A stretch of 64,000 nucleotides of DNA from Candidatus Saccharimonadia bacterium. Its GTDB lineage: Bacteria > Patescibacteriota > Saccharimonadia > UBA4664 > JBBRNT01. The stretch covers positions 18,619-82,618 of the forward strand of contig JBBRNT010000005.1 of NCBI GenBank assembly GCA_038230095.1. The letters run 5' to 3'. Both the position numbers and the translations under genes were made by a program. Under the pieces are notes generated by a model. It saw only the letters and a program-made list of their open reading frames with translations. It had not been told where the DNA came from and made no database searches. Below are positions 1 through 64,000 of the stretch, in pieces. Numbering within the stretch: the first letter of the stretch is position 1; every line of letters begins with the position of its first letter.

Positions 1-409
1 AGGCAATGTAGCGTGTGGATTGCTCTAAATAGGCCATAAGCCTCCCCCACTCAAGTACTTTGGTCAGGATGTTTGAGGCCTGCTCGCAGGCCAAGTGGAC
101 TCCGCCGAGCTGGGCGACTGAGTCGTCACCAAACTCGAAGAAGACCTTCTCGTACATCTGTTCGGCGCGGGCCAGGCCAGCCCTAGTCATGGTCAAACTT
201 TCAGGGTCGAAATCCTTCGCGAACTCGTCCAGGAAGAGTCGGCGCAGACTCTTGTGCGTCCGCGAGTAACGGGCAAAAAGCGCACCGGCGACTACCTGTG
301 GCATGTTGGTGAGCGCGAATACCGGCCCATCCAGATTGGTGAAGAAATGGCGGAGGATGCTCCGCTCGGCAGCGGTGAACTCTTCTTGGTAGTAGGTGGT
401 GCTGGTCAT
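1..409 (-). CDS. thyX: flavin-dependent thymidylate synthase ThyX-like; 5' part only, the gene runs off the left window edge
   Basis: Manual minus-strand translation from the ATG at 409: MTSTTYYQEEFTAAERSILRHFFTNLDGPVFALTNMPQVVAGALFARYSRTHKS...VHLACEQASNILTKVLEWGRLMAYLEQSTRYIA. It resembles the ThyX N-terminal half, including an ARxS motif and the RHR-x7-S..RY signature region (here WGR-x7-S-TRY). The start ATG overlaps the tmk stop (ATGA). It is absent from the ORF track because there is no stop codon in the window. Confidence 0.5.
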   Translation of the reverse strand, partial: MTSTTYYQEEFTAAERSILRHFFTNLDGPVFALTNMPQVVAGALFARYSRTHKSLRRLFLDEFAKDFDPESLTMTRAGLARAEQMYEKVFFEFGDDSVAQLGGVHLACEQASNILTKVLEWGRLMAYLEQSTRYIA

Positions 410-1233
410 GACAGGTCCTTTGTGAGCTGGTGGATAGTGGATAGTGCCTTCTTGGACTGCTGGGCGTCTGTCGCGGCGCGTGAGATGACATACTGATCGT
501 CCTCCAGAGTAATTCCCGCTCCCCAGGCGATAAGCCAGACTATACCCTGCATGATCTCGGCATGAACGGATTGCCGATCACGGTTACCGTCGATACCGCG
601 GTACGAGCCATTAAAACGTGCGAGGTTGCGGTAGCCGTCGTTGACGCGGCGACGAAACTCCAGGCCAGCGTCTTCGTAGCGGTCGGCAACCACACGGTTT
701 TCGAGGGCATCTCTGGCGTGGCCACGTTCGAGCGCGATGTCTAGCGGGATGTCCAGAATGAACTCTATATGTGGCTGCGCGGCTACAATGGCACACATGA
801 CTAGCTGAGTGAAAATGTGCCGAGGATCACCCGGTATGCCGGAGGACGTAAACATGTTCACGAAGCGCGCATCGTCGCGTAGTCCGTGGCCGTATCCCTG
901 AAGTGCGATGGTCGAAGTATAGCTACGATCTGACACGACCCATGTGCCCGCGTCCAGCATTGGCCGGACAACCTTGGCAAGCATATTTGCGCGGGCCGTC
1001 GAAAATCCGAAAACCTCGGCCATTGGGTCGATGGGGTGCGGCGAGTGCTTTAACATCTCGCGCAACTCTTCTGCAAAAGGGTCTCCACCCGGTTCTCGTA
1101 CGTATTGCACACGGATGCCGCGGAGTTTAAGTGCTTCGACAAGCAGATGGGCTTGCTCTGTTTTGCCAGCCCCTTCATCACCTTCGATAACTATATACAT
1201 GCCTTCATCTTGATTGCTGAGACTTCGGATCAT
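406..1233 (-). CDS. tmk: thymidylate kinase with a ~60-aa C-terminal extension
   Basis: P-loop IVIEGDEGAGKTEQ, REPGG motif and DRY-like region; 275 aa, longer than the typical ~210 aa. Confidence 0.85.
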   Translation of the reverse strand: MIRSLSNQDEGMYIVIEGDEGAGKTEQAHLLVEALKLRGIRVQYVREPGGDPFAEELREMLKHSPHPIDPMAEVFGFSTARANMLAKVVRPMLDAGTWVVSDRSYTSTIALQGYGHGLRDDARFVNMFTSSGIPGDPRHIFTQLVMCAIVAAQPHIEFILDIPLDIALERGHARDALENRVVADRYEDAGLEFRRRVNDGYRNLARFNGSYRGIDGNRDRQSVHAEIMQGIVWLIAWGAGITLEDDQYVISRAATDAQQSKKALSTIHQLTKDLS

Positions 1234-1372
1234 GGCGACCGCTTTCTGTTGCGTTCAGATTGTGAATGAGCTACTCCGCCCTTGCTATGTGTATGATACC
1301 TAGAAACCGAACAAAAGCCAAGCACTAGACTCCCTCTATCTGTAATGCGCTCGTCATACTACAATAAAGGCT

Positions 1373-2050
1373 ATGTCGCCAAAGAAGATTACTTTACTAG
1401 CCAGCGCTTCGCTCATTCTCTCAGGGGGGATGGTAAGTGGACTGTGGTACTGGCACGTCCGCTCCCAAGACGAGGCGGAGAGCTCTTCGGCAAGTAGCAA
1501 TACCAATACGCAGGGTAGCCCACGCCTGCAGCCCGCGCCAGGCCCTGACAGTATTAGTCTGAATACTGCGACTAGTAATGCCGGTCAAGCTGGGTCAAGT
1601 ATTCCCATAGATACCTCCACCCCAAGTGGTGGTGGAGCCAAACCAGCCGGTAGTACCCCGCAACCCAGCGGTACGGATCCCAATAAGCCAGATTCAGACT
1701 TCAGCCAGTTTGATCAGTACAAAACTGCTGAGAATGCACTATACCAGGATATTAGCCTTGGTAGCGGCGCAGAGGCTGCCGCTGGTAAACAGCTGACGGT
1801 GAACTACCGTGGGTGGTTGACGACTGGCGCGTTATTTGATGAAAGCTACTCTAAAGGCAAGCCCTTTGTGTTTGTGCCAGGCCAACACCAGGTAATACAG
1901 GGTTGGGAAACGGGGGTTTTGGGTATGAAAATAGGCGGTAAACGCAGATTAATAGTGCCACCAAAAGTGGGCTATGGTGATACAACTCAGGGGCCAATAC
2001 CCGGCGGCTCAGTCCTAGTATTTGATGTTGAGCTGGTCGGTGTTCAGTAG
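1373..2050 (+). CDS. FKBP-type peptidyl-prolyl cis-trans isomerase, membrane-anchored with a Ser/Thr/Pro-rich linker
   Basis: N-terminal TM helix, low-complexity S/T/P/G linker, C-terminal FKBP domain (LTVNYRGWLTTGALFDESY...GWETGVLGMKIGGKRRLIVPPKVGYG...VLVFDVEL). Confidence 0.85.
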   Translation: MSPKKITLLASASLILSGGMVSGLWYWHVRSQDEAESSSASSNTNTQGSPRLQPAPGPDSISLNTATSNAGQAGSSIPIDTSTPSGGGAKPAGSTPQPSGTDPNKPDSDFSQFDQYKTAENALYQDISLGSGAEAAAGKQLTVNYRGWLTTGALFDESYSKGKPFVFVPGQHQVIQGWETGVLGMKIGGKRRLIVPPKVGYGDTTQGPIPGGSVLVFDVELVGVQ

Positions 2051-2101
2051 GTCTATTTGAGCACGATCCGACAAGCGGATCGTGCGCGTAGGAGCAACTG
2101 A

Positions 2102-2920
2102 CTACTCGGCGGTAAAGTCGATGATCTCCAGGGGACGGGGCAACATTCGTGAGGGTAGCCAGTTCGCTATAATCTCGGCCACGTTGGTACCAGTCTGGTA
2201 GTGACCGGAGGTGCCATACGACTGGCCAGATGGCTGCATGCTGAAGAAGATCATCTGGGCAATCGGCTGCCCTACCACCAGAGGCACCGAGACGTCGTTG
2301 TTATTGTTCTTGATTTCCATGGTCCAGCGGGCCACAAAGCCCTCATCGCCCCAGCCGGCATCGTAACAGACGCTAATGGCTAGGCGACCGATCGTGGACT
2401 TAGCGTGCATCATGCTGGTGCCGCCGTACTTGATGCCAATTGACTCCATGGTGTGCCCAAGGATGCGCTCCCCGGGATGAAGTACAATGATCTGCGCATC
2501 TGGTGGGATATTGCTGAGCGGCGAGTGCCCAGTGTGCCGGCACCATTCCTCGTGCGTTAGGGCCGTTTTGGCGTTGCTGAAGCTCTCCTGGATGCTGTCG
2601 GGGTCATACGGGTTCATAATGCGCGAGGGTACATCTGAGCGTGTCGTGCAGTAGCTGGGCCCGAGACGGACGTCAACGCTGCTGGTTTGGACGAGCTGTG
2701 GGTGAAAGGGCTCTATGACGATCTGCCCGGCCTCGCGGGCAGCGATAATCTGAGGGCCGTTCATGACCCCGCCGGTTTGCGCGAGGATGAGCAGAATGAA
2801 GTCCAGGGCGGCTCGGTCATTGGCGGGTTTGAAGAGCGGTTCTTTGCAGAGCATGGCATCGAACAGCCGCTTTAGCTGGGCGATAACCGAAGTATCGTTA
2901 GGAGTGGAGGTATCCGTCAT
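2102..2920 (-). CDS. dcd: dCTP deaminase / dUTPase-family protein with a 52-aa N-terminal extension
   Basis: SVDVRLG, LHPGE, GRLAISV and DAGWGDEG motifs, plus a GHYQTGT (GKYQGQ-like) C-terminal motif. The core begins at internal MNGPQIIAAREAGQIVIEP, but the upstream ATG has a better RBS (AAGGAT). Confidence 0.8.
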   Translation of the reverse strand: MTDTSTPNDTSVIAQLKRLFDAMLCKEPLFKPANDRAALDFILLILAQTGGVMNGPQIIAAREAGQIVIEPFHPQLVQTSSVDVRLGPSYCTTRSDVPSRIMNPYDPDSIQESFSNAKTALTHEEWCRHTGHSPLSNIPPDAQIIVLHPGERILGHTMESIGIKYGGTSMMHAKSTIGRLAISVCYDAGWGDEGFVARWTMEIKNNNNDVSVPLVVGQPIAQMIFFSMQPSGQSYGTSGHYQTGTNVAEIIANWLPSRMLPRPLEIIDFTAE

Positions 2921-2983
2921 ATCATATCCTTATTGTCGAAGGGCGCACCTGTGCTCAGACTAACAGATTGGGCTTTTAATACC

Positions 2984-3013
2984 AAAAAAACCGCCCCTAT
3001 GGGCGGTTTTTTT
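2984..3013. terminator. bidirectional intrinsic terminator (A7-CCGCCC-ctat-GGGCGG-T7) downstream of rplA
   Basis: aaaaaaaccgcccctatgggcggttttttt: a perfect GC stem flanked by an A-run and a T-run. Confidence 0.65.
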
Positions 3014-3028
3014 CTGGAGAAGTCTTAA

Positions 3029-4027
3029 TTACTTCTTGGGATTGGCTTCGGCAATAACCGAAGTGACGTCGAGCTTAATGCCAGGTCCCATGGTGGTTGT
3101 CAGATTGATAGCCTTTACATAGGTGCCCTTAGCAGACGATGGCTTAGCCTTGAGTAAGGCGTTGATGAGGGTACGGGCGTTGTTGAGCAGCTGTGCTTCG
3201 CTAAAGCTGACTTTGCCGATAGCCTGGTGCACAATAGCCTGCTTATCAATACGGTACTCCACGCGACCAGCCTTGGCCTCGGCGACGGCTTTTGCGACAT
3301 CAGCAGTGACGGTACCGCTCTTAGGGTTCGGCATGAGACCCTTAGGTCCTAGAACCTTGGCAACCCGGCCGAGCTTAGCCATCATGTCCGGTGTGGCAAC
3401 CAGCATGTCGAAGTCCAGCTTACCAGCTTCAATGTCGGCCAGAAGTGAGTCGTCTTTGACAATGTCAGCGCCGGCCTTTTTGGCGGCGTCGTGCTTGTCG
3501 GCGGGTGCAATAACTGCCACGCGGATCTTCTTGCCGGTGCCTTCTGGTAGTACCAGGGTGCCACGGATCATTTGGTCGGCCTGGCGGGGATCTACACCCA
3601 GGTTGACGTGCAGCTCTACGCTGGCGTCAAACTTCACCTTAGATGTCTGCTTGGCGAGTGTGACGGCCTCAACTAGCTCGTAGCTCTTGTCGCGGTCAAT
3701 AAGCTCGCTGGCAGCACGCCAGTTCTTGCCATGCATGTGCAGCGGATTGGGCTTGGTCTGGACAGCCTTGGGCTTATCCTCTTCGTCATTGCCCTCGGCA
3801 ACACGAGCTTTGCGCTCAGCTTCCGCTTCGGCTTCTTCAACAGCTTTCTTACTATGCTTGCCGGCTTTGGTGAACTTTACGTCGGCGTCGGACTCCTCGA
3901 CAGGCTCTACAGCAGCAGCAACGTCTTCGGCAACAAGCTCGGCGGCCTCGGTGGCAATTTCTTCAATAATTTCCTGCTCAACTGGCTCGAGCTCGGGTTG
4001 GTTTTCGGTGGACTTGGCCTTAGCCAT
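3029..4027 (-). CDS. rplA: 50S ribosomal protein L1 with a ~95-aa acidic Glu/Ala-rich N-terminal extension
   Basis: L1 core [14 protein letters not shown]...[15 protein letters not shown]. Start set at MAKAKST (ATG at 4027), which is preceded by AAGGAG; the ORF track extends to 4075. Confidence 0.9.
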
Positions 4028-4086
4028 AATTAACTCCTTCGTGGTTCCAGCGTCCTGCGTAAGCGGGACTCCCACATCAACTAATA
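4028..4086 (-). promoter_or_regulatory. candidate L1-binding autoregulatory leader upstream of rplA (copy 2 of a duplicated motif)
   Basis: Minus strand: gttgatgtgggagtcccgcttacgcaggacgctggaaccacgaaggagttaattATG. It shares TGATGTGGGAG(A/T)CCCGC ... ACCACGAAGGAG with the rplK leader. GUGGGAG resembles the 23S rRNA L1-binding site as recalled from memory. Confidence 0.35.
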
Positions 4087-4518
4087 TTATTCTTCGACGG
4101 TAATGCCCATGCTGCGCGCTTGGCCGGCAATGATCTTGGCAGCGGCAACAATGTCATTGGCGTTGAGATCTTGCATCTTCATTTCGGCAATCTCATTGAC
4201 TTGGGCCTTCGTTAGACTGGCAACCTTGGTCTTGTTCGGAACGCCAGAGCCCTTCTCGACACCGGCAGCTTTGCGGATAAGACCAGCGGCTGGGGGCGTA
4301 GAAGTAGTAAACGAGAAAGTCCGGTCAACGTAGACGGTGATCTTAACGGGGACAATAACGTCGCCAAAGCCCTTGGTCTGCTCGTTGAAGGCGTTAATGA
4401 ACTCCATCATGTTCAGACCGTGCTGACCCAGGGTGGATCCCACGGGAGGGGCTGGTGTAGCCTTGCCGGCCATTACTCGGAACTTGATGCGGGCTTTAAT
4501 TGCTTTTGGTTCTGCCAT
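4087..4518 (-). CDS. rplK: 50S ribosomal protein L11
   Basis: [40 protein letters not shown]...; start at the ATG at 4518, preceded by AAGGAG. Confidence 0.92.
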
Positions 4519-4577
4519 AGTATCTCCTTCGTGGTGCAAACGATCCGCCGGGGCGGGTCTCCCACATCATTTATTAA
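4519..4577 (-). promoter_or_regulatory. candidate L1-binding autoregulatory leader upstream of rplK (copy 1)
   Basis: Minus strand: aaatgatgtgggagacccgccccggcggatcgtttgcaccacgaaggagatactATG; the motif is shared with the rplA leader. Confidence 0.35.
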
Positions 4578-5114
4578 TTACAGTTTCTTGACCTGGAGGC
4601 TGTCGAGCTCCACGGGTGTCTCGCGACCGAACATGTTTACGAGGACCTTGATCTTGCCCTTGTTCTCGTCAATCTCATTGACCATACCGTCGAAGCCCTT
4701 GAAGGGACCGTCAGTAATGTTGACCGACTCGCCAATGCTGAAGTCAATGTTGTACTTCGGCTCCTCAACTCCCATGCGCTTCTGGATATGACGGACCTCA
4801 TCTGGGCTGATTGGGGTAGGTGTAGTGCCTGAGCCAACAAAGCCGGTAACGTTTGGTGTGTTACGGACAACGTACCAAGAGTCCTCGGTAACGTCCATTT
4901 GAACCAGCACGTAGCCTGGGAATATGCGGCGCTCAACAATGCGGCGCTTGCCGTTCTTAATCTCGATTTGATTTTCCTTAGGGACAATCACGTCGAATAT
5001 CTTGTCGGCCATATCCATGGTCTCAATACGCTGGCGGAGGTTTTCGGAGACACGATCCTCATAGCCCGAATAGGTATGGATAACGTACCACTGCTGTTTT
5101 GTGTCTTTGGACAT
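4578..5114 (-). CDS. nusG: transcription termination/antitermination factor NusG
   Basis: NGN domain WYVIHTYSGYE plus a KOW domain (FSIGESVNITDGPFKGFDGMV). Confidence 0.92.
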   Translation of the reverse strand: MSKDTKQQWYVIHTYSGYEDRVSENLRQRIETMDMADKIFDVIVPKENQIEIKNGKRRIVERRIFPGYVLVQMDVTEDSWYVVRNTPNVTGFVGSGTTPTPISPDEVRHIQKRMGVEEPKYNIDFSIGESVNITDGPFKGFDGMVNEIDENKGKIKVLVNMFGRETPVELDSLQVKKL

Positions 5115-5115
5115 A

Positions 5116-5304
5116 CTAACCCTTCAAGATTATTCGTTGCAAAATGGTCGTGAAAACGTAGTCAAGACCGGCGATGAAAAAGGCGATGACCAGTGAGAAA
5201 ACGATCACGGTCAGAGTCATTTGGGCGGCGGCTTTGCGGGTGGGCCAATTGACCTTCATGAGCTCGGCTCTGGCCTCACGGAAATACGCGACGATGCTGT
5301 TCAT
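5116..5304 (-). CDS. secE: preprotein translocase subunit SecE
   Basis: 62 aa, single TM; FREARAELMKVNWPTRKA...; canonical position upstream of nusG. Confidence 0.8.
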   Translation of the reverse strand: MNSIVAYFREARAELMKVNWPTRKAAAQMTLTVIVFSLVIAFFIAGLDYVFTTILQRIILKG

Positions 5305-5344
5305 ATCTACTCCTCTACAGCTAGTATCTCAGATACTGCCCAAT

Positions 5345-5370
5345 CAAAAAAGCCTCCTAGGAGCCTTTAG
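5345..5370 (-). terminator. possible intrinsic terminator downstream of the 5408..6982 gene
   Basis: Minus-strand aaaggctcctaggaggctttttt: a palindromic core ctcctaggag, imperfect outer pairs and a U6 tail. Confidence 0.3.
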
Positions 5371-5407
5371 TCAAATTATAGCCTTTGGGAGCCAAAAGTC
5401 AAGCAGT

Positions 5408-6982
5408 TTAGCGCCAAACAAACCAGAAGCCAGCGCCGTTGCCCACACCTGTAAGTAGTGGGCCACCCAGGAGCCAGACCGCTACTACGGCCCCACCGGC
5501 AAGCAACATAAGGCTGAGTCCGAGAATGATTGCCGGGGCGAGCTGAGCGCGGCTATCATTACGGCCAAGCGTAAGGGCAACTAGGGCGTCTGGCAGGTGT
5601 GCTGCTACGGCTTCGCGATAGGCGTGGAGCCACAGAACAACAACGTAGACCAGGACGTAGTGGTAGGCAACGCCAATAGCAACGATAGAAACGAATAGAA
5701 TAAGGCTGAGATAGGTGGCTAGGTCGCCAATGGTGCCCAGAGTGACGGCCGCAGTGCCGATGATTGCAAGCGCGAGGAGACCTACGCCCAAAACTACTGC
5801 AAGTGATAGTGCGGCCACACCCAGAGTATGGCGCCGCCTAGCGCGGTAGAGCCGGCCACCGACCTTCCAGGCTGCCAGGGGGCTGAGAGCCCCAAGAACC
5901 ACCGCTTGGCTGCTATAGACTGTTCGTGCCCCCACCGCGATTGCTAGTAGAAGCGCCGCGCCACCACCGACTGCCTGCACCGCGTACTGAACAACAGCAC
6001 CGTAGCCTAGGGTAGGTGCGAGGTACACGATAGCAATGCCGGCCGTTATAACGGGTATTACCAAGACTGCGCCAAGTAAGTCGACGCCAATGAGCCCGGG
6101 AAGGGAGTTCCAGGCAGCTACTGACCAATCACCAGGGTCTACCGGTCGCTCATCAAGCTGTTTCGCGTAGCCATGCGTCAGGGCCGCCAATGCCCACACC
6201 TTAGTTAAAATACCAAGAACGCCATAGCCTACTACAGCAATAAGGCCGATAAGCCCCAGGTGCGTTGCTAGGCCGGTTTTGGAGGCAACAAGTAGCGACC
6301 AGAGCATGCCGGCGGAGTGACGACTCCAGGTGAGGGACTGCCCCCGGATTGAACCAAGCTTAATGGCGAACCACAGTGCAGCGGGTACGGCGACAACAAT
6401 AGTGGCGGTTAGTCCAAATCGTCGACCAACTGGGCTCGAACTATGGTGGTGGGCTAGACTGTGCGCCCCGCTGAGCGCCATCATGGGCCCGTGACCGGTA
6501 TTGATACGTCCATGGGGCGAAGTGCTACTCGATCTCGCGGTGCCCATAAGTGGCTTGCTTGGGCTAGCGTGCGGTAGGAGGGCAGGAACCGGTAAGACAG
6601 TGGGCAGAGCTGGGCCAGCGGGACTACCAAAACTTCCGGTAGCCCGAGGCCGCGGACGGGCAGCTGCAGGCTGGCTCTTGGGAGTGCTCATGCTGTCTAC
6701 CATGGGCTGAGGGGAGGACTGGGGACTGGGGGCTGGGACTTTTGGCAGGGGTTTTAGCGCCGGGTGCTCGCTGGGTGTGAGCTTGGCGGGCGAAGTGAGC
6801 GTGCGTTCATGAGCGGTTGGGCCAGTAGTAATAGTAACCGCCGCCGGCGTGGGTAGCTTGGGTACTGCCGGTGCTGGTTGGGCAGTTACCGGTTTTTCGG
6901 GTATAAGGAATCCGCAATTCAGGCAGAAGCTTTGACCCTGAATTGCAACATTATCATCGGCCTGACAGTTTGGACAAACCAT
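5408..6982 (-). CDS. hypothetical protein: N-terminal zinc ribbon, Pro-rich linker and a polytopic (about 10 TM) membrane domain
   Basis: MVCPNCQ...CLNCG CxxC..CxxC motif; ~150 aa of P/S/A-rich linker; then many hydrophobic helices. Confidence 0.6.
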   Translation of the reverse strand: MVCPNCQADDNVAIQGQSFCLNCGFLIPEKPVTAQPAPAVPKLPTPAAVTITTGPTAHERTLTSPAKLTPSEHPALKPLPKVPAPSPQSSPQPMVDSMSTPKSQPAAARPRPRATGSFGSPAGPALPTVLPVPALLPHASPSKPLMGTARSSSTSPHGRINTGHGPMMALSGAHSLAHHHSSSPVGRRFGLTATIVVAVPAALWFAIKLGSIRGQSLTWSRHSAGMLWSLLVASKTGLATHLGLIGLIAVVGYGVLGILTKVWALAALTHGYAKQLDERPVDPGDWSVAAWNSLPGLIGVDLLGAVLVIPVITAGIAIVYLAPTLGYGAVVQYAVQAVGGGAALLLAIAVGARTVYSSQAVVLGALSPLAAWKVGGRLYRARRRHTLGVAALSLAVVLGVGLLALAIIGTAAVTLGTIGDLATYLSLILFVSIVAIGVAYHYVLVYVVVLWLHAYREAVAAHLPDALVALTLGRNDSRAQLAPAIILGLSLMLLAGGAVVAVWLLGGPLLTGVGNGAGFWFVWR

Positions 6983-7070
6983 TAGCTTTATTAAACCATT
7001 TTATTGCCTAAGCTAGCAAGAATAACGCTCTGCCAAGAGCAGAAACGTCTGGCTGGCCGGGATAAGATGG

Positions 7071-7484
7071 CTAGGCGTGACGCGTGGCGTAGTGCTTCTT
7101 AATGTGACGCACGGTCAGAGCATAGTAGAGCATATAAAGGACAATAATGGTTGCAAGGGAACCCCCGGTGATCCAGCTCACATAGTCGGGGGCGTTTGGA
7201 TCTTCCGGTGCGCTATCGGCCTCACCTGCTAGATAGGTGGTGACAGTAAGCTTGTCGGCGGTTGGCTGAAGCGTATTAAGATTGGGGGCAGACAGGGACT
7301 CGCTCTGTCTGTCTGCTATAGCCTGGAGCGCCTGCGAGGAGCCGGACTGTAACATGCTGGAGTCGAGAGACTGGTTGGCCGCAGCAGGAGTAGACGCTGC
7401 CGGACCTAGATCCGAAGCTGCATCGGCCAGGCAGAGAGCCGGGACGGTGCTAAGGGCAATAATAATTAGCAATCGAGGTAGCAT
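7071..7484 (-). CDS. hypothetical secreted protein with a signal peptide and a C-terminal TM anchor plus basic tail
   Basis: MLPRLLIIIALSTVPALCLA signal peptide; C-terminal LATIIVLYMLYYALTVRHIKKHYATRHA. Confidence 0.5.
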   Translation of the reverse strand: MLPRLLIIIALSTVPALCLADAASDLGPAASTPAAANQSLDSSMLQSGSSQALQAIADRQSESLSAPNLNTLQPTADKLTVTTYLAGEADSAPEDPNAPDYVSWITGGSLATIIVLYMLYYALTVRHIKKHYATRHA

Positions 7485-7516
7485 TAGCTTATCTTAGCGC
7501 GCCTGGGAGGAGTTGG

Positions 7517-8248
7517 CTATGGTTTTCGCGGTCCTGTGGGTCCGAAACGCTCGGTCTTGATGCTCTCTGGCGCGTAGCCCACCTCCACCAGCTTACTGCT
7601 CACTGCCTCTACGAATGGCGTTGGCCCGCAGATGAAGAACTGCTTGCTTTCCCCTACCGTCTCATGCAGCATTTCGGCATCAAAGATACGCCGATACCCT
7701 GTCCAGCCTTCTGGCGCTACATTGGTGAAGCTAAGAAAAGTGTTGGGATCGTCCCATAGAGCGGCATACATGAGCGACTCGGGCTGCCGGACGCTGTAGA
7801 GGACACGCATAGGCGCGGGCGTGGCGGCTTGCTGGTGAGTACGCCACATGGCAACAAGTGGCACAATACCGGAGCCGCCGCCCAGAAGCATGGTGGGAGT
7901 GGGATCCTCGGGATGCCAGGTGAAGTAGTGACTACCGGCTAGTTTTATCTCCAGCTGCATCCCTGGCTTGGCGTAGCTACCTAGGTAACCAGAGACTTCA
8001 CCCCCCTCTAGTACTTGCACTCCCAGATCAAAAAACATACTGCCGTCGTCGGCGCTGGCTATAGAATAGGCGCGCACAGCCTGGTAGCCGTCCTCACCCG
8101 TCAGTCGGACGTCCAGGTGCTGGCCCGCTAAGTGTGGGGGCTTGTTCTCCAGCTGCAAACGCAGGCCTATAGCCTCGCCACTCTCTTGCCAGCGATCGGC
8201 AATGGTAGCTATCTGCCAGTCGTGATGGGTCTCATTACTCAAGCTCAA
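7517..8248 (-). CDS. FNR-like FAD/NAD(P)-binding oxidoreductase (ferredoxin/flavodoxin reductase family)
   Basis: RAYSIAS (RxYS FAD-binding motif) and LLGGGSGIVP (NAD-binding motif). Confidence 0.75.
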   Translation of the reverse strand: MSLSNETHHDWQIATIADRWQESGEAIGLRLQLENKPPHLAGQHLDVRLTGEDGYQAVRAYSIASADDGSMFFDLGVQVLEGGEVSGYLGSYAKPGMQLEIKLAGSHYFTWHPEDPTPTMLLGGGSGIVPLVAMWRTHQQAATPAPMRVLYSVRQPESLMYAALWDDPNTFLSFTNVAPEGWTGYRRIFDAEMLHETVGESKQFFICGPTPFVEAVSSKLVEVGYAPESIKTERFGPTGPRKP

Positions 8249-8702
8249 GGACTAGCTCCTTTACTCGTTCCTTAATGTCGTCGCGGGTAATGCGTGTCTG
8301 ATCGCGATCAAAATCGACGGGATCTGACATGGACCACTCGATAACGTCTGGTTCGCCCTGGAGCCAGTCTGGCCACTCATTGGTTGGCGCCAGAACTACC
8401 ACTAGATCGAAGTTAGCCAGATCTGATTCATGGAGCTGTTGGCGCACGCAGTGGCGAATGTCTATACCCTCCTCGTCCATAACTGCGATAGTGTCGTTGG
8501 CGCGAGGTGCTTCGTCCAGTGTCTTGCCAGGCTGCTCGACGGCGTAGCCCCGGGACTCAGCCGGCATGTCTGTCAGATCCTGATAGAGTGCTGCTGCCAT
8601 CTGGCTGCGCCCGGTATTGGCCCTGCAGACGAACAGAATACGAACGCTAGTCGCCACTGTACCGCTCTTCTTTCCAGGGGTCACCGTGATTGTTGTAGCC
8701 AT
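8235..8702 (-). CDS. low-molecular-weight phosphotyrosine phosphatase / ArsC-family protein; start uncertain
   Basis: CX5R(S) P-loop ILFVCRANTGRSQMAAAL. The ATG at 8702 would overlap the upstream gene by 56 nt. An in-frame GTG at 8657 is an alternative start. Confidence 0.7.
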   Translation of the reverse strand: MATTITVTPGKKSGTVATSVRILFVCRANTGRSQMAAALYQDLTDMPAESRGYAVEQPGKTLDEAPRANDTIAVMDEEGIDIRHCVRQQLHESDLANFDLVVVLAPTNEWPDWLQGEPDVIEWSMSDPVDFDRDQTRITRDDIKERVKELVLELE

Positions 8703-9255
8703 TTACTTCCCAGAACCCCGGCGCGTCGTGGTCGAGCAACTGTAGCCCGCGCACCCACTTGGCGCTTTTCCAGAGGTATAGATGCGGCACGAATAGCCGC
8801 GCTGGTCCGCCGTGCTGGGCTTCCAGGGGTGCGTTATCGAAATTAAAAGCCAGCATAGCTTGGCCATTCAAGACGTCCGCGAGCGGTAGATTGGTGGTGT
8901 AGCCTCCGTCGCAGTAGGCAACCACATACTTGGCCTCTGGCTTGGGCACAGCGAGCTTAAATAGGTCGTCCAGCGATACGCCCTGCCAGGTGGTATCTAG
9001 CTTGCTCCAGCGCGTGACACAGTGAATATCGGTATTCATGGTGCTCATGGGCAGTTTCTGCATCTCGTCCCAGCTCCACTCCATCTCATGCTCGACAAGT
9101 CCTTCTATCTTGAAGCTCCATTGTTCGGTGGGGACGTGCGGCGTAGGCCCATAGGTGAGCACAGGCCAGTCGGTAACCAGGAATTGTCCGGGTGGTACAC
9201 GCTTAGGATCGACAGCATCACGTTTGCGGCCGAATCCAGCATTAATAATAGACAT
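8647..9255 (-). CDS. sulfite-oxidase-family molybdopterin-binding oxidoreductase; a single-domain YuiH/MsrP-like catalytic module
   Basis: Oxidored_molyb-like region with the conserved Mo-ligand Cys context DIHCVTRWSK; ~200 aa. Confidence 0.75.
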   Translation of the reverse strand: MSIINAGFGRKRDAVDPKRVPPGQFLVTDWPVLTYGPTPHVPTEQWSFKIEGLVEHEMEWSWDEMQKLPMSTMNTDIHCVTRWSKLDTTWQGVSLDDLFKLAVPKPEAKYVVAYCDGGYTTNLPLADVLNGQAMLAFNFDNAPLEAQHGGPARLFVPHLYLWKSAKWVRGLQLLDHDAPGFWEVNGYNNHGDPWKEERYSGD

Positions 9256-9270
9256 ATATCCTCCTCGCTA

Positions 9271-10674
9271 TTACGACTTCTTCGCTGGAATCACAGACTC
9301 GATAAAGACATCCTTAAGCCGCTTGGCTTCGAGCGGAGTGGGAGCGCCAGTGAGTGGCTCCCGGGCATCGCCTGTCTTTGGAAAGGCCATGACTTCGCGA
9401 ATGTTGGGCTCGCCGGCAAAAATCATGATAAGGCGCTCGAGGCCCCAGGCAATACCACCATGAGGTGGGGCGCCGAACTTGAAGGCCTCGAACATGTGGC
9501 CGAAACGCTCCTGGATGACATCCTGGCCCATGCCCATAATCTCAAACACACGCTTGAGGGCCTCGGGCTGGTGATTGCGAATGCTGCCACCGCCAATCTC
9601 ATACCCATTGAGTGCAATGTCGTACTGGGTGGTGAGAATTTCATTAATATGAGACTTGTCCATAAGCCAGTCGCGATGCTCCGGTACTGGTGCCGAGAAA
9701 GGATTATGCGTAAATGTCCAGCCTCCACCGTCGGTCTTCTCAAAGAATGGGAAGTCTATAACCCAGCAGAAGGCCAGCAGATTGGGATCGCTTTTGTCTT
9801 CACGCAGGTCTGGCTTGTCACTGCCGTACTTCTCCATAGCTTCAGCGTAGGTAAGCCGTGGGAATGGGAGTGTCTGGATACGCTTTTCAGGCGCATGCTT
9901 TGCTACCAGCTCGATGAGCAGGGCTTCATTCAGGGCCATGACGTCCTCGCGCTCAACGAATGACAGCTCCATGTCTAGCTGGGTAAACTCTGGCTGACGG
10001 TCGCCGCGCTGGTCCTCGTCACGGAAGCAGCGAGCAATCTGGAAATAGCGACCAATGCCCCCGACCATGAGCAGCTGCTTAAACTGCTGCGGTGACTGAG
10101 GCAAGGTATAGAAATCGCCCGGGTGGAGGCGTGAGGGCACAATAAACTCACGGGCGCCCTCGGGTGTGCCTTTGGTGAGGTTGGGCGTCTCTACCTCTAT
10201 AAAGTCCTGGCCGTCCATATAGTCTCGGATACTTTTGACGACGGCGTGGCGGAGGCGCAGATTGCGCGCCATGCGCTCGGTGCGCAGGTCTAGGTAACGG
10301 TACTTCAGACGGACTTCGTCGTTGACTGCCGAGGTGTCTTTATTTATCTCAAATGGCAGTTCCATAGACTCCGATAGTACCGTGACGGAGCTAGCGCCCA
10401 GCTCTACCTCGCCGGTGACAATATTCTTATTTATAAACCGCTCGCCGCGTTTGCGTACCTCACCGGTAATCTCAACGACATACTCATTGCCCAGCTTGGG
10501 AAGCGAGGATGGGTCGTCTATGACCACCTGAAGCAGTCCGCTGTAGTCCCGGAGGTCCATGAAGGCAATCTTGCCCATGTCACGGATAGTGTGTACCCAG
10601 CCTTTGACGGTGACAGTCTTACCGATATGCTGGGTAGTTAGCTTGGTTGAAATGTAGGGAGTGTTTTTTGCCAT
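9271..10674 (-). CDS. aspS: aspartate--tRNA ligase, bacterial type but lacking the GAD insertion domain
   Basis: N-terminal OB anticodon-binding domain; motif 2 FRDEDQRGDRQPEFTQLDMELSF; YGSDKPDLR; motif 3 GGIAWGLERL. At 467 aa it is shorter than the typical ~590 aa. Confidence 0.9.
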   Translation of the reverse strand: MAKNTPYISTKLTTQHIGKTVTVKGWVHTIRDMGKIAFMDLRDYSGLLQVVIDDPSSLPKLGNEYVVEITGEVRKRGERFINKNIVTGEVELGASSVTVLSESMELPFEINKDTSAVNDEVRLKYRYLDLRTERMARNLRLRHAVVKSIRDYMDGQDFIEVETPNLTKGTPEGAREFIVPSRLHPGDFYTLPQSPQQFKQLLMVGGIGRYFQIARCFRDEDQRGDRQPEFTQLDMELSFVEREDVMALNEALLIELVAKHAPEKRIQTLPFPRLTYAEAMEKYGSDKPDLREDKSDPNLLAFCWVIDFPFFEKTDGGGWTFTHNPFSAPVPEHRDWLMDKSHINEILTTQYDIALNGYEIGGGSIRNHQPEALKRVFEIMGMGQDVIQERFGHMFEAFKFGAPPHGGIAWGLERLIMIFAGEPNIREVMAFPKTGDAREPLTGAPTPLEAKRLKDVFIESVIPAKKS

Positions 10675-10732
10675 AATTAGGCCATATTATACCTGTTGAA
10701 TTTGTCTTTGGCGAGCATTGCCATCTTGAGAG

Positions 10733-11890
10733 CTAGTCGTCCTGGCTTGAGCCTTGGAAAAAGCTTCGCATAGCTAGGCCAAACGGGAGTAAGAGTACAT
10801 AGAGTTTCAGGTCCAGGTAGCGCCGGATTATCCAGCCGGCATAGCCAAAGACCTGAAAGCCCTCAGTCTCGACGGCGCACCATGACGGGCCGCAGGGTAT
10901 GGCACCAATAGGCTTCTTCGGCGCGTAGCCGAGCGGGTCGTGGCTACGGGCCTGTCGCTTTAGATTGGTGGTGACAAAGTCTGCATCGTAGATGGCGGTC
11001 TGGGCCCAGCCGCTATAGGTAGTAAGGGCGCTGTCGCCCAGGACGTAGATGTGGTCGGTGGCTTGGAGCTGGGCGTCGACTATGACCTTGCCACCTTTGC
11101 CAAGATTAAACAGCTCAGGATGTGCGGCGTAGATAGGGTTGTTGGTAACGCCGGCTGTCCAGACAACGGTATGGGTCTTAATGGTACCCTCTGGTAGCTC
11201 CAGCGTATTGGCGGTCTCGGCTTTGACGGCCGTATTGGTATAGATCTTAATTCCTAGCTGCTTTAGACGTTTTTGGACGGCGCGGGAGAACTCCTCTGGT
11301 AGAGCTGGCAGAATGCGTGGAGCAGCCTCTACGAGGATAATGCGGAAGCTTTTGCTCTGCACAAAGTAGCGCTTACGCAAGCGCCCCAGGTATGACACCA
11401 TTTCGGCCGCCAGCTCGACACCAGTCGGGCCAGCGCCTACTACTACGTAGTTCAGGTCCATTTTATTATCACCAGTTAGCTCCGTATGCAGGTGTGAGCG
11501 AAGCCGCAAAGCCTCGTCTACTGTCTTAATGCCAAAGGAGAACCGGTCTAGACCCGCTATGCCGAAGAATGCGGTGACACTCCCGAGTGCCATAATGAGC
11601 TTGTCGTAGTGGTGGTCCTTGCCATCGGCGGTACGGACGACCTTGTCCTTAGAGTGTATTTTTTCCAGGCGAGATAGCGCAATATGAACATTACCTATGC
11701 CTTCGAATATTTCGGCTAACGGGACTTTGACTGCCAAGGGTGAGTGGCCTGTACTGGTACGATACAGTGCGGCGTGGTACTCCCAACAATATTTATCCGA
11801 GATGAGCGTTACCTGGAAGTGCGGATTACCGGCGAGATTCCGGGCGGCTTTTACCCCTGCAAACCCGCCGCCAATAATAACAATCATCAT
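10733..11890 (-). CDS. ndh: type II NADH dehydrogenase (NDH-2) / FAD-dependent pyridine nucleotide-disulfide oxidoreductase
   Basis: Two dinucleotide-binding GxGxxG motifs (IVIIGGGFAGVKAA and VVVGAGPTGVELAAE). Confidence 0.8.
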   Translation of the reverse strand: MMIVIIGGGFAGVKAARNLAGNPHFQVTLISDKYCWEYHAALYRTSTGHSPLAVKVPLAEIFEGIGNVHIALSRLEKIHSKDKVVRTADGKDHHYDKLIMALGSVTAFFGIAGLDRFSFGIKTVDEALRLRSHLHTELTGDNKMDLNYVVVGAGPTGVELAAEMVSYLGRLRKRYFVQSKSFRIILVEAAPRILPALPEEFSRAVQKRLKQLGIKIYTNTAVKAETANTLELPEGTIKTHTVVWTAGVTNNPIYAAHPELFNLGKGGKVIVDAQLQATDHIYVLGDSALTTYSGWAQTAIYDADFVTTNLKRQARSHDPLGYAPKKPIGAIPCGPSWCAVETEGFQVFGYAGWIIRRYLDLKLYVLLLPFGLAMRSFFQGSSQDD

Positions 11891-11935
11891 GCGTTAAGCT
11901 TAACAACAATTGTGCAGCTAGACAAATCTTGTTGG

Positions 11936-12301
11936 TTACGACTGCGGGGCTGACTTGCGGCGAGTGGTGAGTAAGGCAGCAATGACGAGCGCCATGCTGG
12001 CAAAGGCGGCGATCCGCATCATGAGCACTCCCAGATCGAAGCTCGTCTCCCCAGCTTTGCCGCCAATGCCACCCACAATCGCCAACAGAACTAAGCCTAC
12101 ACAGAGATACCGTGTGGCCGTACTGGCACGCGATTTAACGGCATAGTACAACGAAACAAGAGCTATGCCACCCATCCCAACACCAGCAAGCCGGTGAAGC
12201 ATAAGGAGTCCGACGCTCGGGTTCGTCATCTGGACAGCGCCAAGGACAAACGTGGCCAGAATGAATAGTGCTTGGATAATGAGTACTAGGCGTAGCTTCA
12301 C
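11936..12301 (-). CDS. hypothetical small membrane protein (4 TM)
   Basis: Hydrophobic helices throughout; no recognisable motif. Confidence 0.5.
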   Translation of the reverse strand: MKLRLVLIIQALFILATFVLGAVQMTNPSVGLLMLHRLAGVGMGGIALVSLYYAVKSRASTATRYLCVGLVLLAIVGGIGGKAGETSFDLGVLMMRIAAFASMALVIAALLTTRRKSAPQS

Positions 12302-12321
12302 GGTACCTCCTTAGAAAGTGC

Positions 12322-13245
12322 TTACTGCGGTGGGAATACAGCGGTGAGCTCAGCTGAGTCATAGAAGACCTTGCCAAGTTCACCGAATCCGTAGGTATGA
12401 TCATTGAGAACTATGGTGCTGCCGCCCAGCTTCGGATCGGTCTTGGGCTTGGAACTTCCAAAGCCAATATTGAATAGAGTGGTAATAATACCCGGCTTGT
12501 CCTGTAGAGTGTAGCCCTGGTGCGCCCACTGGGCTTCTATTTCTCGAACATACAGCGCAGCGTACAGGTAGGCGTAGTAGTGCTCTCTGACGTCACTGAG
12601 ACGAGTATACAGTAGCTCATCATGGTTGACGTCGGCTGGATAGCTGATGAGGTAGCCTAGTTCGCTACCAGGGTAGAACGGCGATGTGCTGTCTTGCAAG
12701 GACAGCTCTATACTCTTTGCTGTGTCCTCCTTTATTCCTGAGACTCCGAGCGAGAACTTGGACATGGAGCCCAGAGCCTTCAGTGGCTCAAATAGCTTCT
12801 TGAAGTTCTCCCGGTCGCTCGTGAAGTAGCGTAACTGCTCTGGGATAACAACGGCGGCAATCTGGCGTGAAGATACCCCGGTCTCGATAGCTACGCGCTC
12901 TATGGTCTTCTTATCCTTGGCTATGCCAGCGCGTACCACCGCCCACTCGGGGCTCTTGTTCCAGTCACAGGCGGGGGTAAGCTTCTCAGTAGCAGGCTCT
13001 AGGCAAGTGACAGCCGGATCGCCAGTGGGCTGAGCACCTAGATTGGTAAAGGCCTGCACCTGTTGGGGCGTGACAGCCTTAGCAGCATCTGTAAAGAACT
13101 TGTTGCGCTCGGCACTGGCGCCTCGCACATTGAGCCAGCCAAAGTGCAGTGCAAGAAAAATAATACAAAACAGCACGCCGACAGCAGCGAAGAGAACTAA
13201 AACCACCAAGCCAAGCTTTTTCAGCATATGAACCCATAGTAACAC
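12322..13245 (-). CDS. hypothetical membrane-anchored protein
   Basis: N-terminal TM helix and a ~270-aa soluble domain; no recognised motif. Confidence 0.5.
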   Translation of the reverse strand: MLLWVHMLKKLGLVVLVLFAAVGVLFCIIFLALHFGWLNVRGASAERNKFFTDAAKAVTPQQVQAFTNLGAQPTGDPAVTCLEPATEKLTPACDWNKSPEWAVVRAGIAKDKKTIERVAIETGVSSRQIAAVVIPEQLRYFTSDRENFKKLFEPLKALGSMSKFSLGVSGIKEDTAKSIELSLQDSTSPFYPGSELGYLISYPADVNHDELLYTRLSDVREHYYAYLYAALYVREIEAQWAHQGYTLQDKPGIITTLFNIGFGSSKPKTDPKLGGSTIVLNDHTYGFGELGKVFYDSAELTAVFPPQ

Positions 13246-13282
13246 AGGATCTAGCTACCTCACTGCACGCCAACAAACGCAG

Positions 13283-13687
13283 TTGTTATGCTATGGTAGC
13301 TGTATGATGAAACGACCAGTCTTTCTTACATGTCTTGTTCTATCTGTGATCATAACGACCGCTGTACTGCTACTGCCATGGATCGCACTGATCATACCGT
13401 TACCCGTCGCACTGCTCATGCTCGTGCCGTTTGTTGTGGTGCTACTTACGGTGGTTGCAGCCGGCTTTCAGAAGCTGGCTGGGCTAGTTGGTGACGTCTC
13501 TAGGGGAAGGCTGTTCGTGGTGCTTGCGATTGCAGCACCTATCATAGGCGTTGGCGTGGGCGTAGCTGCCTATATCCATAACTCCTACCAAGTGCCGTAC
13601 CTCATCTGGTATCCGCTGGGCGTGACTGTTGGGCTGGAAGCTTTACTGGGTCTTGGTGGCGCTATACTCGGGCGGTCACGAGACTAG
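13283..13687 (+). CDS. hypothetical membrane protein
   Basis: 134 aa, 3-4 hydrophobic helices. Confidence 0.45.
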   Translation: MLCYGSCMMKRPVFLTCLVLSVIITTAVLLLPWIALIIPLPVALLMLVPFVVVLLTVVAAGFQKLAGLVGDVSRGRLFVVLAIAAPIIGVGVGVAAYIHNSYQVPYLIWYPLGVTVGLEALLGLGGAILGRSRD

Positions 13688-13702
13688 ATTAGCCCCGTTG
13701 TC

Positions 13703-13969
13703 ATGCTCATAGGGACGCTGATAGATGCAGCGTTCATTATGTACCTGACGCCAAGTGCGTTTGTTGCAGAGGGCACAACAACACCAGGACTGGCTGTACT
13801 GTTCTTTGCGCTGCTGTTGCCATTTCTACTGCACAACACCCTAAGGCTACGTTGGGCTATTGGCCACTCAATGTGCAGAAACTACCAGCTGATCATGACA
13901 AGAAGATCTGGAAGAAGTACGGTAGGCGTGTGGATGCACCGACCTATCTATACGTATTATTCGCATTGA
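13703..13969 (+). CDS. hypothetical small membrane protein
   Basis: 88 aa with 2 TM helices; lies 15 nt downstream of the preceding + strand gene. Confidence 0.35.
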   Translation: MLIGTLIDAAFIMYLTPSAFVAEGTTTPGLAVLFFALLLPFLLHNTLRLRWAIGHSMCRNYQLIMTRRSGRSTVGVWMHRPIYTYYSH

Positions 13970-14241
13970 TTTTTATCTCAGTTATAGTGCTTGCGCTCTG
14001 TCTGGCGCAATCATAGTAGTTTACAGCTGCGGTGCATTGTTTCGTAGATGGCTGCGTAGGCAGTTGACTGCTTAACGCGCCCAACTGTAAACGATAGTTG
14101 CAGCTATCCGCTGGTTTGTAGTTAGGCATGATGAACGAGATTAGAGCGCTTAGCATCCGGATTAAGCCGTACTTAAAAGCCGTTTTCATGTGGCTCATTA
14201 GTTTATGTGTTGGGCCGGCTAATGTCTGGATGAGCCGACGA

Positions 14242-14886
14242 CTAGAATCGCTTGCCGTTAGGGAGCTGCTTGAGGGCGAGCACGAGGCCACCAATAATGA
14301 TTGCTTCCGTGATAAGTACACTCGGGACTCCGCCGGCCTGGCCTGTAAAGGCAGCAAAGATGGCAATCATGAACGCCAGGCTGGTGCATACGAGGAACGT
14401 CCATACTCCAATCCTTACCCCCCTCAGCGCGAAGCCTTTGGTGGTGTTGGCGGCCGAGTCTGTCACCCGAACGCCAGCGGCGTGCAGCGCCGGTAGCCAG
14501 TCGCTAATGCCACTCTTCTCAATGCTCCTCCCAGCGAGGGCCATACCGGCCAAGCCCCCGACAAGGCCCAGAGAGGCGATGACTTGGAGCTCATTACCGC
14601 TTTTGAAGGTGGTGATGGCCCCGCCGGCTGTGTAGAACTTCAGATAAATCATATTCTGGGTGACGTTCTCAATATTTGAAAGCGGCGTATTCCAGTTTTT
14701 CTCAGGATTCTTCTCACTCACGAAACTTACGCCTGCGGAGGTTAAGCTCAATACCCCATCCGCCCCTTCGTCAGTTTGCCACCGAAATCTAAACTTATCG
14801 GTTGTTAGTCTCATAGGGGTGGCTAATAGCTGCGTTGTGGTAGGTTCCGCGGCTAATTGCGAGTCCGTAGCAGGAGTTGTATCCAT
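14242..14886 (-). CDS. hypothetical protein with an N-terminal soluble domain and a C-terminal 3-TM region
   Basis: 214 aa; no recognised motif. Confidence 0.5.
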   Translation of the reverse strand: MDTTPATDSQLAAEPTTTQLLATPMRLTTDKFRFRWQTDEGADGVLSLTSAGVSFVSEKNPEKNWNTPLSNIENVTQNMIYLKFYTAGGAITTFKSGNELQVIASLGLVGGLAGMALAGRSIEKSGISDWLPALHAAGVRVTDSAANTTKGFALRGVRIGVWTFLVCTSLAFMIAIFAAFTGQAGGVPSVLITEAIIIGGLVLALKQLPNGKRF

Positions 14887-14963
14887 AAGTCCCTTATATT
14901 ACATTATTGCGGCTAGTATACCATAACAAGAAAAGCTCCAGTCATGGTGACGGGAACTTATCT

Positions 14964-15039
14964 TGGCAGGAGAGACAGGGATCGAACCTGCGACACCCGG
15001 TTTTGGAGACCGGTGCTCTACCAACTGAGCTACTCTCCT
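14964..15039 (-). tRNA. tRNA-Trp (anticodon CCA)
   Basis: Minus strand AGGAGAGTAGCTCAGTTGGTAGAGCACCGGTCTCCAAAACCGGGTGTCGCAGGTTCGATCCCTGTCTCTCCTGCCA. 7-bp acceptor stem, anticodon loop CTCCAAA, T-loop TTCGATC, encoded CCA end. Confidence 0.88.
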
Positions 15040-15108
15040 AGGTGCTCACCGCCCGTGAGCTAGACCAAGTGTATCACTCTCCACCTAGGTTGATAACCGG
15101 GAAGTAAA

Positions 15109-15270
15109 CTACTTGGATTCTTTGAATTCGACGACTTTGTTCAGACGCTTGGAGTACTTCTTGAGTACAAGGCGATCTGTCGTGTTCTTAGGATTCTTCT
15201 GGGTCATGTAGACCGTGGTTGGATCCTCGTCGTTGCGCAGGGCAATGTAGGGACGATTACGCTTTGGCAT
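15109..15270 (-). CDS. rpmG: 50S ribosomal protein L33
   Basis: MPKRNRPYIALRNDEDPTTVYMTQKNPKNTTDRLVLKKYSKRLNKVVEFKESK. Start set at the internal Met; the ORF track extends to 15294. Confidence 0.8.
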   Translation of the reverse strand: MPKRNRPYIALRNDEDPTTVYMTQKNPKNTTDRLVLKKYSKRLNKVVEFKESK

Positions 15271-15472
15271 GGGGTTGATCTTCCTTCGGGACAATTAATG
15301 ATGCAATGATGTAGGCGAGCGTTGCGGGTAGTATAGCAGTAATAACCGTGACACAGATGACGGCCAGGCGGATTACGTTTGAATCAACGCCAAAGTAGAC
15401 GCCAAGACCGCCGCAGAGGCCGGTGATCTTCTTGTCGGTGTCGGATAAGTACAATTTTTTCATACTGGTCAT
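15257..15472 (-). CDS. PspC-domain membrane protein
   Basis: KKLYLSDTDKKITGLCGGLGVYFGVDSNVIRL followed by a TM helix (PspC-family signature). Confidence 0.7.
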   Translation of the reverse strand: MTSMKKLYLSDTDKKITGLCGGLGVYFGVDSNVIRLAVICVTVITAILPATLAYIIASLIVPKEDQPHAKA

Positions 15473-15496
15473 AGTACACCTAAGAATACAATGCTA

Positions 15497-15571
<75 letters not shown>

Positions 15572-15775
15572 ACCTCGCTCGTAAGCTCTAGCCTAGTAAT
15601 ACGACTCTTGTATTACTCTGGCCTCTGCTCGTCACTCGGTCTTGCCTCGCCACACAGCCTATTGGCTTGGTCTGACTCGGCTGTTGGTTGCTAGCCTAGA
15701 CTACATCCGACGTAATTCATCGGCAAGTCGCATTTTGTAATGCTCGGGCAGATAGCTGCTCTGTTTAGGACGAAG

Positions 15776-15861
15776 TGGTGCCGGGTGTAGGATTTGAACC
15801 TACGAAGGAATACACCAGCTGATTTACAGTCAGCCCCCTTTGACCACTTGGGTAACCCGGC
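15776..15861 (-). tRNA. tRNA-Tyr (anticodon GTA), long variable arm
   Basis: Minus strand GCCGGGTTACCCAAGTGGTCAAAGGGGGCTGACTGTAAATCAGCTGGTGTATTCCTTCGTAGGTTCAAATCCTACACCCGGCACCA; type II tRNA. Confidence 0.88.
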
Positions 15862-15895
15862 TTGTCGCTATACGAGCACAAAACTGACATAGGAC

Positions 15896-15971
15896 TGGAG
15901 CCGACGGAGGGATTCGAACCCACGACCCGCTGTTTACAAAACAGCCGCTCTAGCCTCTGAGCTACGTCGGC
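15896..15971 (-). tRNA. tRNA-Thr (anticodon TGT)
   Basis: Minus strand GCCGACGTAGCTCAGAGGCTAGAGCGGCTGTTTTGTAAACAGCGGGTCGTGGGTTCGAATCCCTCCGTCGGCTCCA; anticodon loop TTTGTAA; one U-U mismatch in the T-stem. Confidence 0.8.
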
Positions 15972-16046
15972 GTATGGCTAATGGAAACTCTGGGGCAGAA
16001 AACGCTCAAAACAACTACGGTATCATAACATCGAACGGCGGTGTTT

Positions 16047-16706
16047 TCAAGCAGTAGGACCGCCAATTATCATGCCAGGGGCTGGATGTGGCTGGTTCTC
16101 GCGTAGCTGCTTGGCGCGGGAGCGGAGGGCAGCGGCCTTATCCCGCTCTTTGGTGGCATCATAGGCGTCAGCTAGAAGCACTAGGGCCCTGGCAGTAGGC
16201 TCTAGTTCCACTGCCCTTTCGAGCGCTGTAATGGTTCGAGAGTGGTTAGCTATCTTGCTGTAGGCGCGCGCTAGAAGCATATAGCGCTGACTGCTAGCCT
16301 CGAACATTATGGACTTCTCAAGGCTGGCAATGGCCTTAATGTGGTTACGGTTCTCCAGATAGGCTTGTCCTAGATACTGGAAATGCAGAGCATTGGGCGC
16401 AATTTGGCTCACTACGACGTAGCACTCAATGGCATCATTGTAGTTTTTCTGGGCAATATAGATGGCCCCGAGGCGCAGGTAAGCTGAGGTGTTTTTATGA
16501 TCAAGTCGCAACACGCGTAGATAGGCTTTCTCGGCGGCAACATACTTGCGTTCGGCGTAGAGTCTGGCGGCGTAATCTAGTAGGCTTGCAAGCTGCGGAG
16601 TCACGGACTTACCACCTAGGTCGGTGGCAGATTGGCGGCCGGTAGTACGAGCGAGGGCGAGGTAGAGGATAATAATCGCAAAGACAATAATACCCCCCTC
16701 AAGCAT
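16047..16706 (-). CDS. TPR-repeat protein with an N-terminal TM anchor
   Basis: TM helix followed by multiple TPR-like A/Y/L repeats (AYLRLGAIYIAQKNYNDAIECY...). Confidence 0.7.
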   Translation of the reverse strand: MLEGGIIVFAIIILYLALARTTGRQSATDLGGKSVTPQLASLLDYAARLYAERKYVAAEKAYLRVLRLDHKNTSAYLRLGAIYIAQKNYNDAIECYVVVSQIAPNALHFQYLGQAYLENRNHIKAIASLEKSIMFEASSQRYMLLARAYSKIANHSRTITALERAVELEPTARALVLLADAYDATKERDKAAALRSRAKQLRENQPHPAPGMIIGGPTA

Positions 16707-17550
16707 TGCGAATCTCCAGAAATAGACCCTCTAGGCAGGACTTAAGGCTCACATTGGCAGTGCGTCGCTTGTCATAATTCTCCAAGGCACGAACAGCGGT
16801 GACGCGCTCGCCTAATGCCATGTCTTGTGCTTGCTGTAAGCTACTTGCGAGCGCCTCCACTGTGGCATCTGCCAGAGTGGTGTCTGCTGCCAGGCGTGCT
16901 GCGAGCGCAAGATTGCTGAGTCGGTCACGCTTACGCACAGCGGCTGCGAGCTCGGCGGCTTCGGCACGTCGCCCCAGCGCTGTCTGGTCGCCAACAAGGC
17001 TCATAGCGGCCCCAGGCAGACCAGCGCTGAGCTGGGCAATCTCTGCGACCTTACCTGCACTTCTCGGGTGCTTCGCGGCGAGTAACTGTTCCAGAGCAGC
17101 CGAGGTAACCGGCCCAAAGTGGATAACCATGGCGCGCGAGCGTACCGTAATGAGCAGCCTCTCAAGGTCGCTCGTAACCAAGATGATTAGACAGTCGGGG
17201 GGTGGCTCCTCTAGGGTCTTGAGGAGGGCGTTCTGAGCCTCGTTGGTCAGTAGCTCTGCGCCATCAATAATAACTGTGCGCTTACTGGCCGTGTGTGCGC
17301 GAAGTGACAGGCTCTGAATAAGCACTCGAGCTTCCGGAATACCAATTGTCTCTATTCCGTCGCCAACCACAATGGTGTTGGCGTCATTGGTCTGGCGGCC
17401 AGAGCGCATAGCAGCGATAATACCAGCCGCGCTGGCCTTCCCCAGATGTGCGGGCCCCGTAAGCACAACCGTTCCGCTGTCACGCTGGGCGGCCCCCTCA
17501 AGCTGTGACGCTACCCCACTACTCAGCAGGAGCTTATCAAACATGACCAT
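16699..17550 (-). CDS. holB: DNA polymerase III delta-prime subunit
   Basis: AAA+ clamp-loader signature: Walker-like GPAHLGKASAA, and the sensor region NALLKTLEEPP. Confidence 0.8.
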   Translation of the reverse strand: MVMFDKLLLSSGVASQLEGAAQRDSGTVVLTGPAHLGKASAAGIIAAMRSGRQTNDANTIVVGDGIETIGIPEARVLIQSLSLRAHTASKRTVIIDGAELLTNEAQNALLKTLEEPPPDCLIILVTSDLERLLITVRSRAMVIHFGPVTSAALEQLLAAKHPRSAGKVAEIAQLSAGLPGAAMSLVGDQTALGRRAEAAELAAAVRKRDRLSNLALAARLAADTTLADATVEALASSLQQAQDMALGERVTAVRALENYDKRRTANVSLKSCLEGLFLEIRNA

Positions 17551-18439
17551 CTCGAATGGCTGCCAGTAGCGTCACAAGCTGCTGTGGGAGGGCGGCTACC
17601 GCCTTTATCTGTACGCCGCCCGGGCTTGCAAACTCGATCTGACCGGCGTGTAGAAACAACCGGTCGAGACCAAGTGTGGGACGGCCTACTCCGTAAACCG
17701 TGTCCCCTACCACCGGATGGCCAAGCTTCGCCAAGTGGACCCGTATTTGGTGTGTTCGGCCTGTCTCGGGCTGGAGCTCAAGCAGGGTGTAGCCAGGCAG
17801 GTACTCGGCCGCGCTATACCGGGTGGCGCTTGGCTTGCCGTCGGGACGAACTGTACGCTGGGTAGGGCGCTTCGGATGACGGCCAATTGGCCATTCTAGC
17901 AGTGCGGTGGCTTCTTTCGGCGCACCATGCACTAGAGCATAGTAGGTCTTGTTGACCGCTCGGGAGCTGAAGAGTTTCTGGAGTTGGAGCTTGGCGGCTT
18001 CAGTCTTGGCAATAATTACCAAGCCGGAAGTGCCGCGGTCCAGGCGGTGCACTATACCTGGCCGAAGCGTGTCTGGATCACTAGAGACAGTCCGCGCGAA
18101 GCCCGCAAGGCTAGGCTCGGCAAAGTGGCGTGCAGGGTGCACAATAACTCCCGCGGGCTTATCCACGATAAGGCAGTACTCGTCCTCATAGACTATTTCC
18201 AGCCCGGGGACGGTCTGGAGGACTTCTGCTGTGACAATAAGGTCCGGTAGGCTAATGACTTGCCCGAGCCGCACATGGTACTTGGTGGGTTGAACAGTAC
18301 CATCTACCAGTGCACCCGCAGATACTAAGGCAAGGGCGGTGCTCCTGGGGACTTTGGTGAGTGTGGAAATAGCTTTGTCGAGGCGAAAACCGGCAATTTC
18401 AGCAGGTACTGTGTAGTCAGTGAAAGAGTTTATCGCCAT
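17537..18439 (-). CDS. rluD: RluA-family 23S rRNA pseudouridine synthase (RluD-like) with an S4 domain
   Basis: HRLDRGTSGLVIIAKT catalytic motif with an N-terminal S4-like domain. Confidence 0.85.
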   Translation of the reverse strand: MAINSFTDYTVPAEIAGFRLDKAISTLTKVPRSTALALVSAGALVDGTVQPTKYHVRLGQVISLPDLIVTAEVLQTVPGLEIVYEDEYCLIVDKPAGVIVHPARHFAEPSLAGFARTVSSDPDTLRPGIVHRLDRGTSGLVIIAKTEAAKLQLQKLFSSRAVNKTYYALVHGAPKEATALLEWPIGRHPKRPTQRTVRPDGKPSATRYSAAEYLPGYTLLELQPETGRTHQIRVHLAKLGHPVVGDTVYGVGRPTLGLDRLFLHAGQIEFASPGGVQIKAVAALPQQLVTLLAAIRDGHV

Positions 18440-18477
18440 AGACCTATTATCTAGGCGAACAGCGCGGAGAACAAGGG

Positions 18478-19536
18478 CTATCGAATAAGTTCGGAGGCTC
18501 GGGTTAGATCCTGTTTGGCGCCCAGGATAATAAGGCGGTCGCCTGGGTAGATTACTTCTTTGCCGGTGGGGCGAACCCGGCTCTTGCCATCGGCACCATT
18601 AATAGCAATGACGGTAGCACCAATGGTGGACTCTGTGAGCTCGCTGAAATTGCCCAGCCGACGACCAGCTATTTTGGAGGTTTCCGTGACGACCATTTCT
18701 TCCACTTCTAGGTCCGGGCTGCCTTTCTGATTGCTGACAATGTCTAGGTAGTCCACCACATTAGGCCGTAGCGCCATGGTAGCCATATGATAACCACCAA
18801 TTTGGTATGGTAACGCCACCCGATCGGCGCCCGCTCGCTTAAGCTTGGGCTCATTGTCCTGACGGTTGGCGCGAGCCACTATATAGATCTCAGGGTTAAA
18901 CGATCTGGCTGCCAGCGTGACAAACAGATTGGCCGAGTCCTCTCCGAGTGTAGCCACCAGTCCCTGGGCTTGCTCAACGGCAGCTTCATGGAGAGCGGTC
19001 TCATCTGTGCTATCGGCCTGAAATGCCAGATAGCCTTTGGCCACGGCTTCAGCTACTCTCACGGGGTCCTTATCTAGAGCCACGAAGGCCACACCTTCGT
19101 GATGCATTTCGCGCGCTACCTGGCTACCGACGCGCCCAAGACCACATACAATGTAATGCCCTTTCAGCTTGGCAATTTTGGCTTTCATTTGACGTTTCCT
19201 GACATTTTCACCTATTCCAATCATATATTCGGCAAACCACTTAAGCAAATAACCCACCAGTACCAGGCTGGATAGGATAAGTGCCACCACGAGGATGCGG
19301 CTGCGAAGGTCGCTAAACCCATGGTGGTCATAGTGCGTAAGCAGGATGATTAATGTTGTGTAGAACGAATCGCCATAGTCGATACCGCCGGTGTAGGCGA
19401 ACCCCACCGTACCTAGTAGAAGCAGGATGACAGATATGCCACCAATATTGAGCAGAGTTCTACGACTATTCACCGGTCTATTATACCCGAAAGTTGTTAT
19501 GGTTGCTTGCCAGATTGCGCACACGTGGTAGACCAA
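18478..19536 (-). CDS. potassium channel with RCK/TrkA-N and TrkA-C domains (MthK/Kch-like)
   Basis: 2-TM pore region with TGGIDYGD filter-like sequence, then Rossmann GxGxxG (IVCGLGRVGSQVA) and a TrkA-C domain. Confidence 0.75.
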   Translation of the reverse strand: MVYHVCAIWQATITTFGYNRPVNSRRTLLNIGGISVILLLLGTVGFAYTGGIDYGDSFYTTLIILLTHYDHHGFSDLRSRILVVALILSSLVLVGYLLKWFAEYMIGIGENVRKRQMKAKIAKLKGHYIVCGLGRVGSQVAREMHHEGVAFVALDKDPVRVAEAVAKGYLAFQADSTDETALHEAAVEQAQGLVATLGEDSANLFVTLAARSFNPEIYIVARANRQDNEPKLKRAGADRVALPYQIGGYHMATMALRPNVVDYLDIVSNQKGSPDLEVEEMVVTETSKIAGRRLGNFSELTESTIGATVIAINGADGKSRVRPTGKEVIYPGDRLIILGAKQDLTRASELIR

Positions 19537-19575
19537 AAAAGACCCCCGAAGGAGTCTTGATTGATATAAGGCGCT

Positions 19576-19977
19576 TTAGCGCTTGGAGAACTGTGGGGCC
19601 TTGCGGGCGCGCTTGAGACCGGGCTTCTTGCGTTCCTTTTCACGGGGGTCACGGGTAAGTAGACCAGCTTTCTTCAGGGTTGGGCGCAGCTCGGCGCTCA
19701 TTTCCTGAAGGGCACGGGCCATAGCGAGGCGGGCTGCATCGGCCTGGCCAACTTTGCCACCGCCAATCACCTTAATTGTGGCCTGCATTTTGGTTTCCTG
19801 GCCAGCCAGCTTGAGGGGCTCTACCAAGGAAGCTTCGAGGGTAGCATTATTGAAGTAGTCAGAGGCGAGCTTGCCGTTGACCATGATCTCGCCTTTGCCC
19901 GCAAAGATGCGAGCGGTTGCGATAGCCGTCTTGCGACGGCCAAGAGCGTAGTAGTAGTGGGCTTTTGTATCAGCCAT
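19576..19977 (-). CDS. rpsI: 30S ribosomal protein S9
   Basis: C-terminal ...GLKRARKAPQFSKR. Confidence 0.93.
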   Translation of the reverse strand: MADTKAHYYYALGRRKTAIATARIFAGKGEIMVNGKLASDYFNNATLEASLVEPLKLAGQETKMQATIKVIGGGKVGQADAARLAMARALQEMSAELRPTLKKAGLLTRDPREKERKKPGLKRARKAPQFSKR

Positions 19978-20411
19978 TATTTGAACTCAACTTTCTTTGG
20001 TGATTGACCAGCATGCGCATGCTCGCTACCCACGTAGACTTTGAGGCGACGCATACGATCGTCGGTAAGGCGGTTCTTAGGTAGCATCCCAGCGACAGCG
20101 TTCTCGATAACCTTGGTTGGGTCCTTTGCCATCATCTCTTCGAGCGATAGGCTGGTGAGACCACCTGGGTAACCGGAGTGGCGGTGGTATTGCTTCTGGG
20201 TGAGCTTATTACCAGTGACCTTGAGCTGGGCAGCATTAATAACAACGACATTGTCGCCGCCGTCGACGTGTGCCGAGAAATTGGTCTTGTTCTTACCCAT
20301 GATAATGGTAGCAATACGGCTAGAGAGACGACCAAGGGTAAGCTCGCTGGCGTCCACCAGATACCAGTTATGTGTAATATCAGCTTTTTTGGGTGAGAAT
20401 GTCTTAAGCAT
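19977..20411 (-). CDS. rplM: 50S ribosomal protein L13
   Basis: MLKTFSPKKADITHNWYLVDASELTLGRLSSRIATIIMGK... Confidence 0.93.
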   Translation of the reverse strand: MLKTFSPKKADITHNWYLVDASELTLGRLSSRIATIIMGKNKTNFSAHVDGGDNVVVINAAQLKVTGNKLTQKQYHRHSGYPGGLTSLSLEEMMAKDPTKVIENAVAGMLPKNRLTDDRMRRLKVYVGSEHAHAGQSPKKVEFK

Positions 20412-20859
20412 TGTTTGCTCCTTCTGCTACTTTAGCGGTAGCCTTTGGCTTGGTAGCTGCTTTCTTGGCCTCTTTAGGGGCTTTCTCAGCGATAGCTACT
20501 GGCTTCTTGACTAGAGACACCTGAACCATGAGGGCGTTGTCGCCACGGCGGTTAGGAAGCTTAACAAGGCGTGTATAGCCACTGTTGCGGTCGGAAAGTG
20601 CTGGAAGAAGTTCTTCGATAAGCTTGCGAGCAGCGTTCTCCGTAAGGAGGAAGGCTGACAGGCTACGACGACTAGCGAGTGTACCCTGCTTGGCAGTCGT
20701 GACAAGCTTTTCGAAGTAAGGAACAATTTCTTTGCCCTTGGCTTCTGTAGTTACGATGGTCTCATACAACACGAGTGAGGTAACAAGGCCACGTACCAGT
20801 GCCCGACGTTGATCGGTATCGCGGGATAATTTTCGGCCCTGGAAACTATGGCGATGCAT
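20404..20859 (-). CDS. rplQ: 50S ribosomal protein L17 with a Lys/Ala-rich C-terminal tail
   Basis: MHRHSFQGRKLSRDTDQRRALVRGLVTSLVLYETIVTTEAKGKE... Confidence 0.92.
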   Translation of the reverse strand: MHRHSFQGRKLSRDTDQRRALVRGLVTSLVLYETIVTTEAKGKEIVPYFEKLVTTAKQGTLASRRSLSAFLLTENAARKLIEELLPALSDRNSGYTRLVKLPNRRGDNALMVQVSLVKKPVAIAEKAPKEAKKAATKPKATAKVAEGANNA

Positions 20860-21800
20860 TATTCCCCCTGCTCCTCGCCGGTGGCAAAGCCGAGTTCAGC
20901 GATCTTGTCGCGGACTTCATCATAGGCCTTGGCGCCAAAACCCTTGAGGTCTTTGAGCTCGCTGTCGGTCAATCGGAGGAGGTCCTTAACAGACTTAATG
21001 TCATTGTTCATGAGGGCATTAGCGGTGCGTGGAGAGAAGTTAAGCTCTTCGATCATAATCTTCCCAGCACCAGTCTCGACGCGGTCATCACTGACGGCTG
21101 CTGCAGCAGTAACCTGAGGCTTGCCAGCAATGATAGAGAAGTGCTCAACCAATACCTCAGCGGCCTGAGACAAGGCGTCGGCCGGGGCAATAGTGCCATC
21201 GGTTTCAATTTCCATAACCAAGCGGTCGAAGTCGGTGCGCTGACCAACGCGAGTGTTCTCGACATTGTAGCGAACGCGCTGGACGGGGCTGTAGAGAGCA
21301 TCAACGGCAATCATACCGACTTCTAGCTTTTCGCCTTCGCGGCCCTCAACCGGCGCGTAACCACGGCCCTTTTCAATCTTGAGCTCCATACCGATCTTGG
21401 ACTTAGCGGCATCGAGAGTGGCAATGACTTGGTCGCCATTCACTATCTCGACGTCGGCTGTTCCCTTAATGTCGGAGGCTTTGACTTCACCCTTGCCGGT
21501 TTTGGACAGCATTACAAACTGTGGCTCGTCTGAGAACACGCGGAAGCGTAGCTTCTTCAGGTTGAGTAGAATCTCAACAACATCTTCTTTAACTCCATCG
21601 ATTGTCGAAAACTCGTGCGAGACGCTATCAATTTTGACAGCAGTAACGGCGGCTCCGCCCAGGCTCGATAGGATAACACGGCGCAGGGAATTACCAAGCG
21701 TCATACCGTAGCCAGAATACAATGGCTCGATAGCAAACGTGGCTTTGTTCCCATCTTCTTTGACCGGTTTTACTTCCGGTAATTGGATTTCGTAAATCAC
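20859..21800 (-). CDS. rpoA: DNA-directed RNA polymerase alpha subunit
   Basis: Alpha NTD and CTD motifs (...NSLRRVILSSLGGAAVT..., CTD ...ELNFSPRTANALMNNDIKSVKDLL...). Confidence 0.93.
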   Translation of the reverse strand: MIYEIQLPEVKPVKEDGNKATFAIEPLYSGYGMTLGNSLRRVILSSLGGAAVTAVKIDSVSHEFSTIDGVKEDVVEILLNLKKLRFRVFSDEPQFVMLSKTGKGEVKASDIKGTADVEIVNGDQVIATLDAAKSKIGMELKIEKGRGYAPVEGREGEKLEVGMIAVDALYSPVQRVRYNVENTRVGQRTDFDRLVMEIETDGTIAPADALSQAAEVLVEHFSIIAGKPQVTAAAAVSDDRVETGAGKIMIEELNFSPRTANALMNNDIKSVKDLLRLTDSELKDLKGFGAKAYDEVRDKIAELGFATGEEQGE

Positions 21801-21825
21801 CTTCTAATCCTCTCTTGACCTTAAA

Positions 21826-22440
21826 TTAACGTGAATAGAACTCAATAATAAGCTGTTCCTGGATGTCCGCATCAATATCCTCGCGGGCCGGCAGTCCAGT
21901 AACCTTGGCTGACAATTTCTTGGCGTCTAAGCTGAGCCAGCGCACCTGCTCGGCAGATGACAGAGTCTCAGATAGGGCCTTGAAATAGCTATTGGCAGCA
22001 CTCTTCGGACGGACACTGAATACATCGCCTGGCTTGACTAGGATAGAGGGGATGTCAACGCGGCGATCGTTGAGCATGAAGTGACCATGTGTAACCAGCT
22101 GACGAGCAGCACGACGGGAAGTGGCAAAGCCCAGGCGGTAGACGGCGTTGTCTAGGCGCTGCTCTAGCAGCTGAAGGATAATGTCACCGGTAACACCGGT
22201 TTTACGCTCGGCGGTTTCAACCACGCGACGGAACTGCTTCTCTAGCAGGCCGTATGTGCGCTTGACCTTCTGCTTTTCACGCAGCTGGATGGCGTACTGG
22301 CTGGGCTTAGAACGGCCTTGAGTCTGACCGTGCTGGCCAGGACCGTAAGCGCGCTTAGCCATAGCCTTAACAGCCTTGGGATGCAGGGCGGTCTTCTCGC
22401 GGCGCGAGCGCTTAACAATAGAAACTAGATCTCGTGCCAT
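21826..22440 (-). CDS. rpsD: 30S ribosomal protein S4
   Basis: [27 protein letters not shown]... Confidence 0.93.
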   Translation of the reverse strand: MARDLVSIVKRSRREKTALHPKAVKAMAKRAYGPGQHGQTQGRSKPSQYAIQLREKQKVKRTYGLLEKQFRRVVETAERKTGVTGDIILQLLEQRLDNAVYRLGFATSRRAARQLVTHGHFMLNDRRVDIPSILVKPGDVFSVRPKSAANSYFKALSETLSSAEQVRWLSLDAKKLSAKVTGLPAREDIDADIQEQLIIEFYSR

Positions 22441-22841
22441 TAGACTCTCCTTGCCTTTCGGGGACGGCAGCCATTGTGTGGGATACCTGTAACGTCCTTG
22501 ATGCTTGCAACACTAATACCAGCGGCCATAAGGGCGCGGATAGCAGACTCACGGCCACTACCAACGCCACGTACGAAGACGTCGACTTTGGCGAGACCAA
22601 ACTCCTTAGCTGCTGCAGCAGCCTTCTCTGAAGCCATCTGTGCGGCGTAGGGAGTACTCTTACGTGACCCCTTGAACCCGGCGGCGCCTGAACTAGACCA
22701 GCTCAGGAGATTGCCACTGGTATCAGTAATAGAAACGATCGTGTTATTGAACGTAGACTGGATGTGCATTTGACCAACAGCCACAGAACGCTTGGTTTTG
22801 CGACGACGAGTGGTATTTGCTTTGGGGGTTGGGTTTGCCAT
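22440..22841 (-). CDS. rpsK: 30S ribosomal protein S11
   Basis: ...[22 protein letters not shown]... Confidence 0.93.
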
Positions 22842-22871
22842 GTATGCTTTCCGTTACTGTTCTGGTATTAC

Positions 22872-23258
22872 TTATGTCTTTGCGGCGGCTTTTTTGCGTC
22901 CGCTACCCATGGTGACCTTCTTGCCGCGCTTGGTGCGGGCGTTGGTCTTGGTGCGCTGGCCACGTACTGGAAGATTGGCTTTGTGGCGAAGGCCACGGAA
23001 GCTACCAATTTCCTTGAGTCGCTTAATGTTCTGGCTAACGACACGGGCTAGATCACCTTCAACTTGGTACTTCTTATCGATCTCATCGCGAAGGCGAATG
23101 ACTTCGGCCTCGGTGAGGTCCTTGACGCGAGTGTCGGGATTAACCTTGGTTGTCTCAAGAATGCGAGCAGCGAAGGCTGGCCCAATACCATAAATATAGG
23201 TAAGAGCAATGACTACGCGCTTGTCGGTCGGAATATTTACACCAGCGATACGTGCCAT
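22872..23258 (-). CDS. rpsM: 30S ribosomal protein S13
   Basis: [26 protein letters not shown]... Confidence 0.93.
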
Positions 23259-23372
23259 TTAGCCTTGCCTCTGTTTATGCTTCGGGGTTTCACAAATAAC
23301 GTATACGACGCCTTCGCGACGCACAACTTTGCACTTCGAGCAGATTTTCTTAACGCTTGCTCGGACTTTCAC
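23259..23372 (-). CDS. rpmJ: 50S ribosomal protein L36 (GTG start)
   Basis: Manual translation [37 protein letters not shown]; AGGAGC RBS upstream. It is absent from the ORF track because it is under 60 aa. Confidence 0.85.
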
Positions 23373-23389
23373 TTACCTAAGCTCCTGGG

Positions 23390-23611
23390 TTATTTATGAC
23401 GATAGGTAATCCGTGCCTTAGAGAGATCATATGGAGTCATTTCCATGGTCACTTTGTCTCCGGGCAGAATCTTAATGTAGTGCATGCGCATCTTGCCAGA
23501 AATGTGGGCCAGGACGACATGTCCGTTCTCGAGCTCGACTCGAAACATTGCATTCGGCAGAGTCTCAAGGACGGTGCCACCAACTTCAATTACTTCTTTG
23601 GTGTCAGACAT
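23390..23611 (-). CDS. infA: translation initiation factor IF-1
   Basis: S1-like OB fold [32 protein letters not shown]. Confidence 0.93.
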
Positions 23612-23634
23612 AAGATATGGTACTACAATGTGTG

Positions 23635-23662
23635 ATTATAGATAATCTGAGGCCACTTGTAA
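23635..23662 (-). promoter_or_regulatory. candidate sigma70-like internal promoter upstream of infA (TTACAA-N16-TATAAT)
   Basis: Minus strand ttacaagtggcctcagattatctataat lies between secY and infA. Confidence 0.4.
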
Positions 23663-23696
23663 AGGGATTTAGGTGGTTTTTATTCATAATTCCTCT

Positions 23697-25010
23697 TTAA
23701 TAGCTCTCATAGGACAGGGTTTGAGCCTGAGAGCTGATTTGACGAACGGTTTCTAGCGCAACACTCACTACGATCAGAACGCTCGTACCACCGATTGTGA
23801 GTACCGTAGAACGCGTGAATGACTGAATAATGAATGGAAGTATGGCTATGAGCCCAAGGCCCAGTGCGCCGGCTAAGGTGATGCGGTTGACCACTTTGCG
23901 TAAATACTCTGCGGTCTGGTTGCCTGGACGGATGCCTGGTACAAAGCCACCCTGTTTCTGTAGGTTCTCGGCAATGTCGGTGGGATTAAACACCACCGCG
24001 GTATAGAAATAGGTAAAGGAAACGACGAGGACAAAGTACGCCACAGCGTAGACCCAGCCATTGGGGTTAAACCAGGCCTGGAGGGCTTTGGCGCTATGAG
24101 CGACCCAGGCCGTCTTGGCATTGGTAAAGAGCTGCCCCAGGAACGTAGGTACTGACAGGAAGGCGAGGGCAAATATGATAGGGATGACACCGGCCGTGAT
24201 TACCCGCAGCGGCAAGTGGGTGTCTACTCCGGCGAAGACCCGACTGCCCCGAACGCGCTTAGCATAGGATACTGGCACATTGCGCTGGCCCTCATTCAGA
24301 ATGACGACGAAGTAGATGATGGCCAGGGTGGCGGCCAGAAACCCAAGTAGCGTGAGGATCTTCCCGGTGTCACCCGTAGCAAGGCTCAAGTATTGCCCAG
24401 CGCTGGCGGGTAGTCTCGACAAAATACCACTGAGGATGATGAGCGAAATACCATTACCAATCCCCTTCTCTGTGATGAGCTCACCGAGCCACATAAGCAG
24501 GAGTGAGCCGCCGGTAACGGTGGTGATCATGAGCACCCAGTTGGCAAATGTTGGCGAGCCAATAAGATTGGTACCAGACACACTGATAGATGTCTGCTGA
24601 ACCAAGATGATGGTACCGAATGACTGAATGATCGCCAGCGGCAGCGTCAGCATACGAGTGTATTGATTGATTTTCTGTCGACCGCTCTCGCCTTCTTTGC
24701 TGAGGGCTTCTAAGCTGGGGATAACCTGGGTAAGGAGCTGGATGATGATGGAGGCGTTAATGTAGGGCCCAACACCCATCATGATGATGGAGAAATTGGT
24801 CAGAGCGCCGCCCGAGAACAGATCGGCAAAGCCAAGCAAGCGATTGGAATTAAAGAGTGTCTTGAGGAAGCTCGCTAGGGCCTGGTTATCTGGAACAGGT
24901 ACGGGTATGTGCGCGAGCAGGCGGAATATAACCAAAAGACCCGCCACAATAAAGACCTTGCGACGGAGTTCTTTGGAGCTAGTGATTTGGCGAAGTGTTT
25001 CGAAATTCAT
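23697..25010 (-). CDS. secY: preprotein translocase subunit SecY
   Basis: 437 aa, 10-TM SecY topology; ...GPYINASIIIQLLT... Confidence 0.93.
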   Translation of the reverse strand: MNFETLRQITSSKELRRKVFIVAGLLVIFRLLAHIPVPVPDNQALASFLKTLFNSNRLLGFADLFSGGALTNFSIIMMGVGPYINASIIIQLLTQVIPSLEALSKEGESGRQKINQYTRMLTLPLAIIQSFGTIILVQQTSISVSGTNLIGSPTFANWVLMITTVTGGSLLLMWLGELITEKGIGNGISLIILSGILSRLPASAGQYLSLATGDTGKILTLLGFLAATLAIIYFVVILNEGQRNVPVSYAKRVRGSRVFAGVDTHLPLRVITAGVIPIIFALAFLSVPTFLGQLFTNAKTAWVAHSAKALQAWFNPNGWVYAVAYFVLVVSFTYFYTAVVFNPTDIAENLQKQGGFVPGIRPGNQTAEYLRKVVNRITLAGALGLGLIAILPFIIQSFTRSTVLTIGGTSVLIVVSVALETVRQISSQAQTLSYESY

Positions 25011-25018
25011 GGGCTGCC

Positions 25019-25495
25019 TTATTTAGCAGCAGGCTCAGTGGATTCACGCTTCTGGCTCGCTACGAGCTCTATTGTACCACCGACAGCTTCAATTTTAGAA
25101 ATAGCAGTTTTGCTTGCAGCTTGGACCTTGACCGTGAGCTTCTTGGTGAACTCGCCGTTACCCAGGAGCTTGATAGCCAGGTGGGCTGACTTAACGAGCC
25201 CAAGCTCAGCGAGCATGGTAGCGTCGACAGTAGCACCAGTCTTAAACGTCTCAAGGCTGGACAGATTAACCACTTGGAAGTCCTTGTGGTTGAGTGCCCG
25301 GAAACCACGCTTCTTTGGGAGACGCTTAGCTAGCTTGTTCTGACCACCTTCGAAGCCGACACGTACACCACCACCAGTGCGAGAGTTCTGACCCTTGGTA
25401 CCACGACCAGCGGTTTTACCACCACCGGCAGATATACCACGGCCAACGCGCTTGCGCTTAGGCTGGGCACTGACTGAGAGTTCGTGAATTTTCAT
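25019..25495 (-). CDS. rplO: 50S ribosomal protein L15
   Basis: [36 protein letters not shown]... Confidence 0.93.
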   Translation of the reverse strand: MKIHELSVSAQPKRKRVGRGISAGGGKTAGRGTKGQNSRTGGGVRVGFEGGQNKLAKRLPKKRGFRALNHKDFQVVNLSSLETFKTGATVDATMLAELGLVKSAHLAIKLLGNGEFTKKLTVKVQAASKTAISKIEAVGGTIELVASQKRESTEPAAK

Positions 25496-26043
25496 TATTT
25501 CTTCTCCGTCTTAGGCGCTTTTGGCTCAGTTGCAGCCTTAGCTTCGGCCTTGATTGTGGCAACCACCTTCTCGGCAGACTTATCAGTCTGGCCAGTAATA
25601 CGGCGGAGCTGCGTCAGACCAATAATGGTGGCGTAGGCGTTGTTGACCTTGCTGGATGAGCCAAGTGACTTGGCGAGGATGTCGCGGATACCAGCGGCTT
25701 CAACGACACTACGGACAGCGCCACCGGCGATAACGCCTGTCCCCTCAGAAGCCGGCTTCATCATGATCTGGGCGCCTGAGAAGCGAACATTGACCTCATG
25801 AGGAATAGTGTTGCGGACCATAGGTACAGTGATCATGTGCTTCTTAGCAGTAGCGACAGCTTTAGCGATTGAGGTCATGACCTCTGAGCCCTTGCCGACA
25901 CCAACGCCGACGCGGCCTTTGCCGTCACCCACTACTACAGTGGCGCGGAAGCGGAAGCGACGCCCACCCTTGACCACACGGGTCACACGAGCAATATCGA
26001 TTACTTTCTCTTCAAACTCTTTGATTTCAGGTGTAATAGCCAT
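25495..26043 (-). CDS. rpsE: 30S ribosomal protein S5 with a Lys/Ala-rich C-terminal tail
   Basis: ...[32 protein letters not shown]... Confidence 0.93.
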
Positions 26044-26390
26044 TAGAACTCCAATCCTTTGCTACGAGCTGCTTCAGCCAGCGCGTGTAGGCGGCCATGA
26101 TAGAGCCGAGAACCGCGGTCGAAGACCACTTTCTTAATCTTGTGCTTCGTGGCCTGCTCAGCTATTTGCTCGCCAATAGTTTTGGCTTTTTCGGTCATAG
26201 TACCCTTAGCTGTGCCACGAGTCGTAGTGGCGTAGGCCAGCGTCTTACCGATGGTGTCGTCGATAAGCTGGGCGGTGATGTGTCGGTTGGTAATTGCTAC
26301 CGACAGACGAGGACGCTCGGCCGTGCCGGAAACACGAGCGCGAACTCGGTTACGGCGACGGGCGGCTTGTTGTAGTTTTAGTTCTATCAT
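26043..26390 (-). CDS. rplR: 50S ribosomal protein L18
   Basis: [45 protein letters not shown]... Start set at the internal Met (ATG at 26390), 4 nt after the rplF stop. The track ORF extends to 26444 and would overlap rplF by 50 nt. Confidence 0.88.
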
Positions 26391-26394
26391 GGTC

Positions 26395-26934
26395 TTAACC
26401 CTTTGCCGCAGTCTTACCGGCCTTACGGCGGATGTGTTCTTCAATATATTTGATGCCCTTGCCCTTGTATGGTTCAGGCTTTTTCAGAGCGCGGATATTG
26501 GCAGCTACCTGGCCGACTAATTGCTTGTCGAAGCCGGAGATAGTGACAATGTTCTTTTCAACGGCTGCAGTGACACCAGCAGGAAGCTGGAAGGCAACTG
26601 GGTGAGAAAAACCGAGGCTCAGATTGACAACCGAGCCGCTGACAGCCGCGCGGTAACCGACGCCGTTAATCTCGAGCTGGCGGGTATACCCCGTAGTAGC
26701 TCCAATGATGGCATTGGCGACCAGGGTACGGATGAGACCGAAGGACTTAATGGTCTCTGGGTTCTGCTCGATTTGGCTTACCTGAAGCACGTCCCCATCT
26801 TGCTTGATCGCAATGCCTGGTAGTAGCGTGACTTGGAGCTCGCCCTTTGGGCCCTTCACAGTGATTAGACTTGCTGTCTGCTCTACTGTAACGCCTGATG
26901 GTACTTGGATTGGTTTACGTCCGATTCGACTCAT
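26395..26934 (-). CDS. rplF: 50S ribosomal protein L6
   Basis: MSRIGRKPIQVPSGVTVEQ... Confidence 0.93.
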   Translation of the reverse strand: MSRIGRKPIQVPSGVTVEQTASLITVKGPKGELQVTLLPGIAIKQDGDVLQVSQIEQNPETIKSFGLIRTLVANAIIGATTGYTRQLEINGVGYRAAVSGSVVNLSLGFSHPVAFQLPAGVTAAVEKNIVTISGFDKQLVGQVAANIRALKKPEPYKGKGIKYIEEHIRRKAGKTAAKG

Positions 26935-26935
26935 A

Positions 26936-27316
26936 TTACCACACCTTACAGATTAATTCGCCACCGAGACCAGCTTTGCGTGCAGCTTTGCCGGTCATAA
27001 TGCCTGCAGAAGTCGAAATGATCACAATACCGCGGCCGCTAAGTACGGTAGGGATACCATCGGCAGCAGTGTAGACGCGGCGACCAGGCTTGGAGATACG
27101 GATGAGGCTCGTAACCACTGATTGCTCAGCTAGAGTCACCATCAGCACCCTGTGAATGCCTTCACCATCGGTAGCAACGTCAGTAATATAGCCAGCTTCT
27201 TTGAGAATGCGAGCAATCTCAGCTTTGACTTTAGAGAAAGGAATACGAACGCTTTCGTGCCGTGCAGCAATAGCGTTGCGAATCCTGGTTAACATGTCGG
27301 AGATTGGATCTGTCAT
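26936..27316 (-). CDS. rpsH: 30S ribosomal protein S8
   Basis: MTDPISDMLTRIRNA... Confidence 0.93.
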   Translation of the reverse strand: MTDPISDMLTRIRNAIAARHESVRIPFSKVKAEIARILKEAGYITDVATDGEGIHRVLMVTLAEQSVVTSLIRISKPGRRVYTAADGIPTVLSGRGIVIISTSAGIMTGKAARKAGLGGELICKVW

Positions 27317-27326
27317 AGTGTTGCTC

Positions 27327-27512
27327 CTACCAACTTGCCTTGGTTACACCGGGGATCTGACCGCGACTTGCACGTTCGCGGAAACAGATTCGGCACATAC
27401 CAAATTTACGAATATAGCCATGAGGTCGACCGCAGAGCTGGCACCGGTTCACCTGGCGAGTCGAGAACTTCGGTTTACGATTGGCCTTAACGACCATAGA
27501 TTTCTTTGCCAT
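27327..27512 (-). CDS. rpsZ: 30S ribosomal protein S14 type Z (zinc-binding)
   Basis: 61 aa with CxxC...CxxC: [21 protein letters not shown]. Confidence 0.92.
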
Positions 27513-28057
27513 TATGCGTTCCTCCTAAACGGAAAGCCCATGAGTTCGAGCAGGCGCTTGCCTTCGGCAGTGCTCTGAGCTGTAGTTACAATGTTGACCT
27601 GGAGGCCAATGCTTGTACTAGCTTCTTCAAACGAGATCTCTGGGAAGATAGTGTGATCATTTAAACCTAGGCTGTAGTTGCCCTTAGGATCAAAAGCAGT
27701 AGTTGAAATACCACGGAAGTCGCGGATGCGGGGTAGAGTGACAGCGACTAGGCGGTCGAGGAACTCGTACATGCGCTCGCCACGGAGAGTAACAGTGGCA
27801 CCAATCTTATTGCCCTCGCGTAGCTTAAAGCTAGCGACGCTCTTCTTGGCAATAGTCTGGACTGGCTGCTGGCCGGTAATCTTCCCGAGAATAGCAGTGG
27901 CGTCTTCGACATGCTTCGAGTCGGCAGTGGCGCGGCCTACGCCAGCATTGACCACTACCTTGGTAAGCTTAGGTACCTGGTGAACATTCTTGTAGCCAAA
28001 CTCTTTGGTGAGTTCTGCGCGGATAGTCTGGTTGTACTTGTCTTGAATAATACTCAT
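27512..28057 (-). CDS. rplE: 50S ribosomal protein L5
   Basis: ...[18 protein letters not shown]... Confidence 0.93.
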
Positions 28058-28500
28058 GATTTCTTCTCTTTGGTTGCGGCTACCTTGCCTTTGGCCTTTG
28101 GTGCTGCCTTGGCGGCTACTTCGGGCTTTGCTGCCTTCTCGACTTTGGTCTTATCGGCTTTGTCGGCCTTGTCGCTCTTGTCAGACTTAGGCTTTGAGGC
28201 GTTTGGTGACACCTTGAACACACGCTCTTTCACACCGGCCTTGGAGACGGTATAGCCAACGCGAGCTGGCTTGCCAGTGGCTGGGTCGAGGACCATAACC
28301 TTGCTGACGTTAACACCCTTAGTAATTTCTAGGATGCCACCGCGGGGCTGCTTGTTGCTAGGCTTGGTGTGACGCTTGGCAATGTTGATGCCTTCGACAA
28401 CTACCTTGTTCTCGGTGGGTAGTACAGCTAGGATCTTACCGATCTTGCCCTTGTCGCGGCCAGCAATAACGACGACTGAATCGCCTTTACGGAGTTTCAT
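28054..28500 (-). CDS. rplX: 50S ribosomal protein L24 with a ~45-aa Lys/Ala/Asp-rich C-terminal tail
   Basis: KOW motif [23 protein letters not shown]... Confidence 0.92.
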   Translation of the reverse strand: MKLRKGDSVVVIAGRDKGKIGKILAVLPTENKVVVEGINIAKRHTKPSNKQPRGGILEITKGVNVSKVMVLDPATGKPARVGYTVSKAGVKERVFKVSPNASKPKSDKSDKADKADKTKVEKAAKPEVAAKAAPKAKGKVAATKEKKS

Positions 28501-28868
28501 TACAGCACCTCCGGAGCAAGTGAAATGATCTTCATATAGCCACCATCGCGGAGCTCGCGGGCAATTGGTCCAAAAATACGAGTGCCACGAGGTAGCTTGG
28601 CCTTATCGATCAGAACGGCAGCGTTATCGTCGAACCGGATGCTCGATCCATCAGGGCGAACGCAAATAGATGTAGTTCGCACAATAACGGCCTGCACGAT
28701 CTCCTTCTTCTTGACGCCGGCACCAGGAGTAGCTGACTTTACGCTAGCCGTGATGATATCGCCAACACCAGCGTAACGGCGGCGAGAGCCACCGAGCACC
28801 TTGATGCAGTATATTTCGCGGGCGCCACTATTGTCGGCGACGCGTAGTCTGGTTTCTGCTTGAATCAT
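28500..28868 (-). CDS. rplN: 50S ribosomal protein L14
   Basis: [28 protein letters not shown]... Confidence 0.93.
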
Positions 28869-29122
28869 ACGAGATCCTCCTGTGGAGCTGCGCTGATTAC
28901 CTTAGATACGGTAAAGCGCTTCTGAGCAGATAGCGGCCGAGTCTCACTAATTTCAACAACATCGCCAGTATGGCAGCTGTTGTCGGCATCATGAGCCTTG
29001 AACCGGGTAGTTACTTGGTACTTCTTGCGATAGATGGGATGTTCTTTGACACTGGCCACAGCAACCACCACTGTCTTGTCCATTTTGTCAGATACCACCG
29101 TCCCGCGTAATGTTCGAATCAT
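28865..29122 (-). CDS. rpsQ: 30S ribosomal protein S17
   Basis: ...[28 protein letters not shown]... Confidence 0.93.
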
Positions 29123-29334
29123 TGATTTTCTCCCTGGGCGGTTAGTTCACGCTGGCGCAGGACCGTCAGACTGCGAGCAACAATTCGTTTGTGGGCAGCA
29201 ATTTGCTTAACCCCAGTGACTTCCTTGGTGCGCATATCAATTGCAAGCGCTGCGATAGCTTTGCGACTATCTGCGACCAAATCGTGCAGCTCTTTATCGG
29301 ACTTTGCGACAATGTCTTTTAGTTTCATACTCAT
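29119..29334 (-). CDS. rpmC: 50S ribosomal protein L29
   Basis: [27 protein letters not shown]... Confidence 0.9.
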
Positions 29335-29335
29335 C

Positions 29336-29761
29336 TTAGTTCTCTCCCCCTGGGGTGTGACGCACTATGAAGCGTGTCTTGATTGGTAGTTTGGCGGCAG
29401 CGAGGCGCATGGCTTCTTTGGCAGTCGCTTCGTCAATGCCATCCATTTCGAACAGGATACGACCGGGACGGATCTTGGCCACATAGTGGTCTACAGCGCC
29501 TTTGCCTGAGCCCATTCGGACTTCGGCTGGCTTGGATGTTACGGGTGTATCAGGGAAGATACGGATCCAGATCGTACCACCGCGTTTGACGTAGCGGGTC
29601 ATGGCACGACGAGCGGACTCAATCTGACGGGCTGTCAGGCGTGCAGGAGCCTCAGCCTTGAGGCCGAACTTGCCGAAGGCAACTTCAACGCCACGGCTAG
29701 CTTCGCCGCGAATGCGACCCTTCTGCTGCTTGCGATATTTGGTTCTGCGTGGGAGTAACAT
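29336..29761 (-). CDS. rplP: 50S ribosomal protein L16
   Basis: [24 protein letters not shown]... Confidence 0.93.
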
Positions 29762-29772
29762 GCTATGACCTC

Positions 29773-30399
29773 TTAATATTTGTTACCACGGTAGATCCAG
29801 GTTTTGACACCAATGATCCCGTATGTTGTATGAGCCAGGGCGGTACCGTAGTCTATGTCGGCGCGAATAGTATGCAACGGAATGCTACCTACAGCAACCG
29901 TCTCGCGACGGCTCATCTCCGCACCATTGAGGCGGCCAGAAACGGTAACTTTGGCACCCATAGCGCCGGCCTTCATGGCGGTCTCAGTAGCCATCTTCAT
30001 AGCGCGACGGAAGGAAATACGACGCTCAAGCTGGCTGGCAAGGTTCTCGGCTACCAGGGTGGCAACCACTTCTGGCTTCTTGATCTCTTCGATACTGACC
30101 TTTACAGGACCAGTTGCAATCTTGGCTAGAAGCTTCTTGATCTCTTCAGCGCCACTACCCCCACGACCGATGACAACACCAGGCTTGGCGGTATGAATGG
30201 TAACTACCAGGACGTTGGGTGAGCGCTCTATGTCAATGCGAGCAACACCAGCACGCTTGCCTAGCTTCTTCTCTACAGCGTCGCGGAGCTTAATGTCCTG
30301 GACGAGCTGAGTAGCGTAGTCCTTATCGGCGAACCACTTAGACTGCCAGTCCTTATCGACCTGGAGCCGAAGGCTGCGTGGATTTACTTTCTGACCCAT
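29773..30399 (-). CDS. rpsC: 30S ribosomal protein S3
   Basis: [24 protein letters not shown]... Confidence 0.93.
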
Positions 30400-30809
30400 T
30401 ACTTGGCCTCCTTGGTAGGTGTTGCTACAGCTACAGGCTTCTCGGTGACAGCTGGCTTGGCAGCGGCCGAAACAGTTGGCTGATCGTTTAACACGATGGT
30501 GATATGGCTTGATCGCTTCTTGATGCTACCAGCAGCGCCCTTGGCACGGGGGCGGAAGCGCTTAAGGGTAGGCCCAGGACCAATAAAGACTGATTCCACA
30601 ACTAGGCTGGTAGCGGACAAACGGTAGTTGTTCTCGGCATTGGCAATGGCGCTATCAAGCACCTTACCAATAGGGTTCGTGGCGCGCTTGTTCAGGTGCT
30701 GTAGGGTTACCTGAGCAGCCTTAGCATGCTGGCCGCGGATGGTAGCAGCAACCAGACCCAACTTGCGGGTAGATGTACCAACGAACTTAGCTGTAGCTTT
30801 AACTTTCAT
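30399..30809 (-). CDS. rplV: 50S ribosomal protein L22 with a C-terminal A/P/K tail
   Basis: [26 protein letters not shown]... Confidence 0.92.
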   Translation of the reverse strand: MKVKATAKFVGTSTRKLGLVAATIRGQHAKAAQVTLQHLNKRATNPIGKVLDSAIANAENNYRLSATSLVVESVFIGPGPTLKRFRPRAKGAAGSIKKRSSHITIVLNDQPTVSAAAKPAVTEKPVAVATPTKEAK

Positions 30810-31075
30810 TATTTGTCCTTCTTCCCGCCGTGGCCACGGAACTTACGGGTAGGAGCAAACTCGCCGAGCTTATGACCAACCATGTTCTCGGTGACAAAAA
30901 CCGGAACGTGTTGCTTGCCATTGTGTACGGCGAAGGTATGACCGACCATCTCCGGAGCAATAGTTGCTGGACGAGACCAGGTCTTCAGAACAGCTTTACT
31001 GCCAGCAGCAAGCTCAGTAACACGGCGCAGTAAGCGCTCATCAATAAATGGACCTTTTTTGAGTGATCTACTCAT
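30809..31075 (-). CDS. rpsS: 30S ribosomal protein S19
   Basis: [19 protein letters not shown]... Confidence 0.93.
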
Positions 31076-31915
31076 TTAACCTCTCCTGCCTTCACTGCGA
31101 CCACGAATGATCATGGCGTTGGTTGATTTACGTTTGCGTGTCTTGTAACCCAGAGCAGGCTTACCCCAAGGAGTAACCGGACCCTTACGCAGACCGATGT
31201 CGGTACCGCCTTCACCACCACCGTGACGGTGATCGACTGGGTTCATAGCCTTACCACGAACGGCTGGGCGCCAACCCATGTGACGCTTACGGCCAGCGCT
31301 ACCAATCTTAATGTTCTGGTGAGCTTCATTGCCGACGCCGCCAATGGTTGCGAGGCAGTTTTCGTGAATAAGACGGACTTCGCCAGATGGGAGCTTGACT
31401 TGGCAGAACTCACCTTCCTTGGCGACGAGCGAGGCCTTGACGCCGGCGCTACGAACCAGCTGGCCGCCCTTACCAAGCACGAGCTCAATATTGTAGATCT
31501 GGGTACCGACTGGGATGGCCTTAAGTGCGAGGCGATTGCCCTTCTTGATTTCGGCGTTCTCATCGCTTGAAATAACATCGCCGACCTTCATCTCGGAGCC
31601 AGCAATAATGTAGGCTAGCTTTCCACCCTCTATCTTAATAAGAGCGATGCGAGAGGTACGATTTGGGTCGTATTCAATAGCCTCAATAGTAGCGCTAGCT
31701 ATGCCGGCAAACTTGAAGTCTACGAGACGGTAGTGCTGCTTGGCACCACCACCGCGATGACGGATAGTGATCTTACCCTGATTGTTGCGACCTGAGCCGA
31801 CCTTTGATGCTACGAGAAGAGCCTTGGTAGGCTTCTTCTTGGTAATCATCGAGGTGTCTTGGGTAGTCATACCGCGACGAGCAGGGGTAGTAGGCTTGTA
31901 GAGTTTGAGTGCCAT
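31076..31915 (-). CDS. rplB: 50S ribosomal protein L2
   Basis: MALKLYKPTTPARRGMT... Confidence 0.93.
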   Translation of the reverse strand: MALKLYKPTTPARRGMTTQDTSMITKKKPTKALLVASKVGSGRNNQGKITIRHRGGGAKQHYRLVDFKFAGIASATIEAIEYDPNRTSRIALIKIEGGKLAYIIAGSEMKVGDVISSDENAEIKKGNRLALKAIPVGTQIYNIELVLGKGGQLVRSAGVKASLVAKEGEFCQVKLPSGEVRLIHENCLATIGGVGNEAHQNIKIGSAGRKRHMGWRPAVRGKAMNPVDHRHGGGEGGTDIGLRKGPVTPWGKPALGYKTRKRKSTNAMIIRGRSEGRRG

Positions 31916-32196
31916 TACTTTGCTCCCTCGAATAGGGCAATAGTCTGACCCTTCTTAAGAGTAACGATGGCTTTCTTGGCGTCTTTCTGGCGGCCAACAA
32001 TCTGGCGGAACCGCTTCTCTTTACCTTTGGCAATGATGATGGTAACGCCGGTAACGCTGACCTTGAACTCGGCTTCGACAGCCTTCTTGATCTCGATCTT
32101 GTTGGTGGTCATGGGAACTTCAAATACGTATTGGCCGCGGTCCGCTAGGAACATAGCCTTTTCGCTAATCTTGGGACGGAGTACTAGATAAGTCAT
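31915..32196 (-). CDS. rplW: 50S ribosomal protein L23
   Basis: ...EKAMFLADRGQYVFEVPMTTNKIEIKKAVE... Confidence 0.9.
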   Translation of the reverse strand: MTYLVLRPKISEKAMFLADRGQYVFEVPMTTNKIEIKKAVEAEFKVSVTGVTIIIAKGKEKRFRQIVGRQKDAKKAIVTLKKGQTIALFEGAK

Positions 32197-32867
32197 GATG
32201 CGGCCTCCACTTTGGCTTCTTTCTTAGCTGGGACCTTGGCGGCACCACTGAGCCAAGCAGTTACGAGTGGCAGGGCGTCTTCGGTCATAATGATGGTATC
32301 GGCGTTAAGAATGTCGAAGACATTCAGGTAGGTTGCAGTAACCACCTTGAGACCAGGAATGTTGCGAGTAGCGCGATCTGCGAGCAAGTCCTTCTGGCTA
32401 AGAACCAGGAGGATTGTACCTTCAAGGCCGAGCTTACCTAGCAGCTGTACAGTTGGCTTTACTGTACCCTCAGAAACGAAGGTCTCAATGATAGATATGC
32501 GCTTCTCGGAGGCCTGGAGCGACAGTGCCTGGGCTACGGCAGTGCGCTTGGTAGTAGTGGACATTTTCATTGAATAGTTCTCGATGCCAGTAGCACCGAA
32601 AACGACACCACCACTGCGCCAGTTTGGCACACGTGAGGAGCCGACACGAGCCCGACCAGTCCCCTTCTGACGCCAGGGTTTCTTACCACCACCACGGACT
32701 TCGCCGCGAGTAAGGGTCTTGGCATTGGCGGTACGGCCGTTGGCCAGATAGGTCTTGTAGGCTTGGCTAAGCAGCTTGTCGTTGGGGGTAAGCCCGAAGA
32801 CGCTGGTATCTAGCTTGATTGCTTTGTCTGACTTAGCGCCAGACTTAGTGTAGTGCAGTACAGTCAT
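32193..32867 (-). CDS. rplD: 50S ribosomal protein L4
   Basis: ...KTLTRGEVRGGGKKPWRQKGTGRARVGSSRVPNWRSGG... Confidence 0.93.
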   Translation of the reverse strand: MTVLHYTKSGAKSDKAIKLDTSVFGLTPNDKLLSQAYKTYLANGRTANAKTLTRGEVRGGGKKPWRQKGTGRARVGSSRVPNWRSGGVVFGATGIENYSMKMSTTTKRTAVAQALSLQASEKRISIIETFVSEGTVKPTVQLLGKLGLEGTILLVLSQKDLLADRATRNIPGLKVVTATYLNVFDILNADTIIMTEDALPLVTAWLSGAAKVPAKKEAKVEAAS

Positions 32868-33517
32868 GATGCGAGTCCTCGGATGATTACTAGGCCCTTC
32901 TTTGGACCAGGAACGGCGCCACGGATGGCGAGCAGACCCTGCTCTACGTCGACAGCGACCACACGTAGGTTCTTGACGGTCACGGTGTCTCCGCCCATAC
33001 GGCCGGCCATACGCATGCCCTTCATAACGTGCTGAGGAAACTGAGAACCAATAGAGCCAGGTTCACGATGGTTACGCGAACCGTGGCTCATAGGACCGCG
33101 GGCAAAATTATGGCGCTTGATGGTACCGGCAAAACCCTTACCTTTGCTGGTGCCAGTAACCTGGACTTCGTCGCCAGCCTCAAAGGCAGTAACGTCAATC
33201 TTGTCACCCAGGTTGAGGCCGAGCTCGGCTAGAGCCTCGTCGGTGGAAATGTCTTGGCCAGCGACAATGTCCTTGATGCGGAATTCGTGCAGGTACCGGG
33301 CGGTAGTATTGGCCGATTTCAGGTGACCCTGTTGAGGCCGTTTGACGTGAGCCGATTCGCCAAAACCAAGCTGGATGGCGTTGTAGCCATCGGTAGTTTT
33401 GGACTTGATCTGGGTGACGGTGCAGGGGCCAGCAACGACCAATGTTACGGGTGCAACATTGCCCTCCGCGTCGAAGATTTGAGTCATACCTAGTTTTGTG
33501 CCGAGCAGCGCTTTCAT
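32864..33517 (-). CDS. rplC: 50S ribosomal protein L3
   Basis: MKALLGTKLGMTQIFDAEGNVAPVTL... Confidence 0.93.
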   Translation of the reverse strand: MKALLGTKLGMTQIFDAEGNVAPVTLVVAGPCTVTQIKSKTTDGYNAIQLGFGESAHVKRPQQGHLKSANTTARYLHEFRIKDIVAGQDISTDEALAELGLNLGDKIDVTAFEAGDEVQVTGTSKGKGFAGTIKRHNFARGPMSHGSRNHREPGSIGSQFPQHVMKGMRMAGRMGGDTVTVKNLRVVAVDVEQGLLAIRGAVPGPKKGLVIIRGLAS

Positions 33518-33645
33518 GAAAAACCTTATCTGTAAGCAATAAATAATTCTGGCGAATGCGTGGTATCTGGCTAGACCTGCGCGCTCCCCAGTGATCAGTT
33601 TGAGTTTTTATGTCAGGGTTTAGGCCCTGAACATGGCTACCCGAA

Positions 33646-33674
33646 GATGATAGCAAGCAGAGCGCCAGCTGTCA
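33646..33674 (-). promoter_or_regulatory. sigma70-like promoter upstream of rplC (TTGACA-N17-TATCAT)
   Basis: Minus strand ttgacagctggcgctctgcttgctatcat. Perfect -35 hexamer, 17-nt spacer, 5/6 match at -10; ~125 nt upstream of the rplC ATG. Confidence 0.55.
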
Positions 33675-33686
33675 ACCGTATTACAC

Positions 33687-33956
33687 CTAGAAATGGACGA
33701 TAAGGAAAATGCCCGGACCGAAGAGGCCAATGAGGGCCGCCACTAGGAGCAGGGCATACTCAATCTTGCGATCCATCTGGAAGCGTTCGTGCCTGGCGAA
33801 GAGTAGCCCCAGGAGGAAGCCGACTGGGAATATGGCCTGATCGCCCCACTTGACCCAGACTAGGCCCAGAAACAGGTACAGGGCTAGCTTAAGTACGTAG
33901 GCGGTGCTCGACTCTCCTACTGGCTTCACTACTGGCTTGGCGGGGGTACGTGGCAC
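33687..33956 (-). CDS. hypothetical small membrane protein
   Basis: 89 aa with two hydrophobic helices; abuts the aquaporin gene stop. Confidence 0.5.
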   Translation of the reverse strand: MPRTPAKPVVKPVGESSTAYVLKLALYLFLGLVWVKWGDQAIFPVGFLLGLLFARHERFQMDRKIEYALLLVAALIGLFGPGIFLIVHF

Positions 33957-34574
33957 CTACTTCTCGAGTTCGGCTTCATGGTAGACCACAGAAGCCAGTA
34001 CACCACCGACGAGCGGTCCTACGCTGTAGAGTAGGAGCCAGGCCCAGTGCGTCGACAAATTACCAATATCAAACAGTAGCGGTCCAAGTCCAACGGCGGG
34101 GTTGAAGGCGCCCCCAGAGATAGGGCCGCCCGCATAGGCGCCGGCCAGGACAACAAAGCCGATAGCCAGGCCAAAGTAGCTATTGCCCTTCGTGGCCTTC
34201 GAGACAGCGGTATAGAGTACCGTGGTGACAAGGGCAAAGGTGAAGATGACCTCCACGAGCATGGCCTGGCCGAAGCTGGCGTCTATACCCGGCTGTACAG
34301 TAAACACGGTGCCCTTCAGGATGAAGTAGACAGCTGCAGCCACAAACGCTGCTGCAAGCTGGGTGGCGGCGTAGATGAGCGCCTGGTGCCGCTTAATGGC
34401 GCCGCGCAGGTACAGAGCCAGGGTAACGGCAGGGTTGTAGTAGGCACCGGAGATGGCGCCACCCATATAGACCATAGCCACTAGCACTGCACCAATGGCG
34501 AGCGGATTGCCTGTAAGCGCAACAACCAGAACTAGGAAAAATGTGCCAATAAACTCAACAACGTATTTTCGCAT
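33957..34574 (-). CDS. aquaporin / MIP-family channel
   Basis: Two NPA boxes (YNPAVTLA and FNPAVGLG) within a 6-TM fold. Confidence 0.88.
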   Translation of the reverse strand: MRKYVVEFIGTFFLVLVVALTGNPLAIGAVLVAMVYMGGAISGAYYNPAVTLALYLRGAIKRHQALIYAATQLAAAFVAAAVYFILKGTVFTVQPGIDASFGQAMLVEVIFTFALVTTVLYTAVSKATKGNSYFGLAIGFVVLAGAYAGGPISGGAFNPAVGLGPLLFDIGNLSTHWAWLLLYSVGPLVGGVLASVVYHEAELEK

Positions 34575-34583
34575 GACGGCCTC

Positions 34584-35093
34584 CTAGCCTTTATAGTATT
34601 CACGAACCTGGAAGAGCACATACAGTCCGAGGACGAGTGAAATAACGCCGGTTAGCACTGATGCCCGGTAAATATTCATCAGGACATTAACGAAGACGAC
34701 GACAATGAGTGCATTCCAGCCCTCTATTTGTCGTTTGAAGAGCCCGGGGAGTGCTACTACCAGGAAAGCCAGCTGGACCACATAGAAGATGGTTTGGAAG
34801 GCAAAGCTATTGGCTAGGCTTGGCAGGTACTGCTCAAGAACTTTGAAGCCCGGCAGGGTAAAGCGAACCAGCAGTAGAATGGCCTGGAGTTGGTACAGGG
34901 CGGCCAGGGCGACAGCCCACGGAGCATAGGTGACTATGGCTTTCTTGGCGTTAGTCGGTATCTGGACTGGTGCCTTCTCGACCAGGTAGTACTCACCCCA
35001 GCTCATGAGATCCTTCGGTTGGGCGGCGGTATGACGCTTGGGCGCTGACTGAGACTTAGGTTTTGCTTTAGGGGCGGGTTTCTTTGCGGCCAT
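34584..35093 (-). CDS. hypothetical membrane protein with an N-terminal Lys/Pro/Ala-rich tail
   Basis: 169 aa; basic N-terminus then 3-4 TM helices. Confidence 0.55.
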   Translation of the reverse strand: MAAKKPAPKAKPKSQSAPKRHTAAQPKDLMSWGEYYLVEKAPVQIPTNAKKAIVTYAPWAVALAALYQLQAILLLVRFTLPGFKVLEQYLPSLANSFAFQTIFYVVQLAFLVVALPGLFKRQIEGWNALIVVVFVNVLMNIYRASVLTGVISLVLGLYVLFQVREYYKG

Positions 35094-35500
35094 GGTTCAC
35101 CTCGAATAGATTAGTGCTCGTGCGTATATGAGGCTATTGTAATACGCTTGTGCTTAATTGCGAAGCCCTACGCCCACAAGAAGCGCATAATTATTGTAAG
35201 TTTGCACCATTGACGCGGCCCGTGAACATGCTAGGCTAGAAGCACCCGAAGTAGTAACGCTTAAAGCCAACTCATGTGAGGGCTGTAAGCCGAACTCAGC
35301 GTTTGGAGCTTCGCAACCATGAGCATGCAATTCGTACGAGGATTCCAGGCAAGTGCAAGTGAGGCCATAGTGAAGCTAACCGGGCTTGTACCTCTGACGC
35401 AAATCACTGATTGATATGAGAACTGGGCCTTGTTCGGCCGAGCCACGTCCACCAAAGTACACGGTGTCCACGGTACGTATCAACCAAACATACAGAGCGG

Positions 35501-35536
35501 AAAAACTCCTTGCGCGAACACGCTTGGAGTTTTTTC
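35501..35536. terminator. bidirectional intrinsic terminator downstream of the PIG-L gene
   Basis: aaaaactcc-ttgcgcgaacacgctt-ggagttttttcatt: stem with both an A-tract and a T-tract. Confidence 0.5.
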
Positions 35537-35558
35537 ATTGTCATTATTTCCGCGCGTA

Positions 35559-36281
35559 CTAGTCTATGTCGATACGGACAAAGCCCTCTGCCAGCATCAT
35601 GCCGCCGGCTTGACCCATCTGTGCAGCCACGCCCCGCATCATGGTCTGGGTGGCGGCAATGTCGGCCATTTGGCTGGCGTGGGCGGCCAGGGCCTCCATT
35701 TTGGTCTCAATACTGGTACTAATGTCCTCGTAGTAGTTACTGTGCTCGAAGTTGACGAGCAGCACGGTCCTGGTCTTATGTGGCTCGTGGCCCTCGGCCA
35801 GGAGCTCAGGGAAGCTGAGATGATCGCGTGAGAGTGGGAACACGGCATCCAGGGTGGCTTGCCCTGCGGCACGGTGATCTGGATGATTGATAAAGCCGAA
35901 GCTGGCAACGTAGACCATCGTAGGGTCCATAGTCATAACCACTTCGGGCCGCGTCTGGCGGATAAGACGGGCAAGATCGCGCTTAAGCTGGCGGGTTACT
36001 TCGAGAGCGCCGTCTTCATAGTCTAGGAACTGAACACTCTTAACACCCAGGATGTCTGCCGCAGCCTGCTGCTCTTGCTTACGGGTAGCAGTGAGCTGGG
36101 CGGGCGTCAGCGTCTTGTCTTCGGAGCCCTTGCCACCATCAGTAATAACAACGTAGTGGACTTCAGCGCCGGCAGCGGCCCACTTGGCAACGCTGCCAGA
36201 CATACCAAATTCTAGATCGTCTGGGTGGGCAGCAATGCAGAGGACGCGCTTGGGGTGGAGTGGTTCAAAAGTGGGATTCAT
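35559..36281 (-). CDS. PIG-L/LmbE-family N-acetylglucosaminyl deacetylase
   Basis: AHPDDLE metal-binding motif near the N-terminus; conserved HPDH motif later. Confidence 0.82.
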   Translation of the reverse strand: MNPTFEPLHPKRVLCIAAHPDDLEFGMSGSVAKWAAAGAEVHYVVITDGGKGSEDKTLTPAQLTATRKQEQQAAADILGVKSVQFLDYEDGALEVTRQLKRDLARLIRQTRPEVVMTMDPTMVYVASFGFINHPDHRAAGQATLDAVFPLSRDHLSFPELLAEGHEPHKTRTVLLVNFEHSNYYEDISTSIETKMEALAAHASQMADIAATQTMMRGVAAQMGQAGGMMLAEGFVRIDID

Positions 36282-36295
36282 AGTGCTAGTTTACC

Positions 36296-36910
36296 TCATA
36301 ATGGATGATCTTGACTGCGAGATTGAGCCGCCGTGGTCTTGGTGCGATCGGCGAAGTACGCGGCGTAGTAGGTCTCCAGCTGGGGTGTCAAGATGGGGGC
36401 CTCCGAGCCCAGGATAGAGTGACGCTCATCTGCCCGTTCAGATGGGTCGGCATAGGCCGTAAGCCGCTGGGTAATGTCTGAATCAGTGAGCTGTCCTAGG
36501 GCAACGCCAGACAGGTCATCAACACTCCGCTTGGCTTGGTCGCTCAAATGGCGGTAGGCCTGGTGTAGCATTTCGTGGGCAGCGGTGACAATCTCGTCGC
36601 TGGCCGACTCTCCGTCCCCAGCTTTCAGAATATAGATAATGCCATGGGTGGTGGTACAGCCGAGTGTACCCGCCGAGCAGTTGGTCTCTATGGTGGCCTT
36701 GTCCGCCAGGACGGGCCGTGACAGATAAAATAGACGCCGGCCCGCATCAGAGAACCCAGCCTGGGTAGCAAGCATGCTGACTTCGGCTGGAGCGCGATAG
36801 AAGCGGAGCGCCAGTTCATCGCTGAGCTCCCGTCGGTAGATAGCTGCTGCTACGAGCAGCCCAACAAGGAGGATGACGAAGAAGGCGTCGAACTGCCTGC
36901 TGGTATGCAT
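36296..36910 (-). CDS. hypothetical membrane-anchored protein with an HExxH motif, a putative zinc metallopeptidase-like fold
   Basis: N-terminal TM helix; TAAHEMLHQAYRH contains HEMLH. Confidence 0.45.
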   Translation of the reverse strand: MHTSRQFDAFFVILLVGLLVAAAIYRRELSDELALRFYRAPAEVSMLATQAGFSDAGRRLFYLSRPVLADKATIETNCSAGTLGCTTTHGIIYILKAGDGESASDEIVTAAHEMLHQAYRHLSDQAKRSVDDLSGVALGQLTDSDITQRLTAYADPSERADERHSILGSEAPILTPQLETYYAAYFADRTKTTAAQSRSQDHPL

Positions 36911-36911
36911 G

Positions 36912-37523
36912 CTAGGCGGGCTTACGACCAGCTAGACCCAGTAGACGGTCTTGTAGCGAGGCGCTATCAGCAACTTCCACAATAGGCCCAAGAACGTGCA
37001 TTTGCCGGAGCATGTCGCCCTCGGCCGACACATAGTCCCATAGCCCCTGGACTAGACCGGGCGGCATAGTAGCGTCCACCCCAATAAACGTAGCCAGGTC
37101 AAATACCCGGAAGCCGCGGTAGAGGGTAATATGCTCTAGATACTCGCGGACCTTGAAATCGCCGTAGCTCAGGTGCACCGTGCGGTCTAGATCGGCATCG
37201 GTCAGGGCTTGAACCGCTGCCACGGCCTTTTCCATATAGCCGTTCCAGCTAGCCATATAGTCTGCACCCATCAGATCACCAGCATAGGCCTCACCGACCT
37301 CGGCAATGGTTTTGCCGGCCAGGGTGTCTGGTACAAAGGCATCGTCGTAAATGTGGTAGTTAATAGTCTCGTGCAATGTGACCGGCTTGCTCGTCATACC
37401 GACCGGCAGGACCATGTCCCACTGCGCGGGCTTGATCTGGGCCACCACACCGGCTAGAGCGTGCTCGGCTATGACAAAAGTGCTGCGTATATCCATAGGG
37501 TTCCTCTGCTTATGCTTCGACAA
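36912..37523 (-). CDS. hypothetical protein, possibly DinB/YfiT-like; family assignment uncertain
   Basis: 203 aa, helical composition, conserved His residues. Assignment is by weak pattern similarity only. Confidence 0.35.
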   Translation of the reverse strand: MSKHKQRNPMDIRSTFVIAEHALAGVVAQIKPAQWDMVLPVGMTSKPVTLHETINYHIYDDAFVPDTLAGKTIAEVGEAYAGDLMGADYMASWNGYMEKAVAAVQALTDADLDRTVHLSYGDFKVREYLEHITLYRGFRVFDLATFIGVDATMPPGLVQGLWDYVSAEGDMLRQMHVLGPIVEVADSASLQDRLLGLAGRKPA

Positions 37524-37782
37524 ACTTCTTACCGTGCTCTACCAAGACATTGTCTAGCGCTGCGGCAAAGTTCTTGGCATCGGCAAATGCCATGGTGATA
37601 CGGCTGACCACCTGGCCTTCCAGTGCGCTCGGTGCTTCACCCGCCTGGCGGGGGTGCACATAGACAAAGTCAAAGGTGACCATACCGCCGTTGGCATTGA
37701 GTACCGTAACCTGGGCGATCTGGCTACCGACAGTACTATCATTGATCTTGAGTTCTTGTTGTACGTGGTCTGATTGGTCCAT
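37510..37782 (-). CDS. hypothetical small protein
   Basis: 90 aa; start overlaps the downstream gene by 14 nt. Confidence 0.5.
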   Translation of the reverse strand: MDQSDHVQQELKINDSTVGSQIAQVTVLNANGGMVTFDFVYVHPRQAGEAPSALEGQVVSRITMAFADAKNFAAALDNVLVEHGKKFVEA

Positions 37783-37929
37783 GTGTTCCGCCTCTTACAG
37801 TTCTATTGTACGCCCCAGACTCCACTTGCCATAGCTGCTAATCGCCAGATAGGTCGAACAAAACTACCAATCCAACACCTTCCAAATAATTGACCCGCTG
37901 TCTGAAAGACAGCGGGTCTGGGGAGGCAG

Positions 37930-38394
37930 CTAGAGCAGAAAGTCCCAACTGCGGGTGGTGTAGGGGTCCATAATGCGGAGGTGGGTGTGGTAGCCGCTCA
38001 TGCGTACTACCTGGTCCATTAGCTCGTCCACGTGGCCGGCTACGCGCTCGCTATCGAGGAACTGCGCGGAGGCCAAACTGACATGCACGGTCACCAGGAT
38101 GGTAATGTCGGCCTCTAGACCGGCAGGCTCACCACCCGGCAGAGCGACCCGGACGGACTTGATGCGGGTGCCATCTATGAAGGCCGTACCAAGCCAGGCG
38201 TGGACAAGGTACATTATGCTGACGGCCGGAATGTCCGGAGCACGGTCGTGCAGTCCTGAAGCAATTATCATTTCCATACCCAGTAGTGCGCCGGGCTCAA
38301 TGCGTTGCTGTTCGGGGGTATTTGCCACAGTGGACTCATTTCTAGAAAGGTGCGGATCGAAACCTATTCTGACCACTACTGGGCTGTGTGTCAA
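37930..38394 (-). CDS. hypothetical protein
   Basis: 154 aa; no recognised motif; possibly starts at the internal MEMIIASGL. Confidence 0.45.
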   Translation of the reverse strand: MTHSPVVVRIGFDPHLSRNESTVANTPEQQRIEPGALLGMEMIIASGLHDRAPDIPAVSIMYLVHAWLGTAFIDGTRIKSVRVALPGGEPAGLEADITILVTVHVSLASAQFLDSERVAGHVDELMDQVVRMSGYHTHLRIMDPYTTRSWDFLL

Positions 38395-38485
38395 TATTTA
38401 CCGGGTAGAGTACAAGTCCCACTCCCCTACTATGATCTGGCTTATGCGGCAAGGCAGGACTACCCGCTGAGTATATCTGGCCACG

Positions 38486-38512
38486 AAAAAACCGCCCGAC
38501 GGCGGTTTTTTC
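38486..38512. terminator. bidirectional intrinsic terminator downstream of rpsJ
   Basis: aaaaaaccgcccgacggcggtttttt. Confidence 0.6.
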
Positions 38513-38542
38513 GCTATATACTCCGTATTCCAGAGCAGAGTG

Positions 38543-38878
38543 TTACATTTTAATTTCAATATCCACGCCTGCTGGGAGGTTCAGGTTCATGAGGGCGTCG
38601 ATGGTCTTGGGGGTGGGCTCGGTAATGTCGATCAGGCGCTTGTGAGTGCGCATTTCGAACTGCTCACGGGCGTCCTTGTGGACGAAGGTGGACTTCAGTA
38701 CGGTGTAGCCATTACGCTCAGTGGGCAGTGGGATCGGGCCGGCTACCTTGGCACCGGTACGGATAGCAGTGTCTAGAATCTGCTTGGCCGACTGGTCTAT
38801 GACCTTGTTGTCGTACGCCTTGAGGCGGATACGGATGCGTTGTTTCTGATCGGTCTTGGGCTCGACTTTGTCGGCCAT
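38543..38878 (-). CDS. rpsJ: 30S ribosomal protein S10
   Basis: ...[28 protein letters not shown]... Confidence 0.93.
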
Positions 38879-38961
38879 GGGGTATCTCCTAAGCGAAAGT
38901 CTGCAGAGGGTTACTCGGCAACTAACGTGTGCTTTGACTTAGTTTATTGTTAATGAGAGTT

Positions 38962-38990
38962 AGTATAACGTAATTTGAGTGATAGATCAA
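38962..38990 (-). promoter_or_regulatory. candidate sigma70-like promoter upstream of rpsJ (TTGATC-N17-TATACT)
   Basis: Minus strand ttgatctatcactcaaattacgttatact, ~80 nt upstream of the rpsJ ATG. Confidence 0.45.
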
Positions 38991-39108
38991 GACGGTGACG
39001 GACGAGTGGGATTCTAGTTGGCGCAGGCATCAAATAGAGCAGTCCAGGTATCGGTGAGGTCGTAGCCCTCACCGAGGGGCGATTCCAGTCGACCAGACGT
39101 AGGCAATC

Positions 39109-39130
39109 AAAAAAGACCCTTGCGGGTCTT
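39109..39130 (-). terminator. intrinsic terminator downstream of tuf
   Basis: Minus strand agacccgcaagggtct followed by tttttt. Confidence 0.6.
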
Positions 39131-39152
39131 CTCTGATATCCGGTAGCTGAAA

Positions 39153-40337
39153 CTACTTGAGAATCTTGGTTACAACGCCGGCGCCGACGGTGCGTCCACC
39201 TTCGCGGATAGCGAAGCGGAGGCCTTCTTCCATAGCGATTGGGGCAATGAGGGTAACCTTCATTTTGACATTGTCACCAGGCATAACCATCTCCATACCA
39301 TCTGGTAGAACGATCTCGCCGGTTACATCCGTTGTACGGATGTAGAACTGAGGCTTGTAGCCCTTGAAGAATGGAGTGTGACGGCCGCCTTCGTCCTTTT
39401 TCAGAACGTAGACTTCAGAGTCAAACTCGGTGTGAGGAGTGATAGAGCCGGGCTTAGCCAGGACCTGACCACGCTCAATGTCGGTGCGCTCAATACCGCG
39501 GAGCAAGGCGCCGACGTTGTCGCCAGCCTGTGCATCGGGAAGGAGCTTCTTGAACATTTCTACACCAGTAACGACAGTCTTCTTGGTAGGGTGAATGCCG
39601 ACGATTTCAACTTCGTCATTGACCTTGACGATACCTTGCTCAATACGACCGGTAGCAACGGTACCACGGCCCTTAATGGAGAAGACGTCTTCGATTGGCA
39701 TAAGGAAAGGCTTGTCGGTCTCGCGCTTAGGCTGTGGGAAGAAGTCGTCCATAGCCTTAACCAGCTCCATGATGGACTCTTCGGCAGCAGCGTCGCCTTC
39801 GAGAGCCTTGAGGGCTGAGCCCTTAATGATAGGGGCATTCTCGTCGTAGCCCTGCTTACCAAGTAGTTCGCGGACTTCGAGCTCTACGAGCTCGGCCAGC
39901 TCTGGATCGGCCATATCCATCTTGTTCATGAAGACCAGGATGGAAGGGACACCCACATTGCGGGCGAGCAGGATGTGCTCACGAGTCTGAGGCATAGGGC
40001 CGTCAGCAGCGGACACAACTAGGATGGCGCCGTCGACTTGGGCAGCACCAGTGATCATGTTCTTGACGTAGTCAGCATGACCAGGCATGTCGACGTGGGC
40101 ATAGTGACGATTCTCACTCTCGTACTCCTGGTGAGAAGTAGCGATGGTAATACCGCGCTCGCGCTCTTCTGGAGCGTTGTCGATCTGATCGTAGTTGATC
40201 GGCTTATTAATATCTGAGGGAAGCTTCTTGGCCAAAACGTGAGTAATGGCGGCGGTCAGGGTAGTCTTGCCGTGGTCGACATGACCCATGGTGCCGACGT
40301 TCATGTGCGGCTTATTGCGATTGAATGTATCTGCCAT
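39153..40337 (-). CDS. tuf: elongation factor Tu
   Basis: [14 protein letters not shown]-equivalent [12 protein letters not shown] and SALKA motifs; 394 aa. Confidence 0.95.
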
Positions 40338-40600
40338 GCAGTCTCCTTACATCTGTTACTTGACTCGAGACGAGTAATCCTTGCGACCCCCGTTCTTGCG
40401 GTTGCAAGACTGTCGAAGGGTCAATCATCTGGATTCAAGCATTAAATAGTGCTATTGCCTTCTGGGCACTTAAAAAAACGCCCGGGTTGGACTTAGCCAT
40501 TATAGGGACAACTAGGGGGCTTTGTAAAGGGGTAATACCAGGTAAATGAAAGACGGCCTAGAGAGGTTCTAGGCCGCCGGGTGCGGAGCAGTAGCTGGCA

Positions 40601-40960
40601 CTAGCCTCCCCTGGTGCGCTGACGCTGGAGCGGCGGCAGGAGCGGCTTGCCCGATCGTTTGTTTGAGAGTGCCAGTTCTGATAGCTCAGAAAGTGCTGCT
40701 GCTGAGAGACTACGAAACTCATCGGCGTGACGACGGCGCAACTCGGATATGGCTCGGGCGTTTGCTAAGCGGCGGATTTGGTCGCGCTCATGCGTCGATA
40801 GAAGCGCCGTGGCGGCGCGGTATACAACCAGACAGGAAACGCAAGACACGGCTGATGGGAGCGTTGTGGCGTCTACGTTCGCTACGCGTCGTCCGCACGC
40901 GGCACGGAGCGTGGACGTATTCACATCCCCTGCTGATAAGGCGGCTAGGTGTGTGGTCAT
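40601..40960 (-). CDS. hypothetical small protein; coding status uncertain
   Basis: 119 aa. The C-terminal half looks helical and protein-like (RDQIRRLANARAISELRRRHADEFRSL). It lies in a GC-rich 1.5-kb spacer between fusA and tuf. Confidence 0.3.
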   Translation of the reverse strand: MTTHLAALSAGDVNTSTLRAACGRRVANVDATTLPSAVSCVSCLVVYRAATALLSTHERDQIRRLANARAISELRRRHADEFRSLSAAALSELSELALSNKRSGKPLLPPLQRQRTRGG

Positions 40961-41128
40961 GGTAGGCTTACACCCCCGCGGAATGCAGCTTCTTGCGCAC
41001 GGCTACAGCAACGCGCTTGCAATTGCCACAGCTAGCTGCGGACGGATTCTCCACCAGCCGTATGCGGATAGCATGGGTACCACAGAGGGTCTGTCGGCCT
41101 GTCTGGGCAGACTTGCGAGCGTGAGTGA

Positions 41129-41326
41129 TCACCCTGGCCGCCTTTGTTCAGCCGTAACGGCGGGCTCGCGCAAGACTGACTCCAGCCGAGCTACTTCATG
41201 GCGCTGTACCGCGGCACTTACGACCGCCACCATCACTAGGATGAGCAGTATGCCAATGCCCATGAGTGTGAGCCAAAGCGTGTACTGGTGCCAGTGCTGG
41301 TTGAAAGAGTAGGTGTACTGGTCCAT
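41129..41326 (-). CDS. hypothetical small single-TM protein; coding status uncertain
   Basis: 65 aa with one hydrophobic helix followed by a charged tail. Confidence 0.3.
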   Translation of the reverse strand: MDQYTYSFNQHWHQYTLWLTLMGIGILLILVMVAVVSAAVQRHEVARLESVLREPAVTAEQRRPG

Positions 41327-41530
41327 TGCGACCCCTAGCGCTCGAAATTGGTTGTCAAAGACAGACGCTGTTGTCCGCCACCGATCTCTCGATTGGTGGG
41401 CATATTGTACAACTAATTGGGGTATTTATCACTAGCCTGGTAGCCGCAGCAGAGCACGATAAAGCGGCTCGGGGAAATCCGAGCCGCTAGCGAGTGTGGG
41501 CTGGGTCAGACGGCCAGCTGTGGTGTGGGA

Positions 41531-41743
41531 TTAGGGACGGTTGCTTGGCTGGCTGCGGCTTTCGGCCTCGATCTCTTCATAGAGCCGAGCTAGCTCTAGC
41601 TTCTGGCGCAGCAGGACTACGACCTGCAAGGCTAGGACCAGCACCAGCACGGCTGCATAGCAGATGACCGCCCGAACCATAAACCAGCGTATTTGCCGGC
41701 CGAACTCATACCAGACTGCATAATCGCCCATCATTGCCCCCAT
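41531..41743 (-). CDS. hypothetical small single-TM protein; coding status uncertain
   Basis: 70 aa with one TM helix followed by a charged coiled segment (LRQKLELARLYEEIEAES). Confidence 0.3.
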   Translation of the reverse strand: MGAMMGDYAVWYEFGRQIRWFMVRAVICYAAVLVLVLALQVVVLLRQKLELARLYEEIEAESRSQPSNRP

Positions 41744-41798
41744 TTCGAATAGAACACCAGGACTTCTGGTGCGGCATACTGTACCACATTTGGGGTAA

Positions 41799-41826
41799 CA
41801 AAAAAACGCCCGAAGGCGTTTTTTTG
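41799..41826. terminator. bidirectional intrinsic terminator downstream of fusA
   Basis: aaaaaaacgcccgaaggcgttttttt. Confidence 0.65.
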
Positions 41827-41838
41827 GACACGGTCTGG

Positions 41839-43923
41839 CTAGTTCTTGGCAGCTGCGCGCTTGCCAATGATCTCTTCGGCTACATTACGAGGAACTTCCT
41901 CATAGTGGTCAAACTCCATAGAGTTGGCAGCTCGGCCCTGGGTCATGGAACGCAGTGTGGTGGTGTAGCCAAACATTTCACCGAGTGGGACAAAGGCGCG
42001 GACAATCTTGATGCCCATGCGGTCATCCATGGCCTCAATACGGCCACGCTTACTATTCAGGTCTCCGATGACGTCACCCATGAACTCTTCAGGAACGGTG
42101 ACTTCGACCTTCATGATTGGCTCGAGGATGATAGGATCGGCCTTGCGGGCACCTTCCTGGAAGGCCATGGAGCCGGCAATCTTGAAGGCCATTTCGTTGG
42201 AGTCCACTTCGTGGAAGCTACCATCATAGAGCTTGACGGCCACGTCTACAACTGGGTAGCCGGCTAGCACGCCATTGTTTAGTGCTTCTTTCACGCCGTT
42301 CTCTGTCGGAGTAATGAACTCGCGAGGGACGGCACCACCGACAATAGCGTTCTCAAAGACGAAGCCGGCACCCGGCTCCTGGGGGGTCAGCTCCAGCCAG
42401 ACGTGACCATACTGACCACGACCACCGGACTGGCGGACAAACTTGCCCTCGGCCTTAACGCTCTTTTTGATAGTCTCGCGGTAGGCTACCTGAGGCTTAC
42501 CAACATTGGCCTCTACCTTGAACTCGCGACGCATACGGTCGACGATAATGTCCAGGTGCAGCTCACCCATACCATCAATGAGGGTCTGGGCGGTTTCTTC
42601 GTCAGTATGAACACGGAAAGTAGGGTCTTCTTCAGCAAGGCGCTGCAGAGCAATACCCATCTTCTCTTGGTCGGCCTTGGTCTTGGGCTCGATAGCGATG
42701 GAGATAACTGGCTCAGGGAAGGTAATAGCTTCCAAGATGATTGGCTTGTCGACGTCGCACAGGGTATTGCCCGTGGTTGTGCCCTTTAGACCGACGGCAG
42801 AGGCAATCTCACCGGCGAAGACTTCGCTTACTTCTTCGCGAGTGTTGGCGTGCATACGCAGGATGCGGCCGATGCGCTCTCTCTCACCCGTGGATGAGTT
42901 GAGCACGTAGGAGCCAGACTTGAGTGAGCCGGAGTAAACGCGGAAGAAGGCTAGTTTACCCACGAATGGGTCGGTAGCAATCTTGAAGGCTAGGGCAGAA
43001 AACGGCTCGGAGTCGTCAGCGTGACGGGCGTCTTCCTCACCAGTCTTCGGATTGGTGCCAATAACGGCCTCAATGTCTAGCGGGCTGGGGAGGTAGGCGT
43101 TGACGGCGTCTAATAGCTGCTGCACACCCTTGTTCTTTAGGGCGGAACCGGACAGCACGGGGAAGAGCTGGCCCTTCAAGACAGCGTGGCGCAGGGCCTT
43201 GTTGATCTCAGCAACGGAGATCTCCTCACCCATCAGGAACTTCTCAGTCAAGGCCTCATCCGTCTCGGCGACGCGCTCAATCATGGTGTTGCGGAACTCA
43301 GCGGCCTTAGCCTTCATGTCTTCCGGAATTTCGACGACGTCGAAGACCTTGCCCAGGTCGTCGCGGAAGAGGATGGCTTCCATCTTAATAAGATCGATAA
43401 TGCCTGCAAACTGGTCTTCGGCACCGATAGGTAGCTGAATAGCGACGGCGTTCTTGTTGAGTCGGTCCCAGATGGACTGCATGTCCTTGTAGAAGTCGGC
43501 ACCAGTACGGTCCATCTTATTAATAAAGCAGATACGAGGCACGCCATACTTGTCGGCCTGGCGCCAAACAGTCTCAGACTGAGGCTCCACACCAGCAACA
43601 CCGTCGAAGACCGTCACACCGCCGTCGAGCACGCGGAGCGAGCGCTCTACCTCAACAGTAAAGTCCACATGGCCTGGGGTATCGATAATGTTGATACGGT
43701 GGCCGTCCCAGAAGCAGGTGGTAGCAGCAGAGGTAATGGTAATACCACGCTCCTGCTCCTGTTCCATCCAGTCCATGGTAGCGGCGCCTTCGTGCACTTC
43801 ACCAATCTTGTGAGTCTTACCGGTGTAGAACAAAACGCGCTCAGTAACGGTGGTCTTACCAGCGTCAATGTGGGCAATAATACCAATATTTCGAGTGTTT
43901 TCGAGCGAGTATTCGCGAGCCAT
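41839..43923 (-). CDS. fusA: elongation factor G
   Basis: [22 protein letters not shown] and NKMD motifs. Start set at [12 protein letters not shown] (ATG at 43923, AAAGGA RBS); the track ORF extends to 43986. Confidence 0.94.
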
Positions 43924-44103
43924 GGTGTCCTTTATGGTGGTTAATGACGGATTGTCGGCGCTAACAAGAAAAAAGCGCCGAAGCACTTGGCTTATGATAG
44001 CCGAAAACTACGTGTCAATCAAGTAAATTATAGCAGGCCTGGCTAAAGCCACGTGGTTGTCGTATAAGTAGGTGGATCGAACCCGATAGCACCTGGAGTC
44101 ACT

Positions 44104-44592
44104 GTGAATCTGTATGCAATGCTTGACCAGCAGCTCGTAAAGCTATGGCGCGGTGTCCTCCGCGTACTGTGCGGCCTGACGGGCCGTAGCAATTTCTGCT
44201 TTGCCCGACTCATCATCATAGCCGGTGCCTACTGGAGTGTTCGCTGGGCCGCCTGGCGCCTGACGGACTGGGTAGCGGTGACCGGCTTCGGCGCGATTAG
44301 TGTGGTAATCGTATGGCTGACCATACTGCTGCAAAGGGACGGAACCGAAGTGCGGGTTGGTGTACAGCGACTGCTTATGGCCTTCCGGAGTTCGCTAAAC
44401 ATTACAATCGCCATTGTCGGCTTCCAGTCCATTTTCAACCCCGCGATCCGCAGAATGGTGCTTATCATGGCGCTACTTGACGTGCTGGCCTACTTCGTGT
44501 CCATCCCGACTCCACCCCAGTCAAGCTGGTTCACACGGGTCGGTCGGGCAGCGCGCAACCAGGTTTCCATGAGCCCTCACTCGCGACGCTAG
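44104..44592 (+). CDS. hypothetical 4-TM membrane protein (paralog pair, member 1)
   Basis: 162 aa; similar architecture to the 44677..45219 product. Confidence 0.5.
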   Translation: MNLYAMLDQQLVKLWRGVLRVLCGLTGRSNFCFARLIIIAGAYWSVRWAAWRLTDWVAVTGFGAISVVIVWLTILLQRDGTEVRVGVQRLLMAFRSSLNITIAIVGFQSIFNPAIRRMVLIMALLDVLAYFVSIPTPPQSSWFTRVGRAARNQVSMSPHSRR

Positions 44593-44596
44593 ACCC

Positions 44597-44636
44597 CGCC
44601 CCAATCTGCACGGATTGGGGCGGTAACTTTTCTAGG
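44597..44636 (+). terminator. intrinsic terminator (ccgccccaatc-tgcacg-gattggggcgg, then a T-rich tail)
   Basis: Perfect 11-bp stem immediately after the stop; homologous to the terminator at 45223. Confidence 0.55.
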
Positions 44637-44676
44637 TGGGATAATTGTGGTATAAAAGTGTTCTATTGGCCCACTC

Positions 44677-45219
44677 TTGATAGGACAGGTCATGCTCCAT
44701 ATCGACAACCTACTGGTTAGGTTCTACGCCTACCCCCTCCGCTGGCTGAAGCGGCGCTACAAGCGTGATAACTTCTGGGCGGCGAAGTACTGTCTGATCA
44801 CAGCGGCCATTGCTATCCAGCCGGTTGTACTCATGTTCCACGACCACATCATTCGTGTGCTCGCGGCAGGCTTCACTATGTGTATGGGCCTATTCTACCT
44901 ACTCATCTGGACCTTCGTCCGTGAACTGCGCTCTAAGATGCCCGAATTCCATACGGGTGGTGTCCCCCAGGTATATGGCCGGCTAGTAGCTGCTCGCCTG
45001 AGTACGCTGGCCACGCTGCCGGTGCTTCTGACTTACGAGCTGCTCACAAAACTCAACGGCTTTGTGGTCGCGAGCTACCTGCTGGTAATATCGGCACTCT
45101 ATGCCGCCACAATTGTGAACCTGAACCCGCCCAAATGGGTGGGCCAGACCGGTCGCTCTGCATATGAAGCACTCCGCCGACTTGTCCGCCCAGCCCGTAC
45201 GATTGGCAACGCCCACTAA
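44677..45219 (+). CDS. hypothetical 4-TM membrane protein (paralog pair, member 2)
   Basis: 180 aa. Confidence 0.5.
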   Translation: MIGQVMLHIDNLLVRFYAYPLRWLKRRYKRDNFWAAKYCLITAAIAIQPVVLMFHDHIIRVLAAGFTMCMGLFYLLIWTFVRELRSKMPEFHTGGVPQVYGRLVAARLSTLATLPVLLTYELLTKLNGFVVASYLLVISALYAATIVNLNPPKWVGQTGRSAYEALRRLVRPARTIGNAH

Positions 45220-45222
45220 GTA

Positions 45223-45258
45223 CCCGCCCCTATCCTCTGGATTGGGGCGGTTTTATTT
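45223..45258 (+). terminator. intrinsic terminator (cccgcccc...ggattggggcgg-ttttatttg)
   Basis: Shares the gattggggcgg arm with the terminator at 44597. Confidence 0.55.
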
Positions 45259-45279
45259 GCAATGAAAAGGGGACCCGGA

Positions 45280-46248
45280 TTAGTCCAGGTCCCAACTGAG
45301 TTGGACGGTGTCTTGGCTTGTGGTGGTCTTCCAGAGCGGGGGCCTAGCGCGGTCCAGTACACGGAACTGGGCCTGGCGGAGGGCTAGAATGGCGGAATCG
45401 CTGCTATCTACGCCATGAGGCGTACGGGCAATGAGTCCACCCATGTGCCCGTTGGCCTGCCCGAGGGTAACGCTGCCAGATAATGCTCCATGGAGCTTAC
45501 CCCGCACTCGACGGCGGGCCGCTCGAGTCGGGCGCATAGTAGCCTCCCCAGTGGCAGCAATGTAGGTGATAGCTACGCCGCAGATGGTAACCGACTGCCT
45601 TGTAATGTCACTGTACTTGGTCTTCTTGTCGTTGCAGCGGAAGCCGGCCTCTTCAATAATGCGACGGATCCGGCGACGCTTGCGCTCGCCAATGGGGCTC
45701 GGCGAGGAGAAGGTAAGGTCATCGGCAAACCGAGTGTAGGCCATACCGCGGTAGTCCTGACCGGTCATGAGCAGCATTAGCCGCCTGTCTATGTGGTGGT
45801 CGCAGTAGTGATTGAACAGATCAGGCGAGGCTGGCGCGCCCGTAACCAAACCAACCTGCCCGCCGGGATAGCGCACCAAAGCATAGCGGAGCAGCCAGGC
45901 CGTTAGCCGGTCGCTATCAAGTCCGGGCTCGTAGCCTGCAAGCAACCGGGCTAGACGCCCAGCATCTACATTCTGGAAGGCATGAGCCAGGTCTAGCTGG
46001 TAGAAATAGCGGTGGTGCTGGTGCGGGAAGGCATTACTAATGCTACCTCGGCCCGGCACGGCGCCGTGGGCCTTGACCATGGGGTGGTTCTGGCTCCGTA
46101 GCCACGCGATGAGACGGCCATGTAGCTCGCTCATACTGGGGTTTGGTGGCCAGAAATTGCGACCACTCGCATCACGGTACATACCCAGCCAAGCAGGGTT
46201 GGCACCGGTCGGTAGCTCAAACGGGAAAGGATCCACCGGCACCTCCAT
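45280..46248 (-). CDS. reverse transcriptase, retron-type; RT domain only, with no maturase or endonuclease domains
   Basis: 322 aa with these motifs: GRGSISNAFPHQHH (NAxxH-like, RT1), YFYQLDLAHAFQNV (RT2), GLVTGAPASPDLFNHYCD (RT4, SP not SQ), YTRFADDLTF (YxDD, RT5), and a VT..G-like TRQSVTICGVAI in the thumb region. A GGAGA RBS precedes the ATG. Confidence 0.8.
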   Translation of the reverse strand: MEVPVDPFPFELPTGANPAWLGMYRDASGRNFWPPNPSMSELHGRLIAWLRSQNHPMVKAHGAVPGRGSISNAFPHQHHRYFYQLDLAHAFQNVDAGRLARLLAGYEPGLDSDRLTAWLLRYALVRYPGGQVGLVTGAPASPDLFNHYCDHHIDRRLMLLMTGQDYRGMAYTRFADDLTFSSPSPIGERKRRRIRRIIEEAGFRCNDKKTKYSDITRQSVTICGVAITYIAATGEATMRPTRAARRRVRGKLHGALSGSVTLGQANGHMGGLIARTPHGVDSSDSAILALRQAQFRVLDRARPPLWKTTTSQDTVQLSWDLD

Positions 46249-46884
46249 GGGTCTGGCCAGTCTCCCCCACTGTACAGATGGGCTCTAGATGGAGCAACCA
46301 TAAGGACAACGAGAAGGGCCCCGGCATATACCGGGGCCCGAGGGGAGGACTGGGGGAAGGAAGAAGGATTGATGATAGGTATGCGCCGAGAGATGCTACC
46401 CCGCGACCGAACCACCAGCTGGCTTGCCGATAGCCACCTATCACCCACCGCGTAGGGCACGTCTGCGGTGCTAAACCCCACTTCTTGGCCATACATAGAT
46501 GGTCCCCATCGCGACAGAGCAGACAACCCGTTCGAGACCCGATCGCCTTCAGGCCATCCCAGAGAGGACGACATGCAGCCTCCGTCAAAGCGTCAGCCAC
46601 GCACCGAGCTGAGCCCCGGCTGGGATGTTGCCACAGCTCGCGCAGTGGCAGGCTAACCGTGGGGGCACAACGGACGCATAGCGCCGCAGATACCGCCGCG
46701 GTAAACATGGCTCCAGGCCGCTGAGCCGAGGGCGTAGGCCCCGGGTTGCAAGCTCCACATTACTGCCATTCGCTGGCGCGTTTGGCTACTCCAGCAAGTA
46801 CTACTGGAGGGTAGTCGTGTCTGTGCCCCGACACAGCGGCCTCTAGAATGCCGATACCACCACTATACCGAGACTCCCAGATGG
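46249..46884 (-). ncRNA. candidate retron non-coding RNA (msr/msd) region upstream of the RT; boundaries not determined
   Basis: A 636-nt gap between two same-strand genes with no convincing ORF, only overlapping multi-frame GC-rich ORFs. Contains a perfect 9-bp hairpin gggccccgg-catata-ccggggccc (46316..46339) and further hairpins (caccgc..gcggtg at 46446..46470; gccac..gtggc near 46630..46655; ctgtg..cacag near 46815..46835). Confidence 0.3.
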
Positions 46885-47592
46885 CTACAAGTGGTATGTC
46901 AGCTCTGCAAAGAAACGGCCGTTGGGCTCGCGGTCTAGGTAGGCTACTAGGTCTGGGACGCTCGGAATAAGTTCGGCGCCCGGCACGGCAGATAGATGGG
47001 CCCAGAAGGCCTGTCCCACGGTACCAACACCGGGTATATCATCAGTTCGTAGACTGCCCTGGAGGGCGGTGCCCAGAAAGAAATGGAAGAGGATCTGGCT
47101 GACAATCTCATTGTTCTGGAAGATGGTAACATAGCCATCGCCGCGGTGCTTCAGTGTAGCCTTAAGGCCTGACTTATCCCGCAGCTCCCGCTCGGCGGCA
47201 GCGTAAATGCCCTCGCCGAGGTGCACTTTTCCGTAGGGAAAACTCACCATGCCATAGAGCGGCTGGCGAGCGCGGCGGTATAGCAGGTACTCGCCGGCCT
47301 CGTTCTGGCAGCAGACTAGGGTAACCACTCGAGGCTGGAAACGCGGCTTCATAATGGTCAGGCTCATGCGCTCGGCATAGTCCTGGCCGGATGGCGTAAG
47401 CGTGTACAAGCCGTCTGGGCGCTTGGCCACCAGCTTGTCGCGCATAACGGCCTTCAGATGGTACATAAACAAATTGCTGTCGACGCCCTCGGGCCGTAGT
47501 TCCGAGAAGCGTGCTGCATCGGTCAAGATAAGCGTCTTCACTATGTGCTGCTGGATATGGTGCATGGCTCCCCTTCGCTTCGAGTGTAGCAA
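46885..47592 (-). CDS. winged-helix (N-terminal) plus Nudix-fold (C-terminal) protein with a degenerate Nudix box
   Basis: N-terminal HIVKTLILTDAARFSELRPEGVDSNLFMYHLKAVMRDKLV is wHTH-like. The Nudix box is GKVHLGEGIYAAAERELRDKSGL (G-x5-E-x7-REL-x-DK-x-GL, where EE has become DK). Confidence 0.65.
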   Translation of the reverse strand: MLHSKRRGAMHHIQQHIVKTLILTDAARFSELRPEGVDSNLFMYHLKAVMRDKLVAKRPDGLYTLTPSGQDYAERMSLTIMKPRFQPRVVTLVCCQNEAGEYLLYRRARQPLYGMVSFPYGKVHLGEGIYAAAERELRDKSGLKATLKHRGDGYVTIFQNNEIVSQILFHFFLGTALQGSLRTDDIPGVGTVGQAFWAHLSAVPGAELIPSVPDLVAYLDREPNGRFFAELTYHL

Positions 47593-47674
47593 AGAATTGA
47601 GTCAAAACATATTGACGCGAGCACCTGGGGTGGTAGTCTTTAGGCAAATAGATCTGCCCCTTGAAAGGACCACT

Positions 47675-47989
47675 ATGTCCCAAACCAGCCACAGCATTGG
47701 TGATCGAAGTGCCGCTGCCGCCCAGTTCCAGGAGCTAGTCCTCCACCTAGGTGACACACCTGATGCCGCCACAAGACTGGCCAAATCCATCGAAGTAAGC
47801 CTCACTACCGAGCGGCTGGGTCATGACCCAGCGATTAACACCTACCGGGTGCTTATTCGGACACCATCCGGTGAGTGGCCTATGCGCTACGCCTCGCTCG
47901 AGGGCCTGGAGGCATTTCTGAACGGTGTTCAAGCACTGGGCGCCTGCCTGGGCATCCACTTCGCTATCCCCGACCTGCCCCAGCGCTAG
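47675..47989 (+). CDS. hypothetical protein
   Basis: 104 aa from the ATG at 47675, preceded by AAAGGA. The longer track ORF (47402..) overlaps the opposite-strand gene and is rejected. Confidence 0.4.
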   Translation: MSQTSHSIGDRSAAAAQFQELVLHLGDTPDAATRLAKSIEVSLTTERLGHDPAINTYRVLIRTPSGEWPMRYASLEGLEAFLNGVQALGACLGIHFAIPDLPQR

Positions 47990-48045
47990 CGCTTCCCACT
48001 AAGTAGACCGACCGACCGCCGGCCCAAGTCCGACCGCAACCCCTT

Positions 48046-48080
48046 CCGCCCTAGCTTTCTGAGCTGGGGCGGTTTCATTT
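48046..48080 (+). terminator. intrinsic terminator (ccgccctagc...gctggggcgg-tttcattt)
   Basis: GC stem followed by a T-rich tail, downstream of the 47675..47989 ORF. Confidence 0.45.
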
Positions 48081-48187
48081 GCCTACCTGATGGTCAAATA
48101 TTTTTGACTCAAAAGGTCCTGCTTGGTGTAGCTCATACAGCCACCTACGCTAGGGGTGTACGAGAAGTTCTTTGACAAGGAGACAAT

Positions 48188-48406
48188 ATGGGCGACCATG
48201 GTTACTACGATCTGACACCAGAACAGGAAAGAAGTCAGGCGGAGCATGCAGCTAGCGAACTCGAGCAGGTCTACAGCCGTGATAGTTACAAGTACGTCGA
48301 CATTTGCCTGGATTGTGGCTGCCATGTAGCCAGACGAAAGACCCACGACCAAGTCTGCGTGCCCAAGCTGGAGCGTAGGACTCAAGCATCGGGAGAAGGA
48401 GCATGA
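48188..48406 (+). CDS. hypothetical small zinc-ribbon protein (operon gene 1 of 4)
   Basis: 72 aa; CLDCGCH...C motif; stop overlaps the next start (ATGA). Confidence 0.45.
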   Translation: MGDHGYYDLTPEQERSQAEHAASELEQVYSRDSYKYVDICLDCGCHVARRKTHDQVCVPKLERRTQASGEGA

Positions 48407-49245
48407 CAACTTACGAGGATGTTGATCGGGGCATCTACCACGAGCGCTTGCTCCTGGTTGCCCAAAGTCCACTGCGGCCAATTTTAGTAGAGTTGGCAGC
48501 CGCCCTAGCTGAGTTCCAGCTAGCCCACCCAATTGCCGCGCGGTATGCACAGGCGCGCTATGAGCTTCTGCTGGCCTCCTGGTCGGCAGCTAGTGTGGGC
48601 TGGTGCACTAAGTGCCGCCAGATAGGGCTGGAGCTGCCGCAGCGCTACTGTGTTGAAACCACCAGACACTGCTCCAAGCTAGATAGCGACTACGATGTTG
48701 TGAGCTGGGATGAAGCCGTGACCGAAATCCACTGGCTGTGCAGCACCTGCCGCGGCGCATGCGCGAACCTATACCCCTGCGAGCTCCGCGATGGTTACTG
48801 GTGGTGCGGCCTCGGCGAGGCAGCTTGGGTGCCACGGCGGCCCACCGTGCACGAATTTACGCTGAAAACACTCGATGCTCTGAGTACAGCTCAGCAGCAA
48901 ACCTTGGAACGGAGGTGGGGCCTGCTACCGGCTCTGGGCCTGTCACCGTCCGACGTTACGGGTCCATGCCGTGTCTGGATCGCAGCCCATCTACCTCTCG
49001 TTACCGGCTACACGGCCGATGCAACTCATATCCAGGCGGTGCTAGAAGAGACGGCCATGGCCAACAGCCACCTGGGCGCTACATCTGAGCAACTGGCCAA
49101 AATGATTGGCCCGTGGACCAATTGCCCTCACTGCGGAGCAGGGCCAGGCTATCAGGAGCGCCGCAACCACAACATGACGTGGGGCGACGCAGATATACAT
49201 TGCTCCCTCTGCCACGGCTATGTGAGGAGCTGGGATGCAAGCTGA
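48403..49245 (+). CDS. hypothetical Cys-rich protein with multiple CxxC pairs (operon gene 2 of 4)
   Basis: 280 aa with CTKC, CSTCRGAC, CPHC and CSLCH motifs. Confidence 0.5.
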   Translation: MTTYEDVDRGIYHERLLLVAQSPLRPILVELAAALAEFQLAHPIAARYAQARYELLLASWSAASVGWCTKCRQIGLELPQRYCVETTRHCSKLDSDYDVVSWDEAVTEIHWLCSTCRGACANLYPCELRDGYWWCGLGEAAWVPRRPTVHEFTLKTLDALSTAQQQTLERRWGLLPALGLSPSDVTGPCRVWIAAHLPLVTGYTADATHIQAVLEETAMANSHLGATSEQLAKMIGPWTNCPHCGAGPGYQERRNHNMTWGDADIHCSLCHGYVRSWDAS

Positions 49246-49438
49246 GCCAATTAACTTCTTTCCTATTACGGTGCGGGTAATCATTGATGGACGGATACTA
49301 GCCGCTAGCCTTGAAGGGTACCGGCAGGTGCCAGGACAGTTCTACCCCACGCATACCCTAGCGATAGTGACGGTCGCCGGCCAGCTAAGCCAGCTAGTCT
49401 GCCTGACACAGCTCCTAGATGAATCGGACGCCGCGTGA
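49235..49438 (+). CDS. hypothetical small protein (operon gene 3 of 4)
   Basis: 67 aa; overlaps its neighbours by 11 nt upstream and 4 nt downstream. Confidence 0.35.
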   Translation: MQAEPINFFPITVRVIIDGRILAASLEGYRQVPGQFYPTHTLAIVTVAGQLSQLVCLTQLLDESDAA

Positions 49439-49824
49439 CTCGAATGCAAGCGGCTTGGCGGCTGCTTCGGCTTTGCGGTGTGCCTGTGGGCACTGCGGGG
49501 GCGCGTGAGGTGGCGTGGTTCCTGGCCTGGCTTGCGGGGCAGCAGCCAAAAGTCCTGTCTCGGTTTGACCCCGGGCGCAATGATGAGCATACCCGGGAAC
49601 CAGTGCATGACGAGAGCTACTGGTGGACCAAGCTGTGCATGTACCACCACCGCGCAGCCCAGCTGGGGCTGGAAAGCCCAGAAGGGCGCCAGGTAGTGTT
49701 TGAGCTAGCCGCTACTGCGGCAGGCTGGTGTGCGTCCATCGTACGTGTGTACGGCCAACCCAGCTCCGCTAGTGACGACTTCCGAGCCGGTGTAACAGGT
49801 CTTGATGCCATGACTAAGCCCTAG
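49435..49824 (+). CDS. hypothetical protein (operon gene 4 of 4)
   Basis: 129 aa; no recognised motif. Confidence 0.4.
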   Translation: MTRMQAAWRLLRLCGVPVGTAGAREVAWFLAWLAGQQPKVLSRFDPGRNDEHTREPVHDESYWWTKLCMYHHRAAQLGLESPEGRQVVFELAATAAGWCASIVRVYGQPSSASDDFRAGVTGLDAMTKP

Positions 49825-49864
49825 CCCAACTGACCCCGATAGAGTAATCTGTCGGGGTCTTTTA

Positions 49865-51517
49865 CTAGACCTGGCCTATCTGGAGCGTCTCGCCACCAAG
49901 CTTATCGGTGAAGTAGCTATCATGCGAGATGTAGAGAATGGCGCCGTGGTAGTTGGTAAGCGCTTTTTCGAGCTCTTCGATAGACGGCAGGTCTAGGTGA
50001 TTGGTAGGCTCGTCTAGGATGAGCAGATTGGGCTCCCCGGCCAGCATATTAATAAGCTGGAAGCGGGCTTTCTGGCCACCGCTAAGCACACTGATAGGTA
50101 GCTGGTAGTCGGTGGTAGGATCAAACAGGTACTGCGATAGAGTTTGGCGAACTTTCTGATCATTAATAGGCAGTTCATTAATGCGAAATACTTCAATAAC
50201 AGCGTCGCCAAGCGTCATTTCCAGATAGCGTCCGTCAATTTCTTGTTCATACAGGCCAATCTTGGTAGTACGGTCAATGACAATCTGGCCGCCAAATACC
50301 TGTGCCCGGCTCTCGCCCAACCCGGCCGTAGCAAGGATTTGTCGGACTAGTGTGGTTTTACCTGCACCGTTACGGCCACGTACCTGCAGGCGGTCGCTAT
50401 AGCGCAGCTGGGTAGTAATATTGGCAAATAATGGCTCCTTATAGCCCAAGGAGAGCCTGTCTAGCCCGAGGAGCTGGTGATAGCGGCCACTACCACCCTC
50501 GGTCGAGATACGGATGTTCTTCGCCTTGTACTTGTCATAGCGGTCAACTACCTTGTCCTGCAGCTGCTCCATCGAATCCGAATCTATCCAGAATGACGGC
50601 TTGACCATACTGGCCTTCAGCTCCTCATAGTGTTTGGTGAGTCGACGCTCCATAGGGATGAATGGGTTTGGCGTCTTGGAGGAGCCGGCCTTCTTCGCCC
50701 GGACTTCTTGGATCTGCTCATGCAGCTTCTCTAGCGTGCGCTGGGCTATCTCGTACTGGGCCATGGCCGTGACGGTGGCGACGCTATTCTGCTTGAGATA
50801 GTCATCATAGTTGCCGGTGTAGCTGACGGCGCGTTGTTCTTTTATCTCTATAATGCGGTCGACGTAGCGCAGGACGTCGCGGTCATGGCTAATAACACAG
50901 ACCGACTCCCCAGCGTTCTTAAACCACTCTATGAACTGCTGCTTGGCAATATAATCCATGTGGTTGGTGGGCTCGTCGATAAGCGCCAGATCGGCCTTGG
51001 ACTGAGTGACCTTGGCCAGCTCGACGAAGCGCTTCTGGCCACCAGACAGACGCGCCATGGGGGCGTAAGCTAGATCACGGTTAATCTGGTAGGCTTCTAG
51101 CGTCTGGACCACTTTGTCCTCCACTTCGTAGTAGCCCAGCTCGGTAAAGCGAGTAAGGGCGTCGCTATACTCGTGGATCTTCTTCATATCCTCACCCATA
51201 TGCTCGGGGTAAGTGTCTAGAATGTGCTTGAGTGCAGCGTACTGCGGAAGCTCGCTCAGTACGTAGCTGACCGCTGTAACTTCTTCTGGAAGATGGTGCT
51301 CCTGAGCAGTAGCTACCACTATGAGCCCACGGCGCGTCTGGATTGACCCATCATACTGAGGATCTTCCCCCGTGAGAATTCGAAACAGTGAGGTCTTGCC
51401 GACGCCATTGCGCCCAATAAGGGCAACTTTCTCATTATCTTGAAGCGTAATCTTCAGATCCCGGAAGAGGTGCTTGGTGCCGAGAGTCTTGTTGGTAATT
51501 TCTGCAGTAAGTAACAT
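49865..51517 (-). CDS. ABC-F family ATPase with two ABC domains and no TMD (translation-associated; EttA/Uup/YbiT-like)
   Basis: Two Walker A motifs (GRNGVGKTS and GRNGAGKTT), two LSGGQK signatures and two Walker B motifs; 550 aa. Confidence 0.88.
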   Translation of the reverse strand: MLLTAEITNKTLGTKHLFRDLKITLQDNEKVALIGRNGVGKTSLFRILTGEDPQYDGSIQTRRGLIVVATAQEHHLPEEVTAVSYVLSELPQYAALKHILDTYPEHMGEDMKKIHEYSDALTRFTELGYYEVEDKVVQTLEAYQINRDLAYAPMARLSGGQKRFVELAKVTQSKADLALIDEPTNHMDYIAKQQFIEWFKNAGESVCVISHDRDVLRYVDRIIEIKEQRAVSYTGNYDDYLKQNSVATVTAMAQYEIAQRTLEKLHEQIQEVRAKKAGSSKTPNPFIPMERRLTKHYEELKASMVKPSFWIDSDSMEQLQDKVVDRYDKYKAKNIRISTEGGSGRYHQLLGLDRLSLGYKEPLFANITTQLRYSDRLQVRGRNGAGKTTLVRQILATAGLGESRAQVFGGQIVIDRTTKIGLYEQEIDGRYLEMTLGDAVIEVFRINELPINDQKVRQTLSQYLFDPTTDYQLPISVLSGGQKARFQLINMLAGEPNLLILDEPTNHLDLPSIEELEKALTNYHGAILYISHDSYFTDKLGGETLQIGQV

Positions 51518-51643
51518 AACCCAGGTATATTACGCTAGGCTAGCCCGAACTGCAACCTAGAAACTATTGACAATACATTGTGCTTATGGTACTATGATGC
51601 GGTTCTCGAGAAATCGTCTCGGAATGGACCCCAGGAGTTTGAC

Positions 51644-52132
51644 ATGAATCGCAACCCCTACCTCACCAACCTACTGCTGATCGCCGTGTCCCTCGTGGCC
51701 ATGGTCACACTCGCCGGCCAGAACACTGCCTTCGCTGGAGGAACCGGGTGTCCGGCAACACCAGAGCAGATCGCCCAATGGGCGGCCGATGGTGTCGCCA
51801 ACCCCTGTGTCCTCATCGCCACAGACACCCCGCCGGTCCCTCACCAGCTCAGCTGGACACGGGGCCACGGCTACAGTGGCGACCGGGCATTTGCCTTCAT
51901 TGCCACTACCCGCAACCGCGCCAAGCAGCTGTGCGTGACCATTGGCGCCAAGAACGGCGCCTACCTGGCTACTGCCACGGTCACAGTCGAGAGTATCCGT
52001 CACGACCTGGCTGTCGGCACGGCTGTTGCCACCACTCAGTTGCGCCCCAACAGCCATGGGATTGCTAGGTTCTGCCCAAGCGCTGCCTGGCGGGTAATCG
52101 GTGCCAGCGTCGTTGCTGGGACCAGCACCTGA
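51644..52132 (+). CDS. hypothetical secreted protein
   Basis: Signal peptide MNRNPYLTNLLLIAVSLVAMVTLAGQNTAFA. Start set at the ATG at 51644, preceded by CCAGGAG; the track ORF begins at 51578. Confidence 0.55.
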   Translation: MNRNPYLTNLLLIAVSLVAMVTLAGQNTAFAGGTGCPATPEQIAQWAADGVANPCVLIATDTPPVPHQLSWTRGHGYSGDRAFAFIATTRNRAKQLCVTIGAKNGAYLATATVTVESIRHDLAVGTAVATTQLRPNSHGIARFCPSAAWRVIGASVVAGTST

Positions 52133-52153
52133 CGACCACGTTCTACCCTTCTG

Positions 52154-52197
52154 CCCCGCTTCGAGCTCTACAGCTCGGGGCGGGGCGTTTCATTTCT
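52154..52197 (+). terminator. intrinsic terminator (ccccgcttcgagct-ctac-agctcggggcgggg-cgtttcattt)
   Basis: Shares the gggcgg-tttcattt tail motif with the terminator at 48046. Confidence 0.45.
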
Positions 52198-52201
52198 ATC
52201 C

Positions 52202-52231
52202 AAAAAAGCCACCCGTAAGGGTGGCTTTTTG
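52202..52231. terminator. bidirectional intrinsic terminator downstream of rpsG
   Basis: aaaaaagccacccgtaagggtggcttttt. Confidence 0.65.
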
Positions 52232-52253
52232 GTACCTGCTTGCTCGGGAAGTA

Positions 52254-52730
52254 CTAGTACCGGGCGAAGTGGGCAAAGGCCTTGTTAGCCTCGGCCATCT
52301 TGTGAGTATCTTCTTTCTTCTTGATAGCGTCGCCAGTATTGTTGTAGCCGTTCATAATCTCGTCAGCAAGACGCTTGTCGAAACTAGAGCCGGACTTGCC
52401 ATTGGCAGCGTTCAGCATCCAGGTCATAGCGAGGTGGATCTTGCGGTCGCCACGCACTTCGATTGGCACTTGGTAGGTGGCGCCGCCGATACGTTTGGCT
52501 TTGACCTGCACCTGAGGAGAAACATTCTTGATAGCACCCTCAAACACATCCATTGCTGGCTGCTTGGTCTTGGCTTCAACAATTTCCATGGCACCGTAGA
52601 CTAGGCTCTCGGCTAGGCGCTTCTTGCCGCTCTTCATGACCTTGTTGATGAGCTTGGCGACAAGTACATTGCTGTAGCGAATGTCGGGCTCAATTACACG
52701 CTTAAAGGACTTGGTTTTCTTACGAGGCAT
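52254..52730 (-). CDS. rpsG: 30S ribosomal protein S7
   Basis: MPRKKTKSFKRVIEPDIRYSNVLVAKLINK... Confidence 0.93.
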   Translation of the reverse strand: MPRKKTKSFKRVIEPDIRYSNVLVAKLINKVMKSGKKRLAESLVYGAMEIVEAKTKQPAMDVFEGAIKNVSPQVQVKAKRIGGATYQVPIEVRGDRKIHLAMTWMLNAANGKSGSSFDKRLADEIMNGYNNTGDAIKKKEDTHKMAEANKAFAHFARY

Positions 52731-52801
52731 GTTTCACTCCTTTCAAGAGTTACTACCACACTTGGATCAAAGGACTCCAGGTGGTTTGCTTAAGGCCTAG
52801 A

Positions 52802-53218
52802 TCAGGCTTTCTTTTCTTTCTTAGCACCGTACTTGGAACGACCCTGCGCGCGCTTGGCGGCACCGGCAGTATCCAGAGCACCGCGAACAATATGGTAACG
52901 TACACCACCGAGGTCCTTGACGCGACCACCGCGGATAAGCACAACGGAGTGCTCCTGCAGATTGTGGCCAATGCCAGGAATGTAGGCGGTGACTTCCATG
53001 CCGTTGGTCAACCGTACGCGAGCAACCTTACGCAAAGCGGAGTTAGGCTTACGAGGAGTTTGCGTATACACCTTGATACAGACACCACGCTTAAATGGCG
53101 ATGGAGCTGGGGTAGTCTTAGCCTTCAGGGCGTTCAGATTGCGGCCGAGCGCAGGCGTAGGCGACTTGGTCGTCTTCGACTTGCGGGGCTTGCGGATGAG
53201 TTGATTGATAGTTGGCAT
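52802..53218 (-). CDS. rpsL: 30S ribosomal protein S12
   Basis: ...[46 protein letters not shown]... Confidence 0.93.
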
Positions 53219-53282
53219 GTGTTTGTAATTAGACTTCCGTATTTAAGCAGATTTCTCTGATCGGGTCAATGCTTTCGCTAGA

Positions 53283-56200
53283 TTAGGCGGCCTCAGGGGC
53301 TACTTCGTCGGTGCGTCGAGCGTCGCGGGTGGCACGCTCTACGGCCTTTACCTCGGCGGCCAGGGCGGCAGCAGCGGCGGCGGCTTCAGGACGGAAGCCG
53401 GTACCCACAGGGATAAGGCGACCGATGATCACGTTCTCTTTCAGACCACGGAGGCGATCGATCTTACCGCGAGTGGCGGCGTTGATGAGCACGCGGGTGG
53501 TGTCCTGGAAGGAGGCGGCTGACAGGAACGAATCGGACGAGGTCGAGATCTTGGTAATAGACAGGAGTAGTTGCTCGAAGGTAGCCGTTTTCTTGCCCTC
53601 AGCGTCGAGGATAGCATTCTCTTCAACAACGCTCATCTTGGTGACAATGTCGCCGGTGACAAATAGGCTATCGCCCGGCTCTTCTATCTGGACACGGCTG
53701 AACATTTGGCGAATGATCACCTCGATGTGCTTGTCCGCAATGGCCTGACCTTGCGAGGCGTAGATGGACTGAATTTCTGCCACAATGTAGCGCTGGACGG
53801 CGCCTTCGCCGAGCAGTTCGAGCATTTCTTGTAGGTTGATAGAGCCTTCGGTCAGACGAGCACCGACAGTCACGACGTCACCAGTGGTCACTGTTAGGTT
53901 GTAATAGTTAGGAATGGAGTATTCCTTGTCGCCACCGCCGTCTTCGGTGAGCTTGATGCTAGTCTTACCAACCTTGACGATACCGGCCACTTTGGCCTTG
54001 ATAGCATGCTTGCCCTTGGCATCGGCAGCTAGGACGTCGCCAGGTACCACCTTCTGACCGCTCTTAACGGCGGCTGTGCGGTTTTCTAGCTCATACTCGG
54101 TAACCTTGAGCTCGGCTGGCGCAATGCGTACCAGGTGCTTACCAGGGGCTTGTTTGACGGTGATAACACCGGCCACGTCGGCAAGTACTGCCTGACCCTT
54201 TGGATTACGGGCTTCGAAGATTTCCTCAACACGTGGCAGACCGGAGGTAATGTCCTCGCCGGCAACACCACCCTTATGGAAGGTACGCATGGTGAGCTGG
54301 GTACCGGGCTCGCCAATAGACTGGGCAGCGATAACGCCGACTGGCTCGCCGAGCTTGACTAGACCACCGCGGGCCAGGTCTAGGCCGTAGCACATTTGGC
54401 AGGCGCCCCAGAAGGTGCGGCACTTAAGCACGGTGCGGACTTTGACAAACTCGAGGCCACTGGCGTCGATAGCGTCCGACTGTGGAGCAGTGATCATCTC
54501 ACCGGACTTCACCAGGACTTCGCCGTCTGGGCTGACAATCTTATCGAGCGCAACGCGGCCAGAGATACGGGTAGCAAACTTCTCACCGATGAGCTCAGAC
54601 TCGCTACGGTTTAGGATACTGCCTTCAGTGTCACCACAATCGGCTTCGGTGATAATCACATCTTGGGATACGTCCACCATACGGCGGGTTAGGTAGCCAG
54701 ACTCGGCAGTCTTCAGAGCGGTATCGGTAAGACCCTTACGGGCACCGTGTGAGGAGTTGAAGTACTCCAGAACGGAGAAGCCTTCTTTGTAGTTACTTTT
54801 AATTGGCAGCTCAATGGTGCGACCACTTGGGTCGGCTACCAGACCAAGCATACCGGCCACCTGGTTGACCTGGGATAGGTCACCACGGGCACCAGAGTCG
54901 ACAAACAATGCGGCGCTAGTTGATTCCTTGCGCAAGGTCTTCTCAAGCTCATTGGTAATCTGACTATTGGCATTCTGCCAGGTCTCGACTGTGCGCTGAT
55001 AGCGCTCGTCGTCGGTGATAAGACCCTGACCGAATTGCTTACTAATCTCAATGGCCTGCTTTTCGGCGGCTTCGAGAATTTCTGGCTTCTTTTCGGGAAT
55101 GATGTAATCGTCTACGGAGATGGATACACCAGAGATGGTGGCGTGCTTGAAGCCCAGGTCCTTAATATCGTCAACCACGCGAGCGGTTTCTTCGGTGCCA
55201 TACTTGGCGAAGATCTCGGCGATAAGGCGCTGGAGGGTCTTTTTGGCTAGGATCTCATTACGGAAGCCAAAGGTCTCAGGCAGGATTTCGTTGAAGAGAA
55301 TCCGACCGACCGTAGTCTCCAGCATGGCGCCCTCAATAGGCACGAGGATCTTGGTTTGGAGCTTAATCAGGCCCATGTCATAGGCGTAAATAGCCTCATT
55401 GGTGTGGGTGTAGGCCTTGGGCTTGGCGTCGCTGCCGGCAAACTTGTCATAAGTGAGATAGTAGCAGCCCAGGACAATGTCCTGACCTGGGTTAACCACT
55501 GTGGCGCCGTCGGCAGGCTTCAGCAGGTTCTTAGAGGCCAACATAAGCTCGCGGGCTTCTTTCTGAGCAGCTTCGGACAATGGTACGTGAACGGCCATCT
55601 GGTCGCCGTCGAAGTCAGCGTTGAAAGCAGTACAGACGAGCGGGTGCAGCTGGATAGCCTTGCCTTCGATGAGGATAGGCTGGAAGGCCTGAATACCAAG
55701 GCGGTGAAGGGTGGGGGCGCGGTTAAGCAGGACATACTTGTCGGCGATGATCTCTTCCAGAACATCCCAAACCTCGGTGCGGCCACGCTCAATCATACGA
55801 CTGGCGCTCTTCACATTGTGGGCAAGACCCTGCTCGATAAGCTGGCTAATAACAAATGGCTTGAATAGCTCGAGAGCCATCATCTTGGGAAGACCACACT
55901 GGTGGAGCTTCAACGAAGGACCACTAATGATGACCGAGCGACCAGAATAGTCAACGCGCTTGCCGAGCAGGTTCTGGCGGAAACGACCCTGCTTGCCCTT
56001 GAGCATGTCGGACAGGCTCTTGAGCTTGCGGCGGGTACCAGTAGAGGACACGGCACGCTCACGACGAGCATTGTTGTCGATGAGGGCATCAACTGCCTCT
56101 TGGAGCATGCGCTTCTCATTGCGGCGGATGACTTCTGGAGCATCGAGCTCGATCAGACGACGCAGACGGTTGTTGCGGTTAATGACACGGCGGTAAAGGT

Positions 56201-57197
56201 CATTTAAGTCGGAGGCAGCAAAGCGGCCACCGGCCAACTGCACCATCGGGCGTAGGTCTGGCGGGATGACAGGCAGCTGAGTGATAACCATCCAGTGCGG
56301 CTCAATACTGGCGCTCTTCATACCTTCGAGCATTTTGAGACGCTTGAGGGTCTTCTTCTTTTTCTGACCCTGGCTGGCCTCGGCCTCGGCCTGGAGCTCA
56401 GTTACCATTTCGTCAACATTAATGCTGGCGAGTAGACCGCGGATAGCTTCGGCGCCAATTTCGGCCTTGAAGACATCGCCGTACTTCAGATTAAGGTCAC
56501 GGTACTTGCTCTCAGACAATAGCTGCAGCTTCACGAGACTTTCCAGCTCGGTTTTGGCCGAGGTGTAGCTGTTCTCAAGCTCAGTGAGCTCAGCGGACTG
56601 AGCAGTAGCTAGGCCCTTAATGTCCGCCTCAGCCTCACCAGCCTTGTGCTCGTAGCTCTTGCGAACTTCATTAATACGGGTCTGATAGTCGTGGTCTAGG
56701 TCCTGCACCGCTTTCTTGCGGCCTTCGTCGTTGACTTCTGTCACAATGTAGTTCGCAAAGTAGACGACACGCTCTAGGTCGCGCACGCTCATATTGAGCA
56801 CGAGACCGACGCTAGATGGGGTACCACGGAGGAACCAGATGTGGGTAACGGGTACAGCTAGGGTAATGTGGCCCATGCGCTCGCGGCGGACAATACTGCG
56901 GGTGACGCGGACGCCACACTTGTCGCAGACAACATCTTTGTAACGAATACGCTTGTACTTACCACAGTAACATTCCCAGTCCTTGGTAGGTCCGAAGATT
57001 TTCTCGCAGAAAAGACCATCTTTCTCAGGCTTCTGGGTGCGGTAATTGATGGTTTCTGGCTTGGTGACTTCACCGTGGGACCAACCGAGGATTTGCTCGG
57101 GGCTAGCCAGGGCGAGACGAACAGCCTCAAACTCGCTTGTCTGTTGATCAAGCGTTACGTCGCGGTCGGCGCGTGGTTCGTGAAATTCTCGTTCCAT
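53283..57197 (-). CDS. rpoC: DNA-directed RNA polymerase beta-prime subunit
   Basis: Zn-binding [32 protein letters not shown] catalytic motif; 1304 aa. Confidence 0.95.
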
Positions 57198-60100
57198 TTA
57201 GACCTCCATTTCCGCATTAACTTCTGTGGCATCATTGTCCGGCGATTCTGATTGCTCGGCGAGGACAGCGAACTCGTCTTCGCTCTCACCAGCTAGGTCT
57301 ACTAGGGGCATGTCGGCTACAACTGCGTCGCCAATCATGAGCTTCTCGCTACCCAGATCGGTCACCTCTAGATCGGTCTCAGCAGAGATTACTGTCTCAG
57401 CGTCGACTTCACTGTCTACTTCCCCACTGTGGTCAGTGCGGATGAGGTCTACGGCCAGACCCAGTGACTGGAGCTCCTTGACCAAAACATTAAAGGACTC
57501 AGGGATACGTGGTCCACGAATAGGCTCGTTCTTAATGATGGCCTCATAGGCCTTAGAACGTCCAACCACGTCATCGGATTTAATGGTCAGGATTTCTTGC
57601 AGGGTATGAGCTGCACCATAGGCCTCAAGCGCCCAGACTTCCATCTCACCAAAGCGCTGGCCGCCCATTTGGGCTTTACCACCCAGCGGCTGCTGAGTAA
57701 CCATAGCGTACGGACCAGTGGAACGAGCATGGATCTTGTCGTCTACCATGTGAGTGAGCTTGAGCATGTATTTGTAGCCAACGGTGGTGCGCTCTTGGAA
57801 CGGCTCACCGGAGCGACCGTCAAAGAGCTGGACCTTACCGTCTTCGGGTAGGCCGGCCTTGCGGAGCTCGCCCTTAATCTCTTCCAGCGTGACGCCGTCG
57901 AAGACAGGGGTGGCTACCTTGTAGCCCAGAGTGGTGGCGGCCCAGCCGAGGTGGGTCTCGAAGATTTGACCCAGATTCATACGGGCACCCACGCCGAGGG
58001 GGTTAAGGATCATGTCGACTGGAGTACCATCTTCTAGGTATGGCATGTCCTCAATTGGCAGGATGCGAGCGATAACGCCCTTATTGCCGTGACGCCCGGC
58101 CATCTTGTCGCCAACGGAGATCTTGCGCATTTGAGCGACAGAGACCTGGAGCTGCTCGATGACACCTGGTGGCAGTTCATCGCCGTTCTCGCGGCTAAAG
58201 ACCTTGACGCCAACTACCTTACCGCGCTCGCCGTTAGGCATGCGGAGTGAGGTGTCTTTGACATCGCGAGCCTTCTCACCGAAGATGGCGCGAAGTAGCT
58301 TCTCTTCCGAGCTCAGCTCTTGCTCGCCCTTAGGCGTAATCTTACCGACGAGGATGTCGCCGGCAACTACTTCGGCCCCAATGCGGACAATACCGGTCTC
58401 GTCTAGGTCCTTCAGGCTGTCCTCGGAGACGTTGGCAATGTCACGGGTGATCACTTCCGGTCCCAGCTTGGTGTCGCGGACGTCGACGGTGTAGGTCTCA
58501 ATGTGGATAGAGGTAAAGCGGTCGTCCTTTACTAGGCTCTGCGAGAGTACAACGGCATCCTCAAAGTTGAAGCCGGCAAAGTTCATGAAGGCTACGAGAA
58601 TGTTCTGTCCCAAAGCGAGCTCGCCCTTGTCGGTAGACATACCGTCTACCAAGACGTCGCCTTTCTTCACATTCCAGCCACTTTCAGCAACGGTGCGTTG
58701 GTGGATGGACGTACCGACATTACTTCGGACGAAGTTCAGTAGTTCGTAGTTCTTGGTTTGACCATTCTTGTAGGTCACAGTGACTTCAGAGGCAGTAGCC
58801 TTGTCGACAACACCATCGGCCTCGGCCACAATGACCTGGCCAGAGTCGCGGGCGACAACGCCTTCTATGCCGGTACCAACCACTGGGGATTGAGGCTTAA
58901 TAAGCGCTACGGCTTGCTTCTGCATATTGGCGCCCATGAGGGCCCGACGGGCGTAGTCATGCTCGAGGAACGGGATGAGCGCAGTGGAGACGGAAACGAT
59001 CTGACGGCTAGAAACGTCCATGAAACGGACAGTGTTACTGTCTTCTTCCTCGGCCTCACCGGAGCGACGAACGCTCACACGGGCGTTGGTGAAGTAGCCA
59101 TCGTCGCCCACTTCGGTATTGGCCTCAGTGATGACGGCGTACTTCTCATCAGCGGCGTCCAAGTAGACCACTTCCTCGCTGACTTTGGCCTTCACAGGGA
59201 TAAGACCCTCGTGCTTAGCCAGCTTCTTTGCCATGGCAGCGGTAATAGTGTCACCAGGCTTAGCCACGACGGTACCGGAAGTATCCTTTAGGGTAGTGCG
59301 AGCAATGTGGCCAGCAACGTCGGCAACAGCAACTTCGCCGATAACGACGCGGTAGGGTGCTTCGATGAAGCCGTACTCATTGACTCGGGCAAAGCTCGCA
59401 AGGTTGAGTACGAGACCAATGTTTGGGCCTTCCGGAGTCTCAATAGGGCACATGCGACCGTAGTGGGTCTTATGAACGTCGCGGACTTCGAAACCGGCAC
59501 GTTCACGAGATAGACCACCAGGTCCCATAGCGTTCAGGCGGCGCTTGTGAGCAATTTCGGCTAGTGGATTGACCTGGTCCATGAACTGCGACAGCTGGGA
59601 GCTGGCAAAGAACTCGCGGACGCTGGCGACAATCGGTCGGACATTAATGAGCTGACCAGGGGTGACAGTGGCAATATCGTAGACAGACATGCGGTCCTTG
59701 ACGATACGCTCCATGCGCAACAAACCGATTCGGAACTTGCCCTGAATAAGCTCGCCAACCATCTTGAGGCGGCGATTGGCTAGGTTGTCGATGTCGTCTG
59801 CAACACCGCGACCATTGTGCAGGTTGATGATCTCGGTAACGATGGCTACCAGATCCTCACGGCGCAGCACGCGGTTGTCGGGAATGTTCTCAACGTCCAG
59901 GCCCAGACGCTTGTTGACTTTGTAACGACCGACCTTCGAGAAGTCATAACGCTTGAAATCGAAGAACATACTCTCAATGAGGCTCTTAGAGTTCTCAACA
60001 GTGGCTAGATCGCCCGGACGTATACGGCGATAGACCTCCATGAGCGCTTCAGAGGTAGTAGAGCTAGGGTCTTTGTCGAGTGTCTCATCTATAAGCTTGA

Positions 60101-60740
60101 GCTCACCATCATCGGCGCCCTTGAAGAGAGCCTTGATCTCTTCATCGCTACCAAAACCAAAGGCACGTAGCAGAGTGGTCACCGGCAGCTTGCGCTTACG
60201 ATCGATTTTAACGGAGATAACGCCACCGGCGCTGGTTTCCAGCTCCAGCCAGGCGCCACGGCCAGGAATAACCTTGGCACCAAACAGCTCGAGGCCGCTG
60301 GATGCGTCGGAAGTAAAGAAGACGCCGGCGCTGCGAACCAACTGGCTCACGACGACACGCTCAACACCGTTGATGATGAAGGTACCGCGCTCGGTCATCC
60401 ATGGGTAATCACCCAAAAAGACTTCCTGCTGTTTGACCTCTCCGGTCTCTTTGTTGACAAGCTCAACATTGACCTTCAGTGGGACTTCGTAGGAAGCGTT
60501 CTTTAGCTTGGCAGTTTTTTCGTCGTACTTAGGCTCTTCAAAGTGAAAATCCTTAAAGTACAGGGCGAGGTTCTTGCCAGTGAAGTCTTCGATCGGGCTG
60601 ACTTCTGATAGGAGCTCTTTGAGTCCTTCGGTAATGAACCAGTCGAAAGACTGGGTCTGAATCTCGATGAGATTGGGCAGCTGTTGGACTTCGGGCTTGC
60701 TGCTGAGGTACTTACGGGCCGGATGGTTGGGCTGGGCCAA
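57198..60740 (-). CDS. rpoB: DNA-directed RNA polymerase beta subunit (TTG start)
   Basis: 1180 aa; conserved beta-subunit regions throughout; acidic C-terminal tail. Confidence 0.95.
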
Positions 60741-60922
60741 GGGTGGACTCCTATTCTCTAATTACACACATCGCTTTTGGTCGTAACGCGGCGATGGGGG
60801 CTGTTGTAATGATAGAGAGGCTTTTCTAAACACATAAAACTGGGGGACAAGGCACATTCCCCAGTCATATTAAATTTAAGCATTCCTCTTGCAACAAATC
60901 CTACGCACTCCAGGCCCTATTG

Positions 60923-62209
60923 TCAAGCTTTTAACCCGACCTTCTTTGGTCGGGTAATGACAATGAGCTGCCACCCAGCCAGCAGCGTCAGCGCGAGGCC
61001 GAGGAAAACCAGAATCTTGGCTACACCAAACGCATCAGCTAAAGTAGCGGCTATTAGCACGGGCAGCGTTGAGGCAATGTTCATAACCATATTAAGTGAC
61101 CCGAAGACCTTGCCGCGTTCAGCGTCGGTCGTGTTTTCTTGGAGTATAGTCTGGGCCGTTGTCGATAGAATGGCATTACCGGCACCCAGTGCCAAGACAA
61201 TAACTGCGACCGTCAGCTGGGCAATAAGCACGGTAGGCGTACCATAGCCGAGACCAAGAAAGTGAAACTCCGTACTAAGGCCCAATGCCAGTAGAATAAG
61301 TGCCGTCGCAAAGGCACTGTAGCGGACTATCTTGAGCTTCTCATGCAGGATGCGGGTGACAAACCCGACGCCGATAACGCCCACAACCATGCCTAGACCA
61401 GCTGGGACAATGAGGTACTGGCTCACGTCTGTCAGCTGGGCGCCCAGGACAGTCATGGCAATGGCTGGGGCAAGGGTAAGAATGGTGCCAAGTACTGCCT
61501 GGACTGTGGCGAGCTGCAGAATCGGAAAATACAGCTTGGGCGTAGAAAAGATCATGCGGGTGTTGGTATTAAGCTCATGCCAGGTCTTGGCAAATATTTC
61601 AGTAATACTCTGGGTAAGCCAAGAGCTTGGCTTAAGTGACGGTAACCCAATGCTGAGCAGCGACGCAGCGGCAAACATGACGGTGGCAAAGCCAAACGGA
61701 GCCATCGGTCCGAATAGTTTTATAAGCGGCGCGGATACGGAGTACCCCAATACGAAGGTGGCGTAGAAGCTGAGCACAAACAGCGAGTTGGCAGCCAGTA
61801 GATCTGGACCCTTTACTAGGGCAGGTATGCTCGCGGCCTCGGCCGGGGTAAAGAACTGGGTGACACTCGCAATGACAAAGCTCAGGATAAACAACTCAAG
61901 AAGATTGTGGCTGAAGACAAAGAAGCCGAGGACCAGCAACGCCCGTACTAGGTTACTGACGAGCATGACAATCCGACGATCCCAGTGGTCCACAAACACA
62001 CCGGCTACCGACGCAAATAGTACGGATGGGACACCATAGCTAAGTACGACGAGCGCCACCGAAATATTGGCAAACCGGGTACCCTGGGCAAGCGTATAAA
62101 CTAGAATGATAAGCGCAAAGTTCAGGAGGTGCTGAGCGGTGGCAGAGAGCATTTGCGCGCCCCAGAGCTTGGCAAAAGGGCGATTGCGGGCGACAAAACG
62201 GAAATCCAC
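60923..62209 (-). CDS. MFS transporter
   Basis: 428 aa, 12 predicted TM helices; MFS-like D-R/K motifs between TM2 and TM3. Confidence 0.8.
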   Translation of the reverse strand: MDFRFVARNRPFAKLWGAQMLSATAQHLLNFALIILVYTLAQGTRFANISVALVVLSYGVPSVLFASVAGVFVDHWDRRIVMLVSNLVRALLVLGFFVFSHNLLELFILSFVIASVTQFFTPAEAASIPALVKGPDLLAANSLFVLSFYATFVLGYSVSAPLIKLFGPMAPFGFATVMFAAASLLSIGLPSLKPSSWLTQSITEIFAKTWHELNTNTRMIFSTPKLYFPILQLATVQAVLGTILTLAPAIAMTVLGAQLTDVSQYLIVPAGLGMVVGVIGVGFVTRILHEKLKIVRYSAFATALILLALGLSTEFHFLGLGYGTPTVLIAQLTVAVIVLALGAGNAILSTTAQTILQENTTDAERGKVFGSLNMVMNIASTLPVLIAATLADAFGVAKILVFLGLALTLLAGWQLIVITRPKKVGLKA

Positions 62210-62224
62210 TAGAGGTGAGCCTCG

Positions 62225-62833
62225 TTACTTGGTACTGTGTTGTATTATACCGTCTATCAGGCCATATTGCTTGGCTTCGTCAGCTGTCATGTAGTTGTCG
62301 CGGTCCGTGTCCTTGGCAATCTGTTCCACAGTCTGTCCGGTATCGGCAGCGAGAATTCGATTTAAACGTTCACGGGTTTTGAGCATTTCGCGGGCATAAA
62401 TGTCCACCTCGGTAGCCTGGCCACCGACGCCTTCGGTCAGCGGCTGGTGGATCATTACCTGGGCGTTGGGCAGCGCAAAGCGCTTGCCCTTGGTGCCACC
62501 AGCCAGCAGTACGGCGCCGAAGGAGGCGGCCATGCCCATGACAATGGTGGAAATGTCTGGCTTCACATACTTCATGGTGTCGTAGATAGCGAGACCAGCC
62601 GAGACGCTACCGCCCGGGGAGTTTATGTACATGATAATGTCACGCTTGGGGTCTTCGGCCTCCAGGAATAGGAGCTGGGCGATTACCAGATTGGCCACGT
62701 CGCTATCAATAGCGGTACCAACGAACATAATTCGGTCCTTGAGCAGGCGGGAGTAAATGTCATAGGCACGCTCGCCTTGGCTGGTCTTCTCCAAAACTGT
62801 AGGGATTAGGATGGACGAATTTTTGATCGACAT
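62225..62833 (-). CDS. clpP: ATP-dependent Clp protease proteolytic subunit
   Basis: Ser-His-Asp triad context [11 protein letters not shown]. Start set at MSIKNS (ATG at 62833, GAGGAG RBS); the track ORF extends to 62869. Confidence 0.92.
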
Positions 62834-62905
62834 GGTGTACTCCTCATTACTGCCATTTTGACATAGCAAACTGGCACTTACAATAGCCGAGTGCTAGTTT
62901 CTGAG

Positions 62906-64000
62906 CTATTTGGCGTCCGAGTAGGCAATAATCTTGTCGATAGTGCGAAGGCTCATAAGGTGATTATAGACATCTTCGCGGGTCTCAGCCTTATCCAGCT
63001 CGCTGCGTAGCTCGGCGTCCTGGTAGTTCTGGCGGAGTCGGGCCAGCTCGGAGTCTATGTCTTCGTTACTCACTACTACACCTTCGGCCTTGGCAATTTC
63101 TGTCAGGAGCATCGCCAGGCCAACGCGCTTCTCGGCGGTGGGCTTGAGCTCTTCCTCGATCTGCGCCACGGTCTTGCCGGTGGCCTGAGCATAGCGCTCT
63201 AAGTCGAGGCCACTGGAGCCGAGGTTCTCAACCAGATCGCTCTTGAGCCGCTCAATCTGTTGCTCGAGTAGCCGGGCCGGCACGGTGTACTTGGACTTGG
63301 CAAGCAGCTCTTCCAGAACGTCATTCTCGTACTGCTTGTGGGCCTGCTCTTGGCGCTCGTGCCCGATGGCAACTTCCACGTCCTTGCGCAGCTCTGCCAT
63401 GGTCTTAAACTCACTCACCTTGGCAGCAAACTCGTCGTTGAGTTCGGGGCTGGTAATGGCAGTAACCTCATTGACAGTAATCTTGAACTCTACTGGCTGA
63501 CCGGCCAAGGTGGCTTCGTGATAGTCCTTGGGGAAGGTAATGGTAAAGGTCTTCTCGGCGCCGGCGGATAGCCCTATGAGCTGCTCTTCGAAGCCGGGGA
63601 TAAAGGAATTGGAGCCAAGAACTAGCTTGTAATGCTTCGAGGTAGCACCGGGAACGGCTACACCGGCGCGGGTGCCGGCGAAGTCGAAGTCTATCTCATC
63701 GCCCGTAGTGGCAGCTCGGTCTGCTGGCTTGCGCTCAGCGGAGCGCTTGGCCAGATCACTTAAGACCTGGTCAATATCTGCGGTAGTGATCTTGGTCTCT
63801 GTGCGCTTGACCTTAATCTTCTTGTAGTCGGGCAGGGTGACGGGAGGCATAATCTCGGCCGTGGCGGTGTACTCAATCTCGGTAAATGGCACGAACTTGG
63901 TAATATCCACCTTGGGTGAGGCAATGACGGGCAGCTCATACTGGCGTACGGCGCTGGCATAACTAAACTGCAGTAGATCATCTATTACCTCGGACTGCAC
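62906..64000 (-). CDS. tig: trigger factor; 3' portion only, the N-terminus lies beyond the right window edge
   Basis: PPIase FKBP-like middle domain and C-terminal domain (..FDFAGTRAGVAVPGATSKHYKLVLGSNSFIPGFEEQLIGL...). Confidence 0.85.
   Translation of the reverse strand: MQSEVIDDLLQFSYASAVRQYELPVIASPKVDITKFVPFTEIEYTATAEIMPPVTLPDYKKIKVKRTETKITTADIDQVLSDLAKRSAERKPADRAATTGDEIDFDFAGTRAGVAVPGATSKHYKLVLGSNSFIPGFEEQLIGLSAGAEKTFTITFPKDYHEATLAGQPVEFKITVNEVTAITSPELNDEFAAKVSEFKTMAELRKDVEVAIGHERQEQAHKQYENDVLEELLAKSKYTVPARLLEQQIERLKSDLVENLGSSGLDLERYAQATGKTVAQIEEELKPTAEKRVGLAMLLTEIAKAEGVVVSNEDIDSELARLRQNYQDAELRSELDKAETREDVYNHLMSLRTIDKIIAYSDAK

Follow-up and report, generated by a model that had tools for sequence, protein, structure and literature searches.

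A candidate NAD(P)H-FAD-molybdenum reductase pair with a phosphatase-fold gene inserted between its members in a Saccharimonadia genome

Molybdenum (Mo) enzymes of the SUOX fold or the MOSC fold are known to act together with NAD(P)H flavoreductases in nitrate reductase, mARC and MsrPQ-Fre, and to our knowledge all of these characterised systems are reductive. In E. coli, the reductive Mo chemistry of YedY/MsrP is fed ultimately by a flavin reductase (Fre), and the enzyme is a periplasmic, TAT-exported protein of ~300 aa that is supplied with electrons by MsrQ, a heme-b membrane protein. Eukaryotic assimilatory nitrate reductase uses NAD(P)H as donor and joins a SUOX-fold Mo domain to a cytochrome-b5-reductase-type FAD/NADH domain (Mo-heme b5-FAD), while mARC (with cytochrome b5 and NADH-cytochrome b5 reductase) and YcbX/YiiM (with CysJ) are small MOSC-fold enzymes that reduce N-hydroxylated or N-oxide compounds by way of a mediator, either cytochrome b5 or a 2Fe-2S domain. 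A further group within the sulfite oxidase (SO) family has been described as 'uncharacterized, single-subunit, cytoplasmic' (PMC7759655). The pairing of such a Mo protein with an FNR-like flavoprotein is annotated in databases, though we found no characterised member of this pair family in the literature, and nothing relevant was returned on the Mo/FNR pair, on 'YuiH', on DUF6510 or on the molybdenum cofactor (Moco) in Saccharibacteria/CPR. As no member of the clade has been characterised, we infer both the substrate and the direction of electron flow for the locus described here.

The locus lies in a 64-kb stretch of DNA (the window) in which nearly all genes are on the minus strand and separated by short gaps. 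RpoB assigns the window to Saccharimonadia (CPR), which bears out the guess of a CPR-type genome made in the first-pass annotation; the three minus-strand ORFs were recovered at exactly the coordinates given there, and its SO-family, LMW-PTP/ArsC and FNR-like domain calls were all confirmed by Pfam above gathering scores. The Mo gene (8647..9255, 202 aa) encodes a single-domain SUOX-fold Moco protein predicted to be cytoplasmic, and is followed by an LMW-PTP/ArsC-fold gene (longest ORF 8235..8702, 155 aa) and by the gene of an FNR-like flavoprotein (7517..8248, 243 aa, TTG start). Directly upstream of the Mo gene is aspS (9271..10674, minus strand; AspRS, identified by Pfam match), and 32 nt downstream of the FNR gene is a gene for a 137-aa signal/TM protein without a family match (7071..7484, minus strand). 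Two Shine-Dalgarno (SD) sequences were read on the minus strand, GAGGAGG at 9260..9266 (4 nt before the Mo-gene ATG, 15 nt past the aspS stop) and AAGGAG at 8256..8261, which is situated within the inserted gene's 3' end and has a 7-nt spacer to the FNR TTG at 8248.

The overlapping gene ends reported earlier stand only in part, since the 14-nt overlap at 8235..8248 is real, with the SD AAGGAG preceding the TTG, whereas the 56-nt overlap at 8647..8702 is a longest-ORF artefact. In the Mo gene, the conserved codons for Asn-Gly-Tyr (aATGGCTAC) contain the ATG at 8702, and the pseudo-N-terminus MATTTTQTPGRK of the 155-aa ORF is the same one called for the FNR gene of a relative (L001). In L028 the inserted-gene ortholog begins ~5 residues ahead of RILFVC, as do all homologs. 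Taken together, the position of this ATG and the starts of the homologs indicate GTG 8657 as the probable start, which would give a protein of 140 aa and reduce the overlap with the Mo gene to 11 nt, so that the 56 nt probably overstate the true value. The genes overlap or abut and have good SD sequences, and such tight overlaps fit co-translation. Scans for gene-boundary promoter- and terminator-like sites returned only a promoter-like site at 10714-10686 and a terminator-like hairpin at 7044-7028, after the 137-aa gene, both of which are consensus matches and not proof of function. Based on gene spacing and these scans, the transcription unit probably extends beyond the three genes, and aspS is probably co-transcribed with the Mo gene. 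The aspS-Mo-FNR synteny is kept in Saccharibacterial relatives (L001, L028, L030); the 137-aa gene has a positional ortholog in L001 and L030, and in other phyla it lies outside the module.

Oxidored_molyb (PF00174) was the sole Pfam domain detected in the Mo protein and was matched over profile positions 2-169 of 169 (140.8 bits vs. a cut-off of 24, E = 4e-41). The motif TDIHCVTRWS is present, and the Mo-ligand Cys that had been proposed within HCVTRWS was corroborated by alignment, where Cys79 stands opposite YedY Cys102 (numbering taken from chain position 63, 1xdq alignment). Cys79 is invariant in the 16-sequence and 30-sequence alignments (A2, A3), together with the rest of the predicted Moco-site residues (D76, H78-C79-V80-T81, Y119-T-T121, H148-G-G-P151, R153, Y160, and W162-K-S-A-K-W167), and these family-invariant residues match those in homologs of large-genome Actinomycetota and Chloroflexota. 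The residue three positions after the Mo Cys varies across the family (R, K, T or G), hence no anion-binding Arg is conserved at that position. In the AF2 model (pLDDT 81), strands 71-79 and 83-94 are predicted to form a full-length Cys hairpin, and the top Foldseek match of the model was YedY (1xdq; TM 0.70, rmsd 1.9 Å), with YedY, SoxC, nitrate reductase and sulfite dehydrogenases all at E 1e-10 or better. Judged by this predicted structure, the protein is a member of the SUOX-fold Moco-enzyme family, with the reductase YedY/MsrP as its nearest structural match. Strong purifying selection acts on the Mo gene (dN/dS about 0.04-0.13), and a scan of reference genomes found relatives of its protein no closer than 58%.

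Several named subfamilies were rejected for the Mo protein. Its earlier placement as MsrP-like in the sense of membership was not upheld, as the score against the MsrP/YedY equivalog NF003767 is 67.2 bits vs. a cut-off of 207, there is no TAT signal, and no MsrQ-like gene is found nearby; neither a TAT motif nor a hydrophobic stretch was seen at the N-terminus (MSIINAGFGRKRD). The SoxC, SorA and SorT equivalogs were likewise rejected (46 vs. 420, 32 vs. 600, and 27 vs. 570 bits, respectively; no C-terminal dimerisation domain), as was a PruR-like pterin binder, given the retained Cys, the weaker structural match and the lack of a signal peptide or DcpA.

In the FNR-like protein, FAD_binding_6 (PF00970; 43.4 bits, E = 4e-11) and NAD_binding_1 (PF00175; 42.4 bits, E = 1e-10) were identified along with the FAD-binding motif RAYS, the NAD(P)-binding motif GGGSGIVP and a C-terminal CGP (ICGP). 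The top PDB match is NADH-cytochrome b5 reductase (2eix, E = 1e-14), and as the protein scores under every NCBIfam equivalog cut-off, no named subfamily could be given to it. The gene is under purifying selection (dN/dS 0.24). Profile scans of the three proteins and their neighbours detected no heme or Fe-S domain.

The association of these two genes extends well beyond the window. Of 27 related loci from five other phyla, 19 have an FNR-like gene as the next gene downstream of the Mo gene; these comprise all loci with at least 54% Mo-protein identity plus one at 46% (L024). The Mo-FNR module is widely distributed among Actinomycetota, Chloroflexota, Dormibacterota, Eremiobacterota and Bacillota. 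In addition, one 449-aa protein (P0324) unites Oxidored_molyb, FAD_binding_6 and NAD_binding_1 in a single chain, whose Mo part shares 44% identity with the window protein across the full length; P0324 is the only clean Mo-FNR fusion seen, and an assembly frameshift could produce such a fusion. The proposal that the FNR-like partner belongs functionally with the Mo enzyme is strengthened by both the adjacency across phyla and this fusion. In the window, the Mo-then-FNR order is kept with one gene inserted between the two, and the uninterrupted form is found in two relatives with 74% identity (L001 and L030). The conserved unit is the Mo and FNR pair, and not the trio. In 6 of the 19 paired loci, the reductase is succeeded by DUF6510, a 4-Cys protein, or forms one chain with it (P0305); DUF6510 might be the missing electron carrier, and tblastn found no copy of it in the window.

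The inserted protein matches LMWPc (PF01451) with 53.8 bits (cut-off 23.2, E = 3e-14) and has a P-loop (C26-X5-R32-S33) as well as D127-P128, of which C26, R32, S33 and D127 are invariant in its alignment (A1). Its top PDB matches are of ArsC types (1e-9), and with ArsC (Synechocystis 2l17, S. aureus pI258, C. glutamicum 3rh0) and LMW-PTP/YwlE it shares the fold and the Asp-Pro general acid, its CX5R(S) P-loop containing an ArsC-like 'N-x-G-R-S-Q-M-A'. In contrast to Trx- or Grx-coupled ArsC, it has no resolving Cys pair (none where the Synechocystis pair aligns, with C85 unconserved in A1) and no ars operon context, and it falls under all ArsC equivalog cut-offs, so assignment as a Trx-/Grx-coupled arsenate reductase was rejected (TIGR02691, 37 vs. 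174 bits; TIGR02689, 45 vs. 158 bits). An arsenic-resistance context was dismissed too, with no ars genes nearby and a MIP channel (33957..34574) lying 25 kb off. The insert is confined to L028/L029, whose Mo protein shows 88% identity or more; no copy separates the Mo and FNR genes of L001 and L030 despite the same synteny, and a search 6 kb around the pair found it in none of the 27 other loci. Homologs at 43% identity reside in unrelated neighbourhoods, and the single match to the inserted protein in a metagenome scan was partial (42%) and lay at a contig edge without Mo or FNR genes nearby. A foreign origin by composition was rejected (GC 0.556 and GC3 0.60, indistinguishable from the neighbours). 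The insert is 77-78% identical in the sister lineage with pN 0.15 vs. pS 0.75 (dS saturated), a sign of purifying selection from which we judge the gene to be functional in itself. The pattern of occurrence identifies it as a recent, lineage-specific passenger and not as a link of the electron chain, and the role 'in between' the two redox proteins that the first-pass annotation had given to a Cys-phosphatase/ArsC-fold protein is thereby contradicted.

On balance, we regard it as probable that the locus encodes a two-component, cytoplasmic NAD(P)H-FAD-Mo reductase, i.e., a conserved and translationally coupled pair with a passenger gene inserted between its members. NAD(P)H would donate a hydride to the FAD of the FNR-like flavoprotein (243 aa), and electrons would then pass from there to the Mo centre of the 202-aa SUOX-fold enzyme, the locus encoding neither a heme nor an Fe-S mediator. 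There, Mo would be held by Cys79 and molybdopterin and would serve to reduce a small oxo-substrate, most plausibly an S-oxide, an N-oxide or an N-hydroxylated compound. The LMW-PTP/ArsC-fold gene was inserted lately and took over the coupled start site at the Mo-gene stop codon. We know of no characterised precedent in the family for mediator-free FAD-to-Mo transfer without a one-electron carrier, which counts against the proposal, as do a possible carrier, DUF6510, that is absent here, the single clean fusion, and the lack of Moco-synthesis and molybdate-transport genes among the 47 window ORFs scanned; if such direct transfer does take place, it would be the simplest known NAD(P)H-driven molybdoenzyme chain.

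The same pair could also run in the oxidative direction, from sulfite or another reduced substrate through FAD to NAD(P)+, as a cytoplasmic sulfite:NAD(P)+ oxidoreductase that detoxifies sulfite, a possibility of which we are doubtful. Electron transfer from sulfite to NAD+ is thermodynamically downhill according to established redox potentials, which favours this direction, as do the name of the family (sulfite oxidase-like) and the detectable homology to SoxC, SorA and SorT. On the other side are scores far under the sulfite dehydrogenase equivalog cut-offs, the missing dimerisation domain, the lack of a conserved anion-binding Arg three residues after the Cys, and a closest structure that is a reductase (YedY); moreover, we know of no characterised SO-family dehydrogenase with an FNR-type acceptor. 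A point in favour of the oxidative direction comes from Gordonia, where a 'sulfite oxidase-like oxidoreductase' was up-regulated on organosulfur compounds as the sole sulfur source (PMC7661421), its subfamily link to the window protein being putative and its gene being absent from the supplements of that study. A true functional trio, in which the ArsC-fold protein would be an arsenate/oxyanion reductase recycled by the flavoprotein, or a phosphatase regulating the Mo enzyme, seems quite improbable. It would agree with an insert that overlaps both neighbours, supplies the SD of the FNR gene, has intact catalytic Cys, Arg and Asp, and is preserved by purifying selection in the sister lineage. 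Nevertheless, the uninterrupted pairs in L001 and L030, the 27 of 27 loci without the insert, the unrelated contexts of its homologs, the lack of resolving cysteines and of nearby ars genes, and the scores under the ArsC equivalog cut-offs all speak for a passenger. ArsC-type enzymes, furthermore, use thiols and not flavoproteins, which again counts against a trio.

Very little probability is given to the idea that the SUOX-fold protein works without Moco, with a simpler pterin or no cofactor at all, in a non-catalytic or otherwise different role. CPR genomes generally lack cofactor pathways, and the genes of Moco synthesis are absent from the window, both of which would suit such a protein, and PruR offers an example of a SUOX-fold pterin binder that does not use Moco (PMC11194511). 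Proteins of the PruR type, however, carry Trp where the Mo-ligand Cys would be, have a shortened hairpin and are secreted (PMC11194511), PruR being periplasmic with DcpA as its partner. Both proteins are small and essentially the SUOX fold alone, but the window protein retains Cys79, all family-invariant Moco-site residues and, in the model, a full-length hairpin; its model fits YedY better than PruR (TM 0.70 vs. about 0.51), it is under strong purifying selection, and its reductase partner has been kept. Strongly disfavoured, and the least credible of these alternatives, is an incidental adjacency of independently expressed housekeeping neighbours in a dense, unidirectional region. Gene overlap alone is weak evidence in a window with short gaps and a near-uniform minus strand, and a weak promoter-like match (9452-9425) lies inside aspS; against this, the Mo-FNR adjacency recurs in unrelated contexts across phyla, and a fusion exists.

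What makes the reductase pair notable is the presence of a Mo enzyme in so reduced a CPR genome, a point of greater importance than the three-gene arrangement, which is an instance of a translationally coupled operon that has taken in a passenger gene. Saccharibacteria are obligate episymbionts with genomes of ~1 Mb, and the host is typically an actinobacterium. Among the 47 window ORFs scanned with Pfam (64 kb of the ~1 Mb genome), no Moco-biosynthesis or molybdate-transport genes were detected. Purifying selection on a Moco enzyme of Saccharibacteria leaves two options, that some CPR keep Moco biosynthesis or that they scavenge this labile cofactor from their hosts, and either outcome sharpens the view of CPR metabolic dependency. 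We think it unlikely, yet worth stating, that this Saccharibacterium keeps the enzyme with no Moco biosynthesis at all, scavenges Moco or a precursor from its host, and uses the module as a minimal mediator-free NAD(P)H-FAD-Mo reductase; if true, Moco piracy between bacteria would be seen here for the first time. Parallels exist in animals, as C. elegans takes up dietary Moco (PMC7849362, PMC9793310) and the nematode H. contortus is deficient in Moco synthesis (PMC7619442). Apart from the host, a partner for the ~200-aa cytoplasmic SO-family clade has been identified through gene neighbourhood and fusion, opening the way to substrate discovery in many soil phyla.

Among solved structures, E. 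coli YedY/MsrP (1xdq) is the closest to the Mo protein, with 24% identity and a common C-V-x-x-W-S context around the Cys; the window protein differs in having no signal peptide and no MsrQ. The analogy to nitrate reductase and mARC drawn in the first-pass annotation is sound in its logic, the reductase being similar to NADH-cytochrome b5 reductase, and fails with respect to the heme or Fe-S mediator. Compared with nitrate reductase (~22% identity), whose architecture is mimicked by the fusion P0324, the window lacks the heme b5 and dimerisation domains and encodes Mo and FAD components as separate polypeptides. With the mARC and YcbX/YiiM-CysJ systems it has in common a small Moco enzyme fed by an NAD(P)H flavoreductase, while the fold is SUOX and not MOSC, and neither of their mediators is encoded in the window. 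The nearest counterpart, along with the uncharacterised cytoplasmic SO-family group of PMC7759655, is the database-annotated pair formed by a 'sulfite oxidase-like oxidoreductase' with an 'FAD-binding oxidoreductase/ferredoxin reductase' (Actinomycetota, Chloroflexota, Eremiobacterota, and others), with whose Mo member the window Mo protein shares 55-64% identity, the invariant residues and a length of ~200 aa, the downstream FNR-like partner and the tight coupling being alike as well, and from which the window pair differs by the phosphatase-fold insert, the lack of DUF6510 and its CPR host.

Three minus-strand ORFs were found exactly where the first-pass annotation had placed a redox operon, namely a Mo gene (8647..9255, 202 aa; Oxidored_molyb, E = 4e-41), a middle gene whose longest ORF spans 8235..8702 (155 aa; LMWPc, E = 3e-14), and an FNR-like gene (7517..8248, 243 aa, TTG start; FAD_binding_6, E = 4e-11, and NAD_binding_1, E = 1e-10). 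All Pfam calls were well over the gathering scores, while NCBIfam offered no curated equivalog for any of the three proteins, only sub-threshold similarities to MsrP, SoxC, SorA/SorT, ArsC types, and assorted reductase components.

The Mo protein contains the motif TDIHCVTRWS, and its Cys79 fell on chain position 102 of E. coli YedY (1xdq), the Mo-ligand cysteine, in a phmmer alignment that confirmed the ligand previously read from HCVTRWS. Residues invariant with large-genome homologs (D76, C79, V80, T81, Y119, H148, G149, P151, R153, Y160, and W162-K-S-A-K-W167) were all retained in the aligned Saccharibacterial Mo proteins, and dN/dS of the gene was 0.04 against L028 (one of the two closest related loci) and 0.13 against L001 (a more distant Saccharibacterial relative), with dS close to saturation. 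An AlphaFold2 model (pLDDT 81) placed the cysteine at the end of a full-length beta-hairpin and matched YedY best (TM 0.70, rmsd 1.9 Å), followed by SoxC, nitrate reductase, and sulfite dehydrogenases. The match to the pterin-binding PruR proteins was far weaker (TM 0.51); they have Trp in place of the Cys and a truncated hairpin. No TAT or Sec signal could be read at the N-terminus, and the protein is therefore cytoplasmic.

The Mo protein belongs to a family of about 200 aa named by NCBI 'sulfite oxidase-like oxidoreductase' (> 8000 matches, 60–65% identity across phyla). In a tblastn survey of 27 related loci (25 after merging two duplicate pairs), the Mo gene was immediately followed by an FNR-like gene in 19 (17 of 25 with duplicates collapsed), comprising every locus at ≥ 54% identity together with L024 at 46%. 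These paired loci were labelled Actinomycetota, Solirubrobacterales, Microbacteriaceae, Dormibacterota, Eremiobacterota, Ktedonobacteraceae, Chloroflexi, and Bacillota, and their flanking genes were unrelated from one to another. Searching exhaustively with the FNR protein brought up P0324, a 449-aa protein that unites Oxidored_molyb, FAD_binding_6, and NAD_binding_1 in a single polypeptide and whose Mo part is 44% identical to ours over the full length and carries every signature motif. It joins the two partners as a Rosetta-stone fusion, albeit a single clean example in which an assembly frameshift is possible in principle. An LMWPc gene occurred at none of the 27 loci. Thus, the partnership of Mo and FNR genes within the proposed three-gene unit was upheld by neighbourhood and fusion, the LMWPc gene was not part of it, and the conserved unit is two genes rather than three. 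The same search yielded P0305, a fusion of FNR with the small protein DUF6510, in which two CxxC-type motifs can be read (L004, L006, and P0305). DUF6510 comes after FNR in 6 of the 19 loci with the pair (including L004 7355-7648, L006 7319-7585, L009, L012, and L024), is absent from this position in the window and the Saccharibacterial loci, and may serve the module as an accessory or electron-carrier subunit. A further family member, P0003 (319 aa, from an ENA contig of 1220 nt), contains a Mo domain that is partly duplicated in tandem, with DIHCVTKWSKL and HGGPARLLVPHLY each present twice in a single chain.

The middle gene was inserted recently. The two closest Saccharibacterial relatives with the window's synteny (L001 and L030, Mo proteins 74% and 73% identical) share the order (NDH-2-like, aspS, Mo, FNR, two unknown membrane proteins, secE, nusG) with FNR directly after Mo, and an LMWPc gene follows the Mo gene only in L028 and L029 (88% identity), both on contigs that stop short of FNR. 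Relatives of the inserted protein are few, with one ortholog at 78% and the next at about 43% identity, the latter in unrelated housekeeping contexts on small-genome-like contigs (neighbours GlyRS/RecO, SmpB, and DUF218/HSP20). The P-loop C26-X5-R32-S33 (CRANTGRSQMA, ArsC-like) and D127-P128 are retained, C85 is not conserved, the resolving Cys pair of more distant Trx-type ArsC-like homologs is absent from its clade, and pN of 0.15 against pS of 0.75 (versus L028) indicates purifying selection; taken together, these point to a functional single-Cys enzyme of the LMW-PTP fold, putatively acting either as a phosphatase or as an arsenate reductase that depends on thiols. Its composition is the same as that of its neighbours. 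The earlier placement of this protein as a link between reductase and Mo enzyme did not survive, as it is a lineage insertion missing from L001 and L030 and from all 27 surveyed loci, and nothing supports a mechanistic tie to the Mo/FAD pair.

The Mo gene, preceded by the Shine-Dalgarno GAGGAGG, starts 15 nt past the stop codon of aspS. FNR starts at TTG 8248, 7 nt after AAGGAG, and the reported 14-nt overlap with the middle gene holds. The reported 56-nt overlap between the Mo and middle genes (8647..8702) was rejected and is probably a longest-ORF artefact, as the Asn-Gly-Tyr codons conserved in the Mo gene contain ATG 8702. This ATG (3505 in L001) opens an alternative-frame ORF, MATT(I/T)T.TPG.K, which gene callers join to whichever gene comes next, inflating apparent overlaps and N-termini (e.g., the 268-aa FNR call in L001). 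Since the peptide MATTTTQTPGRK... was also called as the FNR N-terminus in L001, the L028 ortholog was called from a GTG with an 11-nt overlap with the Mo stop, and all homologs start a few residues ahead of the RILFVC motif, the true start is likely GTG 8657. In L001, FNR could start in frame at this same GTG context (aGTGGCTAG), which suggests that the insert captured the original coupled start site at the end of the Mo gene and that FNR then gained a new SD/TTG within the 3' end of the insert. In consensus scans, neither internal junction of the three genes showed a promoter-like or terminator-like site; the nearest consensus matches at unit boundaries were promoter-like at 10714-10686, upstream of aspS, and a terminator-like hairpin at 7044-7028, after the 137-aa gene, so aspS-Mo-insert-FNR-p137 may form one transcription unit.

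Two genes separate FNR from secE, encoding a 137-aa signal/TM protein (7071..7484, minus strand) and a 524-aa protein (5408..6982, minus) that has a CPNC...CLNC zinc-ribbon at its N-terminus, a linker rich in Pro, Ala, and Ser, and a polytopic membrane domain; L001 and L030 have similar-sized genes in these positions, none with a Pfam family. Upstream of aspS, in a position kept in L001, lies an NDH-2-like Pyr_redox_2 flavoprotein (10733..11890, minus, 385 aa), an enzyme of respiratory type encoded by a CPR genome. The L1 ORF (3029..4075, minus, 348 aa; 338 aa in L001) has its Ribosomal_L1 domain at residues 142-331 only, reflecting an over-extended GTG start or a long N-terminal extension. 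A short MIP-family channel (33957..34574, minus, 205 aa) and a PIG-L/LmbE-family deacetylase (35559..36281, minus) sit among translation genes, with the S10 cluster on one side and tuf on the other. MIP channels can let arsenite through, and LMW-thiol synthesis involves PIG-L enzymes, which gives the two genes only a loose bearing on the ArsC-fold gene at a distance of 25 kb. In the 44-50 kb stretch, an ORF of 322 aa (45280..46248, minus) carries an RVT_1 reverse-transcriptase domain (E = 6.6e-10) in surroundings of raised GC (0.58-0.59), beside ORFs lacking Pfam matches, and could be a DGR, retron, or group II intron remnant.

The window contains ribosomal-protein, EF-G/EF-Tu, and rpoBC clusters. 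Named RpoB relatives at 76-81% identity were nearly all Candidatus Saccharimonadia or Saccharimonadales, and S5 (25495..26043, minus) abuts L15 (25019..25495, minus; both identified by position and length) with no L30 gene between them, a junction typical of CPR bacteria; on these grounds the genome is of the CPR type that the first-pass annotation had only supposed. None of the 47 window ORFs scanned matched a Moco-biosynthesis or molybdate-transport family and, given the nematode precedent for interspecies Moco acquisition (PMC7849362, PMC9793310, PMC7619442), a host-derived cofactor is a live hypothesis. We found no literature linking Saccharibacteria or CPR to Moco enzymes.

The FNR protein (motifs RAYS, GGGSGIVP, and CGP) had NADH-cytochrome b5 reductase as its best solved structure (2eix, E = 1e-14), with BenC reductase and the reductase domains of flavohemoglobin ranking next, and contained no Fe-S or heme domain. 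The best-supported reading is that electrons would pass from NAD(P)H to the FAD of this protein and, presumably directly, to the Mo of the SUOX-fold partner, where a small oxo-substrate would be reduced in the cytoplasm; the reductive direction is suggested by the modelled YedY-like fold and by the analogous systems nitrate reductase, mARC, and MsrPQ-Fre. The same pair might instead run in reverse as a sulfite:NAD(P)+ oxidoreductase, a direction that thermodynamics allows and that a Gordonia transcriptome (PMC7661421) hints at, but this main rival is disfavoured by the very low scores of the Mo protein against sulfite dehydrogenase models, its lack of a dimerisation domain, and the unconserved residue at Cys+3.

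Overall, what had been observed from the sequence was confirmed, and its interpretation stood in part. The locus belongs to a widespread, database-annotated Mo/flavin two-gene module without experimental characterisation, which in this lineage carries a passenger phosphatase-fold gene, and its most interesting aspect is that the Mo/FNR module is under selection in a CPR genome. Compared with the characterised NAD(P)H-to-Mo chains, the module is a heme-less variant.

Follow-up and report, generated by a model that had tools for sequence, protein, structure and literature searches.

The str operon canonically runs in the order rpsL-rpsG-fusA-tuf, and its rpsG and fusA genes are usually contiguous. 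Plasticity zones, known from bacterial pangenome studies, are sites between core genes at which integration or recombination is concentrated. NrtR, the Nudix-related transcriptional regulator, combines a Nudix fold, its catalytic box degenerate, with a C-terminal winged helix. ABC-F factors (EttA, YbiT, YheS, Uup and VmlR/ExpZ) carry two ABC domains and an ABC_tran_Xtn linker, with no membrane domain. Orphan retrons pair a retron reverse transcriptase (RT) with a non-coding RNA (ncRNA) but have no effector gene associated with them (Mestre et al. 2020, PMC7736814). The locus described here resembles each of these systems and departs from each of them.

The DNA under study (assembly GCA_038230095.1, contig JBBRNT010000005.1, positions 18,619-82,618 of the forward strand; the window hereafter, 64,000 nt) belongs to a Candidatus Saccharimonadia bacterium, i.e. 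to a candidate phyla radiation (CPR) lineage. Gene order and orientation of the canonical str operon were retained. Unlike the canonical operon, rpsG displayed its own terminator, fusA a promoter-like site, and gaps of 8.3 kb and 1.5 kb separated rpsG from fusA and fusA from tuf, respectively. The sequence-only reading had proposed an accessory island inserted in this operon. The operon is indeed interrupted between the end of rpsG at 52254 and the start of fusA at 43923, and some of the genes in the gap are accessory; the idea of one insertion found little support. The nine or more genes announced in mixed orientation amounted to 11 in the ORF list, arranged in at least seven separately terminated units on both strands.

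On the upstream side, rpsG (ribosomal protein S7; 52254..52730, minus strand) was identified through an identical protein annotated Ribosomal_S7 and through relatives 73-85% identical that carry this Pfam domain. The terminator already recognized 3' of it is a bidirectional intrinsic hairpin (52202..52231, AAAAAA-GCCACCC-GTAA-GGGTGGC-TTTTT), a site that also gave a weak Rfam match to an RNAI-like hairpin. In the closest relative seen (L081, a 743-bp contig), rpsG was 91% identical at the nucleotide level and nothing could be aligned past the stop codon except an analogous hairpin. On the downstream side, fusA (41839..43923, minus strand, ATG at 43923) encodes an EF-G 85% identical to that of relative L091, with residues 1-25 identical in L088. 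Within the divergent intergenic region (43924..44103) lie a promoter-like site for fusA (44022-43994) and a hairpin in the leader (43988-43973). The whole str/S10 string was organized as rpoB-rpoC-rpsL-rpsG / fusA / tuf-rpsJ / rplC onward, each unit ending in its own terminator. Since the fusA-tuf and rpsJ-rplC junctions are open too (the latter by about 5 kb), the arrangement is as well described by operon fragmentation as by a single hotspot.

Six relatives with RpoC 75-81% identical were compared (L088/L089, L090, L091, L172, L173 and L174); the RpoC matches bearing names were mostly Saccharimonadia/Saccharibacteria, the closest being 81% identical. All six displayed extra genes 3' of rpsG, with a different mix in each, and the extra sequence measured 1.5-8.9 kb in the five whose contig includes fusA. 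The gap held the ABC-F gene alone in L091; ABC-F, three minus-strand genes, Nudix, DUF5661, HisKA and three further minus-strand genes in L088/L089; YdjM, g94, g71-g154, Nudix, PCC, g214 and g115 in L172; PCC and two small genes in L173; and g350, ABC-F, a Mur ligase, PCC and g105 in L174. In L090, rpsG was followed by SDR, g121, ABC-F and a g129-like fragment, at which point the contig stops before fusA. In more distantly related Saccharibacteria and in other CPR genomes, taken as outgroups, the rpsG-fusA spacing was 0.05-0.9 kb. The fusA-tuf junction was also split in every relative where it is visible. Since extra genes occurred in all six relatives in differing mixes, the gap is probably this genome's version of an old variable interval present throughout the lineage rather than a single inserted element.

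The synteny comparison gave a divided answer. The ABC-F, wHTH-Nudix and g129 genes recurred at this position; the RT with its leader, g104, g72, Cys280, g67 and the secreted protein had no counterpart in the relatives. The reading as one insertion is thus contradicted in part, since some of these genes are found at the same place in related genomes; the RpoC identities of 75-81% of these nearest relatives with gene context are too coarse for the timing or size of single gains. Like plasticity zones, the interval occupies a fixed position bounded by conserved genes, its accessory genes differ from one relative to the next and no mobility gene is necessary. It departs from them by its location within a normally invariant operon and by its apparently inherited backbone (ABC-F, wHTH-Nudix with its operators, and g129).

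The ABC-F ribosome-binding ATPase (49865..51517, minus strand) had initially been recognized as an ABC-F ATPase. It is co-oriented with rpsG and fusA and displayed two ABC_tran domains and the ABC_tran_Xtn linker; no membrane domain was present. Its closest solved structures were ribosome-bound ABC-Fs (ExpZ/VmlR, YbiT, YheS and EttA). Differences from described factors were a score just under the NCBIfam cut-off for the ribosomal-protection-like ABC-F model (339 bits vs 380) and a gene embedded between rpsG and fusA, a placement for which no report was found in the literature. Homologues lay between the same two genes in L088/L089 (88% identity), L174 (55%) and L091 (51%), and after rpsG in L090 (71%), i.e. 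in four of the six relatives at 51-88% identity and each time no further than about 1.5 kb 3' of rpsG. The ABC-F gene is, as judged from this synteny, an inherited member of the interval. It would most likely encode a ribosome-protection protein or a translation factor that has stayed beside its functional partners.

The wHTH-Nudix gene (46885..47592, minus strand) was recognized by a NUDIX match (3.3e-9) and a weak wHTH match (DUF7347, 0.0017), in agreement with the sequence-only reading; its likely start is ATG 47565, giving 226 aa, as also called in L082. Homologues occurred in the same interval in two of the six relatives (L088, 58% identity; L172, 54%), and across the three genomes the Nudix box read RELRDK, RELMDK or RELSEK, one catalytic Glu being lost. 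The palindrome TTGA(C/G)TCAA was found twice in the window, both times inside the interval (0.34 expected). Candidate operator box 1 (47597..47616, minus strand; TTGAGTCAAAACATATTGAC, containing TTGAGTCAA) lies 32 nt upstream of the Nudix ATG, and candidate box 2 (48093..48112, plus strand; GTCAAATATTTTTGACTCAA, containing TTGACTCAA; repeat I14) 75 nt upstream of g72. In L088 and L172, two copies of the 9-mer were located immediately upstream of the Nudix homologue and none elsewhere in these 24-kb loci, and the palindrome was absent from L090, L173 and L174, whose recovered sequence contains no Nudix gene. This association of motif and gene makes it likely that the palindrome is an operator accompanying the Nudix regulator in three genomes.

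The wHTH-Nudix protein is, by its shared position, an inherited member of the interval, and it is a probable ligand-sensing transcription factor. It would most likely act as repressor or activator by way of TTGA(C/G)TCAA, which lies in two promoters, its own and the divergent operon's. As in NrtR, a degenerate Nudix box is fused to a winged helix and a palindromic box occupies the gene's own divergent promoter; moreover, the operon divergent from the Nudix gene in L088 encodes nucleotide-related enzymes (AAA_28 and CYTH). Unlike NrtR, the winged helix is N-terminal instead of C-terminal, ligand and DNA binding are predicted ones, and NrtR models gave no detectable sequence match.

The Cys-rich four-gene operon (48188..49824, plus strand) was present as described, its genes g72 (48188-48406, 4 Cys), Cys280 (48403-49245, 14 Cys), g67 (49235-49438) and g129 (49435-49824) displaying overlapping stops and starts before a terminator at 49832-49859. 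Cys280 had no homologue among 5.8e9 proteins. The last gene, g129, which small g67 directly precedes, was conserved in L172 (54% identity to its g154, E 1e-42) and a 25-residue fragment matched at the L090 contig end; g129 is, on this pattern of conservation, inherited at this position. Between the two operator boxes lies g104 (47675..47989, plus strand; terminator 48046-48072), which was called as a 104-aa gene in an independent Logan contig and showed neither a family match nor a homologue in the relatives. Between rpsG and the ABC-F gene, the predicted secreted protein (184-aa ORF, 51578..52132, plus strand; terminator 52152-52187) displayed the expected hydrophobic N-terminal segment followed by AFA. 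Translation probably begins at the Met of MNRNPYL, 22 residues into the ORF; the protein had no family match and was absent from the relatives.

Next to fusA lie two small membrane-protein genes (44104-44592 and 44677-45219, plus strand), each followed by a CCGCCCC...GGGGCGG terminator (44596-44623 and 45224-45250). They had been taken for paralogous 4-TM genes. Their mutual similarity was weak (BLASTP E=4.7; hhalign E=0.021 over 37 N-terminal columns) and a simple hydropathy scan counted 2 and 3-4 TM segments, not a clear four in each. Both found their best match, a weak one, in g185 of L088, at the equivalent position adjoining fusA, and the second had one homologue among 1.84e9 representatives. 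The proposed family of GC-stem terminators was borne out as far as the stem: CCGCCC...GGGCGG occurred four times in 64 kb, three of them inside the interval (44596, 45224 and 48046; chance expectation 0.15), with a variant at 52152-52187, and the resemblance is limited to the stem.

The RT gene (45280..46248, minus strand; alternative start GTG 46236, 318 aa; terminator 45270-45293) had rightly been called retron-like (RVT_1 6.6e-10, with retron RT models as top PADLOC matches). A profile of its clade matched the Ec83 and Ec86 RTs (E 3e-30 and 8e-29), the NAxxH (SNAFPH) and FADD motifs aligned to Ec86, and the top 17 Foldseek PDB matches of its AF2 model (pLDDT 87.6) were all retron RTs. The 636 nt upstream (46249..46884, minus strand), non-coding and structured according to codon statistics and folding, form a candidate retron ncRNA region. 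The ORF it contains displayed GC3 below GC12 and the region's worst codon score (z=-3.2); folding gave z=-2.6 and -1.9 for the whole and -3.6, -3.5 and -5.3 for three sub-domains, with a GC hairpin at 46316-46339 and a 95-nt domain at 46258-46352. No Rfam match and no significant a1/a2-type repeat were found in this leader; in three RT homologues, 250-380 nt lie between inverted repeats. These leaders are longer than the known classical msr-msd transcripts.

Orphan retrons are the closest comparison, as the RT is nearest those of retrons Ec83, Ec86, Ec78 and Eco7 in sequence and fold with NAxxH and xADD motifs, a structured non-coding region lies directly upstream, and no conserved partner gene was found near the homologues. 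Unlike them, the RT fell below every NCBIfam retron cut-off (74.5 bits vs 235), kept the VTG motif in part (VTICG), is preceded by a leader with no demonstrable a1/a2 pair and belongs to a clade found so far in CPR-type genomes only: its homologues (at most 41% identity) came from Patescibacteria-type metagenomes, with unrelated housekeeping genes as neighbours. The RT would presumably make RT-DNA from the leader, and an effector, if any, would not be adjacent.

A working tripartite retron defence, in which RT and ncRNA sequester an adjacent effector (either the upstream wHTH-Nudix protein or the downstream membrane proteins), is unlikely. Small membrane proteins are known effectors of type IV retrons, the RT is of retron type, and Nudix gene, leader and RT share one orientation, and no strong terminator intervenes before 46339. 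Yet the Nudix gene and its operators occur without any RT in L088 and L172, RT homologues have no Nudix, membrane-protein or other conserved neighbour, the membrane genes converge on the RT gene and carry their own terminators, and their weak homologue adjoins fusA in L088 where there is no RT. Furthermore, the systematic retron survey (PMC7736814) makes no mention of Nudix in its main text.

Base composition gave little support for a foreign origin. The GC excess of the initial reading was real (57.5% in 43987-52253 vs 54.3% in the rest of the window) but its 60-63% was overstated, 59.8-61.1% being reached at 45-47 kb only. In the relatives, interval GC equalled flank GC. Codon usage of the RT, Nudix, ABC-F, g104, secreted-protein (z=-0.10) and membrane genes stayed within the window distribution (z -0.9 to +0.2). 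The four-gene operon was the most atypical (z -1.2 to -2.7), so that some pieces of the interval may have been imported rather recently. GC peaks for the whole window at 45.1-49.7 kb (59.4%), and this maximum speaks against a variable slot.

Horizontal acquisition of some 8 kb in one piece, as a genomic island lodged between rpsG and fusA, would account for this maximum and for a GC above that of the flanks, for genes that are ORFans or nearly so, for the concentration of related terminator stems and for the codon usage of the Cys-rich operon. It is nonetheless improbable: ABC-F (52.8% GC), wHTH-Nudix with its operator boxes, and g129 occupy the same locus in relatives, the most GC-rich interval gene (g129, 63%) is among the conserved ones, most genes show native codon usage and the units are separately terminated in both orientations. 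As the initial reading had stated, no integrase or transposase (Pfam, NCBIfam, PHROGs, PADLOC) and no tRNA were found in the interval; neither were att-like or flanking direct repeats at its boundaries, nor DNA matches in phage or plasmid collections. An assembly chimera misjoining the interval to ribosomal genes in a metagenome bin is extremely improbable. In its favour, the contig is metagenome-assembled and exact look-ups of fusA and ABC-F gave no independent contig; against it, both junctions have syntenic counterparts (ABC-F after rpsG; the weak membrane homologue by fusA in L088), an independent Logan assembly was 100% identical across 45076-48431, codon usage is native and the rpsG terminator architecture is common to L081.

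The old variable interval thus remains our preferred reading. In the Saccharimonadia lineage, the str/S10 string is broken into separately terminated units, with other genes occupying the gaps. The ABC-F, wHTH-Nudix and g129 genes, the last preceded here by g67, would form the inherited backbone of this gap, and the lone RT with its leader, g104, g72, Cys280, the secreted protein and the two membrane genes a cargo found only in this genome, the ORFans g72 and Cys280 having been placed ahead of g67-g129. Genes in this gap may have turned over through homologous recombination, acting between the conserved flanks, and not through site-specific integration.

On the minus strand of the window, rpoC (53283-57197), rpsL (52802-53218) and rpsG (52254-52730) are followed by an 8.3-kb interval with 11 genes before fusA (41839-43923) is reached and, after a further gap, tuf (39153-40337). 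The sequence-only reading had described an accessory island inserted into the str operon. As an observation this was largely correct; the label of inserted island was only partly so, since relatives carry the genes for an ABC-F ATPase, a wHTH-Nudix protein and g129 (genes are named by their length in amino acids) in the same place. The str operon of this lineage is fragmented, and the interval is probably a variable slot shared across the lineage, composed of an inherited backbone and genome-specific cargo.

Directly after rpsG lies a strong bidirectional hairpin (52202-52231), followed by a plus-strand gene whose product begins with a signal-peptide-like segment (51578-52132), the ABC-F gene (49865-51517, minus strand) and a plus-strand operon of four genes with overlapping stops and starts (g72, the Cys-rich Cys280, g67 and g129; 48188-49824). 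Then come g104 (47675-47989, plus strand), the wHTH-Nudix gene (46885-47565/47592, minus strand), 636 nt without credible ORF (46249-46884), a reverse transcriptase (RT) gene (45280-46248, minus strand) and two small membrane-protein genes (44104-44592 and 44677-45219, plus strand). Interval proteins were assigned to families with Pfam, PADLOC, NCBIfam and PHROGs. Cys280 (48403-49245) displayed 14 cysteines with several CxxC pairs and had no homologue besides itself among 5.8 billion proteins; the second membrane protein had a single one in the homologue search. Paralogy of the two membrane genes, proposed earlier, turned out to be weak (BLASTP E=4.7; hhalign E=0.021 over 37 N-terminal columns), although N- and C-terminal motifs are shared. 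The related GC-stem terminators noted earlier are real: CCGCCC...GGGCGG was counted four times over the 64 kb, with three copies in the interval, versus 0.15 expected, and a variant follows the secreted-protein gene. A longer repeat element was rejected, the likeness being confined to the stem. Just upstream of fusA (43973-44022, minus strand), a promoter-like TTGATT-17-TATCAT was observed, followed by a terminator-like hairpin AAGUGCUUCGGCGCUU and a U-run. An alternative GGCGCU/AGCGCC pairing, spotted by eye, seems possible and would make this leader an attenuator.

Relatives were found through RpoC, which placed the contig in Saccharimonadia (Patescibacteria/CPR) with closest relatives 81% identical; EF-G was too conserved for this, its scan giving, among the matches listed, identities of at most 70% in many phyla. 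DNA downstream of rpoC was taken from six relatives and their proteins were compared with those of the window. Between rpsG and fusA, L088/L089 carries ABC-F (88% identical), AAA_28, CYTH and g269 (-), Nudix (58%), DUF5661, HisKA, and g104', g155 and g185 (-). L172 displays YdjM, g94, g71 and g154 (-), the latter a g129 homologue (54%), Nudix (54%), PCC, g214 and g115 (-), while L174 has g350 (-), ABC-F (55%), a Mur ligase, PCC and g105 (-). ABC-F (51%) was recorded in L091, and the 1.5-kb interval of L173 holds PCC and two small minus-strand genes. In L090, rpsG is followed by SDR, g121, ABC-F (71%) and a convergent g129-like fragment before the contig stops short of fusA. The gap is thus also filled in relatives, with part of the genes the same and each filling different. 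In outgroups (more distant Saccharibacteria and other CPR), rpsG and fusA lie 0.05-0.9 kb apart without ABC-F. From these comparisons, the split is old and lineage-wide; ABC-F, wHTH-Nudix and g129 are residents of the slot, the remainder turning over. A PCC gene (PF03479), absent from the window, was seen in the interval of three relatives (L172 17342-17779, L173 14768-15193 and L174 12929-13357) and is another semi-resident.

An exact look-up of rpsG returned a 743-bp contig only (L081), which belongs to the closest relative of all; those of fusA and ABC-F gave no match. The S7 protein of L081 is identical and its rpsG shares 91% nucleotide identity with the window. An analogous terminator hairpin follows rpsG there, and from the stop codon on the two sequences are otherwise unalignable.

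Fragmentation extends beyond this interval. The genes fusA and tuf were split wherever visible, by 0.9-2.6 kb and with different genes in each relative. In the window this gap measures 1.5 kb (40338-41838) and contains three small minus-strand ORFs. One, of 119 aa, displays a CxxC motif, and the other two, of 65 and 70 aa, have one TM segment each. A hairpin resembling a terminator (40578-40552) and a promoter-like site close to consensus (40528-40499) were also seen in this gap. Likewise, the transition to the S10 operon is broken, with rpsJ (38543-38878) and rplC (32864-33517) about 5 kb apart. Along this stretch (33518-38542) are genes for an MIP aquaporin (33957-34574) and a PIG-L deacetylase (35559-36281), together with a weak match to DUF3467 and several uncharacterised genes.

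The resident ATPase displayed two ABC_tran domains and ABC_tran_Xtn (Pfam), i.e. the ABC-F arrangement of two ABC domains with a linker and no TM domain, and it matched ribosome-bound ABC-F structures. Against NCBIfam model NF000355 it scored 339 bits, the cut-off being 380.

The second resident combines a NUDIX domain (3.3e-9) with a weak wHTH match. Its REUxEE box reads RELRDK, RELMDK and RELSEK in three genomes, one Glu of the metal-binding pair being replaced by Lys in all three. The degenerate catalytic box and the putative wHTH may recall NrtR, but the domain order is reversed and the protein did not match an NrtR model. An inverted repeat flanking g104 (repeat I14) led to a 9-bp palindrome, TTGA(C/G)TCAA, of which exactly two copies occur in the window (47597-47605 and 48104-48112) versus 0.34 expected. 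One precedes the Nudix ATG by 32 nt and the other lies 75 nt before g72, in front of that gene's operon, with g104 in between; each is inside a 20-nt unit facing its downstream gene. L088 (18743, 18774) and L172 (16594, 16626) likewise have exactly two copies each, spaced by 31-32 nt and located right in front of the Nudix homologue, with no further copy in these 24-kb loci. The compared sequences of L090, L173 and L174 had neither a copy nor a Nudix gene, and L091 displayed one unrelated copy; of the four loci lacking a Nudix gene, three have no motif. This distribution suggests that the palindrome is likely the operator of the wHTH-Nudix regulator, which we infer to be a ligand-sensing, autoregulated transcription factor.

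The regulator would control the divergent unit next to it, namely g71-g154 in L172, g269-CYTH-AAA_28 in L088, and g104 plus the g72-g129 operon in the window. In the latter, g104 and its terminator sit between the two boxes and look like an insertion into the ancestral divergent promoter; g72 and Cys280 look like additions in front of g67-g129. The operon that runs divergently from the regulator in L088 (16816-18711), the closest relative for which context is available, encodes AAA_28 (a NadR-like kinase), CYTH and a 269-aa protein, a content that fits a nucleotide-type ligand.

The RT proved to be of the retron lineage. Its best PADLOC models were retron RT models, and its best NCBIfam model was that of retron St85, with a score far below cut-off. 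A profile of its clade matched the RTs of Ec83 and Ec86 over nearly full length (E 3e-30 and 8e-29), and all 11 PDB sequence matches at E<1e-5 were retron RTs; group II intron RTs and DRT2 scored far lower. In the same way, the top 17 Foldseek PDB matches of its AF2 model (pLDDT 87.6) were retron RTs. SNAFPH corresponds to NAxxH of Ec86 and FADD to YADD, and VTG is partly kept. About 80% of CPR RTs were attributed to DGRs in a review (PMC8632793). A DGR was rejected here: no template/variable repeat pair and no long near-repeat were found in 43800-52400, and the solved-structure matches included no DGR RT, the profile matching retron RTs. A group II intron was rejected as well (no Rfam intron match, an RT of just 318-322 aa, and group II RTs far below retron RTs).

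No relative of this RT exceeded 41% identity. These proteins measure about 300 aa and came exclusively from CPR-type metagenomes, and none was located on a viral contig. Around their genes lie unrelated housekeeping genes (RmuC, MarR, GroES/EL, RNase Y, enolase, permease, subtilase), with no conserved effector beside the RT homologues and no neighbour in common among the loci compared. The sole mobility gene seen beside any member of the clade was an IS200-like (Y1_Tnp) transposase gene, about 0.4 kb downstream of the RT homologue in L093 (6279-6986).

The 636 nt directly upstream of the RT form a non-coding, structured leader. Folding of the whole leader gave z -1.9 to -2.6, and sub-domains taken from the MFE, which is a biased choice, gave -3.6, -3.5 and -5.3. 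A 163-aa ORF inside it, called as a gene in Logan contig L082 (an independent assembly overlapping the window), was rejected as coding because GC3 was below GC12 and its codon score was the lowest of all (z -3.2). The domain abutting the RT start (46258-46352, minus strand; 95 nt) reached z=-5.3 versus shuffles. Its closing stem covers GGGGGAG upstream of the ATG at 46248, and inside it a 10-bp GC hairpin precedes a U-rich tract. The domain may serve as an attenuator, mask the ribosome-binding site or represent a small unit of msr/msd type. Rfam gave no match in the window leader or upstream of RT homologues, whose upstream regions had no primary sequence in common. As to a terminal a1/a2 repeat in the window leader, a perfect-stem scan was not significant (p=0.25) and a duplex search did no better than shuffles. 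Three other genomes displayed long-range inverted repeats of 11-16 bp that close segments of 253-376 nt ending 1-38 nt before the RT start (L083 245-620, L092 398-650 and L094 360-613 of 680-nt upstream extracts; p<=0.01 each, Fisher p=0.0018 over 11 loci). Transcripts of msr-msd have been described with this arrangement of a repeat-closed segment just before the RT (PMC7736814), and the segments of L083, L092 and L094 may represent an undescribed ncRNA family of this CPR RT clade. The RT homologue in L086 is preceded by three copies, in alternating orientation, of an element of 14-15 nt (TGAAGGGTAAGGGG or its complement; 136-150, 276-290 and 457-470 of the 680-nt extract).

Orphan retrons are acknowledged in the literature (PMC7736814), and the RT is provisionally filed as working like one, RT-DNA production being predicted. 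Tentatively, and with some doubt, RT and long structured leader might be a CPR-restricted retron class, i.e. a two-part module with no adjacent effector whose partner would be encoded elsewhere or which would have a non-defence role. Here it would lie downstream of the wHTH-Nudix sensor-regulator, with which it could be co-transcribed, in a regulated cargo slot of a translation-gene cluster. A tripartite retron cassette with the window neighbours as effectors is unlikely, being contradicted by the fact that these neighbours are distributed independently. The Nudix gene occurs without RT in relatives, as does one weak membrane-gene homologue, which adjoins fusA in L088, and such neighbours are therefore unlikely effectors.

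Acquisition of the whole interval as a single island is quite improbable. The composition profile does have features in its favour, namely a raised GC content and an atypical four-gene operon. The interval has 57.5% GC versus 54.3% for the rest of the window, an excess of 3.2 points, and 45.1-49.7 kb (59.4%) is the window's GC maximum. The estimate of 60-63% made by eye was too high, 1-kb bins from 44 to 52 kb ranging from 52.9 to 61.1% (55.6, 59.8, 61.1, 57.6, 58.0, 58.8, 52.9 and 55.8%). Much of the excess resides in codon positions 1 and 2; at the third position, the interval genes (GC3 0.64-0.72) come near rpoB, rpoC, fusA and tuf (0.63-0.65). The highest-GC interval gene, g129, is one conserved in relatives, and in these relatives interval and flank GC are the same. 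Codon usage, scored as log-odds trained on the 53 other window genes, was atypical for g72, Cys280, g67 and g129 (z -1.2 to -2.7) but native for seven of the 11 genes (RT, Nudix, g104, ABC-F, the secreted protein and both membrane genes; z -0.9 to +0.2). Synteny contradicts a single island, and the mostly native codon usage speaks rather against one. The stated absence of integrase, transposase and tRNA was confirmed by domain searches and a tRNA scan: no integrase, recombinase or transposase was detected in the 11 interval proteins (Pfam, NCBIfam, PHROGs and PADLOC), and no tRNA within 43-53 kb. Direct (att) repeats at the boundaries were at chance level only. A prophage or plasmid origin found no support either, with no DNA match in phage and plasmid collections. 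PHROGs matched nothing but the domains of RT and Nudix, and the RT relatives on viral contigs were all distant. An assembly chimera is hardly credible, as both junctions have syntenic counterparts in relatives and the independent Logan contig is 100% identical over 45076-48431; the 45-48 kb segment is present in metagenome SRR19962015.

In the preferred reading of a variable slot with resident genes, gene turnover would need no dedicated mobility genes and would presumably take place as the conserved flanks recombine. Hotspots flanked by core genes are of a known kind, which the interval resembles, but here this is combined with operon fragmentation. Modestly novel are the ABC-F gene resident in the str operon, the wHTH-Nudix regulator with its conserved palindromic box, and the lone retron-type RT clade, so far found in CPR-type genomes only. 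The wHTH-Nudix/TTGA(C/G)TCAA pair, an ABC-F positioned with S7 and EF-G, and the small lone-RT clade provide testable leads in hard-to-culture bacteria. In at least one lineage of Saccharimonadia, the str operon is fragmented, has taken in ABC-F as a resident and offers a slot for gene turnover. The order rpsL-rpsG-fusA-tuf is unsafe as a synteny anchor there, with consequences for marker-based binning, for annotation that relies on operons and for island callers, the latter of which would flag the region wrongly.

Follow-up and report, generated by a model that had tools for sequence, protein, structure and literature searches.

Our question was whether a reverse transcriptase (RT) gene, the 636 nt upstream of it and a wHTH-Nudix gene, which follow one another on the minus strand of a Candidatus Saccharimonadia bacterium genome, together form a retron, and if not, which of them belong together. 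All three lie in the 64,000-nt stretch of contig JBBRNT010000005.1 analysed here (the window). The initial annotation, made from the letters, placed them in the rpsG-fusA junction of a CPR-like host. Both statements are correct: the RT, the gap and the Nudix gene all lie between rpsG and fusA, and EF-Tu is 86-90% identical to proteins of Candidatus Saccharimonadia / Saccharibacteria MAGs (93% to that of the closest relative). The G+C content at 45-50 kb is 58-61%, compared with ~54% elsewhere. The features discussed below are, in window coordinates:

39153-40337, minus strand: tuf
41839-43986, minus strand: fusA
44104-44592, strand opposite to the RT: small membrane protein
44677-45219, strand opposite to the RT: small membrane protein
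45270..45293, minus strand: terminator-like hairpin over the RT stop codon, putative 3' end of an inserted module
45280..46248, minus strand: retron-type RT by Pfam, PADLOC, NCBIfam, PDB and AF2/Foldseek comparisons, RT-only (fingers, palm, thumb)
46249..46884, minus strand: G+C-rich leader, non-coding by its lack of codon periodicity, candidate site of a template ncRNA
46316..46339, minus strand: terminator-like element, a perfect 10-bp G+C hairpin with a U-rich tract after it
46715..46842, minus strand: best-folding sub-domain of the leader, three hairpins in a closing stem, suggestive only
46885..47592, minus strand: wHTH-Nudix gene, a neighbour judged to lie outside the RT module
49865-51517, minus strand: ABC-F
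52254-52730, minus strand: rpsG
52802-53218, minus strand: rpsL

The RT is 322 aa long from its ATG (318 aa in public gene calls) and its ORF is intact. It matches Pfam RVT_1 (6.6e-10), and among its 45 PADLOC matches the best 25, of which the strongest has 5.7e-26, all belong to retron RT models. In NCBIfam, retron_St85_RT (8e-21) comes ahead of the group II (6e-8) and Drt2 (2e-3) models. The AF2 model (pLDDT 85) has retron RTs as its top 18 Foldseek matches, and no extra domain was found in the protein by Pfam search or in the model. HMM placement and a PADLOC run had been proposed as checks of the retron assignment; they put retron models first and group II and Drt2 behind, and the assignment is further borne out by solved structures and the predicted fold. 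The motifs read by the initial annotation (NAFPH, GAPASPDLFN, YTRFADDLTF and VTICG) are all there. Retron RTs are defined by NAxxH in region X, where H is the best-conserved residue, and by VTG in region Y, with G the most conserved (PMC7736814). In the window RT, NAxxH reads NAFPH (residues 72-76) and the position of the VTG triplet reads V-T-I-C-G. The catalytic D86 and D176-D177 are kept, as is G224; the alignment invariants, catalytic aspartates included, are kept by this RT by construction. It is the most divergent sequence in the alignment, with 29-38% identity to the other members, and has FADD where they have Y[LIA]DD. Sequence and predicted fold class the RT with those of retrons and not with group II, DGR or DRT enzymes.

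The window and 164 other loci encoding RT relatives made up the sample of 165 loci, about 20 of them in the RT's own clade. By source names, this clade was found only in Patescibacteria/CPR within the sample. Its members measure about 300-320 aa and comprise the RT alone. N72 is near-invariant, and H76 and G224 are invariant, in an alignment of 28 sequences. The clade motif vinGigL aligns with hvtGVtL of Ec83 (region Y, RT7), and the clade has ING, ITG or ICG in place of VTG; with V-T thus replaced, only the most conserved residue of the triplet, the G, is kept. A clade profile searched against the PDB recovered solved retron RTs as its top 12 matches (Ec83 at 3.6e-30) in nearly full-length alignments. 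Retron RTs ranked at 1e-20 to 1e-30, GsI-IIC at 7e-9 and Drt2 at 3e-7, and the grouping with retron RTs is one of profile ranking, not of a tree. The scores of all 28 members are about the same for each retron type, which prevents their assignment to any one type, and the curated retron cut-off is far from reached (74 vs 235 bits). An all-vs-all blastp of the ORFs from -4 to +5 kb at 18 loci found no gene family common to the neighbours except the RT, and the Pfam contexts around the clade RTs vary between loci; the absence of an effector is read from about 20 loci, many on short contigs. From these sequence comparisons, the clade is a previously undescribed, retron-type one without a conserved effector gene. 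In this it is unlike the retrons classified by Mestre et al. 2020 (PMC7736814), where each of the 13 types has an effector, either as a gene of its own or as a domain fused to the RT.

Clade members carry retron-like ncRNA. At most clade loci, one to three ncRNA units lie in the gap upstream of the RT, which spans about 390-1070 nt. The units are about 200-530 nt long and often arranged two or three in tandem; some are downstream of the RT or inverted, with terminators of their own. They are bounded by long, a1/a2-like inverted repeats and enclose a two-hairpin module, which is conserved, and a variable middle. Inverted repeats of 11-16 bp occur near the RT start, and 10 of 16 loci have a perfect long-range stem that no more than 3 of 100 shuffles match. 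A compensatory change distinguishes L002 and L168. Of the 18 pairs in this module of two hairpins, 16 show changes on both sides, and 88.5% of cells pair vs 39-53% in slid controls; none of 500 shuffles attains these values. Covariance models also find units absent from the seed set. An intrinsic terminator or perfect hairpin often follows the unit (L091, L093, L087, the reverse-strand unit of L005 and unit a of L166). No conserved branching-G context was identified by eye in the ncRNA units.

With retrons such as Ec86/Eco1, Ec83, Ec78/Eco7 and St85/Sen2, the RTs share size, fold, NAxxH and the region Y glycine, and the clade relatives share terminal inverted repeats, msr-like 5' hairpins and an msd-like variable 3' region, all adjacent to the RT. 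Unlike retrons, the clade has the ING/ITG/ICG triplet, long tandem ncRNA units (some downstream or inverted) and CPR hosts. A literature search on CPR retrons, Nudix-linked retrons and natural ncRNA arrays returned nothing relevant; natural tandem arrays of retron ncRNA were not reported in the literature searched, which yielded engineered "retron arrays" only.

In the window, the corresponding place is taken by the leader, which spans from the Nudix stop codon to the RT start and whose length fits the usual ncRNA-bearing gap of the clade. It had been described as lacking a credible ORF, and this description stands: its G+C by codon position is flat (.62/.60/.63), whereas the RT has.64/.51/.67 and the Nudix gene.64/.40/.70. 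Codon periodicity is absent from the 147- and 163-aa ORFs inside it, the latter called as a gene on a public contig, and without tblastx similarity either we rejected a coding role. Relative to shuffled sequences, the leader folds with z -2.61 on the RT-sense strand and z -1.23 on the antisense strand. The fold of 46850-46655 reaches z -3.18, equalled by 1 of 200 shuffles. Within it, the sub-domain at 46715..46842 is closed by an imperfect 17-bp stem (AGGCCGCUGUGUCGGGG / CCUCGGCUCAGCGGCCU; duplex energy -36.2 kcal/mol, matched by 4 of 30 shuffles) and by eye resembles the clade two-hairpin module with its CUCAGCGG box. Neither the covariance models nor the motif matrix score this sub-domain, which is thus suggestive only. 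Perfect hairpins, noted earlier in this stretch, are represented by the 10-bp G+C hairpin at 46339..46316, whose end lies 68 nt upstream of the start codon of the RT. A transcript arriving from upstream, be it Nudix mRNA or an ncRNA, may end there, and the hairpin, placed as it is between the bulk of the leader and the RT, speaks against the two being simply co-transcribed.

Searches for the cognate ncRNA in the window gave no match above chance. Covariance models R1-R3 of the clade two-hairpin module, run with filters off, score at most 3 bits in the leader on the RT-sense strand. Their best matches in the window (E 0.02-0.3) are at 44593-44668(+), a terminator-like hairpin, and 47205-47251(+), antisense in the Nudix ORF; both were judged to be chance. 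In the leader, no perfect long-range stem exceeds 8 bp, a length that 82 of 100 shuffles also reach. The site of the CUCAG box is not among the 12 best motif-matrix matches in the 64 kb. Candidates picked by eye, namely a two-hairpin pair at 46808-46764 and GCUCAGCGG at 46723-46715, were not above chance, nor were GGGGCACAG / UUGUGCCCC, which are like the repeats of unit 2 of L176, or a pairing of the two extreme ends of the leader. The leader has no similarity to the upstream regions of relatives (blastn, MAFFT), Rfam gave no match at E<=1 over 40000-52000, and tRNA and tmRNA searches returned nothing. The a1/a2 repeats that were to be sought in 46249..46884 were not found above chance in the window itself and are present in its clade relatives. 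The covariance models likewise fail on units obvious to the eye (unit 1 of L176, L009 and L094), and their silence in the window is for this reason not proof of absence. The leader is unproven as an msr-msd template RNA. A retron-type RT without a recognisable ncRNA module is shared by this copy with retron types VIII and XI, which have no recognisable ncRNA and have protease or esterase partners or fusions (PMC7736814). Here, unlike in those types, protease and esterase are absent, and clade relatives do have ncRNA.

The third gene of the row had been proposed as a Nudix partner of the retron. Its probable start is at 47565, the ATG at which homologues start, giving a protein of 226 aa. The Nudix half of the predicted winged-helix plus Nudix architecture is clear (Pfam NUDIX, 3.3e-9 over residues 88-202), and the N-terminal winged helix is weakly supported (DUF7347, E 0.0017). 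The protein's family is widespread (about 220 aa, 50-60% identity), and a variant Nudix box, REL-x-E-K, is family-wide in it and independent of any RT. NrtR-type regulators likewise join a Nudix fold with a non-canonical box to a winged-helix DNA-binding domain; their domain order is the reverse of that in the neighbour gene, where the wHTH is at the N-terminus. A non-canonical Nudix box together with a winged helix suggests ligand sensing, not hydrolysis. The RT-less relatives L170-L174 carry, at the same site between rpsG and fusA, a Nudix gene 56-58% identical to that of the window; EF-G identity is 86-87% for L170, L171 and L174, and ABC-F identity 88% for L170. A tblastn search of the 165 loci found the window's own copy only, and hence no Nudix relative next to the RT homologue at any of the 164 others. 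Synteny in relatives without the RT, together with this lack of co-occurrence, indicates that the gene is not a retron effector. We take the protein to be a resident of the site, regulator-like and probably ligand-sensing, without link to the RT.

We accordingly give very little credence to a tripartite retron with the wHTH-Nudix protein as effector or accessory partner of RT and ncRNA. Such a retron would accommodate the adjacency of the two genes on one strand, a weak match of the Nudix protein to the PADLOC candidate system PDC-S07 (2e-5) and the occurrence of nucleotide-targeting effectors in retrons of the NDT and PRTase types (PMC7736814). Against it are the same gene at the same site in the RT-less relatives, its absence beside the other 164 RTs, the wide distribution and good conservation of the family with its box, and the 636-nt gap with a terminator-like hairpin that parts the two genes. 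A very improbable alternative, too, is a non-retron RT with an upstream ncRNA (DRT2/DRT9-like, a group II remnant or a DGR). DRT2 (UG2) combines an RT with an ncRNA upstream of it, without a separate gene for an effector, and this two-component logic of RT-only protein and structured ncRNA would fit the effector-less arrangement seen here; the structured ~600 nt upstream of the RT also recalls group II intron domains I-IV. The similarity to DRT2 in sequence and fold is, however, far weaker than that to retrons: Drt2 model NF041746 scores 17 bits vs a cut-off of 390, no DRT model is among the best 25 of 45 PADLOC matches, and retron RTs come first in the PDB ranking by sequence and by fold. Nothing seen here points to rolling-circle templating. 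The group II model TIGR04416 reaches 32 bits vs a cut-off of 300, and the E-values of both models fall well behind the retron one (above). Rfam detected neither intron domains nor another family at E<=1. Downstream of the RT there are only 60 nt and the terminator, which leaves no room for group II domains V/VI, and no TR/VR-like pair, that is, no direct repeat >24 nt (71% identity), exists in 45150-46950.

It is also possible, though unlikely, that the element is decaying or orphaned, with an intact RT whose ncRNA was lost or has degenerated; the leader would then be a spacer or the Nudix 3' UTR, and no msDNA would be made. Decay would suit the lack of a detectable a1/a2 repeat or conserved module in the window, the terminator-like hairpin upstream of the RT, and an RT that is the most divergent of its alignment, with FADD for Y[LIA]DD. 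The full-length ORF with its catalytic aspartates and confident AF2 model speaks against it, as do the match in gap length to the ncRNA-bearing gap of the clade, the excess folding energy on the sense strand and the failure of the covariance models on genuine units elsewhere.

The explanation we consider likely is an effector-less retron-type RT with a non-coding leader, inserted beside resident genes in the rpsG-fusA interval. The putative module would be ~1.66 kb long (about 45220-46884), comprising leader, RT and its own terminator, and would sit in this variable interval between the resident wHTH-Nudix gene and a small membrane-protein paralogue. No flanking direct repeats or target-site duplications were found around it. 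The two small membrane proteins were considered as 2TM-type effectors and rejected: their N-terminal motif G.SNF.FA[RK] also occurs in ORFs of L174 and L170, which occupy the same place and are both without RT. By analogy with solved retrons, the RT would bind the conserved 5' hairpins of its ncRNA, a terminal a1/a2 duplex would bring a 2'-OH beside the template end, and the variable 3' half would serve as template for a small satellite DNA (msDNA). In the window, this template RNA presumably comes from the leader, in a form too diverged or degenerate for recognition. A phage-defence output, if any, would have to come from an effector encoded elsewhere or from the RT-DNA complex itself.

For annotation, the locus is a warning that two genes lying side by side on one strand of a variable island are no evidence for functional partnership, a question that synteny in element-free relatives quickly settles. 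Natural ncRNA arrays and RTs of ~300 aa would be of interest for multiplexed retron editors. More tentatively, the CPR clade may consist of minimal retrons without a cis effector, in which one RT serves up to three different ncRNA templates (upstream, downstream or inverted) and yields several msDNAs, with a function that differs from tripartite toxin-antitoxin logic; the 636-nt leader of the window would be a new form of template. If so, the msDNA would function in defence through host or trans factors, or in a role unrelated to abortive infection. Since every one of the 13 types in that classification (PMC7736814) has an effector gene or fused domain, a clade of RT and RNA only would be informative, above all in episymbionts whose ~1-Mb genomes retain few accessory genes, and it would show either a minimal functional retron or a role of RT-DNA beyond toxin guarding.

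The window carries a retron-type reverse transcriptase (RT) gene that follows a non-coding leader and a Nudix-domain gene on the same strand:

45280..46248, minus: RT ORF, uninterrupted, 322 aa (318 aa in public gene calls)
46249..46884, minus: leader (the gap between the RT and Nudix genes), non-coding
46885..47592, minus: Nudix-domain protein (Pfam 3.3e-9; N-terminal winged helix weakly supported)

The RT matches Pfam RVT_1 and contains the motifs quoted in the initial annotation. All of the best 25 of 45 PADLOC matches are retron RT models (5.7e-26 and weaker). NCBIfam matches are to retron_St85_RT (8e-21), retron-TIR (9e-16), Ec67 (2e-14), group II (6e-8) and Drt2 (2e-3), every score being far under the curated cut-off. 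When a 28-sequence profile (the RT plus the 27 relatives nearest to it) was searched against the PDB, the first 12 matches were solved retron RTs (including Ec83, 3.6e-30; Ec86, 1e-28; Ec78, Kva2 and Ec67), which align to profile positions 29-290 of 300 and are followed by GsI-IIC (7e-9) and Drt2 (3e-7). Among PDB structures, the 18 that Foldseek matches best to the AlphaFold model (pLDDT 85, pTM 0.80) are all retron RTs, with ~260-340 columns aligned. Retron RT signatures are NAxxH and a VTG triplet (Mestre et al., PMC7736814). The first is NAFPH in the RT, with H76 invariant in the 28-sequence clade alignment; the triplet is ING/ITG in the clade and ICG in the window, its G (G224) being invariant. 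All comparisons thus group the protein with retron RTs, as initially proposed, and it is a real retron-type RT of a previously undescribed clade. Because 28/28 members match every retron type about equally (1e-23 to 1e-33), the clade is not assignable to any known type.

Database searches with the RT recovered ~30 proteins, 290-320 aa long and 33-41% identical, whose named sources are Patescibacteria, Paceibacterota or Saccharibacteria. Ordinary 'retron-type' RTs from other phyla, at 420-550 aa, follow at E 1e-13. Scans of genomes and metagenomes agreed with this; the best match in the collections is 41% identical, and the closest relative is the RT of locus L176. Our literature search found nothing on retrons in CPR bacteria.

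The clade relatives have retron-like RNA. Most of their loci (fetched regions, designated by L numbers) contain a gene-free gap of ~390-1070 nt 5' of the RT, often higher in G+C than its surroundings, with inverted repeats of 11-16 bp that span 190-530 nt; the distance from the 3' arm to the RT start is 25-190 nt. In 10/16 loci, no more than 3 of 100 shuffles equal the longest perfect stem. In the close pair L002/L168, a compensatory change preserves both repeat arms and a 130-nt indel distinguishes the interiors; among paralogous units at the same locus (L166, L005, L009, L176), the arms differ between units and are mutually complementary within each. The elements of a unit occur in this order:

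A-rich stretch
8-bp hairpin, often CAUCACUCAUGUGGUG
second hairpin, ~10 bp
long variable region
CCUCAG(C/U)G box
3' arm
often (C)CGCUGA, complementary to the CCUCAG(C/U)G box

Seeded with five units, a covariance model for the two-hairpin module recovered eight further units at other loci, and later models detected still more. In the two-hairpin alignment (16 sequences), both-side changes occur in 16/18 pairs and 88.5% of cells pair, compared to 39-53% in controls with the partner shifted by 1-3 columns; none of 500 shuffles reached the observed values. The unit, in which terminal repeats flank hairpins conserved on the 5' side and a 3' half that varies, is laid out like a retron msr-msd.

These units vary in number and position. 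Three lie in tandem 5' of a single RT gene in L166 and L167 and two in L009 and L176; L005 has two upstream of the RT and one inverted downstream. No natural tandem retron ncRNA arrays were found in the literature search.

L166:2930-4000, L167:2946-4000, L005:5290-5830, L009:3920-4700, L176:3250-3720: tandem, diverged ncRNA units, each with its own complementary terminal repeats
L091:1338-1620, L093:1380-1720, L087:4937-5180, L005:7060-7280 (minus strand): complete units downstream of, or inverted relative to, the RT

The downstream and inverted units run from terminal repeats through the two-hairpin module and CCUCAG box to an intrinsic terminator, and those downstream of the RT in L091, L093 and L087 carry terminators of their own; the ncRNA thus resembles a transcription unit in its own right, free in its position relative to the RT. 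We also observed that a conserved CUCAGCG box, which precedes the 3' repeat by 25-65 nt, complements (C)CGCUGA just past the repeat (L166:3904-3913/3975-3984; also L088, L086 and L176 unit 1). This pairing crosses the a1/a2 stem, and would thus form either a pseudoknot or an alternative conformation.

In the window itself, the stretch 5' of the RT is indeed non-coding: codon-position G+C is flat (.62/.60/.63, compared to.64/.51/.67 in the RT,.64/.40/.70 in the Nudix gene and.61/.39/.65 in fusA), equally so in its two long ORFs, and it has no DNA or protein similarity in ~170 related loci. Its folding z against shuffles is -2.61 on the RT-sense strand and -1.23 on the other, with -3.18 in the 5' third, and a perfect 10-bp G+C hairpin with a U-rich tail ends 68 nt upstream of the RT start. 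Three covariance models of the two-hairpin module (R1-R3), run with filters off over 44000-48500 or 44900-47100, gave at most 3 bits on the gap's RT-sense strand; they also miss genuine units (L176 unit 1, L009, L094). Perfect long-range stems reach no more than 8 bp, which 82/100 shuffles equal, and the strongest duplex is a 17-bp imperfect stem (46842-46826 / 46731-46715, -36.2 kcal/mol) matched by 4/30. By eye, and at chance level, 46842-46715 is unit-like: a stem closes it, UA links two neighbouring hairpins, and AAUG and a CUCAGCGG box follow; its flanking sequences (GGGGCACAG/UUGUGCCCC) are reminiscent of the L176 unit 2 repeats, likewise by eye and at chance level. Scored with a CUCAG-box weight matrix, GCUCAGCGG at 46723 is outside the 12 top-ranking sites in the 64 kb. 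A candidate ncRNA in this leader is plausible from its position, its length and the precedent of the family. Elsewhere in the window, the clade models had weak best matches (E 0.02-0.3) at 47205-47251(+), antisense within the Nudix ORF, and at 44593-44668(+), a terminator-like hairpin after a 162-aa ORF; both were judged to be chance.

The initial annotation had also proposed the winged-helix Nudix protein as the effector or accessory partner of the RT, which is unsupported. Tblastn of the protein against 165 loci around RT relatives matched the window's own contig only, and none of the loci examined for three Nudix-family members (L170-L174) has an RT. These are close relatives of the window genome (EF-G 86-87% identical in L170, L171 and L174; EF-Tu 93% in L174; ABC-F 88% in L170), with the following gene orders:

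L170-L172: rpoC-rpsL-rpsG-ABC-F-AAA_28-CYTH-x-NUDIX-DUF5661-HisKA-...-fusA
L173: rpsL-rpsG-...-NUDIX-ABC-F-...-fusA
L174: NUDIX - 162-aa ORF (opposite strand) - fusA - tuf
Window 46885-47565(-), L170:6001-6684, L173:6001-6660, L174:1772-2461: family members between rpsG and fusA across Saccharimonadia relatives

Since the same gene occupies the rpsG-fusA interval of RT-less relatives, it is a lineage resident there, and we rejected it as a partner. The family is large and well conserved (~220 aa, 50-60% identity), and the start used by homologues, the ATG at 47565, makes the window's protein 226 aa. A non-canonical Nudix box is shared throughout the family, G-x5-E-x7-R-E-L-x-E-K-x-G-L (D-K in the window), in which an invariant Lys of REL-x-E-K replaces the second Glu. 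Judged from sequence, this box fits a ligand-binding or regulatory protein better than a dedicated retron effector, and the family is probably a ligand-sensing regulator. No Nudix-linked retrons were found in the literature. Nor did any other partner emerge: at 18 clade loci, all-against-all comparison of ORFs of at least 70 aa lying between -4 and +5 kb relative to the RT found no shared neighbour gene, the sole group being the RT itself once shadow ORFs within the RT gene and four pairs due to chance or housekeeping genes were set aside. Pfam contexts differ at every clade locus (RmuC/MarR, integrase, T4SS pilins, thioredoxin, chaperonins).

The locus splits rpsG from fusA as described initially, with rpsL (52802-53218) and rpsG (52254-52730) on one side and fusA-tuf on the other, and the CPR host is borne out by EF-Tu, which shares 86-90% identity with proteins named Candidatus Saccharimonadia / Saccharibacteria. 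The str operon is split twice in the window, by ~8.2 kb of variable cargo between rpsG and fusA (43987-52253; ABC-F, the Nudix gene, the RT, small CxxC-rich and membrane ORFs) and ~1.5 kb between fusA and tuf (40338-41838). Cargo at the same junctions differs in relatives (AAA_28, CYTH, DUF5661 and HisKA in L170; a 163-aa ORF between fusA and tuf in L174).

44104-44592 and 44677-45219, plus: two paralogous small membrane proteins, without Pfam or PADLOC match
48403-49245, plus: 280-aa ORF with several CxxC pairs, without Pfam or PADLOC match

The predicted membrane proteins are residents too, as motif-bearing ORFs stand at the same place in relatives: an N-terminal G.SNF.FA[RK] is common to both and to a 162-aa ORF in L174 and a 185-aa ORF in L170, each just 5' of fusA. 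The rpsG-fusA interval of L170 likewise contains small CxxC ORFs, of 104 and 155 aa.

Of the retron module first proposed, the retron-type RT, non-coding stretch and CPR host stand and the Nudix partnership falls. The RT, leader and their own terminator were inserted as a module beside resident genes, and by homology to solved retrons the RT may carry out self-primed msDNA synthesis on a folded RNA template. In two ~1 Mb genomes, a tyrosine recombinase (Phage_integrase) gene lies directly 5' of the three-unit array and RT (L166:1946-2932, L167:1959-2945), which hints that the RT-ncRNA module can travel on an integrative element. The RT clade is apparently restricted to CPR bacteria and effector-less.

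Follow-up and report, generated by a model that had tools for sequence, protein, structure and literature searches.

Does the DNA without recognizable genes that precedes a reverse transcriptase (RT) gene of a Candidatus Saccharimonadia bacterium encode the RNA of a retron? Retrons are regarded as three-part defence systems, in which an RT and an msr/msd RNA are associated with a toxic effector. In canonical retrons, msr, msd and RT are co-transcribed. The DNA in question, called here the gap, belongs to a stretch of 64,000 nucleotides that was analysed as a whole (the window), and it had been proposed as a candidate msr/msd (the original prediction).

The boundaries assigned to the gap in that proposal were found to be right. 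On the minus strand, 636 bases (46249-46884) separate the stop codon of a Nudix gene (46885) from the ATG codon of the RT gene (46248). The features concerned are the following:

46885 to 47592, minus strand: wHTH-Nudix gene, a resident syntenic gene outside the RT cassette
46249 to 46884, minus strand: non-coding region, GC-rich and ORF-free, forming the upstream portion of the acquired RT cassette
46217 to 46708, minus strand: ORF163, predicted by one gene caller on a public contig
45280 to 46248, minus strand: retron-type RT of 322 aa, recognized by Pfam RVT_1, PADLOC, PDB profile and predicted fold

The coding status of the gap was evaluated with a codon log-odds score trained on 16 long ORFs of the window. 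As had been claimed, all the ORFs of the gap overlap one another, and their codon scores are shadow-like. Indeed, the two longest, ORF163 and ORF147, gave values of –0.34 and –0.37, as compared to a mean of +0.48 for real genes. The GC contents at the three codon positions were flat in the gap ORFs (0.63/0.62/0.61, against 0.62/0.40/0.63 in real genes), and the amino-acid composition of ORF163 resembled that of translated non-coding DNA. The description of the gap as GC-rich was also accurate (0.60-0.64, versus about 0.56 in its surroundings).

The prediction of ORF163 on a public contig, together with its operon-like overlap with the RT start, could suggest that the gap encodes this ORF or another small one, or that it represents decayed DUF5661 and HisKA genes. 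Besides the codon scores, the flat GC values and the composition mentioned above, homology searches argue against this view. An exhaustive phmmer search of 1.84e9 representative proteins, which addressed the possibility of a genuine coding gene raised with the original prediction, retrieved only ORF163 itself, a singleton cluster. Pfam, NCBIfam and PADLOC gave no family match for this ORF. Using tblastn with the proteins encoded at L252, a related locus described below, nothing significant was found within 46249-46884 (best E-value 26); the best match near the gap (E = 0.15, 46183-46266) overlaps the RT start. Pseudogene remnants of the L252 genes found at the gap position (DUF5661, HisKA) were therefore rejected on the tblastn result, and a protein-coding gap was rejected on the codon scores and the lack of homologs and family matches. 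A coding origin of either kind is thus very improbable, and the gap is, as far as sequence can tell, non-coding.

The RT announced in the original prediction proved to be of the retron type. Its ORF is intact; translation and alignment show that the catalytic YxDD position is occupied by FADD and that an NAxxH-like motif, NAFPH, is present. All its strong PADLOC matches were retron RT models, led by RT_other and RT_outgroup (retron) with scores of about 89 bits. The NCBIfam retron models matched far below their cut-offs. A profile built from the RT and 27 homologs was compared with the PDB. The best values were 3.6e-30 for Ec83 and 9.6e-29 for Ec86, and Ec83, Ec86, Ec78/St85, Kva2 and Ec67 were matched at 1e-30 to 1e-20 over nearly the full length. 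When the AlphaFold2 model (mean pLDDT 85) was compared with the PDB by Foldseek, retron RTs took the first 18 ranks. By sequence and predicted fold, the RT is therefore of the retron type, outside every defined retron type.

Other RT classes were considered. Group II intron and G2L RTs share the RT fold and form the second tier of structural matches, but they score below the retron RTs (1e-9 for group II intron RTs with the same profile, as compared to 1e-30). In addition, the window shows neither intron RNA domains nor maturase/En domains, and no Rfam group II match. The DRT2 defence RTs resemble the present locus in gene layout: a structured ncRNA precedes a solitary RT gene, and a conserved partner protein is lacking. 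They differ in that the NCBIfam Drt2 model scores the window RT at 17.3 bits against a cut-off of 390, and in that the DRT2 structures match the RT-family profile at 3e-7, in the palm region only. A DGR was also rejected: no TR/VR-like repeat pair was observed and no DGR structure appeared among the matches in the PDB, which may hold none. The alignment shows that the motif-4 region of the RT reads GAPASPDLFN, which we take to be a retron/group II pattern and not a DGR one.

The nearest relatives of the RT are 35-41% identical to it and come mostly from Patescibacteria; those with a taxonomic label are Saccharibacteria and Paceibacterota. No RT more than 41% identical was found in the protein database or among genome, metagenome and viral contigs. 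The window RT is a singleton in the databases and, in the absence of a closer relative there, no comparison supports the gap directly. From viral contigs, only distant retron RTs (at most 33% identical) were recovered, and the DNA of the gap matched nothing in plasmid and phage collections. A phage or plasmid origin of gap and RT was rejected on these two grounds.

The history of the locus was traced by synteny. At the related loci L252-L255, a Nudix homolog, 58% identical to that of the window, lies between ABC-F and fusA without any RT, in the order rpoC-rpsL-rpsG-ABCF-(three genes)-Nudix-DUF5661-HisKA-(three genes)-fusA. RpsL, RpsG, ABC-F and EF-G of the window are 82-88% identical to those of L252 (88% for EF-G and ABC-F). 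The gap and the RT occupy the place held in L252 by DUF5661, HisKA and other genes. Downstream, the RT gene is bounded by convergent terminators (45202-45293), including the following one found by the terminator scan:

45270 to 45293, minus strand: hairpin resembling a terminator, located at the stop codon of the RT gene and delimiting the cassette downstream

Because a related genome has the rpsG-ABCF-Nudix-fusA frame without an RT, synteny identifies the RT and the gap (about 45220-46884) as a 1.66-kb cassette acquired within this neighbourhood.

These comparisons also settle the position of the Nudix gene, which had been invoked in viewing the locus as a retron system. Its product, the true start of which is likely M10 (47565), has about 50 full-length homologs of 41-60% identity; a fragment covering the N-terminal half (P0066) is 92% identical, and its contig probably does not reach across the gap. 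The gene is a resident one, present in L252-L255 where the RT is absent, and none of the 171 RT loci collected carries a Nudix homolog. A role as partner of the RT is ruled out by the synteny and by this absence, and annotation of the Nudix gene as a retron effector should be avoided. More generally, no conserved effector gene was found at the window locus or among the loci of the relatives.

We then turn to the structures that the gap may form. The element closest to the RT gene is made of the following parts:

46342 to 46353, minus strand: pyrimidine-rich 5′ arm of the closing helix, CCAGUCCUCCCC, one half of an inverted repeat, found paired in the centroid fold as well as in the minimum-free-energy fold
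46316 to 46339, minus strand: terminator-like hairpin GGGCCCCGG(U)-AUAU-(G)CCGGGGCCC, nine Watson-Crick pairs plus one G-U pair
46306 to 46315, minus strand: U-rich tail UUCUCGUUGU, directly 3′ of the hairpin, imperfect with six U in 10 nt
46257 to 46268, minus strand: purine-rich 3′ arm of the closing helix, GGGGGAGACUGG, ending 8 nt before the RT ATG

The perfect 9-bp stem reported earlier is real (46316-46324/46331-46339, 68-91 nt upstream of the RT ATG). It is extended to 10 bp in the minimum-free-energy fold, and the terminator scan also reports 10 pairs, of which nine are GC, with the tail TTCTCGTTGT. On the RT strand, a GC-rich stem-loop is followed by a U-tract at 46339-46306, as in an intrinsic terminator, though with an imperfect tail. 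Perfect hairpins of at least 9 bp are rare in the 64-kb window (12 observed, as compared to 1.5 expected from dinucleotide shuffles), and most of the others lie at gene ends, for instance downstream of fusA (by 13 nt), of ORF162 (4 nt) and of rpsG (27 nt). Since such hairpins mark gene ends in this genome, the hairpin at 46316-46339 looks like an intrinsic terminator of the RT strand, not like an msd stem.

The hairpin belongs to a larger structure. In sliding 120-nt folds of the minus strand, a single outlier was observed at 46260-46379 (z = –4.3), all the windows from 46340 to 46899 giving z values between –1.6 and +1.5. The 126 nt from 46240 to 46365 fold with z = –3.47, a stability reached by one of 200 shuffles. 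The fold is a three-way one, with the 12-bp helix enclosing the GC hairpin and a second, weaker hairpin. Folding of the whole gap gave z = –2.6, a value due to this RT-proximal element alone (z about –3.5). Therefore, of the strong hairpins listed in the original prediction, one stands (46316-46339). The other three stems have 5-6 bp and are at chance level, the 120-nt windows around them remaining within the –1.6 to +1.5 range. The direct repeats noted at the same time (8-10 nt) are also at chance level, the best self-alignment score being 21 within a shuffle range of 17-27.

The 3′ arm of the closing helix (46257-46268) contains a putative Shine-Dalgarno-like sequence, GGGGGAG. The 12-bp helix 46353-46342/46268-46257 thus buries the predicted ribosome-binding site of the RT. 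The RT-proximal element may accordingly be compared with a cis-regulatory 5′ leader combining a terminator and a sequestered ribosome-binding site: a 9-10-bp GC-rich stem precedes a U-rich tract, and GGGGGAG is paired with an upstream pyrimidine tract. It differs from such leaders by the imperfect tail, by the absence of any known ligand-sensing or leader-peptide element and by the lack of an Rfam match. Its leader function is predicted from the sequence.

A region upstream of the RT gene and on the same strand is where the ncRNA of a retron is expected, and relatives of the RT carry a conserved structured RNA there (see below). The resemblance to the retrons Ec86/Eco1, Ec83 and Ec78 includes the RT itself, which at about 320 aa belongs to their superfamily by profile and predicted fold, and the non-coding region directly upstream of it. 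This part of the msr/msd proposal holds. As a canonical retron, the locus would contain an msr/msd bounded by a1/a2 within the gap, with 2′-OH priming at a branching G and a branched msDNA as product, the GC hairpin being the msd or the msr stem. In its most compact version, a1 would be 46353-46342 and a2 46268-46257, with the GC hairpin as msr and a second hairpin (about 46306-46270) as msd. In favour of this version, an unusually stable 12-bp helix closes two hairpins 8 nt before the ATG, as a small a1/a2 pair would, and it is significant within the local structure. However, this helix spans only 97 nt and the corresponding ncRNA would be, to our knowledge, smaller than those of known retrons; in addition, the hairpin and its U-rich tail resemble the terminators of this genome.

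Several candidate a1/a2 pairs are present in the gap, none of them above chance, and in this respect the msr/msd proposal is not supported. Among the long-range inverted repeats of the whole gap, the best had p about 0.10. The 12-nt pair 46679-46690/46462-46473 encloses a segment with an ordinary fold (z = –0.98). No purine-rich upstream partner above chance was found for the pyrimidine tract located 5′ of the hairpin. A search with RNA covariance models, suggested with the original prediction, did not help: a permissive Rfam 15 scan of 44000-49000 gave three chance-level matches (E 2.7-8.8), and the scan of the whole window at gathering thresholds returned tRNAs only, although Rfam is a weak test for retrons since it may hold no retron ncRNA models. 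The lack of an Rfam match, of an identifiable branching G in the gap and of a conserved effector gene, at this locus as among the relatives, also count against a canonical retron, and the RT matches no defined retron type. Despite an RT that is of retron type by sequence and fold and a gap placed upstream on the same strand, we consider a canonical retron improbable. Overall, an msr/msd is not demonstrable in the 636-base gap from the window sequence; in practice, the answer for the window is negative, as no msr/msd can be called.

The loci of the RT relatives are more informative. Ten of them have gene calls; in these, the RT stands alone among unrelated housekeeping genes, with an ORF-free gap of 205-1069 nt upstream. 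Between L166 and L167, the upstream gap is 87-97% identical over about 700 nt, as compared to 72-80% for the RT coding sequence, and several compensatory changes are visible. A strong hairpin precedes the RT ATG by about 25-110 nt in at least eight relatives (L082, L084, L085, L090, L091, L163, L170, L171), and in most of these a tract rich in U or in pyrimidines comes next on its 3′ side.

The upstream gaps of the relatives contain a repeated RNA unit with the order a1-B-a2-B′. Its 5′ part consists of a G/A-rich a1 (9-16 nt), an AUGAGGA motif and a P1 hairpin, which is CAUCACUCAUGUGGUG in L164 and L166/L167. B is the conserved CGA(A)CC-UCAGCGG. In the 3′ part, a C/U-rich a2 is the exact complement of a1, and B′ (CCGCUGA) follows 0-4 nt later. 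The order A-B-A′-B′ implies an H-type pseudoknot. Eleven units were defined in eight loci, a twelfth row being the L167 ortholog of the first L166 unit. Two copies are present in L162 and L164 and three in L166/L167, with periods of 274-446 nt. The a1/a2 helices have 9-16 bp, the units span 197-287 nt, and the RT-proximal one ends 18-71 nt before the ATG. Many units are then followed by a terminator-like hairpin.

Covariation supports this architecture. When the four segments of the twelve units were concatenated, 97.9% of the cells paired and 13 of the 16 pairs were changed on both sides, values reached by none of 500 shuffles, with the caveat that helix A was picked as the best complement at each locus. 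For helix A, seven of the 13 observed scores were higher than any in the null distribution. The B..B′ module was searched with a covariance model, which gave 13 significant matches in the 27 loci of the family, whereas 98 loci of other retron-type RTs (703 kb) yielded none; the module is thus specific to this RT clade. No Rfam match was obtained in the upstream regions of 20 relatives' loci, and a literature search found no description of the clade or of its RNA. The RNA unit of the relatives is thus conserved, covarying, pseudoknotted, often tandem and previously undescribed.

These helices of a1/a2 type, which span about 200-290 nt and end just before the RT, recall retrons and lend some weight to a canonical arrangement. 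The relatives nevertheless differ from retrons by their one to three tandem RNA units and by the additional conserved B/B′ helix, which would form a pseudoknot with a1/a2; we know of no retron for which tandem units or such a helix have been described.

Is this unit present in the window? The layout is common to the window and the relatives (an ORF-free region, then a strong hairpin, then the RT) and the sequence is not. In the window, the covariance model of B..B′ gave at best 7.1 bits (E = 1.3, 46583-46624), as compared to 36-54 bits for true copies. The P1 hairpin motif (CAYYACYCAYGTRGTG and an nhmmer profile) is absent from the gap, and no tandem-unit structure like that of the relatives was found in it. 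A look-alike of B, CCCUCGG-CUCAGCGG at 46734-46718, has a possible B′ partner, CCGUUGU, at 46673. However, a position weight matrix of the 5′ motif (B) left 46718-46727 outside the top 15 sites of the window and, with CUCAGCGG (46718-46727) taken as B, the a1/a2 score was at the null mean, so that this candidate was rejected. With regard to conservation in related genomes, on which the original prediction had been made to depend, the RNA unit of the relatives is not detectable in the window.

With the RT-proximal helix taken as B/B′, the best partner of the tract located 5′ of B′ is 46449-46434 (p = 0.14, score 24), in a geometry that fits that of the relatives (span 193 nt). On this basis, one may tentatively imagine that the window RT and its relatives from Patescibacteria form an effector-less retron-type lineage having its own pseudoknotted RNA partner of about 200-290 nt, often in two or three tandem copies with their own terminators, and that the gap is a strongly diverged copy, with B/B′ at 46353-46342/46268-46257 and a1/a2 at about 46449-46434/46292-46277. 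We regard this reading as doubtful. If it is true, these minimal-genome bacteria would possess a retron-like system that dispenses with a toxin effector and whose RNA is built differently.

The explanation that we favour is as follows. The gap would be the transcribed non-coding part of a 1.66-kb solitary-RT cassette and, by analogy, probably supplies the RNA partner of the RT. Use of the gap RNA by the RT is suggested by the retron-type fold of the enzyme and by the constrained RNA found at the same place in its relatives. Minus-strand transcription could result from read-through of the Nudix gene, from a weak promoter located at its stop codon, or from both. The terminator scan found no terminator-like site adjoining this stop codon, and a Nudix gene without its own terminator would let transcription run into the gap. 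The putative promoter is the following:

46862 to 46890, minus strand: weak sigma-70-like promoter candidate overlapping the Nudix stop codon

It combines a –35 element TTGTAG (46885-46890), a 17-nt spacer and a –10 element TATAGT (46862-46867) and agrees with the consensus at eight of 12 positions; the promoter scan of the gap returned nothing, this candidate being below its threshold, and the promoter is speculative. Most transcripts would end at the hairpin and its U-rich tail (46339-46306), giving a non-coding RNA of about 550 nt. By analogy with retrons, the RT would bind a structured part of this RNA, which could provide both primer and template for cDNA synthesis. The transcripts reading through the hairpin would bear the RT ORF, with the ribosome-binding site held in the 12-bp helix, so that translation of the RT would be low. 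Transcription, termination, binding by the RT, cDNA synthesis and control of translation are all deduced in this scheme, in which our confidence is evenly balanced.

Several observations count against the favoured explanation. Apart from the RT-proximal element, folding of the gap does not surpass that of shuffled sequences. The RNA of the relatives is undetectable in the window, and the a1/a2 analogues reach only p = 0.14 and p = 0.10. A terminator between the ncRNA and the RT is non-canonical for retrons, which counts against it, as does the imperfection of the U-tail.

Part of these data would also agree with a gap that is a mere spacer, left by the insertion and serving as a long 3′ UTR of the Nudix gene. 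Its functional parts would be limited to a Nudix terminator (46339-46306) and a short leader for translational control of the RT; the RNA partner of the RT, if any, would be elsewhere or lost, and the RT would be an orphan, possibly decaying. Over about 500 of the 636 nt, neither structures nor repeats nor motifs rise above chance level, and the sole significant element is terminator-like and sequesters the predicted ribosome-binding site. The absence of an effector gene and the singleton status of the RT point in the same direction. On the other side, the distance from stop codon to terminator is 4-27 nt in this genome, as compared to 545 nt here, and an ORF-free upstream region of hundreds of nucleotides is a trait of the family. 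In the relatives this region is more constrained than the RT gene itself. The RT ORF of the window is intact with its catalytic motif, and the AT skew of the gap (+0.14 to +0.25 on the plus strand) hints at a strand-specific constraint. A spacer thus appears unlikely to us, and we retain the view that the gap probably supplies an RNA to the RT.

Overall, the data describe a divergent, effector-less RT, of retron type by its sequence and predicted fold, inserted as a solitary gene between core genes; its nearest relatives are solitary too. For the window, the direct evidence remains modest, and the RNA unit of the relatives is a more interesting result than the window's own gap. If the RT uses that RNA, the lineage would show a role for a retron-type RT without an effector, and would provide a compact new RT/RNA pair for DNA production in cells.

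In the Patescibacteria, relatives of the RT are encoded as a solitary RT gene preceded by one to three tandem RNA units, each about 200-290 nt long. Each unit contains two helices, a variable a1/a2 helix of 9-16 bp (A/A') and a conserved B/B' helix, CGA(A)CC-UCAGCGG / CCGCUGA. The helices follow the order A-B-A'-B', which implies a pseudoknot arrangement. Covariation is strong and the occurrence of the unit is specific to this RT clade. No match to the unit was found in Rfam, and no description of it was found in a literature search.

RNA units at the loci carrying RT relatives (L handles).
L166:2468-3481, RNA unit(s)
L167, position orthologous to that in L166, RNA unit(s)
L164:2801-3324, RNA unit(s)
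L162:3010-3211, RNA unit(s)
L082:3571-3830, RNA unit(s)
L084:3593-3857, RNA unit(s)
L088:137-357, RNA unit(s)
L168:3207-3482, RNA unit(s)
L170:3165-3429, RNA unit(s)

Within the ORF-free gap upstream of the window RT, the minus strand carries at 46718-46734 a sequence, CCCUCGG-CUCAGCGG, similar to the conserved B motif of the relatives, CCCCGACC-UCAGCGG. A candidate partner, CCGUUGU, is located 44 nt downstream, at 46673. The look-alike was not significant by position weight matrix, covariance model or a1/a2 test. On the other side of the RT gene, where the RT stop codon faces the end of the oppositely oriented ORF180, two convergent terminator-like hairpins stand back to back between them at 45202-45293.

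Terminator-like hairpins downstream of the window RT.
45202-45265, plus strand, terminator-like hairpin with a weak Yfr10-like Rfam match
45270-45293, minus strand, terminator-like hairpin

The RT neighbourhood was compared with L252, a related genome's locus without RT (window 44000-49900 versus L252:4000-11000). In this str-operon neighbourhood, a variable island is flanked by ABC-F and fusA, which are both conserved. The Nudix gene is the only island gene common to both, with 58% identity, while the flanking core genes share 82-88%; all remaining island genes differ. The Nudix ORF as listed starts with a TTG at 47592. Its homologs, among them a fragment with 92% identity, start at a methionine nine codons further in, so the true start is probably this Met, at 47565. 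Elsewhere in the window, a cluster of four tRNA genes was observed on the minus strand (14967-15971).

At L164, an additional B..B' module (43.9 bits) was observed in inverted orientation downstream of the RT (4554-4621, minus strand), so that the RT gene is flanked by modules at this locus. Among other possibilities, this arrangement might reflect a duplication, the end of a mobile element or an antisense unit. Finally, a terminator-like hairpin lies directly 3' of the first RNA unit at L166:2761-2795 and at the orthologous position of L167. Between these two loci, several stem positions are changed with pairing kept (GAAGGGUUGUG/CACAACCCUUC versus GAAGAGCCGUG/CGCGGCUCUUC). These observations suggest that each RNA unit forms a separate transcription unit.
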